Assembly (NCBI GenBank): GCA_965206595.1 | Contig: OZ242214.1 | Coordinates: forward strand, 2,176,001-2,240,000 | Direction of reading: 5' to 3' | DNA from: Candidatus Latescibacterota bacterium | GTDB lineage: Bacteria; Latescibacterota; UBA2968; UBA8231 | DNA length: 64,000 nucleotides | Shown: in pieces, positions 1 through 64,000 of the stretch | Numbering within the stretch: position 1 is the first letter of the stretch | Layout of the letters: every line of letters begins with the position of its first letter | Notes under the pieces: generated by a model | The model's database searches: none | What the model was told of the DNA's origin: nothing | What the model saw: only the letters and a program-made list of their open reading frames with translations | Translations under genes and position numbers: made by a program

Positions 1-563
1 GGACCTCTCCGATGGTCGCCGCCTCCAACGGACTCAAGCTGGCGGAGATGGTGCCCGGACCGAAGGGGCGGCTGTTCTGGGGGCTGATGCTGGCCCTCGT
101 ATGCAGCCTCCTCGCCTCGGCCTTTATCACTTTGAAGCTCTGTTACACGTACGGCGCCATAAACCTCAATCTCATCAACTGGGCCGGGGCTCACGGGTGG
201 CCCTACCTCGGCGCGCGCATTACCGAGATGCCGGATGCCAACATGAGAGGCTGGCTGTTCCGGGGCATCGGCGCCGCGGTGGAGGGATTTCTGGTATTCG
301 CGCAGCACCGGTGGCACTGGTGGTCGCTGCACCCGCTGGGGTTTGCGATTGCCGTCGGCTGGCTCACCAGCTCGATATGGTTCTCGGCGATGCTGGCATG
401 GCTGCTCAAGCTGATAATCCTCTTCTTCTGGGGCCCGCGCATGTTCCAGGCGATGAAGCCGTTCTTTCTCGGCCTGATCATGGGAGAGGTCGCTGCCGGC
501 GGCATTTGGGGGACGATCTTCTCCTTCACCGCGGAGACCGGGCGTATTCTGACCAGCATGTGA
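1..563 (+). CDS. Multi-pass membrane protein, 3' part (resembles DUF6785/DUF6784 putative transporter); frame open to window start
   Basis: Several hydrophobic segments; C-terminal WWSLHPLGF...KPFFLGLIMGE motif; no in-frame stop upstream of ATG 12. Confidence 0.6.
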   Translation, partial: TSPMVAASNGLKLAEMVPGPKGRLFWGLMLALVCSLLASAFITLKLCYTYGAINLNLINWAGAHGWPYLGARITEMPDANMRGWLFRGIGAAVEGFLVFAQHRWHWWSLHPLGFAIAVGWLTSSIWFSAMLAWLLKLIILFFWGPRMFQAMKPFFLGLIMGEVAAGGIWGTIFSFTAETGRILTSM

Positions 564-704
564 CTTGAGCGCCGACCGGATCGGAGGGGTGGGCGCCGCC
601 CGCGGCCGGCCTCTTCGAGGCAGGGGGATGCAGCGCATTCGTCGAAGCGATGCTGGACTTTCGCGGCGGCCGGCTTCTTCGTTTCGCAAATCCACAGGAG
701 CACC

Positions 705-2104
705 ATGACAAGGCAGGAACCGATCGACGCCGGCACCGAAAGGCAGCTCTTCTGCGACGAGCTGATCATCGGGGAGATGCGCGGCCTCGAGCGCACCCTG
801 AACCAGCCGGTCCGCTACGCCGGCAACCCGCTGATGTTCCCCATCCATCCCTGGGAGGGCCGCCTCGAGCTCTACGGCACGGTGCTGCGCGACGCGGACG
901 GCTCCTTCCGCATGTGGTACACCGGGCTCGGCGCCATGGGGGTCGCCGGCATGGGAGCGACCCCGGGAAAGTGGGCGCATCTCGGCTTCGACCCGGCGAA
1001 CCTCCTCTACAGCTACTGCTACGCGGTTTCGAAGGACGGCATCTTCTGGGAGCGCCCCAACCTCGGACTGGTGGAGTACGGCGGCTCGAAGGAGAACAAC
1101 CTCCTCATGCTCGACGCGGCCGGGGGCAACGTCTGCCGCGACGACCGCCTCCCCGACCCGGAGCGCCGCTACAAGGCCCTCTTCTACGAGGCGCGCGATC
1201 CGGGCGGCACGCCGAACGAAGGGGACGGGGTCTCCGTCGCCTTCTCCCCCGACGGCCTGAGCTGGACGAAATACCAGGGCAACCCGGTGATCCGCAGGGC
1301 GAGCGACTCCCACAGGCTGCTGGGGTGGGACGACCGCCACCGGGCCTGGGTCGCCTACTGCCGCCCCACGGTGCACGAGGGCAACCCGGTGCGCCGCATC
1401 GGACGCTGCACCAGCGACGACTTCATCCACTGGAACGACCCCGAGGAGGTGCTGGTCCCCGACGAACGGGACCCGCCCGGGACGCAGTTCTACTGCATGG
1501 CGGTGTTCCGCTGCGCCGGTCTCTACATCGGCCAGCTGCACGTCTACCACACCAACCCGGAGGAGCCCCACATCCGCTTCTACGGGACCATCGACATCCA
1601 GCTCGCGGTCAGCCGCGACGGGGTCCGCTGGGAGCGGGTTTGCGATCGGGCCGGGTTCATGGAGAACGGGCCTGCCGGCAGCGACGACGCCGGTGAAATC
1701 TACATGGCGAACGCCCCTGTCCCTGCAGCGTCGAGCACGGGCCAACCGGCCGCAGCGGGCCGATCAACCTCGCCAAGCTGCGGCTCGACGGCTTCGTGTC
1801 GGTCGACGCCGGAGCGGAAACGGGCACCCTGGTCACCAGGCCGTTCCGCTGCGAAGGGGGCTCCCTGAGGATCAACGCCTCCGCGCGCGGAGGCGAGGTG
1901 TCGGTCGCCGTCCTCGACGCGGACGGGGTGCAGCAGGACGGTTTCGGCAAGGCGGACAGCGCCCTGTTCGACGGCGACTCGGTGCGCTGCGAGATGACCT
2001 GGAGGCGCGCCTGTTACGACGATCTCAGGGGCCGGGTGATCCGCCTCAAGTTCTACCTGCGCAACGCCCGCCTCTACTCCTTTCAGCAGGGCCCCGGCCA
2101 ATGA
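705..2104 (+). pseudogene. Five-bladed beta-propeller glycoside-hydrolase-like protein, frameshifted near 1720-1730
   Basis: RBS caggag; repeated SxDGxxW motifs; typical C-terminus INLAKLRLDGFVSVDAG...LRNARLYSF lies in another frame ending at 2104. Confidence 0.7.
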
Positions 2105-2187
2105 ACGCGACCGAGTTTCAGGTGCAGTCCGGCGGCACCGAGCTGAAATGCACCCTCGCCGTTCCGGAGGAGGGGCTCGCCGAATGA
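2101..2187 (+). repeat. 28-codon diverged duplicate of the N-terminus of the next gene
   Basis: [28 protein letters not shown] versus [29 protein letters not shown] at 2184. Confidence 0.85.
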
Positions 2188-2990
2188 ACACGACCGAGTT
2201 CCCGGTGCCGACAGGCGATGTCGAGCTGAAATGCACTCTCGCCGTTCCCGAGGACGGGCTCGCCGGGGAGCACTCGGCGCTGCTGCTCAACATCAGCGCC
2301 ACCGCCGGCCTCGCCCTCCGCGACGAGACCCAGAACCACCCGACGCAGCCGTTTCTCGACGCCGGGCACTTCGTCGCAAGCTTCGACCTGCCCTGCCACG
2401 GGGAGCGCGTCAGCCCCGGGCACGGCGAGAACCTCCACGGCATGGGCAGGGCCTTCCTCGCCGGTGAGGACCCGTTCGCGCAGTTCGTCCGCGACGGCCA
2501 AGCGGTGGTGGACGCCTGCCTCGTGCGGGGCGCCGGCAACGCCAGGGTCGTCGGCTACGGGGTCTCGCGCGCCGGGTACTGCCTGCTGCGCCTGGCCGCG
2601 GCCGATCCCCGCCTGCGGGCGGTTGCCGCCCTCTCCCCGGTGACCGACTGGGGCATCCCCGAGGAGTTCACCGAAACCTGCCCCCGCACCCACACCTGGC
2701 CGCTGCGCATCCACCACTGGGTGGGGGAACTCGCCACGACCGCCGTCTACCTCAGCGTCGGCAGTCAGGACGACGTCGTCGGCACCCGGGCCTGCGTCGA
2801 CTTCGCCATGGAGCTGTTCGAGATCCAGCGCCGCGAGCTGCAGCAGGACACCCTACTCGGCCAGCTCCACGTCGTCGACTCCCCCGGCCACTCGCCGTCG
2901 CGGGAGTCGCGCCTCGACGCCACCCGCTTTCTGCTGGAGTTCTGCGGGAAGGGGCATCCGGCGCCCCCGAAGCGGGAGACCGGGCCGTGA
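2184..2990 (+). CDS. Alpha/beta-fold hydrolase
   Basis: FDLPCHG, nucleophile elbow GVSRAG, later Asp (QDDVV) and His (PGH); ATG at 2184. Confidence 0.75.
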
Positions 2991-3991
2991 TCCCGCTGTC
3001 GATCCTCGACCTCGCCCCGATCCGCCTGGGGAGCGACGCGGCCGCGGCCTTCCGCACCATGCGCGCCCAGGCGCGGCACGCCGAGAAGCTCGGGTTCCAC
3101 CGCTACTGGATCGCCGAGCACCACAACATGGCCGGCATCGGCAGCGCCGCCACCTCGGTCCTGATCGCCCACGTCGCCGAGGCGACCGAGCGGATGCGGG
3201 TCGGCTCCGGCGGCATCATGCTGCCCAACCACGCCCCCCTGGTGATCGCCGAGCAGTTCGGCACCCTCGAGTCCCTCTACCCCGGGCGCATCGACCTCGG
3301 CCTCGGCAGGGCCCCGGGCACCGACCTGCTGACCGTGCGCGCCCTGCGGCGGGAACGGATCGGCAGCGACCAGCAGTTCCCGCGCGACGTCCTCGAGCTG
3401 CAGGCCTACTTCCGCGACCCGGAGCCGGACCAGGCGGTGCGCGCGGTGCCGGGCGCCGGGCTGCGGGTGCCGATCTGGCTGCTCGGGTCGAGCCTGTTCA
3501 GCGCCCAGCTCGCCGCCCACCTCGGGCTGCCCTACGCCTTCGCCTCCCACTTCGCCCCGGCCCTTCTCGCCGACGCCCTGTACGTGTACCGCACCACCTT
3601 CAGGCCCTCGGAACAGCTGGCGCAGCCGTACGCGATGGTCGGAGTCAACGTCGCCGCCGCGGACAGCGACGAGGAGGCGCGGCGGCTGTTCACCTCGCAG
3701 CAGGTGCAGTCGATCGGCATGATGCGTGGCCGGCGCGACCAGCTCGGCCCTCCGGTCGACGACATCGAGACCTGCTGGACCGGCCTGGAGAAGCCCGCGG
3801 TCGAGGAGAAGCTGAGCTGCTCCGCCGTCGGTTCCCCGGAGGCGGTGGAGGCAGGGATCAACGACCTTGTCCAACGGACGGGCGCCGACGAGCTGATCAC
3901 CACCTGCCGCATCTTCGACCAAGCGGCATGCCACCGCTCGCTCGAGATCCTGGCCGCGGTGCGGGAAAAATGCGGTTCAACCGACAATTGA
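2987..3991 (+). CDS. Luciferase-like (LLM class) flavin-dependent monooxygenase, YhbW-like
   Basis: [52 protein letters not shown]. Confidence 0.92.
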
Positions 3992-4001
3992 GGAGAAAGT
4001 C

Positions 4002-4958
4002 ATGGAAGCTTTGAGAATCAGGGAAATGCTGCACGCCGCTCTTTGCCTCCTCCTGCTGGCAGTGTCGGCCGGCGCCCACGCCGGCGGCCGCGTCTATCCG
4101 ATTGCCTATCTCACCGACGGGATGCTGGCGGAAATCCAGCTTGACGACGCATCGGTGGACGAGTGGTATTCGTTGATCGGCGAGCCCACCATGACGCTGC
4201 TCGACTTCGAAGATGAGGCGCTTGGCTCGGAACTGGATCCGTCCGACCTCGACTTCGGCATCTGGCTGGCCTGGCACGACGACCCTGCCCGCCTGTACGT
4301 GGCCTTTGCGGCCAGCGATGACCTGTACAGGAACACCCATGACTACGGCTCGGATGAATTTGAAGATTCCATGTATTTCCAGGACGGCATCTTCCTGGCA
4401 ATCGACGCAGACCACAGCGGGGGGCAGGGGATTGCAGGACTCGAGCCTTCGGAGTGGCTGGAGGTTTTCGGGCAAACCCAGTTTTACACCGCCATTTCCT
4501 ACACCGGCAGCGGACCGACCTTGGCAGACGAGGGAATGACAGCCCAGACGGGAACATTCGCCTGGACGGTCCTCCCTCCCTTCGCGGAGGCAGGCGGCGG
4601 CACAGGCGGGGAAAACCCGGCCTTCAGCGTGATCGAGCTGTACGTCACCCCGTTCGACCGGTTCGGAGCCTGGGACAGCTCCGAAGGAAGCCTGGTCAAC
4701 GACCTGGAGGCGGGAAAGATCATCGGCTTTGCGATTGCCGCAAACGACTTGGATCCGCCTGATTTCCCGACAACCTGGACACCCGAAGCCATGGAACCTT
4801 CCGGGGATTTTACCCCCGCCCTCCTCCTGACCCAACGTCGAGGGGACAGCTTCATCGACGGCATGCTCCTGTCCTCCGACCCGGCCGGGCAGGAAAACGG
4901 CTCTGCCGTGGAATCGGTTTCCTGGGGCCGGATCAAGGCCTCTCTGGAGATTGATTAG
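4002..4958 (+). CDS. Secreted acidic protein, CBM9/DOMON-like fold, C-terminal AVESVSWGRIKASLE tail (paralog 1)
   Basis: Signal peptide; DPSDLDF.IWLAWHD, ELYVTPFD, IIGF motifs shared with 14302-15246 and 35386-36279. Confidence 0.7.
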   Translation: MEALRIREMLHAALCLLLLAVSAGAHAGGRVYPIAYLTDGMLAEIQLDDASVDEWYSLIGEPTMTLLDFEDEALGSELDPSDLDFGIWLAWHDDPARLYVAFAASDDLYRNTHDYGSDEFEDSMYFQDGIFLAIDADHSGGQGIAGLEPSEWLEVFGQTQFYTAISYTGSGPTLADEGMTAQTGTFAWTVLPPFAEAGGGTGGENPAFSVIELYVTPFDRFGAWDSSEGSLVNDLEAGKIIGFAIAANDLDPPDFPTTWTPEAMEPSGDFTPALLLTQRRGDSFIDGMLLSSDPAGQENGSAVESVSWGRIKASLEID

Positions 4959-4983
4959 CCGGCGTACCTGCCCCGCCGGAGGG

Positions 4984-5115
4984 GCTGGTCGTCTACAACG
5001 TGCTGGGCCGGCACCATGGTGGATCAGTTCCAGGCCGGCGTTGTACCAGATCCAGTGGGATGCCCGCGACCAGCGGGGCGCGGCGGTGGTGGCGGGGCTG
5101 TATACCACTCGCCTG
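4984..5115 (+). pseudogene. Orphan, frameshifted FlgD-Ig/T9SS-like C-terminal domain fragment
   Basis: LVVYNVLG...VDQFQAG/LYQIQWDARDQRGAAVVAGLYTTRL; resembles 45730-45996. Confidence 0.6.
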
Positions 5116-5218
5116 ATCCGAGATCTCGGCCGTCGTTCGCGGCAAGCCCCGCCAGGGTCTCGCGGCCCGGAAGCGTCTTACAGCCCAAAATCCAGGATCG
5201 CTCCTCAAGCCGATAGCG

Positions 5219-5305
5219 GCAGGGATCATCGCCCTCGTCGAACAGACCTGTGCCCCACGAAATGATCACCACCTGCCGCATCTTCGACCCCGCGGCCTGC
5301 CACGC
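5219..5305 (+). repeat. Diverged copy of the LLM gene 3' end (3851-3935)
   Basis: gcagggatca...tgatcaccacctgccgcatcttcgacc..gcggc.tgccac at both sites. Confidence 0.8.
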
Positions 5306-5544
5306 CCAAGCAGACTCTTGGCGAGCGAGTGTCCAACGTGCCATTTCACCAGGGCGTGTTGGGGACGCTTGTCCGCCGATTGTGTTTGCACAAGAAAAAT
5401 CAAAAAACCTGCAGCCTGGGATTCGACCAGGAAATCAATTGGCCCGGCCCGGCAAAATCGGCGGTCTCTGTGTTGATCAGGGAGGAAGACGGATAACCCC
5501 TTTCGGGACCAAGAAACGATATTGCCCCACCCTGGTCCTGCTCC

Positions 5545-5631
5545 CGCGTGTACCCGATTCCGGAGCTCACTGATGAGATGCTGGCCAAGATCCGGCTCGA
5601 CGATGGATCGGTAGACGGGCACGTCAATTGA
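5545..5631 (+). pseudogene. N-terminal fragment of another CBM9-like paralog
   Basis: RVYPIPELTDEMLAKIRLDDGSVD then stop; compare RVYPIAYLTDGMLAEIQLDDASVD in paralog 1. Confidence 0.75.
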
Positions 5632-5849
5632 AACACATAATGTGGTATCGACATCGGGCCTCCCGGGGCGGAACCGCGCGCGTGCAACAGCCCGGGCTTC
5701 TTTTCGGGTATCGGCGACGAAGGGAACGTCTCATGAAGCGGGATAATTGCAGATCGTCTGCGAGTTGCAGAGTTTGACCAACCACCGAAAGTGCCGCCTG
5801 CCGCTCCCGGCGCCCTTCCATCCCTACCGGGTCTCCGAAACCCCACCCA

Positions 5850-7829
5850 ATGCTTCTGAACCTTCGACTATCGGCAATCACTTTTGCGGTGGTTTGCACG
5901 GCGGCCACGGGAGACGCACTGACCGTATACCGCCTGGGCGGGGAAGATGTACCGGAGCCCGACCATGAAGGCGCGGCTTTCGATTTCGTGCAGCTTCACT
6001 GGGAAGACGTCGATGCCGACCGCTTCGGAGATTCGGTCGGCATGGATATCCAGCCCGGCGCGGTCGCCCCGGAGGCCATGGACGCCAATGTGAATCTGAC
6101 GCCCACCACGCTGGACGGGAACTTCCATTTCCTGGGGTGGAGATCGTGGGAGGCCGTCCAGGGTACGGGATCCTCGTATCAAGGATGGTCCGTTCGCATG
6201 GGAGACGAGGATGCCGATACCTATTACACTGATTACAGGGGCACTACCTACCTGTTCGATCTGCAACGGCTGGTCCACCTCGAGCGCATACGTTTCTACA
6301 CCCGTCATGATGACGGCACCCTCATCACGTGCGGATTCAGCTGGAGGGTTGCGGCCACGTGCAGGTCCGGCGGCCAGGACCCGGTTCCCCGGTTCCTGAT
6401 CGGCACGAACGACGGAGGCCCTGCCAGGGACGGGGCGCGGCCATACAAACCGTCGTATGGGAGCAAAGTCGACCCGGCGATGCGCTACGACTTCGACATA
6501 GCACACGAGGGCCCGGGTCATGACGTGGTCGATCTGAGTTTCCCTTCCATTCCCACCCGGCGCCTGCTCTTCCAGGTTTTCGGCTTTGGAGACTTGTGGT
6601 GGGAGGTTGCCGAATTCGAGATCTACGCCAGCGGCTTTGTCCCGTTCGCGAGATACACATCCAACGTCATCGACCTTGGCGAAGCGCTCAGCCTGGGAGA
6701 GCTGTCCTGGGCTGGACAGGAGGGGGAAGATCCGGAGGCCCGCGTCGACATCACCATGCGCAGCGGCGACGACGACCAGCCGGACGTATTCTGGCGCAAA
6801 ACCTTCAGGGGGGACGAACAGGTCCCCTTTTCAGAGTCCGGCGCGCTCCTTACGCGCCCCCAGTACAATCGCCTTGGACCGGGGGAGAAAGGGAATGTCA
6901 CCCACGACAAGGAAAACTGGCTGAGCTGGAACGCCGCCTACGACTTCCTCGCCGGAAGGGGAAACCCCAACGCCGACCGGCCACGCCGCTTTGCGCAGTT
7001 CGAAGTCGCCTTCCATTCCACCCCCGAGTCGGGCGGCCGGGTCGACTACCTGCAGTTCGCGGCTTCGCCACCCCTGGTCACTCGTGCGACAGCCGAGATC
7101 GCCCCCGCCGCTGCCGCCGCTGGCGAGGTCACCTCCTTCACCTACCAGGTGCGGCCCCGGATCGAGCCAGGTGATCCCGGCTTCGACGGCATCGCAATCG
7201 ATACCCCCGCACGCATCGTCAGCGTCGAGCCCGTGGCTCGCCTGGACGGCGCCGGCCTCGACCTCACCGTTACGCGGCTGGATGAAAAGGGCTTCGCCCT
7301 GCAGATCCCGCGGATCGATTCGAACCACAACGGAATGCTCATCGAGCTGACCTTCCAGGCCCGGGTCTTCGACTACGACACCCCCTTCGCAGCCCGCCTC
7401 TCAGACAGCGGCGCGCCGTTCGAGGTGCCGCAACCCGTCACCGAGGGGGACGCAGACGAGTTGAACGACAGCAACCGAACACGGGTAGCCCTCACCACCA
7501 TTCCAGATCAGTCGATCAGGAGTTTGCGCCTGTCATCGCCTGTGTTTTCCCCGAATGGCGACCGCGTCAACGATGTCCTGCAGATCGATTACGAGTTGAT
7601 GAATCTCAGCGGCGCGGTGCCCGTATCAATCGCCGTCTACGATCTGACAGGCCGGCAGGTCGGTGGGGTCGGGCCTGGAGGCAGCGCCGTCAGCGGACCT
7701 TCCAGCGTTTCCTGGGATGGTACCGGCGACCAGGGCCGGCTGGCACCGGGGCTCTACCTGCTGCAGCTCGAGGTCGAAACCGACACCGGCAGGGACCGTG
7801 CCCAGCGTCTCGTCGCCATCGCTTACTAG
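5850..7829 (+). CDS. Secreted protein with C-terminal FlgD Ig-like domain
   Basis: Signal peptide; C-terminal FSPNGDRVND...AVYDLTGRQV...WDGTG...GLYLLQLEV. Confidence 0.75.
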   Translation: MLLNLRLSAITFAVVCTAATGDALTVYRLGGEDVPEPDHEGAAFDFVQLHWEDVDADRFGDSVGMDIQPGAVAPEAMDANVNLTPTTLDGNFHFLGWRSWEAVQGTGSSYQGWSVRMGDEDADTYYTDYRGTTYLFDLQRLVHLERIRFYTRHDDGTLITCGFSWRVAATCRSGGQDPVPRFLIGTNDGGPARDGARPYKPSYGSKVDPAMRYDFDIAHEGPGHDVVDLSFPSIPTRRLLFQVFGFGDLWWEVAEFEIYASGFVPFARYTSNVIDLGEALSLGELSWAGQEGEDPEARVDITMRSGDDDQPDVFWRKTFRGDEQVPFSESGALLTRPQYNRLGPGEKGNVTHDKENWLSWNAAYDFLAGRGNPNADRPRRFAQFEVAFHSTPESGGRVDYLQFAASPPLVTRATAEIAPAAAAAGEVTSFTYQVRPRIEPGDPGFDGIAIDTPARIVSVEPVARLDGAGLDLTVTRLDEKGFALQIPRIDSNHNGMLIELTFQARVFDYDTPFAARLSDSGAPFEVPQPVTEGDADELNDSNRTRVALTTIPDQSIRSLRLSSPVFSPNGDRVNDVLQIDYELMNLSGAVPVSIAVYDLTGRQVGGVGPGGSAVSGPSSVSWDGTGDQGRLAPGLYLLQLEVETDTGRDRAQRLVAIAY

Positions 7830-7914
7830 TCTCCGCATCGCAAGGACTGACGGAACTGACCTGGCGCGCAAGCAGGCGAACGAGCGAGGGCGGCCGGATT
7901 CACCCGGGTGCCGG

Positions 7915-8005
7915 CGCTGGAAATCTGTGTTTTGGAGGTAGCCACCGGGGAGGTGGTCAAGGTTACTGATCACCCCGGAAAGGACTGGAATCCGGCGTGG
8001 TCCAC
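7915..8005 (+). pseudogene. Fragment of TolB-like PD40 repeat protein
   Basis: LEICVLEVATGEVVKVTDHPGKDWNPAWS nearly matches LDVCVVDIGSGVITRLTDHPGKDWNPAWS in 34192-35061. Confidence 0.65.
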
Positions 8006-8233
8006 CCCGTCTCTAGACTGGGGTTGCCAACCTGTCGGAGTCCTGACATTTCCCGTACCGGCATTGTTGCAGGGGCAGCGAGGAAGGATTGTAACCTGCT
8101 TTCAGGCGACAGAGACAAGGTCTTCAGCCGGACAAGCCGGCCCATACAACCGCGGCACCAAGCAAGCCTCATGGCGCACGGGCCCTGATTTGACCAGTTT
8201 GTCTCCCCCTTCCGCCGCGACCAACTTCAGCCG

Positions 8234-8983
8234 ATGAGCACCCTCGACTTCCGCCCCCGGGTTCCCGTGTTCGACGCCAACATCGGCGTCGGCCACCGGC
8301 ACGACCGGCCCTCCCCCTGCCCGGACGCGGACAGCCTGCTGGAGGAAATGGACCGCCACGGCGTCGGCCGCGGCCTCGTCTACCACCGGCAGGGGGAGCG
8401 GATCAGCGCGATCGAGGGGAACGAAGCCCTGGCGGAATGGGACCACGAGGCGCTTTTCCCCCAGTGGATGGCCGGCCCGAGCGGCGATTCCCTGCGCCAG
8501 CTGCAGTCGCTGCACGACGACGGCAGGCTGCGCAGCGTCCGCCTGCACAACACCGAGGAATGCCGCATCCCGTTCGCCGACTGGGTCTACGGCGAGCTGC
8601 TGGCCTGGCTCGACGCCGAGCGCATCCCGCTGTGGGTGTCGCTGGCCGACACCCCGCCGGTCGAGATCCTGGAGACCCTGCGCCGCTACCCCGGCCTGCG
8701 CGCGGTGCTTCTTGGCGCCCACTACACCCACAGCGCGGTGCTGGTCCCGATGCTGAAACGGTTGCCGAACGCCTCCCTGGAGCTGAGCCGCTTCGAGAAT
8801 CTCGGCGGCATCGAGGCGCTGGTGGCCGGGTTCGGGGCCGGGCGCTTCCTCTACGGCTCCTTCTTTCCCCGCTACGCCATGGGACCGATGCTCTTCTACC
8901 TGCATCACACCGCCCTCGACGACGCCGCCCTGGCGGCGATCTGCTCGGGCAACCTCGAGCGACTCCTGGGGATAACGCCGTGA
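8234..8983 (+). CDS. Amidohydrolase_2-family protein with degenerate N-terminal metal motif
   Basis: FDANIGVG in place of DxHxH; RFLYGSFFP; ICSGNLERLL. Confidence 0.75.
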   Translation: MSTLDFRPRVPVFDANIGVGHRHDRPSPCPDADSLLEEMDRHGVGRGLVYHRQGERISAIEGNEALAEWDHEALFPQWMAGPSGDSLRQLQSLHDDGRLRSVRLHNTEECRIPFADWVYGELLAWLDAERIPLWVSLADTPPVEILETLRRYPGLRAVLLGAHYTHSAVLVPMLKRLPNASLELSRFENLGGIEALVAGFGAGRFLYGSFFPRYAMGPMLFYLHHTALDDAALAAICSGNLERLLGITP

Positions 8984-9729
8984 TCGACGGCCACCTCGTC
9001 ATCGACTTCCACGGGCATGTGGGACGCTGGGATGCGCTCGATGCGGTCGACGATCCTGAAAAGATGCTGCGCGCCATGGACGCGGCCGGGATCGACAGGA
9101 GCTGCCTCTTCAACATCTTCCATCCCGACGGCCGCCCCGGAAACGACGCCACCGCCGCCTTCGTCGCCCGCCACCCCGACCGCTTCATCGGCTTCGCCTA
9201 CGTCTCGCCGACGATGCCCCAGACCATCCGTCCCGAGCTGGAGCGGGCCATCGACGAGCTGGGGATGCCGGCGATCAAGATCTACCCACCCTACACGCCG
9301 TACCCCCTCGACGACCCTGCCTGGGACCCGGTGTACGGCTTCGCCGACCAGCGCGGCCTCGCCGTCATCGCCCACACCGGGGCCGAGCCGACCGCGGCCC
9401 CGGAGCAGTTCGGCCGCGCCGCGGCGCGTTTTCCCAACGCCCATTTCGTCGCCGGCCACAGCGGAAATATCGAGCCGTATCGATCCCAGGCGATCGCCGC
9501 GGCCCGCGCCAACGCCAACTACTACCTCGAGACCTGCTCGACTTACCGGCAGCCGGGGGTCGTCGAAAGGCTCGTCGCCGAGGCCGGGGCGGACCGGGTG
9601 ATCTTCGGGTCCGACATCCCGTTGATGGACCCGCGGCCGCAGCTCGGCAAGATCGTCACCGCGGCCATCGGCGCGGAGGCCAAGCGCCTGATCCTCGGCG
9701 GCAACGCCCGCCGGCTGCTCAAGCTGTAG
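8980..9729 (+). CDS. Amidohydrolase_2-family metal-dependent hydrolase
   Basis: GTG overlaps upstream stop; IDFHGH, AHTG, AGHSG, IFGSDIP, ILGGNARRLL. Confidence 0.88.
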   Translation: MIDGHLVIDFHGHVGRWDALDAVDDPEKMLRAMDAAGIDRSCLFNIFHPDGRPGNDATAAFVARHPDRFIGFAYVSPTMPQTIRPELERAIDELGMPAIKIYPPYTPYPLDDPAWDPVYGFADQRGLAVIAHTGAEPTAAPEQFGRAAARFPNAHFVAGHSGNIEPYRSQAIAAARANANYYLETCSTYRQPGVVERLVAEAGADRVIFGSDIPLMDPRPQLGKIVTAAIGAEAKRLILGGNARRLLKL

Positions 9730-9748
9730 CTGCCCTGGAGCGGTTGCG

Positions 9749-12673
9749 ATGGCCGGCCGCCGCGATCCCGGATGCCCCGGCAGGGGCGCCCTTTCCCTTG
9801 CGATCCTCGTTCCCCTACTGACACTGGAGGTCCTCGACGTGCATGCGACCGAGCTGTTCGTCGCGCCGGACGGCAGCGACTCCAACCCCGGCACCCGCGC
9901 CGCTCCCTTCGCCACCCCGGCCGCGGCCCGCGACGCCCTGCGGGCGCGGCGCGCAGCAGGAGCCTTGCCGGGGCCTGCCGTCGTCAACCTGAGGGGCGGC
10001 GCCTACCGGATCACCGAGACCCTGCTGCTCGGGCCGGAAGACTCCGGCACCGGCGAGGCTCCCGCCATCTGGCAGGCGGAGCCGGGCACCGGGGAGGTCC
10101 GCTTCGTCGGAGGGGTGCGGCTTTCCGAATGGCGACAGGTGGAAGACCGCGGCGTCCTCGAACGCCTGCGGCCGGAGGCCCGGGCCCGCGTCGTGCAGAC
10201 CGACCTGCGGGCCGCCGGCGCCGCGGACCTCGGCATGCCGGCCCCTGTCGGCGGCCCCCGCGCCGAGCTGATCTGCAACGCCCGCTACATGCCGCTGGCC
10301 CGCTACCCGAACCGGGACTGGCTGAAGGTCAGCGCCATCCCCGAGGGCGGGACCCTCGTCGAAACCCAGCGCGACAGCCATTACGGCCGCTTCGCCTACG
10401 ACGACGACCGCCCCGCCGGCTGGGCGGACACCGGCGACCTCTGGGTGCACGGGTACTGGGTGCACGACTGGAGGGACCAATACCACCGCGTAGAGGGGCT
10501 CGACCTCGAGAGACGGGAGATCCGGCCGCAGCAGCCCTACCACCAGTACGGGTACCGCAAGGGGCAGCGCTTCTACTTCCTCAACGTCCTCGAAGAGCTG
10601 GACGAGCCGGGGGAGTGGTACCTCGACCGCGGCAGCGGCATCCTCTACTTCTGGCCGCCCGCCGACCTCGCCGGGGCCGAGATCTTCTTTCCGCAGCTGG
10701 CCGCACCGATGCTCGTCATGCAGGAGACGCGCCACGTGCTGGTGCGGCGAATCACCTTCGAGGCCGCCTGGGACAAGGCGGTGGTCATCGAGAACGGCAG
10801 CGACAACGAGATCGCCGGCTGCACGATCCGCAACTTCGGCGCCCGCGTCGCCGTCGTCATCGGCGGCACCCGCAACGGCATCCGCAGCAGCGACCTCTAC
10901 GAGGTAGCCGGGGCCGGAATCCAGCTGGGAGGCGGAGACCGCACAAATCTCACTCCCGGGAACAACTCGGCGGTCAACAACGACATACACCGCACCGGCC
11001 GCGTCTACCGCACCTATCACGGCGCCTTCCGGCTCGAGGGCGTCGGCAACCGCATCGCCCACTGCTGGATCCACGACCTGCCGCACCAGGGGATCGGCTA
11101 CAAGGGGAACGACCACGTCATCGAGTACTGCGAGTTCGAGCGCATCGCCCTGGAGACCGGGGACGTCGGGGCGACCTACACCGGCGCCGACTGGACCTTC
11201 CTGGGGCACGAGTTCCGCTACAACTACTTCCACGACATCCACGGGCCCGGAAGGCTCGGCTGCTACACCATCTACCCCGACCTGCCCTGCGGCGGCATCC
11301 GCCTGCACCACAACATCTTCTACGACGTCGACCAGGTCTTCCACAGCAACAGCGGCCGCGCCATGGTGATCGAGAACAACATCTTCCTGCGCGCCGACCT
11401 TGCCCTGAGCTTCAGGGTCTGGAAGGACTCGTCGATGTTCCTGGAGGAGGGGCCCTGGAGGATGGTGGAGAACCTCGAGGCGGCACGCTACGACCAGCCG
11501 CCCTACATCACCCGCTACCCGACCCTGCGGCAGCTCGCCGCGGACTTCAGCCTCGGCCCCGAACAACTCCTGCAGCGCCAGCTTCCCAAGGACAACGTGA
11601 TCCGGCGCAACGTCAGCCGCACCGGCCTGTTCCTGCGGCTCGGAGCGGAGGCCGGCCTCGACCACGTGCGGGTGGAGGAAAACCTGATAGCCGACGCCGA
11701 GGTCTTCCACGGCTCCTTCGACGGCAGCGGCGAGAGGGTCCTTTACAGGAACGGGGACGCAGAGGCCGCGGCCCGGTTGGGGGAGCGGGGCAACGTCATC
11801 CTCGACGGCGACCCCGGCTTCGGCGGACTCGAGACCCAGGACTTCCGGCTCGCCGCCGATTCCCCGGCGTGGGACCTCGGGTTCGAGCCGATCCCCTTCC
11901 ACGAGATCGGCCTGCGCGTCGACGAGTACCGGCAGTCCCTGCCGCGGCGGGCGGCGGCGCCGCTGATCACCCCCGGGTCCCGGGTCTTCCCCAACGAGGT
12001 GGCGGTCCGCCTGACGCCGTCCCCCCTTCCCGGCGGTCCGCAAAGCGTGCTGCGCTACACCCTCGACGGCACCGACCCGACCGCGTCCTCGCCGGTTTAT
12101 TCCGGGCCGCTCCGCATCGACCGCGACGCCACCGTCAAGGCGGCCTCGTTCCGCGACGGCGTGCAGTCGGAGGTGGTGGCCGAGGCCTACGAGCGCATCG
12201 ACCTCGCGGACGGGGCGGTGTACCTCAGCGACCTCGCCGAGCGGGAGGTCGAGGCGTACCCCGGCTGCTGGGCGCGGGACCGCAACTACCTCGGCGGGCC
12301 GATCCGCCTGGGGGGCAAGGCATACCCCAAGGGGCTGCTCCTGCATCCGCGCGAGGCCGACGGCGGGGGCCGCGCCTGGGTCGTCTACGACCTGGAGGGG
12401 GCCCTGGAAAAGGCGACGACCTTCACCGCCCTCATCGGCATCGACGACGAGATGGAGAGCTGGGGCCTCGGCTCCAGCATCTTCATCGTCGAGATCGACC
12501 GCGGCGGCGGCTGGGAGCGGGTGTTCGAGAGCGGCAGGCTCGCGGTCGGAGAGGCGCCGCAACGGATCAGCGTCGACATTTCCGGGGCAGGGCGGCTCAA
12601 GCTGATCACCACCGATGCCGGAGACGGCATCTCCTGCGACCACGCAGTCTGGGGGCTCGCCGAGCTCCATTGA
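9749..12673 (+). CDS. Secreted right-handed beta-helix enzyme (GH141-like) with Fn3/chitobiase-C and NPCBM domains
   Basis: FVAPDGSDSNPGT..PFAT, NVLEELDEPGEWYLD, RYTLDGTDPT, NPCBM-type IGIDD...CDHAVWG. Confidence 0.8.
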   Translation: MAGRRDPGCPGRGALSLAILVPLLTLEVLDVHATELFVAPDGSDSNPGTRAAPFATPAAARDALRARRAAGALPGPAVVNLRGGAYRITETLLLGPEDSGTGEAPAIWQAEPGTGEVRFVGGVRLSEWRQVEDRGVLERLRPEARARVVQTDLRAAGAADLGMPAPVGGPRAELICNARYMPLARYPNRDWLKVSAIPEGGTLVETQRDSHYGRFAYDDDRPAGWADTGDLWVHGYWVHDWRDQYHRVEGLDLERREIRPQQPYHQYGYRKGQRFYFLNVLEELDEPGEWYLDRGSGILYFWPPADLAGAEIFFPQLAAPMLVMQETRHVLVRRITFEAAWDKAVVIENGSDNEIAGCTIRNFGARVAVVIGGTRNGIRSSDLYEVAGAGIQLGGGDRTNLTPGNNSAVNNDIHRTGRVYRTYHGAFRLEGVGNRIAHCWIHDLPHQGIGYKGNDHVIEYCEFERIALETGDVGATYTGADWTFLGHEFRYNYFHDIHGPGRLGCYTIYPDLPCGGIRLHHNIFYDVDQVFHSNSGRAMVIENNIFLRADLALSFRVWKDSSMFLEEGPWRMVENLEAARYDQPPYITRYPTLRQLAADFSLGPEQLLQRQLPKDNVIRRNVSRTGLFLRLGAEAGLDHVRVEENLIADAEVFHGSFDGSGERVLYRNGDAEAAARLGERGNVILDGDPGFGGLETQDFRLAADSPAWDLGFEPIPFHEIGLRVDEYRQSLPRRAAAPLITPGSRVFPNEVAVRLTPSPLPGGPQSVLRYTLDGTDPTASSPVYSGPLRIDRDATVKAASFRDGVQSEVVAEAYERIDLADGAVYLSDLAEREVEAYPGCWARDRNYLGGPIRLGGKAYPKGLLLHPREADGGGRAWVVYDLEGALEKATTFTALIGIDDEMESWGLGSSIFIVEIDRGGGWERVFESGRLAVGEAPQRISVDISGAGRLKLITTDAGDGISCDHAVWGLAELH

Positions 12674-12908
12674 ACGGAGGAACCCGTACGGGCAAGGGCT
12701 CGATCCGTCGTGATGCCGGGCCTTGGTCGGAAAGCCCTTCGCGATCTGCCGAGGCCTGGGAAGCCGTTTCGCGGGCAGGTCCGGGCCGCGGGCTGGACCG
12801 GTTCCGGCCTGGGCCATTTTCGATAAAACCTCTCCGCAGAAAGGCTCCGTCCAGGCCGCGGGCCGGAGGGACCGGCAACCCACATGGACATTCTCAGGAG
12901 ATTCTGAA

Positions 12909-14021
12909 ATGAGCGCACCCCTCCGCGCCGCGGTGATCGGCCTCGGGCGCATGGGCAGCACCTTCGACGACGAGCGCACCGGCGGCGGCGCCGTGTACCT
13001 GCCGTACTGCCACACCCCCGCCTACCTCGCCTCGCCGCACACCGAGTTGGTCGGGGGCGCCGACCCGCACGACGAGCAGCGCTCGATATACGCCGAACGC
13101 TGGGGCCTGCAGGGGCACGTGTACGCCGACTACCGGGAGCTGCTCGACAAGGAGAAGCCCGACATCGTCAGCGTCTGCACCAGCGCGCGGCCGCGGGCGG
13201 AGATCGTCGAGACCGCGGCGCGCTCCGGGGTAACGGCGATCTGGGCCGAGAAGCCGGTCGCCCTGACCCTGGCCGGTGCGGACCGCATGGTCGAGGTCTG
13301 CGCCGCCAACGGCGTCACCCTGGCGGTCAACTGCGCCCGGCGCTGGAACCCCCACTACGCCAGCGCCCGCGAGCTGATCATGGACGGGGAGATCGGCGAG
13401 CTGCTGCAGGTGACCGCCTACTACCTGTGCGGCCTGTCCCACAACGGCAGCCACGGCATCGACGCCATGCGCTACCTCGCCGCCGACGCCGACGTCCGCT
13501 GGGTATTCGGGGAGATCGAGTCGGACGAGGCGGCCTTCGGTGAGGAGGATCCGCAGGGGAACGGGTACCTGGCGTTCGACAACGGCGTGCGCGGGTTCCT
13601 GCGCTCGATGGAGTGCGGGCCGGTCACCGGGCGCGAGTTCGACGTCCTCGGGACCGGGGGCAGGATCCGCGTGCTCGAGAGCATCCTGCAGTACGAGCTG
13701 TGGAAGCCGGTCCCGGGAGGCCCGCGGGGAGGCACGCAGGCGGCGCAGCTGCCCTTCCCCTACCCGACCCGTATCGAGGGGATGGGGCCGACCATCGTCG
13801 ACGACATCGTCAGGTCGGCCGAGGCCGGGAGCAAGCCGCGCTGCTCCGGGGCGGACGCGCGGGACGCCCTCGAGGTCGCCCTGGCCCTGCGGGAATCGCA
13901 CCGCCGGGGGTTCGTCCGGGTCGACCTGCCGCTGGAGGACCGCTCCCTCGGTATCGTATCGGCGGAGGCGCTGGAGGACGACCTGCCGGCGCGGGTGAGG
14001 CGGTTGCAGGCGGGGGGATGA
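12909..14021 (+). CDS. Gfo/Idh/MocA family oxidoreductase
   Basis: AVIGLGRMG, DIVSVCT, AEKP; RBS caggag before ATG 12909. Confidence 0.9.
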   Translation: MSAPLRAAVIGLGRMGSTFDDERTGGGAVYLPYCHTPAYLASPHTELVGGADPHDEQRSIYAERWGLQGHVYADYRELLDKEKPDIVSVCTSARPRAEIVETAARSGVTAIWAEKPVALTLAGADRMVEVCAANGVTLAVNCARRWNPHYASARELIMDGEIGELLQVTAYYLCGLSHNGSHGIDAMRYLAADADVRWVFGEIESDEAAFGEEDPQGNGYLAFDNGVRGFLRSMECGPVTGREFDVLGTGGRIRVLESILQYELWKPVPGGPRGGTQAAQLPFPYPTRIEGMGPTIVDDIVRSAEAGSKPRCSGADARDALEVALALRESHRRGFVRVDLPLEDRSLGIVSAEALEDDLPARVRRLQAGG

Positions 14022-14301
14022 GGCTCGATGCGCTTTAGGAAAATCACCTCCGGCCGGTCTTCTCGTCGCAGCCGAACGCTCAACTTGATCACCGGGGCTT
14101 TCCGACCATGCATATACGACGCACTACTTGTCCATTCGCGGAGGGGCGGTCGTGGGAAGCAGATGAGGTAGCGAGGGAACACCAGTAGCCCAAAGTCAAT
14201 CAACTAAACCGGCACAGTCACGCCCAAGTGCAATAGACCTCTCTTCTTCGCATCATCAATTGTTTTCTCACAGCTTTGTTGTCAGTCAGGAGGATTACGG
14301 G

Positions 14302-15246
14302 ATGCAACGACTCGTCTGGCTCAAACTCAGCCTCACATTGGCAGGCTTCCTCTCTGTCGCAAACGCCCAACCCCCGGACCGCATCTTTCCCATCATGCAG
14401 TTGACCGACCGCGACGTCGCCGAGATCGACGTGACGGACGGTTCAGTCGAGGACTGGGAATATATCGCCGGGGAGCCCACGCTCACCCCGCTGGACTTCG
14501 CGGAACCCTTTTTTAGCTCGTACGATCCTTCTGATATGGATTTTCGCATCTGGCTTGGATGGCACGATGCCACTGACCGCATTTTCTTCGCCATGGAGAG
14601 GGTCGACGACGTATACGTCAACCACTTCGAACGCGAGGATGATGAGGCTCTGCGCATTATGATTCATCACGACTCCTCGGTGTCGTTTGCCGTTGACGGA
14701 GACCACTTGGGCGGCGCGCAGTGGTCCTCCGAGGAATCTTCAGAGGATTGGCTGCAGACCCCCACCCAGGCACAGGTTTTCCATGCTCTCGGGGAGGTTT
14801 TCGACGGGGGCTCCCTGGTTGGCATCTTTCCCCATTCGATTCATATGGGTGCGGACTGGTTCAGTCAGCCTCCGTTTGCACACGGAGGCGGCGCAGTGTT
14901 TGGCGGATCCCCCATCTTCTCGGTGACGGAATTCTACGTGACCCCATTTGACCTCTTTGTATCGACGGGTCCGGAAGACAGTGACGTGTCCGATCTGTTC
15001 GGCGGAAAGATCATCGGTTTCAATATCATGATACCCGACGTGGATGCCGAGGTGGATGGTCGTCCTGGCGCATGGGAGACCCTCCACCTGCTAGCAGCCT
15101 CCCCACTCAACGTATACAGGCCTCTGTTGGGATGGTCAGCAGACGACTTCGCCGACGGGGTTCTGGTCACGCCGAGTGGTTTGTCATCCGACAATTCGGC
15201 GGTCGAAAGCGATTCCTGGGCCCGAATCAAGGCGGCGATCGAATAG
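14302..15246 (+). CDS. Secreted CBM9/DOMON-like protein with AVESDSWARIKAAIE tail (paralog 2)
   Basis: RBS aggagg; signal peptide; DPSDMDFRIWLGWHD, EFYVTPFD. Confidence 0.72.
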   Translation: MQRLVWLKLSLTLAGFLSVANAQPPDRIFPIMQLTDRDVAEIDVTDGSVEDWEYIAGEPTLTPLDFAEPFFSSYDPSDMDFRIWLGWHDATDRIFFAMERVDDVYVNHFEREDDEALRIMIHHDSSVSFAVDGDHLGGAQWSSEESSEDWLQTPTQAQVFHALGEVFDGGSLVGIFPHSIHMGADWFSQPPFAHGGGAVFGGSPIFSVTEFYVTPFDLFVSTGPEDSDVSDLFGGKIIGFNIMIPDVDAEVDGRPGAWETLHLLAASPLNVYRPLLGWSADDFADGVLVTPSGLSSDNSAVESDSWARIKAAIE

Positions 15247-15437
15247 TAGCTTTCCAGCCCAAAGGATACAGGAAACACCAATCGCGGGGTCGAGGCCTCT
15301 CCCCTGCGAGCGGGTGTGGACTATCATCCTATGGACCTGTCCCGGTTCGACAGGTTCTCCCCCACACCTTCTCCATGTCATCGCAATGGAAAACCGCTGC
15401 CTTGTTCGGAGTTGATCCCCCCTGCCGAGGCCGGCGG

Positions 15438-16415
15438 TCAGTCCAGGACACGGTCCTGGCCGGCCGAGGCCTCGTCGAGGCGGGCCCGCTCCTCCGGCGT
15501 GATCGACCAGCCCACGGCGCCGGCGTTCTCTTCCATGTGAGCCACCGTGTCGCCGCCGGTGATGGCGGCCGTCACCTCCGAGTGGGAGAGCACCCAGTTG
15601 ATCGCCGTCTGCGCCACGGTGCGTCCGTGGGCGCCGGCGATCTCCCGCAGGATCGCCAGGGTGCGGCGCGCCGCCTCGTTCAGGGCCTGTTCCAAGTCGC
15701 CGGCGCGCCCGGTGGCGTAGAGGGTTCCGTCAGGCGGCGGCTGTCCGGGGGTGTACACGCCGGAGAGCAGGCCCACCCCGAGGGGGCTGTAGGTCATGAC
15801 TCCGAACCCCTGGTCGCGCTGCGCCGGCCACATCTCATTCTCCAGCTCGCGGTTGAGGAGGTTGTAGGGGTTCTGGATGCAGATCAGGGGATCGAGCCCG
15901 AGGCGGTCCTGCGTCCACAGCGCCTTGAGCACCTGCCAGGCCTGGAAGTTGGAGACGCCCACGTAGCGGGTCTTGCCGGCGCGCACCACCTCGTCGAGGG
16001 CGCGCAGCGTCTCCTCGAGGGGCGTCCCGTCGTCGTACTCGTGCAGGATGTAGATGTCGATGTGATCGGTCCCGAGGCGGGCAAGGGTGCGGTCGATCTC
16101 CCGCAGGATGTGATAACGCGACAGTCCCGCGTCGTTCGGCCCGCCGCCTATGCGGGCGGCCACCTTCGAGGTGACCACGAGGTCGCCGCGGTGCCGTTTG
16201 AGGACCCGCGCCAGGAGCTGCTCCGACGTGCCGCGGGTCTCGTAACCGTCCCCGAGGCCGTAGATGTTGGCGCAGTCGATGAAGTTGATCCCGAGCTCGA
16301 TGCCCCGTTCGATGGTGCGTTCCGCCTCGTCCGCGTCATCCTGCCCGCGCAGGCCCAGGCCGTAGGCCAGGCGCGATACCTTCAGGCCGGAGCGGCCGAA
16401 ATTTACGTATTCCAT
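15438..16415 (-). CDS. Aldo/keto reductase
   Basis: GRSGLKVSRL, IDCANIYG, RYVGVSNF, QNPYNLLNR, YSPLGVGLLSG. Confidence 0.92.
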   Translation of the reverse strand: MEYVNFGRSGLKVSRLAYGLGLRGQDDADEAERTIERGIELGINFIDCANIYGLGDGYETRGTSEQLLARVLKRHRGDLVVTSKVAARIGGGPNDAGLSRYHILREIDRTLARLGTDHIDIYILHEYDDGTPLEETLRALDEVVRAGKTRYVGVSNFQAWQVLKALWTQDRLGLDPLICIQNPYNLLNRELENEMWPAQRDQGFGVMTYSPLGVGLLSGVYTPGQPPPDGTLYATGRAGDLEQALNEAARRTLAILREIAGAHGRTVAQTAINWVLSHSEVTAAITGGDTVAHMEENAGAVGWSITPEERARLDEASAGQDRVLD

Positions 16416-16467
16416 GTTCTCCTCCTCGTACTGTGTCTGAATCCGGTCCCTCCATGAGCTCTATAAA

Positions 16468-17052
16468 CTAGGCGTTTTCCAGGAGACCACCCGCGTCCAG
16501 CACATGCCAGAAGGCGTAGTCCGCATGATGCACTATCGTGTTCTCCAGACTGCGGACGACCAACTCGCCCTCACCCGAATGTGCGCCTGCCGCGTGCGCG
16601 ACCGCTTCCGGAAGCCCGACGGTCAGGCAGACGTGCACGCCGTAGCCCGGATGCCGAATCGAAGGGAACCCCGCGGCGCCCGGCGATTCCCGCCAGCGGG
16701 CCTGGTTCTCCGGGTCGAACTCCCACGGCTTGCCCACGTCATGGCACAACGCGCAGGCAACCAGGAGGTCGCGGTTCACTTCGAGCTCGGGAAACAGCGC
16801 GGTCAGTTCGTCGCCGATGCGCATGGCAAGCCGCGTGACCCCGCGGATATGGTGGGTCTGTGTTCCCCGCTTGAGCGGCGGTGTGTCCGGATTGCCTGAC
16901 GCACGGATTTCGTCAATGGATTTGAATGAGCTTTTCCCGAGGGCGTATGCCCAGGCATCGATCACCTGATTGCGCAGCGTTTCGTCGCTGATTTCGTTCA
17001 CCTCGGGCAACGAGCGAATGACCGACTGCCGCAACTCTTCAGCAATCTGCAT
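16468..17052 (-). CDS. HD-domain protein
   Basis: THH...ALCHDVGK...AHS...VHHAD. Confidence 0.85.
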   Translation of the reverse strand: MQIAEELRQSVIRSLPEVNEISDETLRNQVIDAWAYALGKSSFKSIDEIRASGNPDTPPLKRGTQTHHIRGVTRLAMRIGDELTALFPELEVNRDLLVACALCHDVGKPWEFDPENQARWRESPGAAGFPSIRHPGYGVHVCLTVGLPEAVAHAAGAHSGEGELVVRSLENTIVHHADYAFWHVLDAGGLLENA

Positions 17053-17150
17053 AACCTCCTCCTGTAGAAATCGAAAAAAACGAGAGCGTGTTCAGCGGAT
17101 TTACGGATCGCTCCGTTACCTTGGCTTTTCCTGCCTTCAAAACGCCCTTC

Positions 17151-18071
17151 TCAAAAGTGCAGCGTGGCGACTGGGAACAAGCTGCCCCTCGGGTTCGGTG
17201 CAAAGCCGATTGAGAAACCGCGGGCGGCGGAGAACCTGCGCCACCATTCCGACGCCAGCGTTGCACCGACGACAGGGCCGATAAGGATGGATGGGAGCAT
17301 TTCTGGACTGGTGATCGTCAACCCAATGCCTCCGATTAATCCCACCACACTGCCTCCCAGTGACAAGCCTGTGTCCGCGATGAAGGACAGCATAGAGGGG
17401 TCGTATCGTGGATCAACCACACTGTAGTCAACCGCAGAAACGCCAATCGCCACTCCGGCCAGATAACCGAATGCAGGTGGTCCTAAACAGTCGAGCTCTT
17501 GGCTCCCCCCGCAGTATGAGCCACCTATCACGCCCCCCAGCATCCCAAAAAAAGATCCGGTGATCAGCTTGAAGGCAACCCGCTTACCAGTTCTTGATCC
17601 TTTGCTCTCGGGAAGACTATCCAACGTCGCGCCGCTTACTGCATGTTGCGTATCTACCACCGCCAGGGTCTGAATTGGCAATCCATCCGGCCGTACTCTC
17701 TGCGGCCGCTCCGTCGCTCTCCGGGAAGGTGGCCCTACCTGGACCAGCGTTAGAATTCGCTCCAGGGCCATGGGTTTCAGCCTGCCATCTCGTCCTCGGG
17801 ATAGAGTCAACGTCTCCCCATTGATGGCCTGGATGTAGCCACGGGCGGTCTCCAGCCTTTCCCACTCCCCGGATAGCGGGTGCCGCTCCCCCTGCCCATG
17901 GATCACCACCGCAAAGGCGCCCACCTCCACCGTGCTGCTGTCGATCTGACCGCCTTTCAGGATCACCCCTGCCTGCGGCACCCCGGCGGCGTCACCGGTG
18001 GCCGCGTCAGCATGGTTGCCCCGTGAGCAGAGCGAAACGGCCGTGACAAAAAAGACAAAGATGAGGCTCAT
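17151..18071 (-). CDS. Hypothetical exported/membrane protein with Gly-rich hydrophobic C-terminal helices (start uncertain)
   Basis: Signal-like MSLIFVFFVTAV; Gly-zipper-like segments; ends in Phe. Confidence 0.5.
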   Translation of the reverse strand: MSLIFVFFVTAVSLCSRGNHADAATGDAAGVPQAGVILKGGQIDSSTVEVGAFAVVIHGQGERHPLSGEWERLETARGYIQAINGETLTLSRGRDGRLKPMALERILTLVQVGPPSRRATERPQRVRPDGLPIQTLAVVDTQHAVSGATLDSLPESKGSRTGKRVAFKLITGSFFGMLGGVIGGSYCGGSQELDCLGPPAFGYLAGVAIGVSAVDYSVVDPRYDPSMLSFIADTGLSLGGSVVGLIGGIGLTITSPEMLPSILIGPVVGATLASEWWRRFSAARGFSIGFAPNPRGSLFPVATLHF

Positions 18072-18387
18072 ACGCCCTGCTTCCTTTTGCCAGGACGAGC
18101 CAATGATCGAGTTGCCGCCCGACGTACGTTGCGCCCGCGAATCCGGCGTATCTCCCTCCCCGTCCCGCGCCCACACCATCGCGTGGATTCCCCTCCGGGT
18201 CGCCCGGCGTCGCCATCAGCTTTGCGCCCCTCGAGGCGGGGGCAGCCACCCGTCGGCCCGAGGCGTCGTCGGGCACCACCGCCACCGCCCAGATCATCGC
18301 CCCAGCTGGTCCTGGCTCCCGGCGCGGAACCGTACCGTCAAAGACGAGGGAACTGGCGTCGTCGATTCGGTGGTCCCCGGTTGTCCT

Positions 18388-19476
18388 TCAGCCGTAGATC
18401 TCTCGAAGCCGCCGCGCCGCCTCGGCCTGGTACTGCAGCTTGCGGTAGACCTCGTCGAGGTCGACCCGCGCCGCAGATCCGGGGGCGAAGCCGCAGTCGG
18501 GGTTGAGGACGATGCGCTCGGCGCCGACTACCTCCGCGGCCTGCTGGACGCGCTCCACGATCCGAGCGTCGTCGTCGATCTCCCCCGGGTGCACGCTGAC
18601 GCAGCCGAGGCCGATCTCCAAGTGTTCGGGAAGCTGCTCCAGAACTTCGACGTCGCCGGCGCCCGGGTTGGTGAACTCCAGGGTCAGGTGGTCGGTGTCG
18701 AGCTCCCGGAGGGCGGGGACGATGGGGCCGTAGCCGCCGCTGTGGTAGGCCTCCCCGCGCACCCTGGCGCCGGCTCTGCGGCACAGGTGCACGGCGCGCA
18801 CGGCCTCGCCGGCGATGCCCACCAGAACCTCGTTGTCCATGTCGACGGAGAAGGCCGCCTCCTCGTCGGCGCCCCAATCCTCTTCGTCGTACTGGTCGCG
18901 GACCTCGGGATCGACGAGCAGGCACAGGTGCGGATCGTCCACCTGTACGATGTCGGCCCCGGCTTCGACAACCAGCTCCGCCTCGCGCTGCAGGATCGGG
19001 GCCACGGCCTCGGCGAAGACGCGAGGCGTCCCGTAGGCCTCGAGGGAGAGGTCGCCGTCCCACATGCGCTCGGCCAGCAGGGCAGGCGACGGCAGGGCCA
19101 CCTTGATCAGACGGTCCGTCAGCGAGCGCAGGTGCTCGACCTCCGCCGCCACCACCCCCTGGTCCCGGACCGACACCGCTCCGGTGACCACGGTCCACGG
19201 ACGGCCGTCCTCCGTCCGGCTCACCTCGAACCCGTCGGCCAGCTCGGCGATGACGCCGATGTAGGAGGCCCGCCGCCACTCGCCGTCGGAGATCACGTCG
19301 AGGCCGGCCGCCTCCTGCAGCGAGACGGCGTGGGCCACGGCGGCGTCGAGCCGGCCCTTCCAGCCCTCGTCCCGGCGGCCGTCGGCGACGATCTCGCGCA
19401 CGTAGTCGGGCCGCGGCAGGGAGCCGACCACCGACGTCGGGAACAGGGATCCGCAGCGCTCTGCGATGGTGGGCAT
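18388..19476 (-). CDS. Cobalamin-independent methionine synthase II-family (single-domain MetE-like) Zn enzyme
   Basis: TSVVGSLPRP, DVISDGEWRR, HLC, LEF, NPDCGF; TGATG coupling to upstream gene. Confidence 0.88.
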   Translation of the reverse strand: MPTIAERCGSLFPTSVVGSLPRPDYVREIVADGRRDEGWKGRLDAAVAHAVSLQEAAGLDVISDGEWRRASYIGVIAELADGFEVSRTEDGRPWTVVTGAVSVRDQGVVAAEVEHLRSLTDRLIKVALPSPALLAERMWDGDLSLEAYGTPRVFAEAVAPILQREAELVVEAGADIVQVDDPHLCLLVDPEVRDQYDEEDWGADEEAAFSVDMDNEVLVGIAGEAVRAVHLCRRAGARVRGEAYHSGGYGPIVPALRELDTDHLTLEFTNPGAGDVEVLEQLPEHLEIGLGCVSVHPGEIDDDARIVERVQQAAEVVGAERIVLNPDCGFAPGSAARVDLDEVYRKLQYQAEAARRLREIYG

Positions 19477-20237
19477 CAGGCAAACCTCCGCGGCCAACTC
19501 TCGTTGGCCAGGGCGTAGTCTTCCTCGGTGTCGACCTCGGCGTACTCGCCGCCCGTGGTCACCATGTGGAACCTCTCTCCCTGTTCGAGCATGTGCTGGT
19601 AGAGATAGATGAGATAGGCCTGGCGGAAGGGGGTTCCGTCCTGCCGGACCTGCCCGTCGAATCGCGCCTTCAACTGGTGGTAGTGACGGCGCAGGGCGCT
19701 CGCGCCCGCGGCCGAGAACCGGGCCACGCCGATGTACTCCCCGCAGGCCTCGGCGGAAGGGAGTCTGCGGCTCACCCGCAGCACCCGGTCGCCCTCGGTG
19801 AGCACTTTCTCGGCGTCGTCCTCCGGGTGCTGGCTGCGGTCCGCGTAGCGCTCCCGCCAGCGGGTGTCGACGCAGAGCACGGCGTCCCCTGGATGGTCCA
19901 GGGCCCGGCGCACGACGCCGGACCGGTAGAGGATGTCGGCGTAGGTGACGAGAAATTCGCCGTCCATGTGATCCTCGGCGCACATCAGCGAAGCGAGGAT
20001 GTTGGTCCTCTCCCAGTCCGGATTGTGGCAGAAGGTCATTTGCGGGTAGTCGTGCCGGACCTGGTCGATGCGGTACCCGCCGATGAAGACGAAATCGCTC
20101 ACGCCGGCATCGCGCAGGGCCTGCAGCAGCCAGTCGAGGATCCGCCGGCCGCCGATGGAGGCGTACGGTTTCGGCTGTTCGTCGGTGAGGGCCTTGAGCC
20201 GGCGCCCCCTGCCCGCGCCCAGAATGAGTGCACGCAT
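19476..20237 (-). CDS. NTP transferase, phosphocholine/phosphonate cytidylyltransferase-like
   Basis: ILGAGRGRRL...PKP, TNILASL, YADILY, EVDTEEDY. Confidence 0.85.
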   Translation of the reverse strand: MRALILGAGRGRRLKALTDEQPKPYASIGGRRILDWLLQALRDAGVSDFVFIGGYRIDQVRHDYPQMTFCHNPDWERTNILASLMCAEDHMDGEFLVTYADILYRSGVVRRALDHPGDAVLCVDTRWRERYADRSQHPEDDAEKVLTEGDRVLRVSRRLPSAEACGEYIGVARFSAAGASALRRHYHQLKARFDGQVRQDGTPFRQAYLIYLYQHMLEQGERFHMVTTGGEYAEVDTEEDYALANESWPRRFA

Positions 20238-20290
20238 GCGGGTAAGGATACTTTCTGCCCTGGAGTTGTCCTAACCCGCACGGAGGTCCA

Positions 20291-22552
20291 CTACGGAGAT
20301 GGTTCGGGCCAGTTCAGATGACGATGGAGGAAACGGAACGTGGCTTGGCCATTGATCTGATGTCCGCCGTCGAAAAACTCGATCTCCGTTCTGTCGGCGA
20401 TACCGAGTTGCACATAGAGCCGCCTGACAACAGCGAACTCATGCGCGACCCATTCATCGGGGGCTACGCCGTCTTCGTGTCCGCGCTCCACCATGAACGG
20501 CCGCGGCGCGATCAATCCCGCCATCTCCCCGTAGTTGAAGGTGTTGCCCAGATCGAACTCCGGCATCTCGTACTCCCCGCCGAACATATAGCTGTAGCGA
20601 GAATGGAAAGTGGCATTTTTGACGATCCATTCGTTGAAGTCGGCGGAACAGATCGAGCAGGCGTAGCGATCGAGCACTGCCGGAACCCGCATGGCTGTTT
20701 TCCCACCGTAGGACAACCCGTAAAACCCTATTCGTTCCGCATCGACGAAGGGTTGTTCCGCGAGCCAATCGAGCGTGCGTTCGTGTTGGCGAATGATCAA
20801 CGAAAAGAGCGACCACTTTATCGGGTTCGCCTTGCGCTGGATGACCCGGAAGGCATCGCCGCCGATGTAGGGATTCTGTGGCGCGTAAACGATGAATCCT
20901 CTGTCTGCCAGGGAGGCAGCGTAGGAGTTATAGACGGTTTCCAACTTCGGGTCGGCGGTATCCTGCGGTCTCCCTTCCAGGCCGTGCTGACAGACGACGA
21001 CAGGACGCTGTTCGCCCGGTTGAAGATCCTTCGGGAGCAGCAGGATGCCATAGGCGAAAACGTCCTTCCAGACATCGAGAACGACTTCATAGCTTTTCCA
21101 GTCGGGTTCGTCATAGAGGAGCCGCGTCCTCGGATTTGCCGGCGCATCGGGGGGAGGACACCTGCCGATGACTTCGTCCCGGAAACAGGACTTGAAACCC
21201 TCGCATGTCTCCTCCCAGCGTGTGAGTGAGCTGGTATCGGTCTTTTCCCAGAAGAACTCCTGCCGTCGCGATGCCGCCTCCCGTAAAAAGCGTTGCGTCA
21301 GATTGACCAACTGCATGAACTGCCGCTTCTGACGGGCTTCGTAATCGAAATCGCCAACGTCTGATGCCGAAAGAGGACGGTATCCATCAACATGCGCATT
21401 TGGGACCCCGAGTTCAGCGAGCAGTGTACTCAAGGTCTCCTGAGACCCCGGCAACCCGTCTTCCGGAATAACGAGGTGGATGGCATCCTCACAGTCGAGT
21501 TGCCGATAGAAGCCGCGTGCGCGCTCAAACTCTGTTTGTACGGAGTGGGTCGGTGGAGACACCAATTGTCCGGGTGCAGCGCCACCTCGTCCGGGACGCG
21601 GCGCAGGTGGGCCGGCGACCTCCGGTCCGCGGCTTGCCTCGACGATCAACGGACGCGGCGCGATGAGGCCGGCAATTTCAGCATCGCCGAATTCATGCAG
21701 CAGCCCCCATACGTTCCGGTAGATGGGCTCTCGCCAGACCTCCTGCCGCGATTGAAAATAGCCGCTGACAGCTGCCGCTTTAATACGGATATCGACAGCG
21801 GCACTGTAGAGCGCAATCAGTCCGCCTTCGCCGTAGCCGACAACACCGACCGGTACCTCGGAACGGGACATCCAGTCCACCAGCGACAGTACCTTCTGAA
21901 CCTCGTACCCGATGATGTTCCTTCCGAGCTCGAACGCCATCCGGTAGATGAATTCGCGATGGGGTTGATTCGTCATTGCCCCGAGGGCTGGATTTCCGGA
22001 ACAGGTATCGTCGCGGCTAATGAGGAGCGGGACGACGACACGGCAGCCCGCCTTTGCCAGATGCTGTGCGAAGCGGGCGTTCGCCGGCAAATCGTCCGTC
22101 ACCCCGGCAATCATCTCAGGCGTCCAGTCGGCATCCGGCAGGGCGACAACCTGGGCGGCAACCAGCGCATCGTGCCCAGGCTCCAGCAAAAACCCTTCAC
22201 CATCGACTTCATCGAAAACCTGCCAGCGGACGCGGGATACGGTGTGATTCTCACCTTCCGCAACCTGCGCGGCAGTTCGTGTGGAGGCTATGTAGCTCAG
22301 CTCTTCAATCGGCAGACGCGCATCGAGGCAGCCAATCTGTTTTCTCAGGCGTTCCCGATTCGGTTCGACGGATTGGACATACGCAGGGTGAGAACTGTAA
22401 TCCCGGTTCCATGACGCTTCCCGTGTTTCAGGAGAACGGGCCACCGCTCCGGTAACATACCGGTCAAGAGCTGCAACCATCTGTGCGGCAAGGTCCCCTT
22501 CCAACGTCAAGGGGGTTGTTCCAGGCAATACTTGTGCAGTTTCGTTTGACAT
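20291..22552 (-). CDS. Two-domain alpha/beta hydrolase (dienelactone hydrolase/acetylxylan esterase-like)
   Basis: GYGEGG and GLSYGGK elbows; VVCQHGLEG; FDGGH. Confidence 0.82.
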   Translation of the reverse strand: MSNETAQVLPGTTPLTLEGDLAAQMVAALDRYVTGAVARSPETREASWNRDYSSHPAYVQSVEPNRERLRKQIGCLDARLPIEELSYIASTRTAAQVAEGENHTVSRVRWQVFDEVDGEGFLLEPGHDALVAAQVVALPDADWTPEMIAGVTDDLPANARFAQHLAKAGCRVVVPLLISRDDTCSGNPALGAMTNQPHREFIYRMAFELGRNIIGYEVQKVLSLVDWMSRSEVPVGVVGYGEGGLIALYSAAVDIRIKAAAVSGYFQSRQEVWREPIYRNVWGLLHEFGDAEIAGLIAPRPLIVEASRGPEVAGPPAPRPGRGGAAPGQLVSPPTHSVQTEFERARGFYRQLDCEDAIHLVIPEDGLPGSQETLSTLLAELGVPNAHVDGYRPLSASDVGDFDYEARQKRQFMQLVNLTQRFLREAASRRQEFFWEKTDTSSLTRWEETCEGFKSCFRDEVIGRCPPPDAPANPRTRLLYDEPDWKSYEVVLDVWKDVFAYGILLLPKDLQPGEQRPVVVCQHGLEGRPQDTADPKLETVYNSYAASLADRGFIVYAPQNPYIGGDAFRVIQRKANPIKWSLFSLIIRQHERTLDWLAEQPFVDAERIGFYGLSYGGKTAMRVPAVLDRYACSICSADFNEWIVKNATFHSRYSYMFGGEYEMPEFDLGNTFNYGEMAGLIAPRPFMVERGHEDGVAPDEWVAHEFAVVRRLYVQLGIADRTEIEFFDGGHQINGQATFRFLHRHLNWPEPSP

Positions 22553-22674
22553 GCGAACTCCTTTGCAGGTTTTGTTCCTGTCCGCCCATATCAGGACCAA
22601 TCCAGGATTCGACGGGGTCGTTGAGGGCAAACTTGGCCCCGCCGCGGCGGCGGCGCCTCTTGTGGGGAAAGAGC

Positions 22675-24111
22675 ATGAAAAAGAACATCCTCATGATCGT
22701 CGTCGACGATCTGAGACCGGAGATCGGCTGCTTCGGCAAGGACAAGCTCCACACGCCCCATCTCGACGCCCTTGCCGCCGGCGGCATGCAGTTCGACCGC
22801 GCCTACTGTCAGGTGCCGATATGCATGCCGTCCCGGGCAAGCCTGTTGAGCGGAGTCCGGCCGGACGGCACGTGGCGGGACCGCATCGCCCAGATGTGCC
22901 CGAACGGAGAGCCCTCCCTGCCCCGGTATCTGCGCGAGAACGGCTGCGCCACCGTCTCCATCGGCAAGGTCTACCACTACAACGACGAAGATGCCGAGGG
23001 CTGGACCCGGCGCTACACCGACACCTTCCACGAAGCCTCCTACACGTGCGACGGCTACTGCTCCGGGTATCAACACGAAGAGAACCGGCGCAAGCTGAAG
23101 GACTTCGCCCTGCAGTTCACCGGGTCGGACGTGGAGCTGCCGGCTCGCGTCGAATGCGCCGACGCCCCCGATGCCGCCTATCCGGATGGCATCGTCGCCG
23201 CAGCGGCGACGGAGGAGCTGCGGCAATTCGCCGCGAGCCGGCAACCGTTCTTTCTCGCCGCCGGCTTCTACCGGCCGCACCTGCCATGGGCGGTACCCAG
23301 GAAGTACTGGGACCTCTACGACCGGGACGGTGTCGACCTCGCCGACAACCCGTTCTTCCCGAAGGACGGCATCGGCAAGTCCGACCTCAGCGACTTCCGC
23401 CACTACGGAGACCCCGAGACCGACGAGCTCTACTCCGACATCGGCCGCTACACCGACGACGACTTTCCGGTGCTGAGCGAAGTCAAACAGCGGGAATCCG
23501 TTCACGGATACTGGGCCAGCGTGAGCTTCGTCGATGCCCAGATCGGCAAGGTAGTGGACGAGCTCCGTCGCCTGGGACTGGCCGAGGACACGACTGTCGT
23601 GCTCTGGGGAGACAACGGCTGGCACCTCGGCGAGCACAAGCTGTGGTCCAAGACCACGAGCTTCGAGGAGTCCACGCGCGTGCCGCTGTTGATCTCCGGC
23701 CCCGGCATACCGCCCGGCGCTCGTACCGATGCGCTCGTGGAGCTGGTGGATCTCTATCCGACGATCTGCGATCTCCTGTCCCTGCCGGCTCCGGGGCATC
23801 TGCAGGGGTCCAGCCTGCTGCCGCTTTTCGGATCCCCCGGACAGGAGTGGAAAAGCGCCGTCTTTTCGCGGATATGGGACGCGTCGACGGTCAGGACGAA
23901 CGACTACCGCCTGACGCATTATGCGGAAGGGTCGCCGCAGGGGGATGAGCGCCATCTGCCGAACGCGGGGGAATTCGAGCTCTTCGACCTTCACGCCGAC
24001 CCGCGGGAGAACGTCAACATAGCCAGGGCGCACCCGGAGATCGTCGCGCGCCTCAACCGCTTGCTGCAGAGCGGCTGGCAGGCCGCGCTGCCCCCGCACA
24101 CACACCCGTAG
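22675..24111 (+). CDS. Formylglycine-dependent sulfatase (iduronate-2-sulfatase-like)
   Basis: NILMIVVDDLR, CMPSRAS (CxPSR), GKVYH, GDNGWHLGEH. Confidence 0.93.
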   Translation: MKKNILMIVVDDLRPEIGCFGKDKLHTPHLDALAAGGMQFDRAYCQVPICMPSRASLLSGVRPDGTWRDRIAQMCPNGEPSLPRYLRENGCATVSIGKVYHYNDEDAEGWTRRYTDTFHEASYTCDGYCSGYQHEENRRKLKDFALQFTGSDVELPARVECADAPDAAYPDGIVAAAATEELRQFAASRQPFFLAAGFYRPHLPWAVPRKYWDLYDRDGVDLADNPFFPKDGIGKSDLSDFRHYGDPETDELYSDIGRYTDDDFPVLSEVKQRESVHGYWASVSFVDAQIGKVVDELRRLGLAEDTTVVLWGDNGWHLGEHKLWSKTTSFEESTRVPLLISGPGIPPGARTDALVELVDLYPTICDLLSLPAPGHLQGSSLLPLFGSPGQEWKSAVFSRIWDASTVRTNDYRLTHYAEGSPQGDERHLPNAGEFELFDLHADPRENVNIARAHPEIVARLNRLLQSGWQAALPPHTHP

Positions 24112-24178
24112 GTTTACACCTCCGGTTCTCCGAAGCCCGGAGCCGCCGAGCACCGTGCCCCAAGTGAAATCCCCGGGG

Positions 24179-24868
24179 CTACATGACACCGAATTTCTTG
24201 TAAGCCTCACCGGCCGTCATGCCGTTGCGCAGAGCGATCCGCACCTTCGATTCCGTCTTCACCTTCTCGTAGGCTTCGAGAACCACTTCCTCGATCGAGT
24301 TGCCGGGAATCACCACCATGCCGTCCTCGGATCCCAGCAGGAGGTCACCGGGCCAGACGGCGACATCGCCGCAGTAAACCGCTTCGTTGATGCCGGTTAT
24401 CGTTCGGTGATAGAGCAGGTCGCTCATGTGCGAACCACGGCAGAAGAGCGGGAAGCCCAGTTTCCGCACCAGCTCCATATCCCGGGAGAAGCCGTCAATC
24501 ACCGCACCGTTTCCGCCGCGGCAGATCGCTGCTTCGGCGCACAGTTCCCCCCACACGCAACAATCGGTCCGGTCGGTGACCAGAACTTCCCCGGGTTGGA
24601 GCCCGTCGATTGCCGCGAAAAGCAGTTCGTACTCCCTGCCGGCCTGCGGGGTGCCGACCAGGGGCTGGGACTGCATGGTACGGGCAATGCCGGCCAGTCG
24701 GGTCGCGGTGTCGATGGGACCGATACCGTGGCGCATGACCTGGTTGTGGAAGCCGCGCGCGTGCAGGACATCGGACACGGCCGCCGGTTCCAGTTCCGCT
24801 ATCATGTCCCACACTTCGATGCCGAGACGATCGGCCGGCCGGCTCAATTCAAAACTGCTGACGGACAT
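24179..24868 (-). CDS. RraA/HMG-aldolase family protein
   Basis: AVSDVL, WGEL, AVIDGFSRD, VWPGDLLLGSEDGMVVIP. Confidence 0.85.
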   Translation of the reverse strand: MSVSSFELSRPADRLGIEVWDMIAELEPAAVSDVLHARGFHNQVMRHGIGPIDTATRLAGIARTMQSQPLVGTPQAGREYELLFAAIDGLQPGEVLVTDRTDCCVWGELCAEAAICRGGNGAVIDGFSRDMELVRKLGFPLFCRGSHMSDLLYHRTITGINEAVYCGDVAVWPGDLLLGSEDGMVVIPGNSIEEVVLEAYEKVKTESKVRIALRNGMTAGEAYKKFGVM

Positions 24869-24876
24869 GGGCGCTC

Positions 24877-26076
24877 CTACCATTGGGACTTGACGGGCGG
24901 TTTGCCGCTTCTGGCCTCGTCTTCGGCGTATATCGAGATATCGCCCTCGCGGCGGTGGGCTTCGGCATAGAGAGCAAAGCGATCCGGGTCCAGTGTTACC
25001 CCCAGCCCCGGTCCGTCGGGCACGCGCATCGTTCCGCGCGAAGTATAGGAGATGACCCCGGCCTCGACCACGTCGCCGCCCTGCTGATGCATGTGGGAGT
25101 CGAGGGCATGGGGCAGGGCCGGAACCGAAGCGCCGACGTGCAGGCAGGCGGCGGTGGAGATGCCCAGTTCGCCGCCGCTGTGGAGGTTGAACCCGAGCTG
25201 GAAGACTTCGCAGGTCGCCTGCAGTTTCCTGGTGTTCGAAATCCCGCCCCACTCGTGGATATCTCCCAGGACGACGTCGACAGAGTTCATCCGCAGACCT
25301 TGCGCCAGCTGGTCGAGATCCATGACGCACATATTCGTCGCCAGGGGTATGTTCACGCGCTCGCGGACCCTGGCCATCGCTTCGTTTCCCCAGCACGGGT
25401 CTTCGTAGTACTCGATATCCAGCGGCTCGATGAGTTTGCCGATCCGTATCGACGTCGCGGCCGAGAGCACGGCGTTCGGGTCGTAACGTATCCTGGTTGC
25501 GGGGAAAGCGGCGCGCAGCGCCCGCAGGGCCTCGACCTCCTCCTCCGGGCCCATCACGCCGCCCTTGAACTTGATAGTCTCGAAGCCGTACCTGGCGTGC
25601 AACTCCCTGGTATGGGAAACGACCTCGTCGGGGTTGGACACCTGCCCGGTCCCGTCCTTTCCGGCGTGCCGGTAGAAGATGTAGGAAGCGAAAGGAACTT
25701 CGTCGCGGAAGCGCCCGCCCAGGAGGTCGCAGAGCGGACGCCCGGCGATCTTTCCCTTGAGATCCCAGCAGGCCATTTCCAGAGCTGCCATGGCGCACAG
25801 ACCGGCTTTCCCGTGGTAGAAGGGCACGAACAGCGTCTTCGCCAGGATGTTCTCGGTGAGCATGGGGTCTTCGCCGAGAAACATGGGCGCAACATTGGTG
25901 TCGATCAGAAGTTTGGTGACGTCACCCCCCAGAGTTTCGCCCAGTCCGATCAACCCTTCATCGGTATGCATTTCCACGATACAGCGCGACCAACCGTCCT
26001 CGACTCCTCCCGCCCAGCGCAGCGGAGCCACGAAGGGCACGTTTACGACGGTCACATCAATTCTGCTGATCTTCAT
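24877..26076 (-). CDS. Enolase-superfamily dehydratase, glucarate dehydratase-like
   Basis: GLIGLGE, KFKGG, RYDPN, YYEDP, PLATNM, LHSGGELGIS, PGLGVTLD. Confidence 0.88.
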   Translation of the reverse strand: MKISRIDVTVVNVPFVAPLRWAGGVEDGWSRCIVEMHTDEGLIGLGETLGGDVTKLLIDTNVAPMFLGEDPMLTENILAKTLFVPFYHGKAGLCAMAALEMACWDLKGKIAGRPLCDLLGGRFRDEVPFASYIFYRHAGKDGTGQVSNPDEVVSHTRELHARYGFETIKFKGGVMGPEEEVEALRALRAAFPATRIRYDPNAVLSAATSIRIGKLIEPLDIEYYEDPCWGNEAMARVRERVNIPLATNMCVMDLDQLAQGLRMNSVDVVLGDIHEWGGISNTRKLQATCEVFQLGFNLHSGGELGISTAACLHVGASVPALPHALDSHMHQQGGDVVEAGVISYTSRGTMRVPDGPGLGVTLDPDRFALYAEAHRREGDISIYAEDEARSGKPPVKSQW

Positions 26077-26324
26077 GCCGACCCACCACGGTTTCGTTCA
26101 TACTTCGTTCATACATTGAACCTGTATCCTTGTAAGCCGTCGCGTCTTCCCCGTTCCAGGAAGGCGAGGCAGTTTCGTTCAGGGCGCGCTCCGGGAGCTT
26201 GCGGAGAAACGGTCGACTGGACGCGCCGGTTCAAAACGTGAACACGGCATAGTACGGTTACCTGCCGGCGACAGCCAACAGTCGGCCGGTATCGGAATGT
26301 CAACAACCCGCAAGCCAATGGGAG

Positions 26325-27158
26325 GTGTGGTACTTCATGCCAATCAGACTGAAAAGGACGATCCGGTTTCTTGCGGCCATGGCCTTAGTCCTGACCGCAA
26401 GTCAGTTATTGCTCGCGTCCGGTGCCTCCGCAGATACGTTGTCAAAAGTCCAGGAGAGCAAATACATCCTCATGGGCACCTACAATGAGCCGCCGCACAA
26501 CTGGGTGGAACCAGCTGGCGGAGGCTACAAGGGGATCGACTACGACCTGGCCGGCACCATCCTGGCAAACCTTGGCGTAGAGACCATCCACCAGATTCCG
26601 GTGGACTGGGCGGGCTTGATTCCGGGCCTTAAGGCCGGCCGCTGGGATATGGTCGCCGTCGGCCAGGCCATCACCCCGGCACGCGCCGAGCAGGTCGCCT
26701 TTACCAAGCCCATCTACAGCTACGGTCTGGCGCTGATTGTCCCCCCCGGGAACCCCGAGGAAATCAAGGGACGCGACCAGTTTCCAGGGAAGAGGATCGG
26801 CGGCATCCTCGGGTCCACGGCCACCGACTATGTCAACGCCATTCCGACTGCCGAGTTCGTTGCCTACAAAAGCCACCCGGAAATGATCGCGGATCTCAAG
26901 GCCGGCCGGATCGACTGCATTCTGGCCGGCGAAACCGCCGCGGCATTCGCCCAGGCCAGGCACCCCGAACCGGTCGAGTTCGTCCCCGGCTGGGAAGGGT
27001 ACGGGGACGCACTTTTCAAAATCGGCTTCTCGTTCCGCAAGGACGACAGGCCGTTCGTCGATGCGTTCGATGCCGCCCTCGACAAGATGAAGGCCGACGG
27101 GAGCCTTGCCCGCATTCTGGAAACCTACGGCCTGACCGCCGCCAACATCGTCCGTTGA
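26325..27158 (+). CDS. Polar amino-acid ABC transporter substrate-binding protein
   Basis: Signal peptide; WAGLIPGLKAGRWD, ITPARAEQVAFT, KMKADGSLARI. Confidence 0.88.
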   Translation: MWYFMPIRLKRTIRFLAAMALVLTASQLLLASGASADTLSKVQESKYILMGTYNEPPHNWVEPAGGGYKGIDYDLAGTILANLGVETIHQIPVDWAGLIPGLKAGRWDMVAVGQAITPARAEQVAFTKPIYSYGLALIVPPGNPEEIKGRDQFPGKRIGGILGSTATDYVNAIPTAEFVAYKSHPEMIADLKAGRIDCILAGETAAAFAQARHPEPVEFVPGWEGYGDALFKIGFSFRKDDRPFVDAFDAALDKMKADGSLARILETYGLTAANIVR

Positions 27159-27219
27159 GGGGCGGAGCAGCTAGCCGCGGCATGCGATCGATTGCCGCCG
27201 ATGCGGGACTCCGGAGCCA

Positions 27220-27945
27220 GTGATGCCGACCCTCCCTGTCGAGGACTTCCTCTTCTTTCTCCCCACCCTGTTGAAGGGTGCGAAGCTGACGGTCTTCCTG
27301 ACGCTCGTGGTCTTCGTACTGGCTGTTCTGCTGGGGTTGCTCGTCGCCTTGGGGCGCCAGTCCCGCTACCGACTGATCCGGATACCCTTGACAGCCTATG
27401 TCGAGCTGATCCGGTCCACACCCGGCCTGGTCCAGATCTACTACATCTTTTACGTGCTGCCGTTCTTCGGGTTCACGATGGATGCCATTCCAGCGGGCAT
27501 TGCCGGGCTGTCGCTCAACTACGCGGCTTACCTTTCGGAGGTATTCCGCAGCGGCATACAATCCGTTCCCGTCACACAAAAGGAGGCAGCGACCACGATC
27601 GGCCTGTCCCACCTGCAGACCCTGCGTTTCGTCATCCTTCCGCAGGCGGTGCGAACCGTCCTGCCGCCGATCATCAACTACCTGCTCATGCTGTTCAAGG
27701 ACACTTCCCTGCTGTCCGTCATCACCATTCAGGAACTGCTGTTCTCGGGCCTCCTTCTGGCCTCGACCACCTTCAAGCACCACATCATTCTTACCGAGAT
27801 TGCCATCATATACTTCATCATATGCTATCCGGTGGCGCTTCTGGCGACGTTTCTGGAGAACCGGCTGAAGAGCAAGCGAAAGCCGCTTTTACGATCGTGG
27901 AGCGAGTCCTTCCGGCGCGCCCTGCCAGGTGTAACCCGGGCATGA
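27220..27945 (+). CDS. Amino-acid ABC transporter permease
   Basis: YVELIRSTP, AAYLSEVFRSGI, EAA loop, FKDTSL. Confidence 0.9.
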   Translation: MMPTLPVEDFLFFLPTLLKGAKLTVFLTLVVFVLAVLLGLLVALGRQSRYRLIRIPLTAYVELIRSTPGLVQIYYIFYVLPFFGFTMDAIPAGIAGLSLNYAAYLSEVFRSGIQSVPVTQKEAATTIGLSHLQTLRFVILPQAVRTVLPPIINYLLMLFKDTSLLSVITIQELLFSGLLLASTTFKHHIILTEIAIIYFIICYPVALLATFLENRLKSKRKPLLRSWSESFRRALPGVTRA

Positions 27946-28682
27946 GCGCAAAGGCACCTATCGTCACCCTGGACGAGGTCCACCAGGGGTACGGCGGCAC
28001 TCCGGTTCTGCGAGGAATCAACTTGAAGGTCGAGACGGGAGAAGTCGTCGCCGTCATCGGACCTTCGGGATCGGGCAAGTCGACACTGCTTCGCGTGATC
28101 TGCAGGCTGGTCCCCACGACATCGGGCCGTGTTCTGGTCGACGGCATTCCCGTCCATGAAGCCAGGGCCGACCTGCAACGGCTTTACCGAACCGTCGGCA
28201 TGGTGTTCCAGAGCTACAACCTCTTCCCGCACATGACGGCCCTGCGCAACATCACCCTCGGGCTGACCGAGGCCCAGCGTCTCCCGAAGGACAAAGCCAA
28301 CGAAGTCGCCCGGCGGTTTCTCGCGAAAGTGGGCCTCAGCGACAAGGAGGAGGCTTACCCCGACGAACTATCGGGGGGCCAGCAGCAACGTATCGCCATC
28401 GCTCGCAGTCTGGCGATGTACCCCAAGGTGATCCTGCTCGACGAAGTCACCGCAGCGCTCGATCCTGAAACCGTGAAGGAGGTCCTCGTTTCCATCCGCG
28501 AGCTCGCCGACGACGGAATGACGCTCATCATCGTCACCCATGAGATTAGATTCGCCCGCGAGGTGGCAAACCGCGTCGTGTTCATGGACGAAGGCCGCGT
28601 GGTAGAGGAAGGGCCGCCCTCGCATCTGCTTGACCGGCCGGAACGGGAACGGACCCGGAGTTTTCTCGACAAGGTCCTGTGA
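27942..28682 (+). CDS. Amino-acid ABC transporter ATP-binding protein
   Basis: GPSGSGKS, LSGGQQQR, LLDE, VTHE. Confidence 0.92.
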   Translation: MSAKAPIVTLDEVHQGYGGTPVLRGINLKVETGEVVAVIGPSGSGKSTLLRVICRLVPTTSGRVLVDGIPVHEARADLQRLYRTVGMVFQSYNLFPHMTALRNITLGLTEAQRLPKDKANEVARRFLAKVGLSDKEEAYPDELSGGQQQRIAIARSLAMYPKVILLDEVTAALDPETVKEVLVSIRELADDGMTLIIVTHEIRFAREVANRVVFMDEGRVVEEGPPSHLLDRPERERTRSFLDKVL

Positions 28683-29311
28683 ATTCGCCGAAGGACCGGA
28701 GCAGTAAGCGGTCGAAAAGAGAAGGTCCGGGAGAAACGCGAACCGCGGCTGAGGCGAGGCCCGCAGGCAAGTACCACATTCCGTACGAGCACTGGGCCGA
28801 CGCCTGCGAGACGCCGATCCGTGCCCTGTCGCGGCCCATGTCGCGGGACGATCCGGCCCGGATCGAAGCGGATGCCGACGGGATTGCCGCGGCCCTGGCA
28901 AGGGTCCGGGCCCGTTCCCCCATGCCGATCATCGAGCATGTCGCCGACCTGGGTGATGTTTTCCTGGCCGCTGTGATCCGCCACCAGGCCGTGGATATCG
29001 TCAACGTCGTGCCCTGCCAGGCCGGGGGACTGGGCCGCGCCAAGCGGCTGATCCACGCCGCCGAAACCGCGGGAATGCCCGCCCTGTTGGGAAGCACCGT
29101 CGAACTGGGGCCCGGCACCGCGGCGTCCGTGCATCTCGCCGTGGCGTCGGCAAGCGTCTGCATACCCTCGGATCTGGTCGGCCCCGGGCTGCTTCAGGGG
29201 GATGTATGCACAACGCCCTTTTCCCTCTCCGGAGGTGAGCTCGCCCCTTTCGAGGGTCCCGGTCTCGGCATCGACCTGGACGAGGAAAAGATGGAGCGGT
29301 GGAAGGGTTAG
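28679..29311 (+). pseudogene. C-terminal part of an enolase-superfamily (muconate cycloisomerase-like) protein
   Basis: AVDIVNV...GGL...GSTVELGPGTAA...GPGLGIDLDEE; N-terminal capping domain and KxK region absent. Confidence 0.65.
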
Positions 29312-29351
29312 ATGTCCGGATATGGATTCTGCGCACCGCGGACGAACCGAG

Positions 29352-30209
29352 TCATGGGGTGCGTTCTGCGGCCTCAGTCTGCCCGGCCGCCTCCAGGCTG
29401 GCCCGCACCCGGTCGATGGAAAGGTCCTGCCGCTGCCGGTCGAGAAACAGGCTCACCTGGCTGTATCCGGATTCCTGGAGCATATCGAGGGCGTCGACAA
29501 ACCCGTCGGCGACCCGATCGGGAACATGGGCGTCCGCGCCGATGACCACCGGAATGCGTCGCCCGGCCATTTCCTCCAGCATGGCGGGTCCCGGGTTCAT
29601 CTCGGCATATGCCTTGTTGCGTCCCGAGGTATTCAGTTCCATGGCCACGCCGGTTGCGGCGATGCGGTCGAGACAGGGGAGGATATGGCCCATGGCCCGT
29701 TCCGGGTGCCAGTCCGGCGGCGAGAAGTTCTTGACCAGGTCGGGATGGGCGATGGTGTCGAACAGGCCGGTCTCCGCGGCCAGGGCCAGATGCTCGAAGT
29801 AGGTGCCGAAATAGGCGTCCACATCCCCCCGGTAGAAACGGTCTATGTACTGGGGAAGATTGGGGTGGACGGAACCGAGCACATGGTGGAATTCCGCCAT
29901 GCCGTGCAGCTTCTCCAGCCACGGCTCCATGCCGGGCACGTAATCGCTCTCGAGGCCGAGGCGGACGTCGACCCGGCCGTCCCAAGCCTTGCGGGCGCGC
30001 TCGACCATGGCCACGTAGTCCCCCAGTTCCTCCACGCCCATCCGCGCCCCGGGGGACCAGCCGTCGTTCGTGGGGTTGTGGTCGGTGACCACGATGCCCT
30101 TCAGGCCCCGCTGCAGGGCCGCTTCGGCATACTCCTCCGGCTCGCCGCGCGCGTGTTTGCAGAGCGGGGTGTGCATGTGCATTTCGTACAGCATCGGTTC
30201 AAAAGGCAT
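29352..30209 (-). CDS. PHP-family phosphatase (histidinol-phosphatase HisJ/HisK-like)
   Basis: HMHTPLCKHA, TDH, GLESD, GSVH, AHPDL, ELNTSG, ADAH. Confidence 0.88.
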   Translation of the reverse strand: MPFEPMLYEMHMHTPLCKHARGEPEEYAEAALQRGLKGIVVTDHNPTNDGWSPGARMGVEELGDYVAMVERARKAWDGRVDVRLGLESDYVPGMEPWLEKLHGMAEFHHVLGSVHPNLPQYIDRFYRGDVDAYFGTYFEHLALAAETGLFDTIAHPDLVKNFSPPDWHPERAMGHILPCLDRIAATGVAMELNTSGRNKAYAEMNPGPAMLEEMAGRRIPVVIGADAHVPDRVADGFVDALDMLQESGYSQVSLFLDRQRQDLSIDRVRASLEAAGQTEAAERTP

Positions 30210-30271
30210 GGGTTATCATCCATTGGTTTTCAAGGCTGGAAACGGGGTTTCAACACATATAGGGATAACAA

Positions 30272-30997
30272 ATGGTCGCAAATGTTGCCCACCGGGGCGC
30301 TTCGGGAAGCTACCCCGAAAACACGTTGACCGCCTTTCAGAAGGCGTTGGAAATCGGTGTCGACGAGATCGAGCTCGACCTTCACTCTACCAGGGACGGC
30401 CGCCTGGTCGTCATGCACGATGCTGCCGTGGACCGAACAACCGACGGCACAGGGGCGATTGGAGAGCTCACCCTGGCTGAAATCAAGGCCCTTGATGCCG
30501 GGGGTGGGTTCGCCGAACAGTTCCGGGGCGAGCGTGTGCCGACGTGGGAGGAAGCGTTGGACCTCGTGCAGGGAAAGGTCGAGCTCAATGTCCACCTGAA
30601 AGAGGGGGGCGCCCCCGACGGAAACTATGAACGAAAAGTTGCAAAGGCATTGCAGGACTTCCGGATGGTGGACGATTCCATTCTGGCCTGCAGCGATGGA
30701 AGCGTCCGGATTTTTTCCGGAATCGACTCGCGGATCGAGTGCCGGATCTTTCGCGCCCAGCGCACGCCGGAGGAATACATCCGGAAATCGGTGGAGATGG
30801 GGCTCCGGACGATGCAGCCGGGGCGGGACATTACGACTCCGGATTTTGTCCGCAAGGCCCACGCGGCAGGCCGAATCGTGCACGTCTTCCATGCGGATAC
30901 CCCTGAAGACATGCGGGCTTTCATCGAAATCGGCGTTGACGGAATTCTGACGAACTACCCGGAACGACTGAAAGCCGTTCTCGCAGAAACCGGGTAG
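30272..30997 (+). CDS. Glycerophosphodiester phosphodiesterase
   Basis: AHRGASGSYPENT, IELDL, VMHD..VDRTT, GVDGILTNYP. Confidence 0.92.
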   Translation: MVANVAHRGASGSYPENTLTAFQKALEIGVDEIELDLHSTRDGRLVVMHDAAVDRTTDGTGAIGELTLAEIKALDAGGGFAEQFRGERVPTWEEALDLVQGKVELNVHLKEGGAPDGNYERKVAKALQDFRMVDDSILACSDGSVRIFSGIDSRIECRIFRAQRTPEEYIRKSVEMGLRTMQPGRDITTPDFVRKAHAAGRIVHVFHADTPEDMRAFIEIGVDGILTNYPERLKAVLAETG

Positions 30998-31008
30998 CAG
31001 AGAGTCGT

Positions 31009-31788
31009 TCAGGCCGGCAGGCCCATGAGGTAGTTCCAGTTCCGGCGGCGGATGGCGCGCTCCTTGTAGTGGTCGCTCTGGGAGACGCCCAGCGGGTTGG
31101 CGAAGCCGAGGATGTTGTTGACGTCCTCGGACCGGCCGCGCTCGTTCCAGTCGGCAGGCTTGTCGACCGCCTCAGGGTCGTGATTCCAGGTGGGCGCGGT
31201 GTTGTCCCGGGTGCGGCGGAAGAGGAACTTGATCATGTGCCGCTTGTGCGGCGAGCGGTTGGCGGCCGTGCCGTGCCAGAGGTCGTAATGGGTGAAGGCC
31301 ACGGTGCCGGCCCTGACCACGAGCGGCACCTGGCCGCGGATGTTGGTGTACGTTGCCATGCGGTCCGTCGGGGCGTTGCGGAACTGGGAGCCGGGGACGA
31401 TGATCGTCGGCCCCATGTCCGGGGTGACGTCGGTCGGGTAGTACAGCCCGAGGAAGCGGTTGAGCAGGACGTCGCGGTTGTTGAGGCCGTCCTGGTGCCA
31501 GTTCATGTGCGGGGAGTTCGGCTGCTTGCAGTGCCAGTGGCGATGCGGCTGCACCTCGTAGTCCTGCCCGAGCAGGCTTACCAGCGCCCCTTTGACGGCC
31601 GGATGATCGAGCACTTGCCAGAGCTCGGGCACGGCTTCGGTGATGGCGTCGCCGGGGTTGCAGTCCAGAGCGTCGAGCCGGGCGGCGATCGACCCGTTGA
31701 GCCCCTCGGGAAATTGCGGCTCGACCAGGTGGTAGCCGGAGACGAGGAAACGGGCCACCTCGGCGTCGCTGAGCAGATGCTCACTCAT
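31009..31788 (-). CDS. Phytanoyl-CoA dioxygenase (PhyH) family Fe(II)/2OG oxygenase
   Basis: WHQD, MGPT.IVPGS, LWH triad. Confidence 0.85.
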   Translation of the reverse strand: MSEHLLSDAEVARFLVSGYHLVEPQFPEGLNGSIAARLDALDCNPGDAITEAVPELWQVLDHPAVKGALVSLLGQDYEVQPHRHWHCKQPNSPHMNWHQDGLNNRDVLLNRFLGLYYPTDVTPDMGPTIIVPGSQFRNAPTDRMATYTNIRGQVPLVVRAGTVAFTHYDLWHGTAANRSPHKRHMIKFLFRRTRDNTAPTWNHDPEAVDKPADWNERGRSEDVNNILGFANPLGVSQSDHYKERAIRRRNWNYLMGLPA

Positions 31789-32065
31789 CGGCGACAACCT
31801 CCATTTTCTGCAGGATGAATTCATAGCCTATCACGTCCAGCTCCCTGTCGTCGAACGGGGCCTGCAGATGGGGAAACTGGACGATCTGCCAGCCGTCGAC
31901 CACGGCGTCGTGCACGGTTGCGTAGGGCCAGTCGGGTGCCGATTCGGCCCGGATTTCGGGCGCGAAACCCGCGACCGGCTCGATGAGCGTCAGGCCGATG
32001 ATACCGGACATGACGCTCGGAGTGCGCGCCTGCAGGTAGAGCAGGCGCTGGCGGGGTGCATTCAT
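31781..32065 (-). CDS. Small hypothetical protein overlapping the phyH-like start
   Basis: RQRLLYL...WPYATVHDAVVDGWQIVQFP...YEFILQK; 8-nt overlap with next gene. Confidence 0.7.
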   Translation of the reverse strand: MNAPRQRLLYLQARTPSVMSGIIGLTLIEPVAGFAPEIRAESAPDWPYATVHDAVVDGWQIVQFPHLQAPFDDRELDVIGYEFILQKMEVVADE

Positions 32066-32211
32066 CGAGGTTGAATCACTCCTGAAATGCGGGGAAGTAA
32101 TAGCAGAAAAACCAATCGACTCAAGCCGAGGGACCGGGGATCCGGATGGGCTTGACCCCCGGGGGCGGGAAACTTCATATGCGAAACGTACACTCAGGAA
32201 GCGGGAGCAGA

Positions 32212-33219
32212 ATGCCGAAACAGCGAATAGCGATTGCGGGAGCCGGGAACATGGCCCGTACCCGGGGCCGGGCGTTTCTGGAAACCGGCCGTGCGGAAAT
32301 CTGCGGCGTCGCCGCCCGGCGCGCACAGCGTGCCGAAATCTGCGCTGCGGAGTTGGGGTGCGATGATTTCTTCGATGACTTTCGCCGCTTGGGGGAGACC
32401 GGACCGGACGCGATCCTCATCGAGGTTCCGCATCGCGTTCAGGACGAGATCTCCATCTGGGCGCTGGATGCCGGTTACGACCTCCTCGTGGGCGGCTGTC
32501 TGGCCTCGAGCGTGGAAAACGGGCGCCGGATCGCGGAAATGGCGGCCCGGAACAGGCGGATTGTGGAGGCCGGGTTCCAGCGCCGGTACGACCCTGCCTG
32601 GGAGGAAATCCACCGCCTGGTGGCGGGAAGGGAACTGGGGGCGCCGGTGATGGCCGTGACCATGGCCCTGTGGAACCCGGACCCGGAGGGGTGGTACTGC
32701 GACCAGGAGGAAAGCGGGGGGATGCCGCTTACCCACATGAGCTACTGCTACCTCAATGCCGTCCGCTGGATTCTGGGGAAGCCGGCCACCGTGTCGGCGA
32801 TGGCCAACCGGATGCGGAACACCGCTCCCGGCCGCGTGGTGGAGGAGACCTGCGGGGCCCTGATCGGATTCGAAAACGGCGCCTTCGCTTCGGCCACCGC
32901 CAGCTATATCGGCCCGGAGGGCATGCCCGACCCGCAGCCTCGTTTTGTCTGCTCGGAGGGAGGGATTCAGCCGAATGCCGACAACCCCCCCGGCAAGGAT
33001 TCCATCACCGTTTTTCGAGGGGGCGGTTCCGAGGTTCGCGCCTTTGAGACCGAGCCGTCTCCGCATGTCCGGCAGGCAGCCGCCTTTCTCGATGCCATGG
33101 AGAGCCGCCGCCAGGCCCGCAATCCTCCCGAAGATGCCCTGCTGGATGTCGAAATCGCTGAAGCCGTCTCGGTTTCGGCGAGGGAAGGAAGGACGGTTTC
33201 GCTGGATGAAATGCGGTAG
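32212..33219 (+). CDS. Gfo/Idh/MocA oxidoreductase (copy 1)
   Basis: IAIAGAGNMA; highly similar to 40903-41910. Confidence 0.88.
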   Translation: MPKQRIAIAGAGNMARTRGRAFLETGRAEICGVAARRAQRAEICAAELGCDDFFDDFRRLGETGPDAILIEVPHRVQDEISIWALDAGYDLLVGGCLASSVENGRRIAEMAARNRRIVEAGFQRRYDPAWEEIHRLVAGRELGAPVMAVTMALWNPDPEGWYCDQEESGGMPLTHMSYCYLNAVRWILGKPATVSAMANRMRNTAPGRVVEETCGALIGFENGAFASATASYIGPEGMPDPQPRFVCSEGGIQPNADNPPGKDSITVFRGGGSEVRAFETEPSPHVRQAAAFLDAMESRRQARNPPEDALLDVEIAEAVSVSAREGRTVSLDEMR

Positions 33220-33293
33220 CCGCTCGCCATGGGGCGCAAATGGATGAAGCACACCCATCCTGGTAGAGACATCGGAACGACCGCCGACCCGGT

Positions 33294-34035
33294 TCAGCCC
33301 CGGAAGCCCGCAGGCTGACCACCTGCCCAGTTCCGATACTCCTCCCATGCGTCTTCACGGCTCACGAACGTCTTGAAGACCGCACGGGCACTGAAGGTAT
33401 ACTGGGTCAACGGCTGGCAATCCTTTATGAGCATGGCAAAGTCCCACGCCGGATTCGTCAGTCCGCCCCCTGTCGGCTGAACCGCGAACCGCAGGGACTC
33501 GGTGCTCCGGAACATCAGTTGGAGCATCATGTTGCGCCAGCATCCGAAAAAGAACGGATGGACGTACCGGACAGGTCGGATGTTGTGGAACAATCCCCCC
33601 TTCGGATCCGGTTCACCCTTGACCAGCGCACCCGCTTCGCTCGCAAAGACACGCGCGTTCAGCGGCTGTTCCCCCAACGATTCAACCCATTGCTCGGAAC
33701 CGTTTTCGTCCGCACGGCCGAGGAAGCAGGTGGTCCTGTTTTCGGGGTTGTGGATGTAGCTTGCCCAGAACAGCCCCAGCCAATCCCCCTCGAAGGCGCC
33801 GGGATGGGCAACGCACGTGGTTTCCAGATCGATGTAGTGCGGCGGTACGAGGGTGAAGGTGGTGCTGACCTCGAGGCGGCGGGGTTCGGGGATAGCGGTA
33901 GTCAGTTGGACCGAATTGTCGTCGAGCCTGGTGAGTCGGCTCGGCGTTGGCGGGGTTCGAGCTTGCCAGCGAGCCAACGGGAATCAAACGATTTGCCTGA
34001 CCGGTCAAAGACGAACTTGGAGCTCAGGCTGCTCT
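33294..34035 (-). pseudogene. 5'-truncated, frameshifted copy of the 39820-40767 gene
   Basis: Near-identical TPPTPSRLTRLDDNSV...AWEEYRNW; similarity ends near 34035. Confidence 0.82.
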
Positions 34036-34191
34036 CTTGTACCGTCCGCAGGGCCCTGGGCCGGCTGGGTCAGCGAATCCACATAGGGAGGGAGTAGTAC
34101 ATGGGGGGAGTTCCCGCCGATGGTTTGCCAGATGGAGTTCTGGAGACCATCGAAATGACTCAGCACAACCCCACCCTCTCCGGGAATTTCT

Positions 34192-35061
34192 CTATTCTCC
34201 AACTGGTTCTGATGTACCCAAATGAAAAGAGCCCTCCCGGTTAGAAATAAAGCACTGATTCTTACCGTCAGGCGACCAAGACAGCTGCCAGTCGTCTTGG
34301 TGTGCAGGATCGAACATCCTTACGTTCGTTCCATCCGAGGTCATAATAAAAATCAGGTTTCCCCCACCCCGGTCGGACGAAAAGGCGATCTCACCATTAG
34401 GAGACCAAGCCGGATTCCAATCCTTCCCTGGATGATCGGTCAGTCGGGTAATCACCCCGCTTCCGATGTCCACTACACAGACATCCAAATTACCAAAGCG
34501 TTCACTTTCGAAAGCTAGTTTTGTTCCGTCAGGCGACCAGGAAGATCGAGCGTCCATGCTCTCATGATTGGTCAAATTACGTAGGCTCCCGTCATGATCT
34601 GCAAGGTAAACTTCCAGATTCCCGTCCCGAAATGTAGTGAAGGCCAGCGATTTCCCGTCCGGAGACCAAGCTGGGTGGATACCATCAGCCATGATAAAAT
34701 TGATTTTCCCTTCGGAATCAAAGCGGTAAATGTCAAATGAGCTTTTACCCATTGCTGCGAAGGTCACTTCTCCATTGGGGTGCCAAGAAATACCTCCTGT
34801 AGATGTCAGCGGTGTTTCCAGCGGTATGGTCTTCAGCAGTTCTCCTGTAGTGGATCTAAAATAAAAATGGTTTCCTTCACCAGTATGGCGAAAATAGCAG
34901 ATCATTTCCCCGTTAGGGGACCAGATCGGAGTGACCGCACCAGAATCGGATAACCGCCGTATTATTCCATCCGTAGAGCAGTAAACGCTTCCACTTGGAT
35001 CGTGGGAATTGGCGTTAGAATAAAAAAGAAAAAGAAAACCTAAAGCCAACCAAGTATTCAT
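34192..35061 (-). CDS. Secreted TolB-like PD40 beta-propeller protein
   Basis: RBS ggagg; signal peptide; repeated PxWSPDG. Confidence 0.85.
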   Translation of the reverse strand: MNTWLALGFLFLFYSNANSHDPSGSVYCSTDGIIRRLSDSGAVTPIWSPNGEMICYFRHTGEGNHFYFRSTTGELLKTIPLETPLTSTGGISWHPNGEVTFAAMGKSSFDIYRFDSEGKINFIMADGIHPAWSPDGKSLAFTTFRDGNLEVYLADHDGSLRNLTNHESMDARSSWSPDGTKLAFESERFGNLDVCVVDIGSGVITRLTDHPGKDWNPAWSPNGEIAFSSDRGGGNLIFIMTSDGTNVRMFDPAHQDDWQLSWSPDGKNQCFISNREGSFHLGTSEPVGE

Positions 35062-35385
35062 TAAACCTCCATTAGGCGTAATCAGGGAAATAGGAAACAA
35101 GATTTGTCTCCCCTTGAAAAAGAATGAAAGTTGCTTTTGAGGCTTCAGACCAGCGGTAAGGTAAGGGGCAATAAACAGGTATTTGGCATCTACGTAATCC
35201 GTAATCCGAAAAGATGATTCATTTTTGAGGTTCTACTTGGGGGTTATCCTAAAATTCCGGGGGCCCGGTGAAACCTTTGAAAAGCCTTGCTTGGTTGAGC
35301 TGCAGCATTTGAAACCTGCACACCCCCGCCCGGGAAACACTCGCCTGAAGTCCTCCTCGATCAGAGCAAGAATAGCACATAATTC

Positions 35386-36279
35386 TCATTCCAGGGAAGC
35401 TTTTATTTTCCCCCAGGTCATGAATTCTACGGCTGTTCCCAGAGCGGGAAGCAGTAGGCCATCAACCAGCATATCAGCCTCACCACCAGTGAGATATTCT
35501 CCCGCACCCGGATCCTCAATTAATCCTGGTTTCCACTGTGTAGGGGCAGTAGGGTTTTCAGATGGATCTACGTCATGAATAACGGGAGCGAACCCAATAA
35601 TCTGTCTGGGCAATAAATCGCTGAAAAGGGTTTCTTCCGGACTACTTCCCCACGCATCCTGGGGTGTGACATACATTTCAATAACCCATGTAACGGGGTT
35701 TTCTCCTACTACTTCTCCACCAGAATCCGCATAGGGAGGTAAAAAATGCCATGGTTGGTTTATCATAGTCGGACCTTCGGTCCCAATGGCTGGGCGGCTA
35801 ACTGTTTGAGAGATAACATCGTACATCTGGGTTTGACCAAAAATGATCGGATACTCCGCAATTGGCGTCTCATTCCGACCCCCTTTTCCCCCACTGTGAT
35901 CAGCGTCGATCAGAAGACAGATGCTATCGTTCAAAAAAATCCTGTTCTTCAAACCCGGGGCGGACCAATCATGGGTGTTTTTGTATTCATCATCTATCAT
36001 AAAAAAGGCTGCATAGATGCGGTTCGATTCATCATGCCAGGCAAGCCAGATACGAAAATCGAGATCCGATGGGTCGGGTTGTTCGAAGCCTCCTAGAACA
36101 TCAAAATCCAACAAAGTCATGGAAGGTTCCCCTATCTCATACCATTCATCAATAAGACCATCATGGATGTCAATTTTCTCCACCATTGCATCGGTAAGTT
36201 CATAAATTGGGAACAGACGGTCGCCGCTATGAGCTGACACTATGGCGGTACACAAAAATAATATGATAAAGGGTTTCAT
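35386..36279 (-). CDS. Secreted CBM9/DOMON-like protein with TAVEFMTWGKIKASLE tail (paralog 3)
   Basis: Signal peptide; DPSDLDFRIWLAWHD, EMYVTP; AT-richer codons than paralog 1. Confidence 0.72.
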   Translation of the reverse strand: MKPFIILFLCTAIVSAHSGDRLFPIYELTDAMVEKIDIHDGLIDEWYEIGEPSMTLLDFDVLGGFEQPDPSDLDFRIWLAWHDESNRIYAAFFMIDDEYKNTHDWSAPGLKNRIFLNDSICLLIDADHSGGKGGRNETPIAEYPIIFGQTQMYDVISQTVSRPAIGTEGPTMINQPWHFLPPYADSGGEVVGENPVTWVIEMYVTPQDAWGSSPEETLFSDLLPRQIIGFAPVIHDVDPSENPTAPTQWKPGLIEDPGAGEYLTGGEADMLVDGLLLPALGTAVEFMTWGKIKASLE

Positions 36280-36373
36280 TCCCCTAAATTTCCTTTCTTT
36301 TTTTAACGAAATAAGTTTATCAGGATCTTTGTTGTTTCCTATGCTTGGTGCATTTAACAAACATTAGGAAACA

Positions 36374-36484
36374 ACCTATGACCGCTATGAAGTTTCGTCT
36401 CCAGGCTGGAGACTTCAAGGGATTTCAAGCGGTGAGCGTGTGGTTCGAAGGACGCGGGGAAGGAGACGGCCGTCGTGGTTACGA
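36374..36484 (+). mobile_element. Decayed 5' fragment of ISL3-like transposase
   Basis: acctatgaccgctatgaagtt..ttcgaaggacgcgggga..ggccgtcgtggtt matches about 50392-50500. Confidence 0.7.
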
Positions 36485-37391
36485 TCGAGGATAGAGGGTA
36501 GCACGAAATTCGATGGAACTGGGTATTTTTGGTAGAACGAAGGCATCCCCCGCTTTCGTTTCCCCTGGCTATGAGAGAGGTTGTTCATGCCAGGTATCGT
36601 TGATTTTCCCACGGTGGTTGAAGAAGCGGTGTCCCTTCGCCAACGCCCCGGAAGGAACCACGAAGGTATCGACGATCAACGCCGTTCCTCGAGACCACCG
36701 CGCCTGAACCGCTCACCCAGGGGATGGGACTGGGCCCCAGGACCGACCGCTATTGATCGCCATCACCAACCCTGGTCGGCACCGACTGGGCATTCCGCGC
36801 CATAGGATTGCCGACATCGCGGGACATCACATCCTAGGTTGAAGACTCTTCAGGAGCGAGCTGTTCAAAGAGCGATCGTTTTCCGAAGATCTCCTTACGC
36901 CAAGGGCACATCGTCATGACCGGCTACGTCTACGAGTTCAAGGGCCTCGATGCGCATCCGAGGAGGGGTCGGCAAGCGCAAACTGGTGATGCCCAAGCTC
37001 ACCGGGTTCGCCTGGTGATCCGCCACCAGGGAAGCCAAGTTTCTTATCGCGTACACTGGGAGATCACTGAAATGTCGCAAACGCTGGACGCCGAATCCTG
37101 AGAGCACCATCTATGGGTGACTGTCAGACGCAGCGAGGGGCGGCAGATGGCGAGTCTGCTCGAATGCGGCAGTTGATCTCATACCTCACGCGCAAGCCTG
37201 TCGAGGGTGTGGGCGTCGGCCATAACAAGAGCGGTCGTCGCACACCCTGCGGATCAAAAGTGTTACGATCAACCAACAATGGCGCTGTTGGATCAGTTGC
37301 ACCGATCATTGCGAGCCGACTGCGGAGACTCTGGGCGTCGACAAAATCTCCTAGACACGTACCCTGGTACGACCCTCGCTGAGGGGCTGTG

Positions 37392-37899
37392 ACTCATCGC
37401 AACAACGGCAAACACCGAACCGATTCTGTGCTTATTGTGACCGATGACAGAACACGTGTATGCACACATCCCGTCTGACTTCCTCAGACAGGGTGATAGC
37501 GGGCTCCAATTATCATCACAGAATACGGTCATGAGCATCTACGACCCTGCCAAGAAAACCCCTCTGGACCAACAACAAGGCGCCATATTTCTGAAATCCC
37601 GGTTGGTGGGACGCTGAGCACTTACTGGTCCCCGCTTTTACTCATCGCAACAACGGCAAACATTGAACTTATTGTGACCGATGACAGAACACAAGTATGC
37701 ACAATCCCGTCTGACTCAGAAGGGTGATAGTGGTGCCAATTATCATCACATGAATACGGTTTTCCAAAAGCATCTACAGATGTTCCACTGCCCAAGAAAA
37801 TCCCTCCAACTAGCAGAACAGCAACAACAAGATGCTTTAACTTAGTTGGCCTCCCTTGAACATCCCGGTTGGTTGGGAATCGCTGAAGCGACTTACCGG
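37392..37899 (-). repeat. Two diverged tandem ~250-bp copies; second encodes a small signal-peptide ORF
   Basis: actcatcgcaacaacggcaaaca at 37392 and 37640; shared cttattgtgaccgatgacagaacac and caattatcatcaca blocks. Confidence 0.75.
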
Positions 37900-38100
37900 G
37901 CAAGAAAAGTCGCCCCGAAACATTGATAAACAAATTTGTTTTTTATACCTACACGACTTTCGGAAATTCTCCTGACAATGTGTCCGCGTTCGTGCTGCAC
38001 TTCCATTGGTACCCAAGATAAGGCATGATGTAATTCGACCACAAGGTTTTTTCTTGCCCAATTCCCATATTTGGGAAAATCCTATTCCTGAATCTGGCCA

Positions 38101-38160
38101 TCAAGCTCTGATCCGTATCCGTGATTTGGTCCTTAAATCGACTCCGACGCCGATTCTCAT
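38101..38160 (-). pseudogene. Truncated start of the ATPase's translationally coupled partner
   Basis: ATGA overlap; MRIGVGVD then unrelated sequence and stop after 19 codons. Confidence 0.45.
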
Positions 38161-39368
38161 GGGACCGCTCCGACCGCACCCTGCGACCACAACTCACCAA
38201 GGGTGAAGTGCTCTCGGAACTGGTCGATGTCGACCACGTTCGATGCCCTCTGGAGTTTCGTGAATCCATCCTTTTTTTCACAGAGAATGACCTCCTGAGG
38301 TTCCAGGTGATCGAGCAGGGCCGGGCAGTGAGTGGTTACGATGATCTGACTCCGCTCCGAGGCGGACCTCAGAATCTCCACCAGGTATTCCGCCAGGTGA
38401 GGGTGCACCCCGTTTTCCGGCTCCTCGATCGTGATGAGGGGTGAGTCCTGCACGCTCCTGGTAGTGACGACGAGAAGAGCAAGCAACCGGACGGTACCGT
38501 CCGAGACTGATGCAGGATTGATTGCTGCCTTGAGCTTGTCCTCTACGATCTGAAAGGCCAGCGTGTCTTCAATCGGCAGCTTTGTTGTCCTTATTTCCCT
38601 GAGTCCCGGCACAATCGCACTCAGTTCCCGGGATATCGAAACTCGGTCCTCCTCGCTCATCCTGTGTAGAATCGCGGCGAGCTTCTCTCCTGCTGGGCCG
38701 AGGGTAGCGTCGGGTTCTTCTCGATATGGCTGTCTTGCAACACTCGGAATGAAGTTGTGGAATCTCCAACCCCTGATCTCTTCCCTGAGGATGGTGCCCG
38801 GCATTGAAAAGAATCCGACTCCTACGAGGGCGAGTCGGGTCGGTTCCTGCTCCGGAACGGCAAGTGTCCTTTTCGTGCCATACCCCGTTGTCGGATCCAT
38901 GACGACAAGCATTGTGCCAGACCTCTCCAAGCCAATGGCATGCGTCTTGCCGTTCCTCACGAGTTCTGCTTTGAGGAATTCTCCTTCGATGCTGGGAATC
39001 GCATCACTCCTCAGGTCGAGTTGCAGTTGGTATTCGAAGGATCGGACGACACTAAGGTCCTTCTTCTTGTCCGAATCTTGCGGCAGGGAGACTCCGAACT
39101 CCTTCTCGAGTTTCAGCGACAGCCGGACCGGTTTCGGTTCCCGGCGCTGGCGGAGGCGTTTGTTCCTGACTTCGGCATTGCCGCCCATCTCGCTCACGGC
39201 ATAGGACACGTCGTGAATTACAGCGTTCTGCAGAAATCTCAAGGCCGAGAGCAGGTTTGTCTTTCCAGATGCGTTGGCGCCAACCACGAAATTGAACGAC
39301 CCCAACTCGATCGTTTCTACTGGTGAGCCAAAGCTCTTGAAGCCTTCGATCCGGAGTTCAGTGATCAT
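38157..39368 (-). CDS. ABC-type ATPase (AAA_21/AAA_15; SMC/OLD-like), commonly defence-associated
   Basis: IEGFKS, GANASGKTN, SDGT signature, IEEPENGVHP, VTTH. Confidence 0.88.
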   Translation of the reverse strand: MITELRIEGFKSFGSPVETIELGSFNFVVGANASGKTNLLSALRFLQNAVIHDVSYAVSEMGGNAEVRNKRLRQRREPKPVRLSLKLEKEFGVSLPQDSDKKKDLSVVRSFEYQLQLDLRSDAIPSIEGEFLKAELVRNGKTHAIGLERSGTMLVVMDPTTGYGTKRTLAVPEQEPTRLALVGVGFFSMPGTILREEIRGWRFHNFIPSVARQPYREEPDATLGPAGEKLAAILHRMSEEDRVSISRELSAIVPGLREIRTTKLPIEDTLAFQIVEDKLKAAINPASVSDGTVRLLALLVVTTRSVQDSPLITIEEPENGVHPHLAEYLVEILRSASERSQIIVTTHCPALLDHLEPQEVILCEKKDGFTKLQRASNVVDIDQFREHFTLGELWSQGAVGAVP

Positions 39369-39819
39369 CGTGCTCTTGTCCTTCGGGGATGCCCGATCTT
39401 GCGGGCTCTCCCGGGCAAGCCCGTCTCACCCGAAACCACGTCGTGTCCGGATCGCAGCCAGGCAGCAACGGATTGCCGAGGAGTTCGGTGTGTGGAAGGT
39501 GGAAAAAAGCCTCCGAAAATACCTGCGTCTGCTCCCCCTGCCAGGCACCCTGGAGGCGACAGCACGGGCGCAGCCTGAACCGGAACCGGCGATGAATCAG
39601 GGAAAATAAGCACAGATTTCGGTACTGTGCAGTTCGCTGAAAACCTACGCAAGGGGCCTAACAGGGTCCCTGATGTATGGCGGCGCACAAGGTGAAAAGG
39701 CGATGACTTCCAAGCCACCGCCCCCAGCGGCGCAGGCGCTAACCCCGGGGGCAAAGACACCCGGCAAGCAGAACCGCACACCTCAGCACCGACGCGGTTC
39801 AGCGCCGGAAGCCCGCAGG

Positions 39820-40767
39820 CTAACCACCTTCCCAGTTCCGATACTCTTCCCAGGCGTCTTCACGGCTTGCGAACGGCTTGAAGACCGCGCGGGCACTGAA
39901 GGTATACTGGGTCAGCGGTTGGCAATTCTTAATGAGGATGGAAAAGTCCCACGCCGGATTCGTCAGTCCGCCCCCTGTGGGCTGAATCGCGAATCGCAGG
40001 GACTCGGCGCTCCGGAACATCAGTTGGAGTATCATGTTGCGCCAGCATCCGAAGAAGAACGGATGGACGTACCGGACGGGGCGGATGTTGTGGAACAAGC
40101 CGCCATCCGGATCCGGCTCACCCTGGACCAGCGCATCGGCTTCGTCCGCAAAGACACGCGGGTTCAGCGGCTGTTCCGCCAACGATTCAACCCATTGCTC
40201 GGGGCCGTCCTCGTCGGGGCGGCCGAGGAAGCAGGTGGTCTTGTTTTCGGGGCTGTGGATATAGCTCGCCCAGAACAGCCCAAGCCAATCCCCCTCGAAA
40301 GCGCCGGGATGGGCAACGCACGTGGTTTCCAGGTCGATGTAATGCGGCGGTACGAGGGTAAAGGTCGTTCTGACCTCGATGCGGCGGGGCTCGGGGATGG
40401 CGGTCGTCAGTTCCACCGAATTGTCGTCGAGCCGGGTGAGTCGGCTCGGCGTTGGCGGGGTTCCGAGCTTGCCGCCGAGCCAACGGGGAATCATCGATTT
40501 GCCGGACCGGTCGTAGATGAACTCGAAGTTCAGGCTGCTCCCCCATGCCGTCCGGAAGACGTTCTCCTGCGGGCCGCGCCGGCTGTAGAGCTGGCGCACA
40601 CCGTTGTACCCGTTCGCCCGTTCAAAAGGGAAAGCGACGTCGTCATAACGGCCTTCCTTGTTCGCCCGGGAGAGTTCATCGACCCGTTTTTGGGGGAAAC
40701 CTCCTCCGTCGTTGTTGTCTACCACCTCGACGAACAGGTCACCATCCATGAAAAATTGACTTGCCAT
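39820..40767 (-). CDS. Hypothetical protein, possibly mutarotase-like beta-sandwich (intact copy)
   Basis: 315-aa ORF; GYNGV, WLGLFWASYI, GGGLTNPAWDF. Confidence 0.7.
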   Translation of the reverse strand: MASQFFMDGDLFVEVVDNNDGGGFPQKRVDELSRANKEGRYDDVAFPFERANGYNGVRQLYSRRGPQENVFRTAWGSSLNFEFIYDRSGKSMIPRWLGGKLGTPPTPSRLTRLDDNSVELTTAIPEPRRIEVRTTFTLVPPHYIDLETTCVAHPGAFEGDWLGLFWASYIHSPENKTTCFLGRPDEDGPEQWVESLAEQPLNPRVFADEADALVQGEPDPDGGLFHNIRPVRYVHPFFFGCWRNMILQLMFRSAESLRFAIQPTGGGLTNPAWDFSILIKNCQPLTQYTFSARAVFKPFASREDAWEEYRNWEGG

Positions 40768-40902
40768 GGTAAAAGCCCTTCAACTATCGGTTGAGTTTTG
40801 CCTACTGTGTCTGTGGCAACTGAGGTTTGTAGTCGTGCGATTGGTTGGGCATGGATTCGCTGCTGCGGGAATTAAACTCGAAAAAGCGGGAGCGGTAGCA
40901 CA

Positions 40903-41910
40903 ATGCCGAAACAGCGAATAGCGATTGTGGGAGCGGGGAACATGGCCCGGACTCGGGGCCGGGCGTTTCTGGAGACCGGGCGTGCGGAAATCAGCGGTGT
41001 CGCCTCCCGGCGCGCGCAGCGCGCTGAGAGGTGCGGGGCCGAGCTTGGGTGCGGCGTTTTCTTCGATGACTTCCGCCGATTGGAGGAAGCCCGGCCGGAC
41101 GCGGTCCTGATCGAGGTTCCGCACCGCGTTCAGGACGAGGTCTCTCTATGGGCGCTGGATGCCGGTTACGACCTCCTGGTGGGCGGATGTCTGGCTTCGA
41201 GTTCGGAAAACGCGCGCAAGATCGTGGAAATGGCGGCCCGGAACAGTCGCATTGTGGAGGCCGGGTTCCAGCGCCGTTACGACCCCGCCTGGGAGGAGAT
41301 CCGGCGCCTGGTGGCGGGAAGGGAACTGGGGGCGCCGGTGATGGCCGTGACCATGGCCCTGTGGAACCCGGACCCGGACGGGTGGTACTGTGACCAGGAG
41401 GCGAGCGGGGGGATGCCGCTGACCCACATGAGTTACTGCTATCTCAATGCCGTCCGCTGGATTCTCGGCAGGCCGACCACCGTGTCCGCAATGGCCAATC
41501 GGATGCGAAATACGGCTCCCGGTCACGTAGTGGAAGAGACATGCGGGGCCCTGATCGGATTTGAAAACGGGGCCTTCGCTTCGGCCACCGCCAGTTATAT
41601 CGGGCCGGAGGGCATGCCCGACCCACAGCCGCGATTTGTCTGCGCCGAGGGTGGGATCCTGCCCAATGCCGACAGCCCGCCCGGCAAGGATTCCATTACC
41701 GTTTTCCAGAGGGGCCGTTCCGAGGTGCGCGCTTTTGAGAACTCGCCTTCTCCGCTTGTCCGGCAGGCAGCCGCCTTTCTGGATGCCATGGAAAGCCGTC
41801 GCGAAGCCCGCAATCCTCCGGAAGATGCCCTGCTGGATGTCGAAATTGCCGGAGCCGTCTCGGTTTCGGCCAGGGAACACAGGACGGTCTCGCTGGCGGA
41901 AATGCGGTAG
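40903..41910 (+). CDS. Gfo/Idh/MocA oxidoreductase (copy 2)
   Basis: IAIVGAGNMA; paralog of 32212-33219. Confidence 0.88.
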   Translation: MPKQRIAIVGAGNMARTRGRAFLETGRAEISGVASRRAQRAERCGAELGCGVFFDDFRRLEEARPDAVLIEVPHRVQDEVSLWALDAGYDLLVGGCLASSSENARKIVEMAARNSRIVEAGFQRRYDPAWEEIRRLVAGRELGAPVMAVTMALWNPDPDGWYCDQEASGGMPLTHMSYCYLNAVRWILGRPTTVSAMANRMRNTAPGHVVEETCGALIGFENGAFASATASYIGPEGMPDPQPRFVCAEGGILPNADSPPGKDSITVFQRGRSEVRAFENSPSPLVRQAAAFLDAMESRREARNPPEDALLDVEIAGAVSVSAREHRTVSLAEMR

Positions 41911-42046
41911 GTCCGGATGGATCCGGCAAAAATTGCCGAGCGATAGTTGCACAATGGTCGATGTGAGCCTGCGTGGATAAGAGGTATGATGTACGGACAG
42001 AACGGCCGGATCGGCTTATTTGTGCCTTCGGGTCAATACAGCAAGA

Positions 42047-42360
42047 CAGCTCCTTGAGGATCGTTTGCCAGTCCTTCGATCGAGCTCGCAGTACAGTTTG
42101 GTTGCCTGTCCGCCCGTATCCGCATCAATCCGGGGCCTGAGGGACCGTTGAGGGCACACCCAGCCATACACCCGGCGACGGCGACGGGTCGAGAAGGCAA
42201 GTCAGCGAACTCGAACGGCGGCTTCGGCGGGGCCCTGACAGGGGCCAACGCCGGGGCCGGGCCGGCAAACCAACCCCGGTCAAATAGCACCGGATCGAGG
42301 CCGGATCGGTCAGGGAACACCCGCGCCAGCAGGGTCGCCCACCGCAGCCGATGGCCGCAG
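42047..42360 (-). mobile_element. IS91/ISCR-like 3' remnant, copy 1 (lacks the terminal ori end)
   Basis: CGHRLRWATLLARVF / LTDPASIRCYLTGVGLPA coding plus shared downstream spacer. Confidence 0.78.
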
Positions 42361-42615
42361 GGTGGGGATTGAGGTTCAAGGTGGAACCGAACCGCTAGAC
42401 GAAGGTCACCGAGCCCCAACGCGCGTCATGGCCCATGGCCTGCGTCTCGTCGGCCTCCTCAGGCGACTTGAGATTCCCGTGGAGTTCCGCCTCAGCAGCC
42501 CAGAGGACGGTGATGTCGTCGCCGCTTATGGGTACGACAGTCTTGTTGTTCATGCCTCTATGCTGGTGGCGTTGAGGAGAATCGACGGCGAAATGCGCAA
42601 AGAACTCCTCATGGA

Positions 42616-42648
42616 GATGCGGCCGAGCTTGTACCGCCCGGCCGCATC
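42616..42648 (-). terminator. GC-rich hairpin downstream of the TonB receptor
   Basis: gatgcggccg-N13-cggccgcatc perfect 10-bp stem; no clear U tract. Confidence 0.4.
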
Positions 42649-42691
42649 CTCCACCATCTGCTTGGTCAGACTCTCTTTAGACGGTTTGCAA

Positions 42692-45367
42692 TCAAAATTC
42701 CGCAAACAGGCGCGTGTACCAGAAGGCACCGTTGTAATCCCAGGGTGTGCTCTCCGGGCGCAGATTGCCTTGGCCCGCAGTCTCCTCAGGTGCTGCTTCG
42801 GGCACCGAATCGAAAATATTCTGCGCCCCCACGCTCAGCTGATAGCGCTCGGCAAAGGCGTAGCCGACTTCGGCATCGACAATGACGCCCCCGTCAAAGG
42901 AATCGAGATCACCGCAACTGTTGTCCTGGAAGCGGCAGGCTTTCCAGGAGCTGAAGTAGCTGGGCCGCAGCATGGCATTCCAAGCGCCCATTTGGTGGCT
43001 GCCGGTGAGCACCAAGCGGTGCTCGGGGTTCATTGCCTCCAGTTCCACCTCGCGCCGGGGCGTCATCAGGGTGAAGTCGATCGGTTCGTCCAAGGGCTTA
43101 CCGAGGAATTCACTGACGGTCCGCACCTGCGAAAAGTCCTCGAGGACGTTCTGAGTCCAGTTGTAGGCGAAATCGACGTGGAACAGGGATTGGGTATCCC
43201 AAGTCCGCGTCCACGACAGCACCAAGTCAATACCTCGGGTGCGGGTGTCAAAGTCGTTGGAGAAGAACTTGACCTCCTGGAGGACGCTGACGCCTTGCAG
43301 GGCTTCCTCTTCGCGGATGATCGCGGCCATTTGATCGGTGATCTTGATATTCCCGGTCAGGGCGATGCGATCCTCGATGGCAATGTCGAAGTAGTCGAGG
43401 GTCAGATCGAAATCATCGGCGAGTTCCACCGCGGTGCCGACCGAAAATCCCACGGACTTTTCCTCGGTCAGTTCTACGCCCCCCAAGGCTGCGGCAATAG
43501 GATGAGTGGGCGGCACCTGCCCCTGCTCGGTCAGACCACCGGTGCCGGAGAAGCCGGTGGTCACGGCACGGAGATTGGCTTGGCCGGGCGACGGAGCGCG
43601 GAACCCAGTGCTGACCGTCGAGCGCAGGTTAACCCGATCGCTAGCCCGCAACAGGGCCGAGAGCTTGCCGTTGAGGGTATTGCCAAAATCGGCATAGAAA
43701 TCCTCGTAGCGCACGGCCGTGCCTAACTGGAGCTGCGGCACCACGTCCGCCTGCATGTCCAAATACAAGGCATAGTTGGGGCGATCCCACTTGCCGGCGT
43801 TATCCGGGTGCAGCCCCTGATAGCCGTTGGAACCGCTGCTGAAGCCTTGGGCGGCAAAGGGGCCCACCACGTAGGAGGCTTCGTCGCCGGCCACGGACTC
43901 GAACGTCTCTTGACGCCATTCCGCACCCCAAGCAATGCCGAGCGGCGAGGCCAAACCACCACCCACTTCCGCTGCATAGGAAAAGTCGAGGTTGGCCGCG
44001 ACTTCGGCCTGGATGTAGTCGCGCGGGCGGAACGACGTGGGCGTATCCGGCCCCAGCGAGGCGTTGATGGTATTGAAGATGAAGAATTCGATGTTGCTGC
44101 GGGCAGCACTGACGCTGGCGTCCCACTTGAGGCCACCGGAGCGGGCGCCGCGCAGGCCGGCTACCAAGCTCACATCGCGGATATCGGCTCCAAAGCGCGG
44201 CGTAAAACCACCGGGAAAGCGCTCGTTGAACAGGAAGAGATCGCCCTGGTACTCATCGACGAAAGCCTGGGCCTCGTCGAAGCTGGACTCCAGAGAGGGC
44301 ACTTCCAAATTCGCGGGATCAATGTCGTCGCTGAGATCGAGATCGACGACGGCCCGCTGATCGCCAATGCGAAATACGCTGCTGCGCGCCGAGGAAGTAC
44401 CTGGAGCACGGAAGAAAAAGCCTCCTTCGGCGCGGCGCTTGGCCCAGCCGCCAAAGCTATAGGCTTCAGCCCCATTGCCGAGGTCAACTCCGGCGTTGAA
44501 GAAGGTGTTCCACACGCCATCGAGGTCGGGGCTGCCCCAAATCTGCGCTGGCTCCTCGACGGGATAGCCCCTCGATCGCAGCGTCGCAGCATTGGCGCGT
44601 TGGCCGCTGCGGATGGTTGGATCGCTCTGGCGGTACTCGACGCTGACGTTGAAAAATCCGTCCTCGGTAAGCGGCAGGCCGACATTGGCGGCCACCTGGG
44701 ACAAGCGGCCGTCGCCCTCGAAATACTGGCCTCCCCGCGTTTCCACCAGCACCCCTTTGGAGGATTCGCGCAAGCGCAGGTTCAGCACCCCGGCGATAGC
44801 ATCGGAGCCGTACTGGGCCGCCGCGCCGTCGCGCAGCAGTTCCATTTGCGTCAAAGCAATGGCCGGGATCACGCTCAAATCCGGCCCTTGCGATCCCGTA
44901 TTGAGCGAACTGCCCAGCAGCGCGATCACGCCGGAGCGATGGCGGCGCTTGCCGTTGACAAGCACCAACAGGTTATCCGGCGGCAGACCCCGCAGCGTGG
45001 CCGGGCGCACCAAGGTTGCTTCGTCGTCAATACCGTGCCGCTGGATATTGTACGACGGGGTCAGGGTGCGCAGCATGTCATCCATATCGACCGCGGCTTG
45101 CGTGCGCAACTCGTCTGCATTCAGCACATCTACGGGCGCGGCCGAGTCCTTCCCCGAGCGCGGCGCATGGCGCGACCCCACGACGATGGCTTCTTCCATC
45201 AGATAGATGTCCTCGGAATAGACCCCCTCCTCGTCCTCTTCCTCCGTCTCAGCCTCCTCGGACCACGCGGCCTGCCCGACGACGAGCGAACCGACGAGGA
45301 CGAGACTCAGAGTCGCCATCCCCAATAGGCGCATTTGACCAGCAGAGTCCTCATATATGCTCCGCAT
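42692..45367 (-). CDS. TonB-dependent outer-membrane receptor
   Basis: Signal peptide; IVVGSR, LVLVNGKRRH, LRDGAAAQYGSDAIAGVLN; C-terminal Phe. Confidence 0.93.
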   Translation of the reverse strand: MRSIYEDSAGQMRLLGMATLSLVLVGSLVVGQAAWSEEAETEEEDEEGVYSEDIYLMEEAIVVGSRHAPRSGKDSAAPVDVLNADELRTQAAVDMDDMLRTLTPSYNIQRHGIDDEATLVRPATLRGLPPDNLLVLVNGKRRHRSGVIALLGSSLNTGSQGPDLSVIPAIALTQMELLRDGAAAQYGSDAIAGVLNLRLRESSKGVLVETRGGQYFEGDGRLSQVAANVGLPLTEDGFFNVSVEYRQSDPTIRSGQRANAATLRSRGYPVEEPAQIWGSPDLDGVWNTFFNAGVDLGNGAEAYSFGGWAKRRAEGGFFFRAPGTSSARSSVFRIGDQRAVVDLDLSDDIDPANLEVPSLESSFDEAQAFVDEYQGDLFLFNERFPGGFTPRFGADIRDVSLVAGLRGARSGGLKWDASVSAARSNIEFFIFNTINASLGPDTPTSFRPRDYIQAEVAANLDFSYAAEVGGGLASPLGIAWGAEWRQETFESVAGDEASYVVGPFAAQGFSSGSNGYQGLHPDNAGKWDRPNYALYLDMQADVVPQLQLGTAVRYEDFYADFGNTLNGKLSALLRASDRVNLRSTVSTGFRAPSPGQANLRAVTTGFSGTGGLTEQGQVPPTHPIAAALGGVELTEEKSVGFSVGTAVELADDFDLTLDYFDIAIEDRIALTGNIKITDQMAAIIREEEALQGVSVLQEVKFFSNDFDTRTRGIDLVLSWTRTWDTQSLFHVDFAYNWTQNVLEDFSQVRTVSEFLGKPLDEPIDFTLMTPRREVELEAMNPEHRLVLTGSHQMGAWNAMLRPSYFSSWKACRFQDNSCGDLDSFDGGVIVDAEVGYAFAERYQLSVGAQNIFDSVPEAAPEETAGQGNLRPESTPWDYNGAFWYTRLFAEF

Positions 45368-45453
45368 AATAAACCCTCCCGAGTTAAGTGCTTGGAGCTG
45401 TTAAACATAGAAAGCCAGGAAAACCCCTATATCATCCATCCTAATTATACAAA

Positions 45454-45730
45454 AGTATAGGTAAAATGAGGCACCTTTTTGGACTCTCGGGTCCAGGCGC
45501 TGAGCGCACCGCTAGGGTCGGGCAGCTCCCTGAGGATCGTTTGCCAGTCCTTCGACCGAGCTCGCAGTACAGTTTGGTTGCCTGTCCGCCCGTATCTGGA
45601 TCAATCCGGGGCCTGAGGGACCGTTGAGGGCACACCCAGCCGTACGCCCGGCGACGGCGACGGGTCGAGAAGGCAGGTCAGGCGGCAAACTCGAACGGCG
45701 GCTGCGAGAGGGGCCGCTCGCGCTCCGGGC
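45454..45730 (-). mobile_element. IS91/ISCR-like 3' remnant with oriIS-like end, copy 2
   Basis: Begins agtataggtaaaatgaggcacctttttggactc (minus strand ...TTTTACCTATACT); transposase portion resumes at 46307. Confidence 0.82.
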
Positions 45731-45996
45731 TATTTGAGCAAGAGTAGCCGCCGCGTCTGCACGCCGCTGGGGTGGTGCAAGCGCACGAAGTAAACCCCCG
45801 TCGCTACTGCAATGCCTCGCTGGTCGCAGGCATTCCAGGGGACTTGATAGAAGCCGGCGGCCTGTACTTGGTTCACCAAGGTATGCACCTGTTGGCCCAA
45901 GACGTTGCAAACCTCCAGTCGCACCGGGCCGGGAGTGGCCAAGCGGTAGGAGATTTGGGTGGTGCTGTTGAAGGGATTGGGGTAATTGGGCTCCAA
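45730..45996 (-). pseudogene. Orphan FlgD-Ig/T9SS-type C-terminal domain
   Basis: PNYPNPFNSTTQISY...NVLGQQV...GVYFVRL...TRRLLLLK with no upstream gene body. Confidence 0.75.
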
Positions 45997-46028
45997 GCGG
46001 CTGGTCCGAAGAGGCCATCGGCACGGCC

Positions 46029-46277
46029 TTGACCTACCTGCAAAAGCGACTGCACCAGGTCGATTTCGGCAGCCATCGCAAGGGGGGATATCCGATCGAA
46101 TCGGCGCATCGCTTCATCGGCCACGTTCGTCTGAAACGATCCGGCGCCTGGTGGTATAAGGAAAACAGCAACGCCATCCTCGCTCTGCGCTGCGCCCTGT
46201 ACAATGGAACGCTCGACCGGATCTTTCAGCAGTACCGCGAAAACCCTGAACAATCACCAACCGTAACAATCAGCTAA
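46029..46277 (+). mobile_element. ISKra4-like transposase C-terminal fragment
   Basis: GYPI[GSG missing]ESAHR...RLKRSGAWW...AILALR. Confidence 0.65.
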
Positions 46278-46306
46278 GACAAGACACCCACTCGAAGTCG
46301 CAGAAC

Positions 46307-46615
46307 GAAATAGCATCGGATCGAGGCCGGATCGGTCAGGGCGGCGAGGATCCTCAGACGCCCGCCACAGGCCGCGCATTCGCTGAGGTCGGAGGAAAAC
46401 ACCCGCGCCAGCAGGGTCGCCCAGCGCAGCCGATGGCCGCAGGACGCAGCGCTCGCCGAGCCGTCCGCCGCCGCCGGCTCGGCAACCGGCTTGGCCGGCA
46501 CGATGCGGTCGCGGGCACGGGGCGCCAGGACCCCGTGATAGCGTAGGAGATGGAGCCGGGGCGGGGGGACCAGATCCGCGTAGCCGCATGCAGCGAAAAG
46601 CCGCGCGAAGCAAAG
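46307..46615 (-). mobile_element. IS91-family (Y2) transposase fragments
   Basis: GFSLHAA; LVPPPRLHLLRYHGVLAP; CAACGGRLRILAAL. Confidence 0.8.
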
Positions 46616-46795
46616 CACAAGGGCGCCGTACGCACCCCGGTGGCGCGGGCGCGGATCTGGTAGATCGCATCATCGGTCTCGCCGACGATTTCTGCAAAGG
46701 AATCAGTACTCATGTTACCTCGTTATTTTTTCGTTCAGTCCTACCAGCCCTCTTCGCGGACTTGGATCTGTTTTAGCAGGGGACGCCACCAAGCT

Positions 46796-48218
46796 GGCAT
46801 TGTCCCGATCTTAGTTGAAACAGCACAGGCTCCCCTCGCTACCTTGGTACGGGAAGTTTTTTTCCGGAAAACATCAGGTAACAGAAAGGAGCCTGCCATG
46901 AGCAAGCTATCAGGACCCCGGAAGCAGGTCAAACGCAGCCTGGAAATCGGCCCCGTGAATGCGGAGGCCGCCGCCCTTACCGGCGATCTGGATACGCGCA
47001 TCGAGGGGATCCAATGCCTGATTCCTTTGGGTCTGCAAGCCGTCGCCGAGGAACTGCAACGGGCGGTCGAGGAGTTGGCCGGGCCGCGCTATCAGCGCAA
47101 GGGGGCCGAGCAGCCGGTGCGCCGCTGGGGATCTCAGTCCGGATCGGTGTATCTGGGCGATCAGAAACTGAGGGTCGAAGTGCCGCGGGTGCGCAATGTG
47201 GCCAGCCGGACCGAGGTGCCGCTGGCGGCCTACCAGGCCCTGCAGAGGCCCCGGAACCAGGACGAGGGTCTGTTGCTGCGCGTGTTGAAAGGGATCGCCA
47301 CGCGCGACTACGAGGCCTGCGCCGAGGCCGTCCCGGCCGCCTTCGGCCGGTCCGGTTCCTCGGTGTCGCGCCGCTACGTGAAAGGCACGGCGCGAAAGCT
47401 GGCCGAATTCCAGGAGCGATCCCTGGAAGGATACGATCTGGTGGCGCTGTTTCTCGACGGCAAGAGCTTCGCCGACGAAGAAATCCTCATCGCGCTGGGG
47501 GTCACCCTGGACGGACACAAGATTCCGCTGGGCTTCGTGCAGGCGGCCACCGAGAACGAGCGCGTCTGCCGGCGCTTCCTGTCCGATCTGGTCGAACGGG
47601 GCTTGCAGTATGAAGCCGGACTGCTGGTCGTCCTCGACGGCGGCAAGGGACTGTACAAGGCGGTGCGGTCGGTGCTGAAAGGGCATGCCTGCGTGCAGCG
47701 CTGCCAGTATCACAAGCGCCAGAACGTCGTCTCGTATCTGCCCAAGAGCGAGCAGGCCCGGATCCGTTACAAAATGGAAGCGGCCTACGGGCAAGCGACG
47801 TACGAGGAGGCCAAGGCTGCCCTGGAGGCGCTCAAACCGGGCTTGGAGCTGACGAACCAGTCCGCCCTGCGCAGCCTCGAGGAAGGCCTGGAAGAGACCC
47901 TCACCCTGCACCGCTTGGGAGTGATGCCGATGTTGAAGAATTCCTTCCGTACCACCAACTGCATCGAGAACGTCAACGGTCTCCTGGAGCAGTTGACGCA
48001 TAACGTGCGGCGCTGGAGCAACTCATCGCAGCGTCACCGCTGGGTAGCCACGGCGCTGTTGGACATCGAACCGCGTCTGCGCCGGGTCAAGGGCTACCGT
48101 CACTTACCGACGATGCGGCACGCCCTGCAAGGCGAGCTCGGTATCAAACAGCTCGCTATGACGGGCTGATCTATTCAACCGAGCCTGTGCTTTGTTTCAA
48201 CTGAAAATGGGACTTGCC
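46796..48218 (+). mobile_element. IS256-family element, 9-bp target duplication caccaagct
   Basis: IRs ggcattgtcccgatcttagttgaaac / gtttcaactgaaaatgggacttgcc; TSD at 46787-46795 and 48219-48227. Confidence 0.92.
46898..48169 (+). CDS. IS256-family DDE transposase
   Basis: LFLDG, VLDGGKGL, QRCQYHK, RTTNCIE. Confidence 0.92.
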   Translation: MSKLSGPRKQVKRSLEIGPVNAEAAALTGDLDTRIEGIQCLIPLGLQAVAEELQRAVEELAGPRYQRKGAEQPVRRWGSQSGSVYLGDQKLRVEVPRVRNVASRTEVPLAAYQALQRPRNQDEGLLLRVLKGIATRDYEACAEAVPAAFGRSGSSVSRRYVKGTARKLAEFQERSLEGYDLVALFLDGKSFADEEILIALGVTLDGHKIPLGFVQAATENERVCRRFLSDLVERGLQYEAGLLVVLDGGKGLYKAVRSVLKGHACVQRCQYHKRQNVVSYLPKSEQARIRYKMEAAYGQATYEEAKAALEALKPGLELTNQSALRSLEEGLEETLTLHRLGVMPMLKNSFRTTNCIENVNGLLEQLTHNVRRWSNSSQRHRWVATALLDIEPRLRRVKGYRHLPTMRHALQGELGIKQLAMTG

Positions 48219-48767
48219 CACCAAGCTTCGTTGTCGCGGTACCAGTGGACGGTATCGCGGAAGCTCTGGGCAAAATCAACTTGCGGTTCCCAACCCAATT
48301 GGATGCGGATTTTGCTTGAATCAAGTAGGTAGCGCCGGTCGTGGCCAGGCCGGTCATCGACATAGGTTTTGTGCCCGGCGTCCATCCCCAAGGCGTCGAG
48401 GATCAGGTCGGCGATGGTTTCGACGTCTTTTTCAATGCCGCTGCCAACGTTGTACGTATGGCCGATCTCGCCTTTTTTCAGCACTAGGTCGATGGCCCGG
48501 CAGTGGTCATCGACGTGGAGCCACTCGCGGCGGTTCTGGCTCGAGAATGTACAACGGCATCTTCTGGCCGGTGAGCAGGCGGACGACGAAGAAGGGGATG
48601 ACTTTTTCCGGGAATTGATAGGGGCCGAAGTTGTTGGAGCAATTCGACAGCGTCACGGGCAAGCCAAAGGTGTGGCCATAAGCGCGCACGGCCAAGTCGG
48701 CCGCAGCCTTGGCCGCGTTGTACGGAGTGCGCGGCCGATAGGGCGATTCCTCGGTGAAGGACTCATC

Positions 48768-51700
48768 GTAACCGTTCAGTTCCCTGGCAGATTGGGGCCG
48801 GGGGGCGGAATGGTTGCGGGCTGATATTAACGAATGGGGGAGTGGGTTGGAGGCAGCAGCGAGGGCGCCGGCTGCTGAGACACGGCCGCGTCACAGGCCA
48901 TCCTGAGATAGTCGAGGACGTTGCGCTGCTGCTGGCGCAGGGTATCGCGCACCGTGAGCAGGCGCTCTACAAAACGGCTGCCTTCGGCACTGTGGGTACC
49001 GAAGCTGGTGTGACGCCACAACACGCCATGGCGAAGGGCTCGTTCGGCTTCGTTGTTGGTCGGCTCGACGCCGGGCCGGCGTGCGAAGGTCCACAGGGCC
49101 GGCCCGAGGTCGAGGAGATTGGCGCAGGTGGCCGCCGTCTTGGCGTCGGCGAACCGCTGCCCATAGCACAAATGAAAACGAAAGCGCAGACACAAATCGT
49201 CGATATAGTCCTGGAAGCGGGCGCGGGACAGGGTGCCGTCGCGGACTTGATGCCACCAGGTAAACAGCTGCTCGCTGCGGTCCAACAGGTGGTGACCGAC
49301 GCGCCCGGCCTCTCCGCCCCGGGCCACGAACTCCTCGAAGGCGCGCCGCAGATGCGCCCAGCACACTTGCCGGCGTCGAAGCGGCAGATGCCCATAGGCC
49401 GAATAGCGATCGCAGCCGACCACCGCCGTGTTATCCGCACCCAGCATCTCATCGACCCCGTCGCGTCCCCGGCTGGGGCGAATGGAGAATACGGTGACGC
49501 CCTCGGTCACCGCGGTCCACAACCAGGCCTTGGCGCGGGCCCTGGCGCCAGCCGGTCTCGTCGACGTTGACGAGGCCCTGTCGGCGAACGAAGGCGCGCG
49601 CCTCCTCGACCGCACCCGCCAGGGCCGCGGCCACTTCCTGTTCCAGCCGGCTGACCGTACCCAGCGACACCTCGAGGCCGAAGGCGTCGGACAACAGCGC
49701 CCGGATGTTGCGCTTGCTCAGCCGGTAGGCCCCGGCCAGCAGGCCGACCCAGGCCTGCACGCTAGGACCGAAGGTGTGCCGCGATACGCCCTCGGGCCAA
49801 CCGGCTGCGGTCAGGCGGTCGCAGTGAGCGCAGCGCAGGGTGTGCAGCTGATACTCGATGACCTCGGCCCGCAGCGGCGGGAGGACGACTTCCTGGTGAC
49901 GCTGCGGATGAGGATCGTCTCCCGTCAACGGGTGCCCGCATCCGTGGCACTGGCTGGGCTTGACCGGGATCCGTTCGTCCACCTGCTCGACCGATACCCA
50001 CGAGCGGCCGTGTCCTTCGTGCCCGGGCTGTCCGCCCGGCGAGCGCCCCGAGGACCGGCGTCGGGAGGTGTCGGTGCGCGGCGAGGAGGAAGCGCCCGAT
50101 TGCGACGAGGCGGCCCGGGCACCGCGGCGGGATCGCCCCTTGCGGCGGGCCAATTCCTGCTCCAGCTCGGCGATGCGCGCCGTCTGTTGTTCCACGATTT
50201 GCTCGAGCTGGACAATGCGCTGGCGCAGGTCGCTTTCGGAAGGGTCTATCCGGGTTTTTCAACGCCGAAACGTAAGTACGGAAAGTACCTGAGCCCTTGC
50301 TGTTCATCTGAGTACATGACCAGGCCATAGGTCGTTCCCTATGCTTGGTGTATCCCCATCAAGCACTCCCCAGGAAAGGGAAGGGAAGGCGACCTATGAC
50401 CGCTATGAAGTTCGTCTCCAAGCTGTTCAAGTTCAAGGGGTTTGGCGCTGTCGACGTGTGCTTCGAAGGACGCGGGGAGGAAGCGGCCGTCGTGGTTGCG
50501 GTGCAGCCCCACAAGAATGGGTGCCGGTGTCCCCAGTGTGGGCGCCGGGGCAAGATCGTACGGATCATGGAGCCCCGCCGCTGGCGCGACGTCCGCGTTT
50601 GCGGCCGTACCGTCTGGTTGTACCACCGCCCTCGAGAGATCCGCTGTCCGACCCACGGCCGGCACGTCGAGGAGGTGCCCTGGGCAGCGCCCTCGGCCCG
50701 GGTCAGCTACCGCTTCGAATACCTGCTGCTGACCTACTGCCAGTGGATGCCGCAGGTCACCGCCGCGCGCTTGCTGGGCCTGGCTCCCTCGACCCTGTCC
50801 GACCAGGTGCACCGGCTCATCGAGCGCCGGCGTACAGGCCATCGCCTCCGCGGGCTGACGACCCTCGGCATCGACGAGATCTCCTACGCCAAGGGCCATA
50901 AATACGCCACCCTGGTCTACGACCTGGAGCGCTCCTGTGTCGTCTGGATCGGCAAGGGCAAGGCCCGCGAAACGATCGATACGTTCTTCCGGGACCATCT
51001 CAGCGCCTTCCGGAAGGCCCGTATCCGCTGGGCCTGCTGCGATATGAGCGAGACCTTCATCGGCGCCATCCGCCAGCACTGCCCCAACGCCCAGCTCGTC
51101 CTGGACCGATTCCACGTCGTCAAGGCCCTCAACGAAGCCGTCGACGAGGTGCGCAAGGAACAGTGGCGGCAAGCCTGCGGCGAGGACCGCAAGCTGCTCA
51201 AGGGCCTGCGCTGGGTGCTGCTGCATCACTCCGCCCGGCGCTCGCCAAAGGACCGGCGCACGCTCCAAACCCTGGAGAAGGCCAACCGCCGCATCTACCG
51301 CGCCTGGCGCCTGAAGGACGAGTTCGAGCACTTCTGGCGCTACAAGGCGCGCTGAGCCGCCGAACGCTTCCTCAAGAAGTGGACGACGGCGGCCCTGCGC
51401 AGCCGCCTGGAGCCCCTGCGCAGGTTCGTCAACACGGTGCGCAAGCATGCGGCCGGCATCACGGCCTTCGTCGACACGCACCTGACCAACGCCGCCGCCG
51501 AAGGGCTCAATCGAATCATCCGCATGGTCAAGAATCGAGCCAGTGGATTTAAATCTCTGGATGCCTTTGCCGACCTCATTTACCTGTGCGTCGGAGACCT
51601 CGATATCCCTGCGCAGATTCCGGCCCGATTCCGTACCGTGTGAATCACTCAATATCTCTCTCTGTACATGCTATAAAATGTCCTTTGAAAAACCCGGATA

Positions 51701-51862
51701 TAGCCTTTCGGAAATCGCACTCTCAGGAGGTCTTTTCATGGGGGTCGCCGTATCCGGAGAATCTGCAACACACAACCAATCCCGAAAATACCGACGAACC
51801 CGAAAACTCGCTGGGTATTTCTTTAAATGCGCAAACTACTGCAGGGGGGACTGAACGGTTAC
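48768..51862 (-). mobile_element. IS66-family element, 8-bp target duplication gactcatc; transposase split by ISL3 and frameshifted near 49540
   Basis: IRs gtaaccgttcagt; TSD 48760-48767 and 51863-51870; GGQPGHEG, DETGW, QVCWAHLRR, PTNNEAERALR; ATG 51739. Confidence 0.92.
50242..51705 (+). mobile_element. ISL3-family element nested in IS66, 8-bp target duplication tttcggaa; transposase about 50397-51643 with internal TGA
   Basis: 21-bp IRs gggtctatccgggtttttcaa / ggctatatccgggtttttcaa; TSD 50234-50241 and 51706-51713; GIDE, CDMS, DRFHVV, TNAAAEGLN. Confidence 0.92.
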
Positions 51863-52427
51863 GACTCATCTGCATCGAGGGCCAGATCGCCGTACACTTC
51901 GCAGGTGGAAATGTGGTGGAAGCGCGGCACTTGGACATCGGCCGCGGCCTGCAACAGCTTTTGCGTCCCCACTACATTGGTCTGGAAAAAGGCCGAGGGA
52001 TTGACAATGGCTAAGCTGTTGTGCGATTCCGCGGCAAAGTTGACCACGTAGTCGGGGCGGTGGACCTCGAAGAGATGACGGGTTAGATCGGCATTCTGAA
52101 TATCGCCGCGGACAAAGGTGTAACGGTCGCCGTAGCTTGCTTCCACGTCCTGCAGGCTGGCCAAGTTGCCGGCGTAGGTGAGCAGGTCGTAGTTGACAAT
52201 GCAGTCGTCGGGATAGGTCGATAGCCAGTAGCGAATGAAATTGGAGCCGATGAAGCCGGCGCCGCCGGTGACGAACAGGGTAGTCATGGATGCTCTTGGT
52301 TAGGGATTAGGTGCGTGGTCCGTTATTTAATCAATTGTCTAACATTTGGGCGACTCGCAGCCGGGATTTCAGTAAATACCCTTATTACTACCCTTATTCA
52401 AGCATTACTACCCTTTTGATGATACGT

Positions 52428-52848
52428 TCATGGCGAGCGCCGTTTGAACTGCCAGCGTTTTATATCCTCAAATCGGTCAAAGTCCTTATCAAATGTCGCC
52501 ACATGGTCGCCGGAGGCCGTAGCTAGGGCAGCCAAGTAGCAATCCAGAAAGTCGTATTTTGTCGTCGCAAAGCGATGCAAAGCATCGAGCATTTCATCTT
52601 GCTTCATACAGCGTACACCGGCACTAATGATGACCTTACTCAGCCCTTCTGCAATCTGTTCGCGCTCGGTTTCGTAGAAGGAATTGAGCACCCCACACCG
52701 CTTCGGCAACAGCCACTTCGGTTAATATCAGCACACATTTTCCATCGCAAGCGTCCGAAAATAGTGCCCGAGCGGCCGGGGAGTGCTGAGCATCGTCGCC
52801 GCGCAGAAAACGAAGGAGGACGTTGGCGTCTAAAAGATACTTGATCAT
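52428..52848 (-). pseudogene. vapC: PIN-domain VapC-like toxin, frameshifted in a G run near 52692
   Basis: LDANVLLRFL...AEAVW/VLNSFY...DFLDCYL...ATFDKDF. Confidence 0.75.
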
Positions 52849-53105
52849 TCGTATCTGGCCGCTCTTGCTTTGCGTGCTGCTCCTCGTTCCTCGGATTTAG
52901 ACGCAGAGGGCTTGTCATCTGCAAGACAGCCATATAGATCCTTGAGCGTTTCGGGCTGGGGTTTCACCAAAACGGCACCGTCAGTCAACTCATAGATGAG
53001 CTGCTGCCGAGGCTTGAGGTGGAGTGCCTTGCGGACTTCGGCCGGGATGGTGGTTTGCCATTTATCGGTTAGAGTTGACTTGATCACGGGTCCATTCCTT
53101 TTCAT
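52845..53105 (-). CDS. AbrB/MazE-type antitoxin
   Basis: STLTDKWQTTIPAEVRKALHL; ATGA-coupled to the PIN gene. Confidence 0.82.
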   Translation of the reverse strand: MKRNGPVIKSTLTDKWQTTIPAEVRKALHLKPRQQLIYELTDGAVLVKPQPETLKDLYGCLADDKPSASKSEERGAARKARAARYE

Positions 53106-53170
53106 TGTTTTTATAAATCCATTGTTTTGAATATAACAATGCAAATCCAATCCGCATGGCGTCAACAAGC

Positions 53171-53440
53171 TCAACGATATACTTCACGCCTGTGGCCAAT
53201 CTTCACAATGAGGATGAGAAAGGCATCGTCCTTGATGTGGCTGATTACGCGATAAGCACCCACGCGGTATTTCCAGAATTCGCCTAACTTGGAACCCTTG
53301 AGGGCTTCGCCCATGCTCCGTGGGTCGTCCAGCGTGGCAACACGGTCATGCAAGAATCTTAGAATCCGCCTTGCCGCTTGTCGGTCTATTCTCCTCAATT
53401 CGCGCTCTGCATCCTTGGCAAGCTCAATCTGCCAAGCCAT
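53171..53440 (-). CDS. relE: RelE/StbE-family toxin
   Basis: DDPRSMGEALKG...WKYRVGAYRVI...KIGHRREVYR. Confidence 0.9.
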   Translation of the reverse strand: MAWQIELAKDAERELRRIDRQAARRILRFLHDRVATLDDPRSMGEALKGSKLGEFWKYRVGAYRVISHIKDDAFLILIVKIGHRREVYR

Positions 53441-53654
53441 GCTCTTTCATGACTTTCTCAAGCGGCACGGTCTGAGATTTCCCCTCGTGAATATCCTTCA
53501 GTCGTTGTTCGGCAAGATGCAAGTCTTCGAGGTCGTCCAGATACTCCCGGATAGCCTCAATCATATATTCTGTTTCGCTGCGTCCCGTGCGGGCAGCCAG
53601 TTTTTGCAGCCGTTCAAAGACTGTATCGGGCAACTGAAAAGCTACTCGGCTCAT
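53424..53654 (-). CDS. Ribbon-helix-helix RelB-like antitoxin
   Basis: RLQKLAARTGRS...EAIREYLDDLEDLHLAEQRL; overlaps relE. Confidence 0.85.
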   Translation of the reverse strand: MSRVAFQLPDTVFERLQKLAARTGRSETEYMIEAIREYLDDLEDLHLAEQRLKDIHEGKSQTVPLEKVMKEHGLAD

Positions 53655-53713
53655 GTCGCTTCTCCCATGGGTTATCTACGAATCGTCTCGTATCAACTAC
53701 TCCCCTGATTCTT

Positions 53714-54567
53714 GGACCTATCTCAAAATTGAAATTGTTTAAGTAAAATCAAAATGGATGCAAGTTGGACGAAGCCAAGAAAATTCTCCGGATACAATTC
53801 CCAGCGAGTGATCACTCGACGCTGCCATTGAAGCCAAGCAAAGAATCTCTCAACCATCCAACGCCGCACATATCGCCGCAATCGCCGTCCATCCTGAGTC
53901 TTTTGCTTGCTCCGATTCTGGCGATGCGGGACGATCATCTCGATCCCGTCTTTCTTAAGCTCTTCATCCAACGAATCGCTGTCGTACGCTTTATCGCCGA
54001 TCAAGTTGTCAGGTTGGTCTTCGATCAAGTAAAAGTCAAAGGTCGACTGAACCAGCGTCACTTCATGATGGTTCGCTGCATGCGTGCTCACCGACAAGGG
54101 AAGCCCATTGCCGTCCACGATCCCCATGACCCGCACCCCCTTACCTCGCCTGGTGTGGCCGATATCGGCACCTCCACCCTTGGCCGCCGAGAACATGCCG
54201 TCGATGAAAGCCTCCGATTCGTCCAGGCCCCCTTGCTCGTGAAGGGTCTGGGCCAGGTCCATGAGAACTTCGCGCACCACCCCTTGACGACACCCGTTTT
54301 GAAAACGGCGATGCACGGTTTTGTAGTTCGGATAGCACGGCGGCAACATAGGCCATCGAGCCCCGGTGTTTAGAATCCAAAGAACGGCTGCAAAAACATC
54401 ACGCGTGCAAACCGGTTTGCGACCCGGATGGCTCTTGGGACGATTTTCTTCAGGAAAGTGATGGCGGATTCGTTGCCATTGCATGTCGGTCAGATTGACC
54501 ATACACCAATGGTACATCACTGTCATTTCGGAAACAAGTTTAAGTTTGCCTATTTTGAGATAGGTTC
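53714..54567 (-). mobile_element. IS5-family element; transposase about 54502-53723
   Basis: IRs ggacctatctcaaaat / gaacctatctcaaaat; LTDMQW, IGDKAYDS, RWMVERFFAW. Confidence 0.88.
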
Positions 54568-54615
54568 TTGCAAAAACGCCGACGAGCACCCTAGTCTCGG
54601 CTCCTGCAAGCTAAA

Positions 54616-55010
54616 AGTATAGGTAAAATGAGGCACCTTTTTGGACTCTTCGGTCAAGGCGCTGAGCGCACAGCGAGGATCGTTGCCAGTCCTTCGACCG
54701 AGCTCGCAGTACAGTTTGGTTGCCTGTCCGCCCGTATCCGGATCAATCCGGGGCCTGAGGGACCGTTGAGGGCACACCCAGCCGTACGCCCGGCGCCGGC
54801 CACGGGTCGAGAAGGCAGATCAGGCGGCGAACTCGAACGGCGGCTGCGGCGGGGCCCTGGCAGGGGCCAACGCCGGGGGCCGCGCCGGCAAACCGACCCC
54901 GGTCAAATAGCATCGGATCGAGGCCGGATCGGTCAGGGCGGTGAGGATCCTCAGGCGCCCGCCACAGGCCGCGCATTCGCTGAGGTCGGAGGAAAACACC
55001 CGCGCCAGCC
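54616..55010 (-). mobile_element. IS91/ISCR-like 3' remnant with oriIS-like end, copy 3
   Basis: Same agtataggtaaaatgaggcacc end; LARVFSSDLSECAACGG...FEFAA. Confidence 0.85.
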
Positions 55011-55110
55011 ACACGGAGGTCGCCATCGCCGCTTGACCTCACAGATCTTGGTACTCCCGATGCGCAGGCGATGCACGGGATCCCGGAACACGGCGTTCCC
55101 GCAGGGTCAT

Positions 55111-56610
55111 TCAGACCGTGATCCGATCGGCCGTCCACGTGCCGGCATTCGCCAGGATGAAGTCGGGCTCCACGTACTGCTCGCGAAGAAGGTGCTCGTA
55201 TAGTCGGCCTTCGCTCACGCGATCGACCGGCGAGGTGTCGACGATACGGGTTGAAAGCGCTTCATCGAGCGCTTCGACAGTTCCGCTGCCCTCGTCGAAT
55301 TGCGCCTTCTTGCGCCACACAAGGTCCGCGGGCAGCAGGTCCTCGCAGGCCTTGCGCAGGATCCACTTCTCGGTCGTTTCGCTGGTTTGCTCGTCGACCA
55401 CGTTCATCTTCAACGATGCAGGGATCGACTGCGCAAAGTCGATGAGATCGCGATCGAGGAACGGCGTGCGCGCCTCCAGCCCCTGGGCCATGGTGATCCG
55501 GTCCACGCGCTGCAGATTGATGTTGTGCATGGCGCCGAGCGAGCGGGTGATCTCGTCCGCCAGGGCCCGCGGCCTGCGGGCATAGGCGTGGTGGTAGGTG
55601 TAGCCAGCGAAAAGCTCGTCCGCCCCTTCGCCCGTGAGCACCGCCTTGACATGACGGCGCGCCAAGGTGGTCGCGAAATGCGTCGGCATGGCGCTGCGCA
55701 CGAGATCGACGTCGGCGCTCTCGAGATGGTAGATCACGTGCGGCAGGGCTTCAGCGAGGTCGGCGGCGGTGAAGACGAGCTCGTGGTGGTCCGAGTCGAT
55801 ATGCGCGGCTACGGCGCGGGCGGCGGCGAGGTCGGGACTTTGCGCCGTGCCGACCGCGAAGGTCTTGAGCGGACGGTCGATGGCCCGCGCCGCCAGGGCT
55901 GCGATGACTGAGGAATCCAACCCGCCGGACAGGAAGGCACCGACCTCGACGTCGGCCACCATCCACTTGCGCACCGCCGCTTCGAGGACGAGCCGCAGCT
56001 CGCGCCAGATCGGTTCCGGATTCTCACCAGGCGCCAGCACGGCGGCGCCGTGCGGCATGCGGTACCACTCGCGAAAGCCATCGACGCTGTCGAACATGCC
56101 GCCGGGGTCGATGGTTTCGACCTCGTCCAGGCCAAGACCGTCGAACGCCTTCAACTCGGAAGCAAAGGCGAGGCCGTGGTCGATGCGCGCCATGAAGAGC
56201 GGCTTGATGCCGAGCGGGTCGCGCGCCGCAATGATCCGCTCCGGCGTGACCAGAACGAAGGCAAACATCCCGTCCAGCTTCGCGATCCACCGCAGTTCGT
56301 CGGACTGGAACAGATGCAGAATGGTCTCGCTGTCGCTTGACGTATGGAAGACGCTCTCGCCAAGGATCGCCCGCAAATCCGCGTGGTTGTAGATCTCTCC
56401 GTTGGCGACGAGCACGTTCTCGGCACTGTGGATTGGCTGGGCGCCGTCTTCGGGACCGATTATCGACAGCCGACAGTGGGCCATGACGGCCGGCACGTTC
56501 GGCGCATCGATCACACGCAGGTCGTCGGGCCCGCGGTGGGCGAGCTTCTCGATCATCCGACGCGCGAGCGAAGGATCATCGAGATTCCAAAGGCAGACAA
56601 AGCCACACAT
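55111..56610 (-). CDS. Asparagine synthase-like glutamine amidotransferase (AsnB family)
   Basis: N-terminal MCG, HRGPD, NGEIYNH, RDPLGIKPL, LSGGLDSS, GEGADELF. Confidence 0.9.
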   Translation of the reverse strand: MCGFVCLWNLDDPSLARRMIEKLAHRGPDDLRVIDAPNVPAVMAHCRLSIIGPEDGAQPIHSAENVLVANGEIYNHADLRAILGESVFHTSSDSETILHLFQSDELRWIAKLDGMFAFVLVTPERIIAARDPLGIKPLFMARIDHGLAFASELKAFDGLGLDEVETIDPGGMFDSVDGFREWYRMPHGAAVLAPGENPEPIWRELRLVLEAAVRKWMVADVEVGAFLSGGLDSSVIAALAARAIDRPLKTFAVGTAQSPDLAAARAVAAHIDSDHHELVFTAADLAEALPHVIYHLESADVDLVRSAMPTHFATTLARRHVKAVLTGEGADELFAGYTYHHAYARRPRALADEITRSLGAMHNINLQRVDRITMAQGLEARTPFLDRDLIDFAQSIPASLKMNVVDEQTSETTEKWILRKACEDLLPADLVWRKKAQFDEGSGTVEALDEALSTRIVDTSPVDRVSEGRLYEHLLREQYVEPDFILANAGTWTADRITV

Positions 56611-56789
56611 TTCATTCCTCATCGGTTGCGTCGGAGTGCCTCGTCTCCGCCGACGGCGCACTTGTCCCCCGTGGACGGCATCGGGCGTAGCCGCACCCTG
56701 GATGGGGCCGGCATCCGACAGGGCGGGCTCGGGATTCACAGGTTCGGCGGCATCCGCCGCTCGGGATCGGTATCCGACGTCTGCCGGTG

Positions 56790-57659
56790 TCACCCTGCCA
56801 GCAGCGTGTCCAAGGAGACTTGCCGGGTATCGCCGGCTGGCCGCGACACGAAAAACTCCGCGTGTAGATGCCCCTCGGCTTCCTTGCCGGCTGGATCGAT
56901 GCCCCGCTCGCGAAGCCGCTGCAGCACCTGCTCGCGTTCGCGATCGCTGACGAAACGCCGCTGCTTGAATGTCTTGTCCTCCAGCTTCTCGGTGACATAT
57001 CCCCAATCGGACAGCGTTGCCTCAATGGGTTCGAACTCCCAGAGCCGAAGCACGAAGTTGGCCATCCAGGGCAGATCGCCCCTGGTCACGGTCGGCAGCA
57101 ACCGCTCGAAGGTCTTTTCCGTGACGTAGCCGATGCAGCCCGTCGAGGTCATCAGATCGATGTCAGCCAGCTCCGGCATTGCCGAATCGAGGAGCGGGCC
57201 AGCCTCCAGATTCGCGACCACTCCCTCGTCAATCAACCCGGTCTCCTCGGCAAAAGCGACCGCGCGTTCCGCCCGATCGAGGCCGATGACTTCGAAGCCG
57301 TGCGATTCTTCCCGATCGGCGAAGAATTGTCGGTCATGCTCCATGACCTCCTCCGGGCTCGCATCCTGCAGCCGGTCCTGGCCCCAGTGATCGTAGAGCT
57401 GGGGCATCGTCATGTCGTGCTTGAGAAGGGCTCCGTTCACGCCATACGAGCAGCCGAGATCCAGCACGCGTATGGACTTCTCACGCAAACGCTGCAGACG
57501 GGAAATCAGTTTGAGGAATAGGGGCTTGCTGGCGCTGGGGGTCGCGTAGTCGAGCTTGCGCAGCTCGGAATAGTAGGCCCTGGGGTCCGGCTGATTGTAG
57601 ATGTGGTCCAAGTTGGCTTTGGCACCATGGTGCTTATTTTCAGAATCGTCTACCGGCAT
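56790..57659 (-). CDS. Class I SAM-dependent methyltransferase-like protein
   Basis: VLDLGCSYGVN, IGLD, TGCIGYV; RBS aaggag. Confidence 0.8.
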   Translation of the reverse strand: MPVDDSENKHHGAKANLDHIYNQPDPRAYYSELRKLDYATPSASKPLFLKLISRLQRLREKSIRVLDLGCSYGVNGALLKHDMTMPQLYDHWGQDRLQDASPEEVMEHDRQFFADREESHGFEVIGLDRAERAVAFAEETGLIDEGVVANLEAGPLLDSAMPELADIDLMTSTGCIGYVTEKTFERLLPTVTRGDLPWMANFVLRLWEFEPIEATLSDWGYVTEKLEDKTFKQRRFVSDREREQVLQRLRERGIDPAGKEAEGHLHAEFFVSRPAGDTRQVSLDTLLAG

Positions 57660-57890
57660 CGTTTTCTCCTTTGCTGGTGGTCGGAGCGGGTGCAGACAGC
57701 CGGTGCCCGAGGAGGGACGCCTTCAGGACTAGCGGCATATCTGACCCACTATACCGATGCACCGTAACACACGGCCTCGACCGGATATCGGGAATCTTCG
57801 CAGTCGTCCCCGGTACCGGAAGGGCACCTGGAAGCGGCTCGGCATCCATTCTCTGATCGTTTCCGTCAGAAGACCGTGACGAGAGTATAG

Positions 57891-58470
57891 AGTATAGGTA
57901 AAATGAGGCACCTTTTTTGGACTCTCGGGTCAAGGCGCTGAGCGCACCGCTAGGGTCAGGCAGCTCCCTGAGGATCGTTTGCCAGTCCTTCGGCCGAGCT
58001 CGCAGTACAGTTTGGTTGCCTGTAGGCCCGTATCCGGGCGACGGCGACGGGTCGAGAAGGCAGGTCAGGCGGCGAACTCGAACAGCGGCTCAGGCGGGGC
58101 CCTCTGCGGGGGCATCGCCGGCAGCCCTACCCCCTCCAGATAGGTCCGGATCGAGGCCGGACCGGTCAGGGCGGCGAGGATTCTCAGGCGACCGCCACAG
58201 GCCGCGCATTCGCTGAGGTCGGAGGAAAACACCCGCGCCAGCAGGGTCGCCCAGCGCAGTCGATGGCCGCAGGACGCAGCGCTCGCCGAGCCGTCCGCCG
58301 CCGCCGGCTCGGCAACCGGCAGGGCCGGCACGATGCGGTCGCGGGCCCGGGCCCGGGGCGCCAGGACCCCGTGGTAGCGCAGGAGATGAAACCGGGGCGG
58401 GGGGACCAGAGCCGCCCGCTTCTCCAGCAGGTCCATCGGAGACAGCAGGAGATGGCGGGTCCCATCCGAG
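57891..58470 (-). mobile_element. IS91/ISCR-like 3' remnant with oriIS-like end, copy 4 (longest contiguous)
   Basis: Same end; SDGTRHLLLSPMDLLEK.AALVPPPRFHLLRYHGVLAP...FEFAA. Confidence 0.85.
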
Positions 58471-58680
58471 CCTGACCACCAGTTCGGCCAGCCGATCATA
58501 GTCGAGGTCGAACAGAGCAAAGAAGCGTTGGATGCGACGATAGTTTGATTTTCTATCGGCGTTTCCATTCAAGCCGTTGGCGATGCGAACCAGGTTTACC
58601 TTGGTCACCTGGATTAAGGCTAACACCCAGGCGGCGAGGAACTTGACCCGGGCTTTGTGCCATGGCAGGTGCCATTGCAT
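58471..58680 (-). mobile_element. IS4-family transposase N-terminal fragment
   Basis: HLPWHKARVKFL...VNL...SNYRRIQRFF. Confidence 0.65.
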
Positions 58681-58851
58681 CGCCGTGTATAAATCTGTAG
58701 TTTGAGGTGATATAGACCTGCTCTTGGTGATCGGGGAAACATGGACTTCGGCACGCCAAACTTAATCTCTTGTCAATTCAGGGGGGGGGTCTTTCTCGTT
58801 TTGTCGCGTAGCATGGGCAAAGACTGAAATTGTCGCGAGCTGCGCTATCAA

Positions 58852-60711
58852 CCCTTGTTATTCATGGAATTTTAGTGGAGAGGGCTGTACTGGGTGCCTC
58901 CCATGCTTAGATTTCAGAGGGAAACACAAGGCAGTATCGCCCTTTGAACCCATCACACAGTAGGACACCCAATGGGTGAATTACCGTCACACACCGAGTC
59001 CGAGCAAGCCGGGCCGATTCAGCCGTCTTTCAACCGCTCCATCCACATCGAAGCCCGCCCCACCCACCTTGGCAGCGACACCGGTGCGCTGATGTTGCGT
59101 CAACTGCTCGAACACAGCCGGGTTCTGGATTGGGTCGACGCCCACTTCGAGGATCTCCGTACCCAAGACCAGATCACGCACCCGCTGCCGGAGCTGCTGC
59201 GCACACAGATCGTGCTGCTGGCACAGGGCTGGACCCACGCCGCCGACGCCGACGCGTTGCGCCAAGATCCGATCCTGCGTCTGGCGGTCAGCGATCGCAA
59301 AGGGCAGGCGCCGTTGCGCAGCGGCGACGAAGACCGGCCGCAGGGACTGGCCAGTCAGCCGACGCTGTCGCGCCTGCTCGAGCAAGCCTCGACTGCCTAT
59401 AACCGCGAGGTGTTGGAGGAAGCCGTCCTGCGCAGCGCCCGGTCTCGTTGCCGGCTGCTGGAAGGACGGATGAAATACGAGGAGTTGGCCGTCGACATGG
59501 ATGCCCTGCCGATGCCGGCGCACGGGCACCAGGCGGGGGTCGAATACAACGGCTACTTCCACGCCTCGGGGTACCATCCCCTGCTCCTCGGCTCGGCGCA
59601 GACGGGCGATTTCTTCGGTGCCGTGCTGCGGCCGGGCAACGTGCACGCCCATGAGGGCGCCTCAGAGGCTCTCGGCAAGCGCTTGGACTGGATTCAGTCG
59701 CATCTGGCCCGGCGCCTCATCCTGCGCTTCGACGCGGCCTCGGTGAGCGGGTCTTTCCTGAGTGAGCTGGAAGCGCGGGCCGACACCTCGTACGTGGCGC
59801 GCATCAAGAAGAATGCGCGCCTGGAGGAGCTGGCTCGTGCCTGGGTGGAAGGCTATCAGCAGGAGCTGGCGCAGCACCCGGAAGAGCTGCGGGAAGAGGG
59901 TTTTCGCTGTCGCGAGCTGCGCTATCAAGCCAGGTCCTGGGCGCAGCCCCGGCGGGTGGTGTTGGTCCTGGTCCCTTCCGAGACGGAAGAGCTGCCCATC
60001 GCCCGCCACTTCTTCCTGATCACCGACCAGAGTCCCCAGACGATGAGCGGCCGCGACCTGGTCGCCTTTTATCGTCAGCGCGGCCTTTTCGAGCGCATGC
60101 TCGGCGAGTTGAGCTCCACCCTCCAGCCTCAGCTCTCCTCTACCACCCGTCGCAAGCAACACTACCGGGGTCGAGAGCCGCGTCAGCGCACCCCGTCCCG
60201 GGATGCCTTCGCTGCCAACCAGGCGCTTCTGACCTTGAACCTGCTGGCCTACAACCTGCTTCACCTGGGCCGCCAGGCCGCCGAACGCGCCGAGGCCCGA
60301 CGCGGGCGGCCCCGCACATACGGACGCTCGACGACGGCCCTGAGCCTGGACAGTTTTCGACGGCGCTACCTGCGCCTGCCGTCCCGCGTCACCTTGCATG
60401 GGCGCAGGGTGGGCGTCATCCTGACCCAAGGGACGGCGGCTGCCTGGGATCGTCTGTGGAGATTTCTGGCCACGCTCAAACCGGTGGACGCGGCGATGGC
60501 GTAAGCGCAGGCCGGGTCGGTCGGGATGATGGGCTCGCAAAGGCAAGCGTCTTCGAGAAGGCGCGTACAATTTCAACAAGGTCGGTAGAGATAAGGAGAC
60601 GGCTCTACCCAAAAAGCCGACTATAGAAGGGACGCAAGCCTCTGAGGCTAAGCAAAGGGGTCTCGGAAGCGCCTATGTCCGCTTATGCGCGGGTTGAATG
60701 AATAACAAAGG
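58852..60711 (+). mobile_element. IS1380-family element; transposase 58972-60504
   Basis: IRs cccttgttattcat / cctttgttattcat; SDTGALML, ASQPTLSR, HGHQ.G..YNGYF, LRPGN, YRQRG..E. Confidence 0.88.
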
Positions 60712-60853
60712 TTGACAACAACCTCCGGTAGTCGTCGATCATTCCTTCCTTCCCCCCTGGCGGTTCCCCGATTCAAGGCACGCACTTCGGAGTTGGCAGG
60801 GTACGGTAAACTGATCGAGTGCTTCCCGCTGCTACCCCGCGAACCTGCCAAGG

Positions 60854-62974
60854 CTATTTCCGAAAGCCAATCTTTGGTCGGTGGTCCGGTTTGGCCCTGG
60901 ACTCGGCTTCCAGCAATTGTGCGAGTACCTTCGGGTCCTGCAGATGGCCGAGAATCTCCGCTTTTCGTCGAACCACTGCGAAATCCCCCGGGGTGAGGTT
61001 GGTCAGGGTTTCGACTTCAGCCGGAGCCTCGGACTCGAAGTAGTTACGAAACCCCGCCATGGACTGACTTGGGGTGAGATAGTCCAGGGCGATCTTGAAA
61101 GTGAATCGCCGCAGGGTTGCCGGGTCTAGGGTTTCCCCGAAGTTGGTTGTACACGCAAACGGCAGGGGATGGCTCTCCATCCAGGTCAGCATTTCGTTGA
61201 CCTGGCTGACCTCCCAGGAGCGCACGGCGCCGCGGCGGTCGGCGAGCAGGGAGTCGGCCTCGTCGAAGACGAGGATGGAGCCTTCGGCGCGCGCCTCTGC
61301 GAAGATGTCGGCGATATGCCGTTCGGTTTCTCCGACCCACATCGACATCAGGTCGGAAGCCCGCTTCTGGGTGACTTGGAGGCCGAGCCGCTCGGCAAGG
61401 TAGCGGACGAAGGCGCTCTTTCCTGATCCGGGCGGACCTTGCAGGCAGAGGGAGAATTGCTTTCCCCCGGTTTTTTCCAGGCGTTCGGCAAACCCGACAG
61501 GGTCGACATCGGCCCGGATCAGGGCGAGGTCGAACCTCTCTGGCGCCCCCTGATTTATGGCCGGCTTCTCTCCAGAAATCACCCGGGAAAGGCTTTGCAC
61601 GCCAAGGCGTACTGCAGTGAGGTCTCCACCGCAGAGGCTCGCCGCAGCAATGGCCCCGGAAGCAACGCCAGGTGCAACTTCGAACTCCTTTGCAAGAGAT
61701 TGACCATCCTCCTCGGTCGCTTCGATGCCGTGGCGCTCCAGCTCCCGGCTCCATATTCGCGCCCGGGTCCAGCGCGTGGGTCGCCGCAGCTCCAGGGCGA
61801 AAGTCATGCGCCGTAGAACCGTGGGACAGGTCTCCCTGGCCGAGTTCGTTGTCCAGAGCGTCGGCACCGGGGCGCGTTCGAGCAGCCTGTTCAGGTACAC
61901 CTTGGAGCCGCCCGACCGAAGCGGGGAAAAGCCGTGGGAGGAGAAGGGAATCCAACCATAACCCGGATTCGAGAGCAGGTCCTCCATCTCGTCGAAAAGC
62001 AGGATCGACCCACGGCCAGGTGCCAGCAAGTTCTGGGCGACCTGAAGCTCCTGGAGCCGTTCCCGCCGGCTTGGTTCCTCGCCCTCCCCGTCCGCTTCGC
62101 CCACACTGTAGAGGTTCGCCTGAACCCGGGCGGCAAGGGTTTTGCAGAACTCTGTCTTTCCGGTACCCGGCGGTCCGTACACCAGAACGTTAACCCCCTC
62201 GGCGCGGGAATTCAGGGCTCCCTTCAGCACCTTTTGGATGTGGTCCCGCTGCTCCGCGACATGGTCGAAGTCTTCCCACGCCAGCTCCTCCGGGGTTGCC
62301 CTATTGAGCAGCAGGTGGCGCACGTCGAGCCCGGCATCCGTGACGGTGACCAGCCGGTACAGCCGCTTGACGATTTCGATGTCTCCGTCGTCGTCTACCG
62401 ACACTAATCCGGACCTTACCAGAGGAGCATCGGGCGCCAATCGGGCGCGGAGAAAGCCAACCGATACGCCAAGGACCCGGGACAAAAAGGGAGTCGTAAC
62501 GTTGAAAAATCTTCTTCGGAGATGGCCTGAGCAGGATTCGTAAACAGACTCGACTAAATTTTCTATGACCGCCTGCGTACGACTTCGGATCCAAATCTCC
62601 AGAATCGCGACATCCTCGGGCTCGAAGTCCATCTCCCGGCCGAGCTGTCGAAGCCGCCTAGCCGCGAGGTCTTCCTGAACACCCTCGCCGGAAGACATCT
62701 TCGAATACAGGGTCTCAAGGGTCTTCAAAAGACGGTGCCAATCCTTCCTGGGGAGCTCTTTCTCGAGGTACTTCCCTGCCCGGATCTTGTACAGTTCCAG
62801 CTCTAACTCTTCATTATTCTCGCATTCCAGCCCCAGCAACTCGAGGTTTTCCATAACCCACTGAGTCAGGTTCCTTGCTTCCGGACTGGCGCGATGAATA
62901 CGTGAGGCAAGATTGCGAAGATAGAAAAGGAGACGCTTTTTTTCGTAGGCGTTGGGAGGTTCGTATACGAGCAT
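60854..62974 (-). CDS. Tandem-AAA+ ATPase with unknown N-terminal domain
   Basis: YGPPGTGKT/LLFDE and QGPPGSGKS/LVFDEADS; second-region LDPATLRRF. Confidence 0.88.
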   Translation of the reverse strand: MLVYEPPNAYEKKRLLFYLRNLASRIHRASPEARNLTQWVMENLELLGLECENNEELELELYKIRAGKYLEKELPRKDWHRLLKTLETLYSKMSSGEGVQEDLAARRLRQLGREMDFEPEDVAILEIWIRSRTQAVIENLVESVYESCSGHLRRRFFNVTTPFLSRVLGVSVGFLRARLAPDAPLVRSGLVSVDDDGDIEIVKRLYRLVTVTDAGLDVRHLLLNRATPEELAWEDFDHVAEQRDHIQKVLKGALNSRAEGVNVLVYGPPGTGKTEFCKTLAARVQANLYSVGEADGEGEEPSRRERLQELQVAQNLLAPGRGSILLFDEMEDLLSNPGYGWIPFSSHGFSPLRSGGSKVYLNRLLERAPVPTLWTTNSARETCPTVLRRMTFALELRRPTRWTRARIWSRELERHGIEATEEDGQSLAKEFEVAPGVASGAIAAASLCGGDLTAVRLGVQSLSRVISGEKPAINQGAPERFDLALIRADVDPVGFAERLEKTGGKQFSLCLQGPPGSGKSAFVRYLAERLGLQVTQKRASDLMSMWVGETERHIADIFAEARAEGSILVFDEADSLLADRRGAVRSWEVSQVNEMLTWMESHPLPFACTTNFGETLDPATLRRFTFKIALDYLTPSQSMAGFRNYFESEAPAEVETLTNLTPGDFAVVRRKAEILGHLQDPKVLAQLLEAESRAKPDHRPKIGFRK

Positions 62975-63027
62975 GATTTCTCCGGATTTTGCGTGTTGGG
63001 GTTACCCCACGAAACCCTCACCTGAGG

Positions 63028-63432
63028 TTACGGTTGGTAGGGTTTTTCGTCGATAGTGAAGGAGGCTTCGGGCAGGTGAACAGCCAGGCGTTGGTGTAGT
63101 TCTTCTATCACTTTTCTTGTGAGACCGAACCCCACCGGGTTGCCCAAGGTAGAGGTGATTTCGACCGCTATGCCGGCGGGCACATCTCTTACGAACAGCG
63201 TAATGTTCAGGTTCACATCGTGGGATGCGGTAGCCTTTTTGGCCGCGATCAGGCCGGTGTTTTTGTCGGTGTTGATTACTTCGAGATCCGTTTCAACGAC
63301 CGCTTGCAGAACCCGGTCGAAGACGGTGTCGGAAGCTCCGCCGGCGATGAGGGCTTGTCCCTTCGTGGTAACCGACGTGCAACCGTAGAGTAGAATGGGC
63401 AGCAGAATGATGATGTAGTTGATTTTTTTCAC
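63028..63432 (-). CDS. Small lipoprotein
   Basis: MKK + hydrophobic stretch + lipobox LYGC; RBS aggagg. Confidence 0.8.
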   Translation of the reverse strand: MKKINYIIILLPILLYGCTSVTTKGQALIAGGASDTVFDRVLQAVVETDLEVINTDKNTGLIAAKKATASHDVNLNITLFVRDVPAGIAVEITSTLGNPVGFGLTRKVIEELHQRLAVHLPEASFTIDEKPYQP

Positions 63433-63527
63433 GAGGCCTCCTGTGGTTTGTGATATGCCGGACGGTCCTGTCCTGCGAGCCTCCGCTATCGGAGACGGAT
63501 ACGCATTGATAAACCTACCACGGGGGT

Positions 63528-63544
63528 GCGACAGATCATGTCGC
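63528..63544. promoter_or_regulatory. Palindromic operator GCGACA-N5-TGTCGC upstream of the lipoprotein-AAA genes
   Basis: gcgacagatcatgtcgc about 95 bp upstream of the GTG. Confidence 0.5.
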
Positions 63545-64000
63545 GGGACTGAACTTTTTTGAGCAGCCTTCTAAGCCGAAACGGCGGGGGGAAGGAGGAT
63601 GCCCGTCGTCGAGGCTACGGCGCTGAGGGCTTTACTGGTGGGGGGGTTGCCCGGGGGCTGGGTTCCTTGCCCACGGGCAACGTGAGCAAGCCCTTGAGCA
63701 TAATGAGAAAGCAATGTCTCCCGTTCTCTTTGAACCCCCGGGCCCTCAGCCTCGGCTATTCACCTGGTCGCGCCAGGACACTGGTACGCGCATGCGGTCC
63801 CCGTTCTTGCTGTCGAAGAGCAGGAACCCTTTGTCGTGGCCGTGGCGGAATAGATCGCGAGTGAGCTGGACATCCTGCCGGCAGTACTCCTCGATGAGGT
63901 CGAGACGGCCCTGTTTCCACCAGTGCAGGGGCCTGAAGACCGTCGCCCGTTTTCACAGCGTTGAAGGTCGCTGCTGCCAGGCTGTCGAGGCTGACGCGGT

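Follow-up and report, generated by a model that had tools for sequence, protein, structure and literature searches.

To our knowledge, ISCR elements are known almost only from the antibiotic-resistance plasmids and integrons of clinical bacteria. The mechanism by which they pick up genes is still argued, and a recombination model is said to have been put forward for them by Toleman et al. in 2006. Helitrons, which are eukaryotic, follow a rolling-circle HUH logic with read-through gene capture and no target duplication; the modules described below resemble them in mechanism only, having no helicase domain and carrying bacterial ISCR sequence features.

A study of ISCR2-tet(X) structures describes complete and partial copies, in direct orientation, that bracket other genes (PMC7722449). 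For IS801, Bardaji et al. (2011, PMC3189936) report miniature right-end derivatives of 229, 360, and 679 nt that arise by one-ended transposition, with right-end fragments formed in 26% of transposition events and the derivatives beginning at a tetranucleotide that resembles the wild-type left end. For IS91 and IS1294, a further source gives read-through in 1 to 14% of events and a conserved T at target position 2 (PMC13181058).

Here we describe a window (the whole stretch of DNA analysed, 64,000 nucleotides; contig OZ242214.1, positions 2,176,001 to 2,240,000) from a Candidatus Latescibacterota bacterium (assembly GCA_965206595.1), together with the rest of its genome (G000) and two congeneric genomes (G001 and G002). 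The ISCR architecture, in which partial copies with a constant ori boundary all point one way and bracket unrelated genes, is found here on a chromosome; in contrast to described ISCR elements, these are arrays of old copies in an uncultivated environmental bacterium, and their cargo consists of defence and accessory genes, not resistance genes. The elements are dead, which is an ordinary finding, and their worth is as a natural data set rather than as a new system: three related species permit a before-and-after comparison, and unequal end loss, truncation in place, and gain or loss of a unit bear on whether capture reflects transposition, recombination, or decay.

RESULTS

Four co-oriented modules in the window

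A preliminary description of this DNA had reported four co-oriented copies, each holding a Y2 transposase 3' end and a shared spacer. Direct-repeat families, and mapping onto a full-length 1,764-bp element from a congener (piece coordinates were taken on copy C4099 of the present genome), confirmed this arrangement, and the transposase remnant lies on the minus strand in all four modules, W1 to W4. The statement that three copies stop at the same base also held, W2, W3, and W4 sharing the terminal base of ...GGTGCCTCATTTTACCTATAC with different flanks in each. That the copies carry only the 3' end of the transposase gene does not hold for W1, which has internal deletions and also retains about 90 bp from the 5' half of the element. 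W2 corresponds to reference positions 950-1764 and is interrupted by 596 bp of foreign DNA; the "FlgD tail" that had been placed behind W2 in fact sits inside it. The features are as follows.

40903-41910, plus strand: GFO/IDH/MocA oxidoreductase gene, conserved, anchoring the array at its ori-side margin (Pfam)
42047-42452, minus strand: W1, heavily deleted relic in three pieces, reference 569-1697, without the ori terminus (repeats and mapping)
42692-45367, minus strand: TonB-dependent receptor gene (891 aa), between W1 and the W2 ori end (Pfam Plug and TonB_dep_Rec_b-barrel)
45455-45720, minus strand: W2a, spacer plus ori end; the oriIS terminus is precise and lies at 45455 (sequence and mapping)
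45721-46316, unstranded: foreign DNA of 596 bp splitting W2 (T9SS sorting-domain and ISKra4-like fragments)
45730-46113, minus strand: T9SS sorting-domain fragment within W2
46006-46281, plus strand: ISKra4-like 3' fragment within W2
46317-46644, minus strand: W2b, remnant of the transposase C terminus, internally deleted and truncated on its 5' side at 46644 (mapping)
46786-48217, plus strand: IS256-like element, recent insertion (Pfam Transposase_mut)
48218-48759, minus strand: rfbB-like dehydratase gene, split, its 3' two-thirds (aa 175-354 of a genomic paralogue by tblastn)
48760-51862, unstranded: IS66-like element, recent insertion (Pfam, multicopy matches, empty-site joint)
50235-51706, unstranded: ISL3-like element inside the IS66-like element, recent insertion (Pfam, multicopy matches, empty-site joint)
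51864-52287, minus strand: remaining 5' third of that rfbB-like gene (aa 40-171 of the paralogue; Pfam GDP_Man_Dehyd/Epimerase match confined to the N-terminal part)
52845-53174, minus strand: PrlF/MazE-like antitoxin (Pfam)
53171-53440, minus strand: ParE toxin (Pfam)
53709-54564, minus strand: IS5-like element, recent insertion, 50 bp from the W3 ori end (Pfam DUF4096 and DDE_Tnp_1)
54617-55009, minus strand: W3, reference 1372-1764, comprising the closing part of the transposase gene, the spacer, and the ori end (mapping)
55111-57006, minus strand: asparagine-synthase-like gene, asnB-like (Pfam Asn_synthase and GATase_7)
56790-57659, minus strand: 289-aa open reading frame, called a methyltransferase in the preliminary description, without a Pfam or NCBIfam match
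57892-58469, minus strand: W4, reference 1145-1764, longest of the four window copies and including the Y2_Tnp C terminus (mapping, Pfam, NCBIfam)
58470-58761, minus strand: IS4-family transposase gene, N-terminal fragment joined to the W4 truncation point (NCBIfam transpos_IS4_2, profile 1-39)
58848-60713, plus strand: IS1380-like element, one of 33 loci and about 99.9% identical to its copies (Pfam DDE_Tnp_1_4)

Judged by sequence, the four repeats are decayed, co-oriented right-hand (oriIS) ends of an ISCR-type element, a rolling-circle element of the IS91 family. Local tandem duplication was rejected as the source of W1 to W4: each resembles distant copies (up to 93 to 95%) just as closely as it does its neighbours. 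The copies are neither confined to this locus nor local duplicates of one another.

Family assignment and the ori terminus

The 167-aa frame of W4 matched Pfam Y2_Tnp (E = 1e-6, 29.3 bits, cut-off 20.9) and NCBIfam ISCR_clade_Ia (E = 1.5e-22). The three shorter window frames gave no match to Pfam, and their identity follows from DNA similarity to W4 and to other copies. A 509-aa frame from the congener scored 326.7 bits against ISCR_clade_Ia (E = 2.2e-97), below the curated cut-off of 925, and 94.5 bits against transpos_IS91, below the curated equivalog cut-off of 125; the protein is related to these two NCBIfam models but falls outside membership as they define it. The transposase is 38 to 42% identical to the ISCR1 and ISVsa3 transposases across 82 to 84% of the query. 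CxxC motifs, an HxH motif, and a C-terminal CxxC are present in the full congener frame, and a 5' fragment in the genome (L026:1465-1923) matched Zn_Tnp_IS91; the element thus has the HUH/Y2 transposase with an N-terminal zinc-binding domain by which the IS91 family and its ISCR subgroup are recognised.

The full element is 1,764 bp long and consists of a transposase of about 480 aa (HUH/Y2), a spacer of about 175 to 190 nt, and the terminus ...CCTATAC. In W4 the ...GGTGCCTCATTTTACCTATAC terminus lies 173 nt past the stop codon. The ISCR1 and ISVsa3 (= ISCR2) records end ...TTCCTATAC, 230 and 233 nt past the stop codon, the individual ends being ...GGTGGTTTATACTTCCTATAC in ISCR1 and ...GGGCGTTTATTCTTCCTATAC in ISVsa3. 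With these two elements the modules share an ori terminus of the form ...AAAAGGTG...TTTA..CCTATAC about 170 to 230 nt past the stop, an HUH/Y2 transposase for which ISCR_clade_Ia is the best NCBIfam model, the lack of inverted repeats, and a constant, precise ori boundary adjoining variable DNA. On this comparison of termini, the fixed module end is the true oriIS of the ISCR1/ISCR2 type. The earlier assignment to IS91/ISCR, with oriIS as the fixed end, agrees with the profile matches and with the ISCR1 and ISVsa3 termini, and the elements are a further member of ISCR/IS91-type mobile DNA, an already known kind of debris.

The 21-nt ori terminus was found at 23 places in the genome, the next base being T at 19 of them, A at 3, and C at the remaining one. 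TT follows at 13 of these places, although the genome has 63.7% G+C. A short, T-rich target adjoining oriIS is a likeness to IS91 and IS1294, but the flank here is T at +1 or TT in these proportions, not CTTG or GTTC. Terminal inverted repeats are absent from the 1,764-bp reference, in which 8 of 25 positions matched in the inverted register (local alignment score 8; shuffle mean 6.1, maximum 11). No flank repeat indicative of a target-site duplication was seen, in a genome where a single copy, A1421, retains both ends.

The interval between W2 and W3

Of the roughly 8 kb between W2 and W3, about 5.4 kb consists of other, younger insertion sequences. Copies of the IS256-like element elsewhere in the genome are 97 to 99% identical to it, and the IS5-like element has about 25 copies in the genome. 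Contigs from four public runs (X15, X18, X19, and X1) are short, and none spans a module. The joint expected of a site empty of the IS256-like element, 46785>48218, occurred in contigs from all four runs, and further empty-site joints in the run contigs corresponded to the IS66-like (48759>51863), ISL3-like (50234>51707), and IS5-like (53708>54565) elements. None of the joints listed removes a module or a module-bounded unit; each whole-element removal listed is that of a younger insertion sequence. The metabolic and surface cargo that had been described as stacked between W2 and W3 consists largely of insertion sequences that recently entered an rfbB-like gene, previously intact, together with a toxin-antitoxin pair.

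Unequal retention of the two ends across the genome

The preliminary description had anticipated one fixed and one variable end genome-wide, and this was found. Among 51 relic loci, 22 retain the right (ori) end only and 3 the left (ter) end only, with both ends present at 1 locus and neither at 25. Retention of the ori end is about sevenfold that of the left end, and coverage depth across the element climbs from 3 to 4 up to 27 to 30 toward the ori end. Five control families of DDE insertion sequences were symmetric (left only/right only, 2/1, 2/3, 1/0, 2/4, and 3/2). All nine clusters of at least three loci are co-oriented, for example 12 of 12 loci at 4.01 to 4.11 Mb. Cumulative GC skew is irregular, with several maxima and minima, and replichores are not assignable for testing replication direction against co-orientation.

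Module copies are 72 to 95% alike, compared with 98 to 100% within active insertion sequence families of the same genome. None of the 20 PF04986 matches in this genome spans the domain in one frame, but an apparently intact transposase frame is present in congener G001; the donor transposase that had been postulated is thus found in a relative and not in the genome itself. In other arrays the DNA between modules is 2 to 8 kb long and mostly unique sequence, the gene strands are mixed, and the cargo includes type I R-M, GmrSD, AbiEii, Abi_C, caspase-EAD1, and toxin-antitoxin genes. The relics sit in fast-changing accessory and defence islands. The four window modules and the nine co-oriented clusters resemble ISCR2-tet(X)-ISCR2 units in being partial direct repeats that bracket unrelated genes; they differ in that there is no working transposase copy or duplicated unit here. 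One block differs between species.

Truncation points

Like the IS801 derivatives, the relics have an intact right (ori) end (at 23 loci), lack the left end, and vary in length; unlike in those derivatives, their truncation points have no left-end-like motif. The wild-type left end starts ATG(G/T)GAGGGAATC. Left junctions of the relics start ACTG, GAGT, TGCC, GCTG, TCGG, GCCG, CGAA, GGAC, CCTT, CGAT, and TACG, and neither a common tetranucleotide nor a likeness to the left end was found at these points. Truncation through insertion of other insertion sequences was rejected as an explanation, since it accounts for only the 3 or 4 of 22 truncated ends that abut other repeats.

Two orthologous loci were informative. 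At one, G002 has a 48-bp stub where G000 has a 1,366-bp copy, and 31 bp of flank is gone as well; at the second, a single site holds forms graded in length from 58 bp through about 190 bp to about 1 kb. The shorter forms at both loci are best read as deletion in place, a further difference from the IS801 derivatives that applies to at least two truncations. Junction B4076 cuts both hsdM and the transposase gene, as plain deletion would. The motif-less truncation points, the deletions in place, and this junction weigh against an origin by one-ended transposition.

Comparison with congeners

Orthologues of the oxidoreductase gene (89 to 93%) adjoin IS91-like arrays in G001 and G002, and an array thus stands beside this anchor in three congeneric genomes (G000, G001, and G002), each time with different contents.

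Elsewhere in the genome, an 11.8-kb block with three modules and two cargo stretches has clean empty sites in both congeners. The two flanks, in DNA that is 95 to 97% syntenic, are separated by 182 bp in G001 and by 56 bp in G002, and neither empty-site junction shows an IS91 trace. The block stops 56 nt short of the ori terminus at one end and inside the transposase remnant at the other, and 55 to 180 bp of target is replaced; the ends are imprecise, and this was not a clean transposase event. Of the empty sites that the preliminary description proposed to seek in relatives, the sole clean one concerns this three-module block, present or absent as a unit, and none was found for a single module. 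Between G001 and G000, module, cargo, and flank are circularly permuted, and some segments of the two genomes are 99.5 to 100% identical, which suggests recent exchange.

The same cargo had been expected behind modules at other loci. Within this genome, no cargo is common to modules at different loci, apart from unrelated insertion sequence copies, and no module-plus-cargo unit is duplicated. The TonB receptor, which had been listed as module-linked cargo, was rejected as a travelling gene: its homologues in relatives have 80 to 88% nucleotide identity, the homology ends at the stop codon, and none of the five loci in relatives has a module within 1.5 kb. For the asparagine-synthase-like gene there was no close match in either congener, and the asnB block has only weak partial matches in relatives. 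A foreign base composition of the cargo was likewise rejected, the TonB and asnB blocks having 62 to 65% G+C, near the genome mean of 63.7%. The absence of duplicated units, the module-free TonB homologues, and the near-mean composition weigh against cargo assembled by transposition.

DISCUSSION

On balance, we consider the modules to be probably relics of ISCR-type one-ended transposition plus recombination, later eroded. In favour are the family and terminus matches, the asymmetry of the ends, the co-orientation within clusters, the gain or loss of the 11.8-kb block, the circular permutation between G001 and G000, and the apparently intact transposase frame in G001. While a working transposase was present, transposition would have begun at oriIS; an early stop would have left 5'-truncated copies, and run-on into neighbouring DNA would have produced a module plus cargo; IS91, IS1294, and IS801 are documented to behave in this way. 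By analogy with IS91 and IS1294, such read-through past terIS would explain blocks of module and cargo that start at the ori end and run in one direction. New units may have landed beside resident ori ends or entered through homologous recombination between modules, which would yield same-direction arrays, and deletion in place and younger insertions would afterwards have eroded them. The system in this genome is a fossil and no longer active; a past, blockwise build-up of the array is plausible, to which the differing contents beside one anchor gene in three congeners and the 11.8-kb block missing from both congeners point, and today the modules are at most repeats for recombination.

Decay without capture is possible, though we give it distinctly less credence. 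Full-length elements would have inserted independently into an island tolerant of insertions, in one direction through strand-biased single-strand insertion, and would later have been truncated by ordinary deletions and by insertion sequences, the intervening DNA being resident and never captured. Truncation in place at two orthologous loci, the arbitrary truncation points, the B4076 junction through hsdM and the transposase gene, the few truncated ends that abut other repeats, and cargo that is not common between loci and lies near the genome mean in G+C all fit this account, and Bardaji et al. concluded as much for the majority of IS801 fragments in genomes of Pseudomonas syringae (PMC3189936). 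However, neither the excess of ori-only loci (22, against 3 ter-only) nor the approximately tenfold depth gradient is expected from random deletion, and the five DDE families lack any such asymmetry. The gain or loss of a three-module block as a unit at a clean empty site also speaks against it.

More doubtful still, but of wider consequence, is the idea that ori-end modules act as landing pads, so that a few fixed chromosomal sites, in this genus those beside the GFO/IDH/MocA oxidoreductase gene and beside a MazE/PIN pair, become integron-like platforms at which defence and accessory genes are exchanged. Blocks of module and cargo would come and go whole, either through rolling-circle read-through or when a circle recombines at a resident module. 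If this were true, ori-anchored truncation would be a rolling-circle signature, the bacterial counterpart of 5' truncation in LINEs and Helitrons, and the arrays would represent an undescribed route to genomic islands.

The preliminary description proposed that the modules are ori ends mobilised in trans that stack cargo. As an account of working, non-autonomous elements that are still moving now, this is very improbable, despite the ori termini kept precisely at 23 loci, the apparently intact transposase in a congener, and the near-identical segments shared by G000 and G001. The absence of a complete PF04986 match in this genome (0/20), the age of copies that diverge far more than those of active families, the lack of cargo common to modules, the truncation in place, and the insertion sequence content of the W2-W3 interval make present-day mobilisation in trans unlikely, and no joint listed from the short run contigs takes out a module or unit; past blockwise build-up is plausible.

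Domestication, with modules kept for the host as, for example, outward promoters of downstream genes or sites for another recombinase, is scarcely credible given the mixed gene strands in other arrays, the divergence and variable deletion of the modules, and the lack of a Pfam recombinase domain among the window open reading frames scanned, even though POUT promoters are described in the oriIS end of ISCR1 (PMC13393415), the window cargo genes, recent insertion sequences aside, all share the module direction, and the TonB receptor has the W2 ori end 87 bp upstream of its start codon.

Four copies of an ISCR-type repeat in the window

A direct-repeat search, followed by reading of the sequences, identified one repeat present four times in the region. 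The copies, W1 to W4, were assigned positions on a 1,764-bp full-length reference element from a congener (L032:891-2654), and their pieces were also placed on C4099, a copy in the source genome, G000.

42047-42452, minus strand: W1, three pieces within reference 569-1697, terminus missing
45455-45720 and 46317-46644, minus strand: W2, reference 950-1764, with 596 bp of foreign DNA in between
54617-55009, minus strand: W3, reference 1372-1764
57892-58469, minus strand: W4, reference 1145-1764

The transposase remnant lies on the minus strand in all four copies. W2, W3, and W4 end at the identical base (...GGTGCCTCATTTTACCTATAC), and the adjoining flanks are unrelated. W1 to W4 are as similar to distant genomic copies (93-95%) as to their neighbors, and local duplication was therefore ruled out as their origin.

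The 167-aa frame of W4 matched Pfam Y2_Tnp (E = 1e-6; 29.3 bits, cut-off 20.9); three shorter window frames gave no match in the Pfam search. The best NCBIfam model was ISCR_clade_Ia, both for W4 (E = 1.5e-22) and for a 509-aa congener frame (E = 2.2e-97, 326.7 bits), neither reaching the curated threshold (925 bits); the congener frame scored 94.5 bits with the IS91 equivalog, whose cut-off is 125. Compared with transposases from plasmid records, this frame shares 38.0% identity with those of ISCR1 and 38.6-38.9% with those of ISVsa3 (ISCR2), in alignments covering 82-84% of it. The ends of one record of each were read: CCTATAC occurs once in ISCR1, 230 nt past the stop codon after ...AAAAAGGTGGTTTATACTT, and once in ISVsa3, 233 nt past the stop codon after ...GAAAAGGGCGTTTATTCTT. 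The corresponding distance from stop codon to terminus in W4 is 173 nt, and comparison of the ends revealed no terminal inverted repeats in the element. Together, the family matches, the shared CCTATAC end past the stop codon, and the lack of inverted repeats identify the fixed end as a true oriIS of the ISCR/IS91 type. The oriIS consensus given in the preliminary description is borne out by both records, and the identity of the repeat is secure. In the W4 flank, TCTATAC is repeated directly after ...CCTATAC (window 57878-57898), and a tandem pair of ori-like termini lies 28 nt apart at G000 3882706-3882754; these may be traces of insertions that hit one target next to ori more than once.

Genome-wide distribution of the element

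The window sits within a single 7.05-Mb contig. BLAST of G000 with the full-length reference identified 51 element loci, of which 23 extend to the ori terminus, 4 to the left end, and 1 to both; with a 12-nt end tolerance, 1 had both ends, 22 were right-only, 3 left-only, and 25 neither. Coverage depth increases along the reference, from 3 in its 5' part to 30 around position 1550. Five DDE IS families from G000, treated identically as controls, were mostly full-length with symmetric ends (left-only/right-only counts of 2/1, 2/3, 1/0, 2/4, and 3/2). It is chiefly this asymmetry of the element's ends that speaks against decay as the sole cause. Allowing at most 4 substitutions, the 21-nt terminus has 23 matches in G000, including a few from a sub-family with a different spacer and one apparently spurious match; it is followed by T 19 times, by A 3 times, and by C once. 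All copies lie on one strand in each of the nine clusters of at least three loci, for example 12/12 in the cluster at 4.01-4.11 Mb.

No G000 copy encodes a complete transposase: none of the 20 PF04986 matches spans the domain within a single frame, and deletions and frameshifts disrupt even the two longest copies. Copies of the element are 72-95% alike, versus 97-100% for the DDE families. A survey of 31 genomes (30 relatives and G000) gave a Y2_Tnp match at E <= 1e-10 in 10, with whole-domain frames in G001 (a congener), G016, and G008. Of the G001 copies, one that was inspected shifts frame some 50 codons ahead of its end; the 502-aa frame of another, L043, appears intact and shows the zinc-binding, HxH, and C-terminal CxxC motifs. 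The genus therefore contains a possible donor, outside G000. The preliminary description suggested that the modules may be mobilized in trans; present-day mobilization of this kind in G000 is unlikely.

G000 is very rich in insertion sequences, including IS1380-like (33 loci, ~99.9% identity) and IS5-like (26 loci) elements, and it has several peaks in its cumulative GC skew, an indication of either many rearrangements or problems with the assembly.

DNA between the modules

42692-45367, between W1 and W2: complete TonB-dependent receptor gene
Most of the W2-W3 interval: younger insertion sequences (IS256-like; IS66-like with nested ISL3-like; IS5-like)
Between W3 and W4: asparagine-synthase-like gene and an ORF without family match (Pfam and NCBIfam searches)
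Fused to the W4 truncation point: N-terminal fragment of an IS4-family transposase gene (NCBIfam)

Contigs from four public runs contain empty-site joints for the IS256-, IS66-, ISL3-, and IS5-like insertions (46785>48218, 48759>51863, 50234>51707, and 53708>54565, respectively). Minus these insertions, the W2-W3 block consists of a once-intact rfbB-like gene, its pieces placed by mapping with a paralogue, and a ParE/antitoxin pair. The GC content of the cargo is near the genome mean. Other G000 arrays have 2-8 kb of mostly unique DNA between modules, with mixed gene strands; among the matches from a Pfam search of 111 ORFs from them were type I restriction-modification, three GmrSD, AbiEii, Abi_C, a caspase-EAD1 protein, a D12 methylase, toxin-antitoxin pairs, an integrase, and various enzymes. 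These regions are typical defense and plasticity islands. Just upstream of the window array is an AAA_21 (AbiEii-type) ATPase gene (38157-39368), syntenic with G001 at 88%.

GFO/IDH/MocA oxidoreductase genes or fragments directly adjoin at least five module ends (window 40903-41910; G000 4076553-4077737, 6015116-6016198, 6298104-6298382, and 6307487-6307708), one of them starting exactly at an ori terminus, at profile position 29. Against the 99 matches to the family in G000, this looks like an apparent enrichment.

Truncation and capture

The preliminary description suggested that the modules may stack captured cargo into an array; several results speak against this idea, the truncations in place described below among them. 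The same cargo was not found behind modules at other loci in G000, where the sole shared stretches are unrelated IS copies. None of five loci from relatives with TonB-receptor homologues (80-88%) has a module within 1.5 kb, and the homology ends at the stop codon. A homologue from another genus (G012) is 88% identical, versus 83% for the best congener match (G001); matches of 80-81% occur in two further families of the class. Right-end derivatives of IS801 carry a motif resembling the left end at their truncated end (PMC3189936); in contrast, the truncation points here share no common motif and do not resemble ATG(G/T)GAGGGAATC, the left end of the element.

Comparison of G000 with the congeners G001 and G002 revealed truncation in place at two orthologous loci. 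At one, the G000 copy has 1,366 bp and both ends, and in G002 a 48-bp ori stub abuts the same left flank, 31 bp of which is gone. At the other, element lengths at a single site are 58 bp (G000), ~190 bp (G001), and ~1 kb (G002), with the ori-side junction retained in all three. These in-place deletions, together with the arbitrary junctions, argue most strongly that simple decay produced much of the truncation.

Possible blockwise history of the arrays

Several comparisons speak for a blockwise history. In both G001 and G002, an array adjoins the orthologue of the oxidoreductase gene at window 40903-41910 and finishes at the flank that in G000 adjoins the copy at 1.42 Mb; this array is therefore older than the three species, and rearrangement has split it in G000. 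Its contents differ among the three. A second array is anchored next to a shared MazE/PIN pair. G001 module 3 with 3.1 kb of cargo corresponds to G000 6015092-6010992 (97.5%), and module 4 with its ori-side flank to G000 6016516-6014515 (95.8%), a circular permutation of the kind expected if a circle had recombined at a module, or after a local hop or a partly deleted tandem duplication.

The G000 array at 6.835-6.847 Mb is 11.8 kb long and is made up of three modules with two blocks of cargo. Its flanks, 95-97% identical to G001 and 91-95% to G002, are separated there by just 182 bp and 56 bp, with no IS91 trace at either junction. The block is bounded by overlapping element parts in direct orientation, ends inside a transposase remnant (approximately reference 1064) and 56 nt before an ori terminus (reference 1708), and is accompanied by a small replacement of target DNA. 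This structure is compatible with a damaged one-ended event or with recombination at a relic already in place; clean transposition does not fit.

We think that the best history combines three parts: early termination and read-through from oriIS, a known behavior of the family (PMC3189936, PMC13181058, PMC13393415), recombination between modules, and later erosion. The arrangement itself, cargo bracketed by partial and complete ISCR copies in direct orientation, is well known from resistance plasmids (PMC7722449).

Two copies of a 1,156-bp repeat, which spans part of a PALP-enzyme gene, enclose a 7-kb island (G000 1346045-1354185; L019:6045-14185) that contains a tyrosine integrase and a sigma-70-like gene and has an ISCR-like ori module at its edge; G002 lacks the island, and only 119 bp separate its flanks there. 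G000 6313687-6315398 and 1342259-1343453 are 99.5% and 100% identical to G001, versus 88-95% in syntenic DNA, which suggests recent exchange between the two species.
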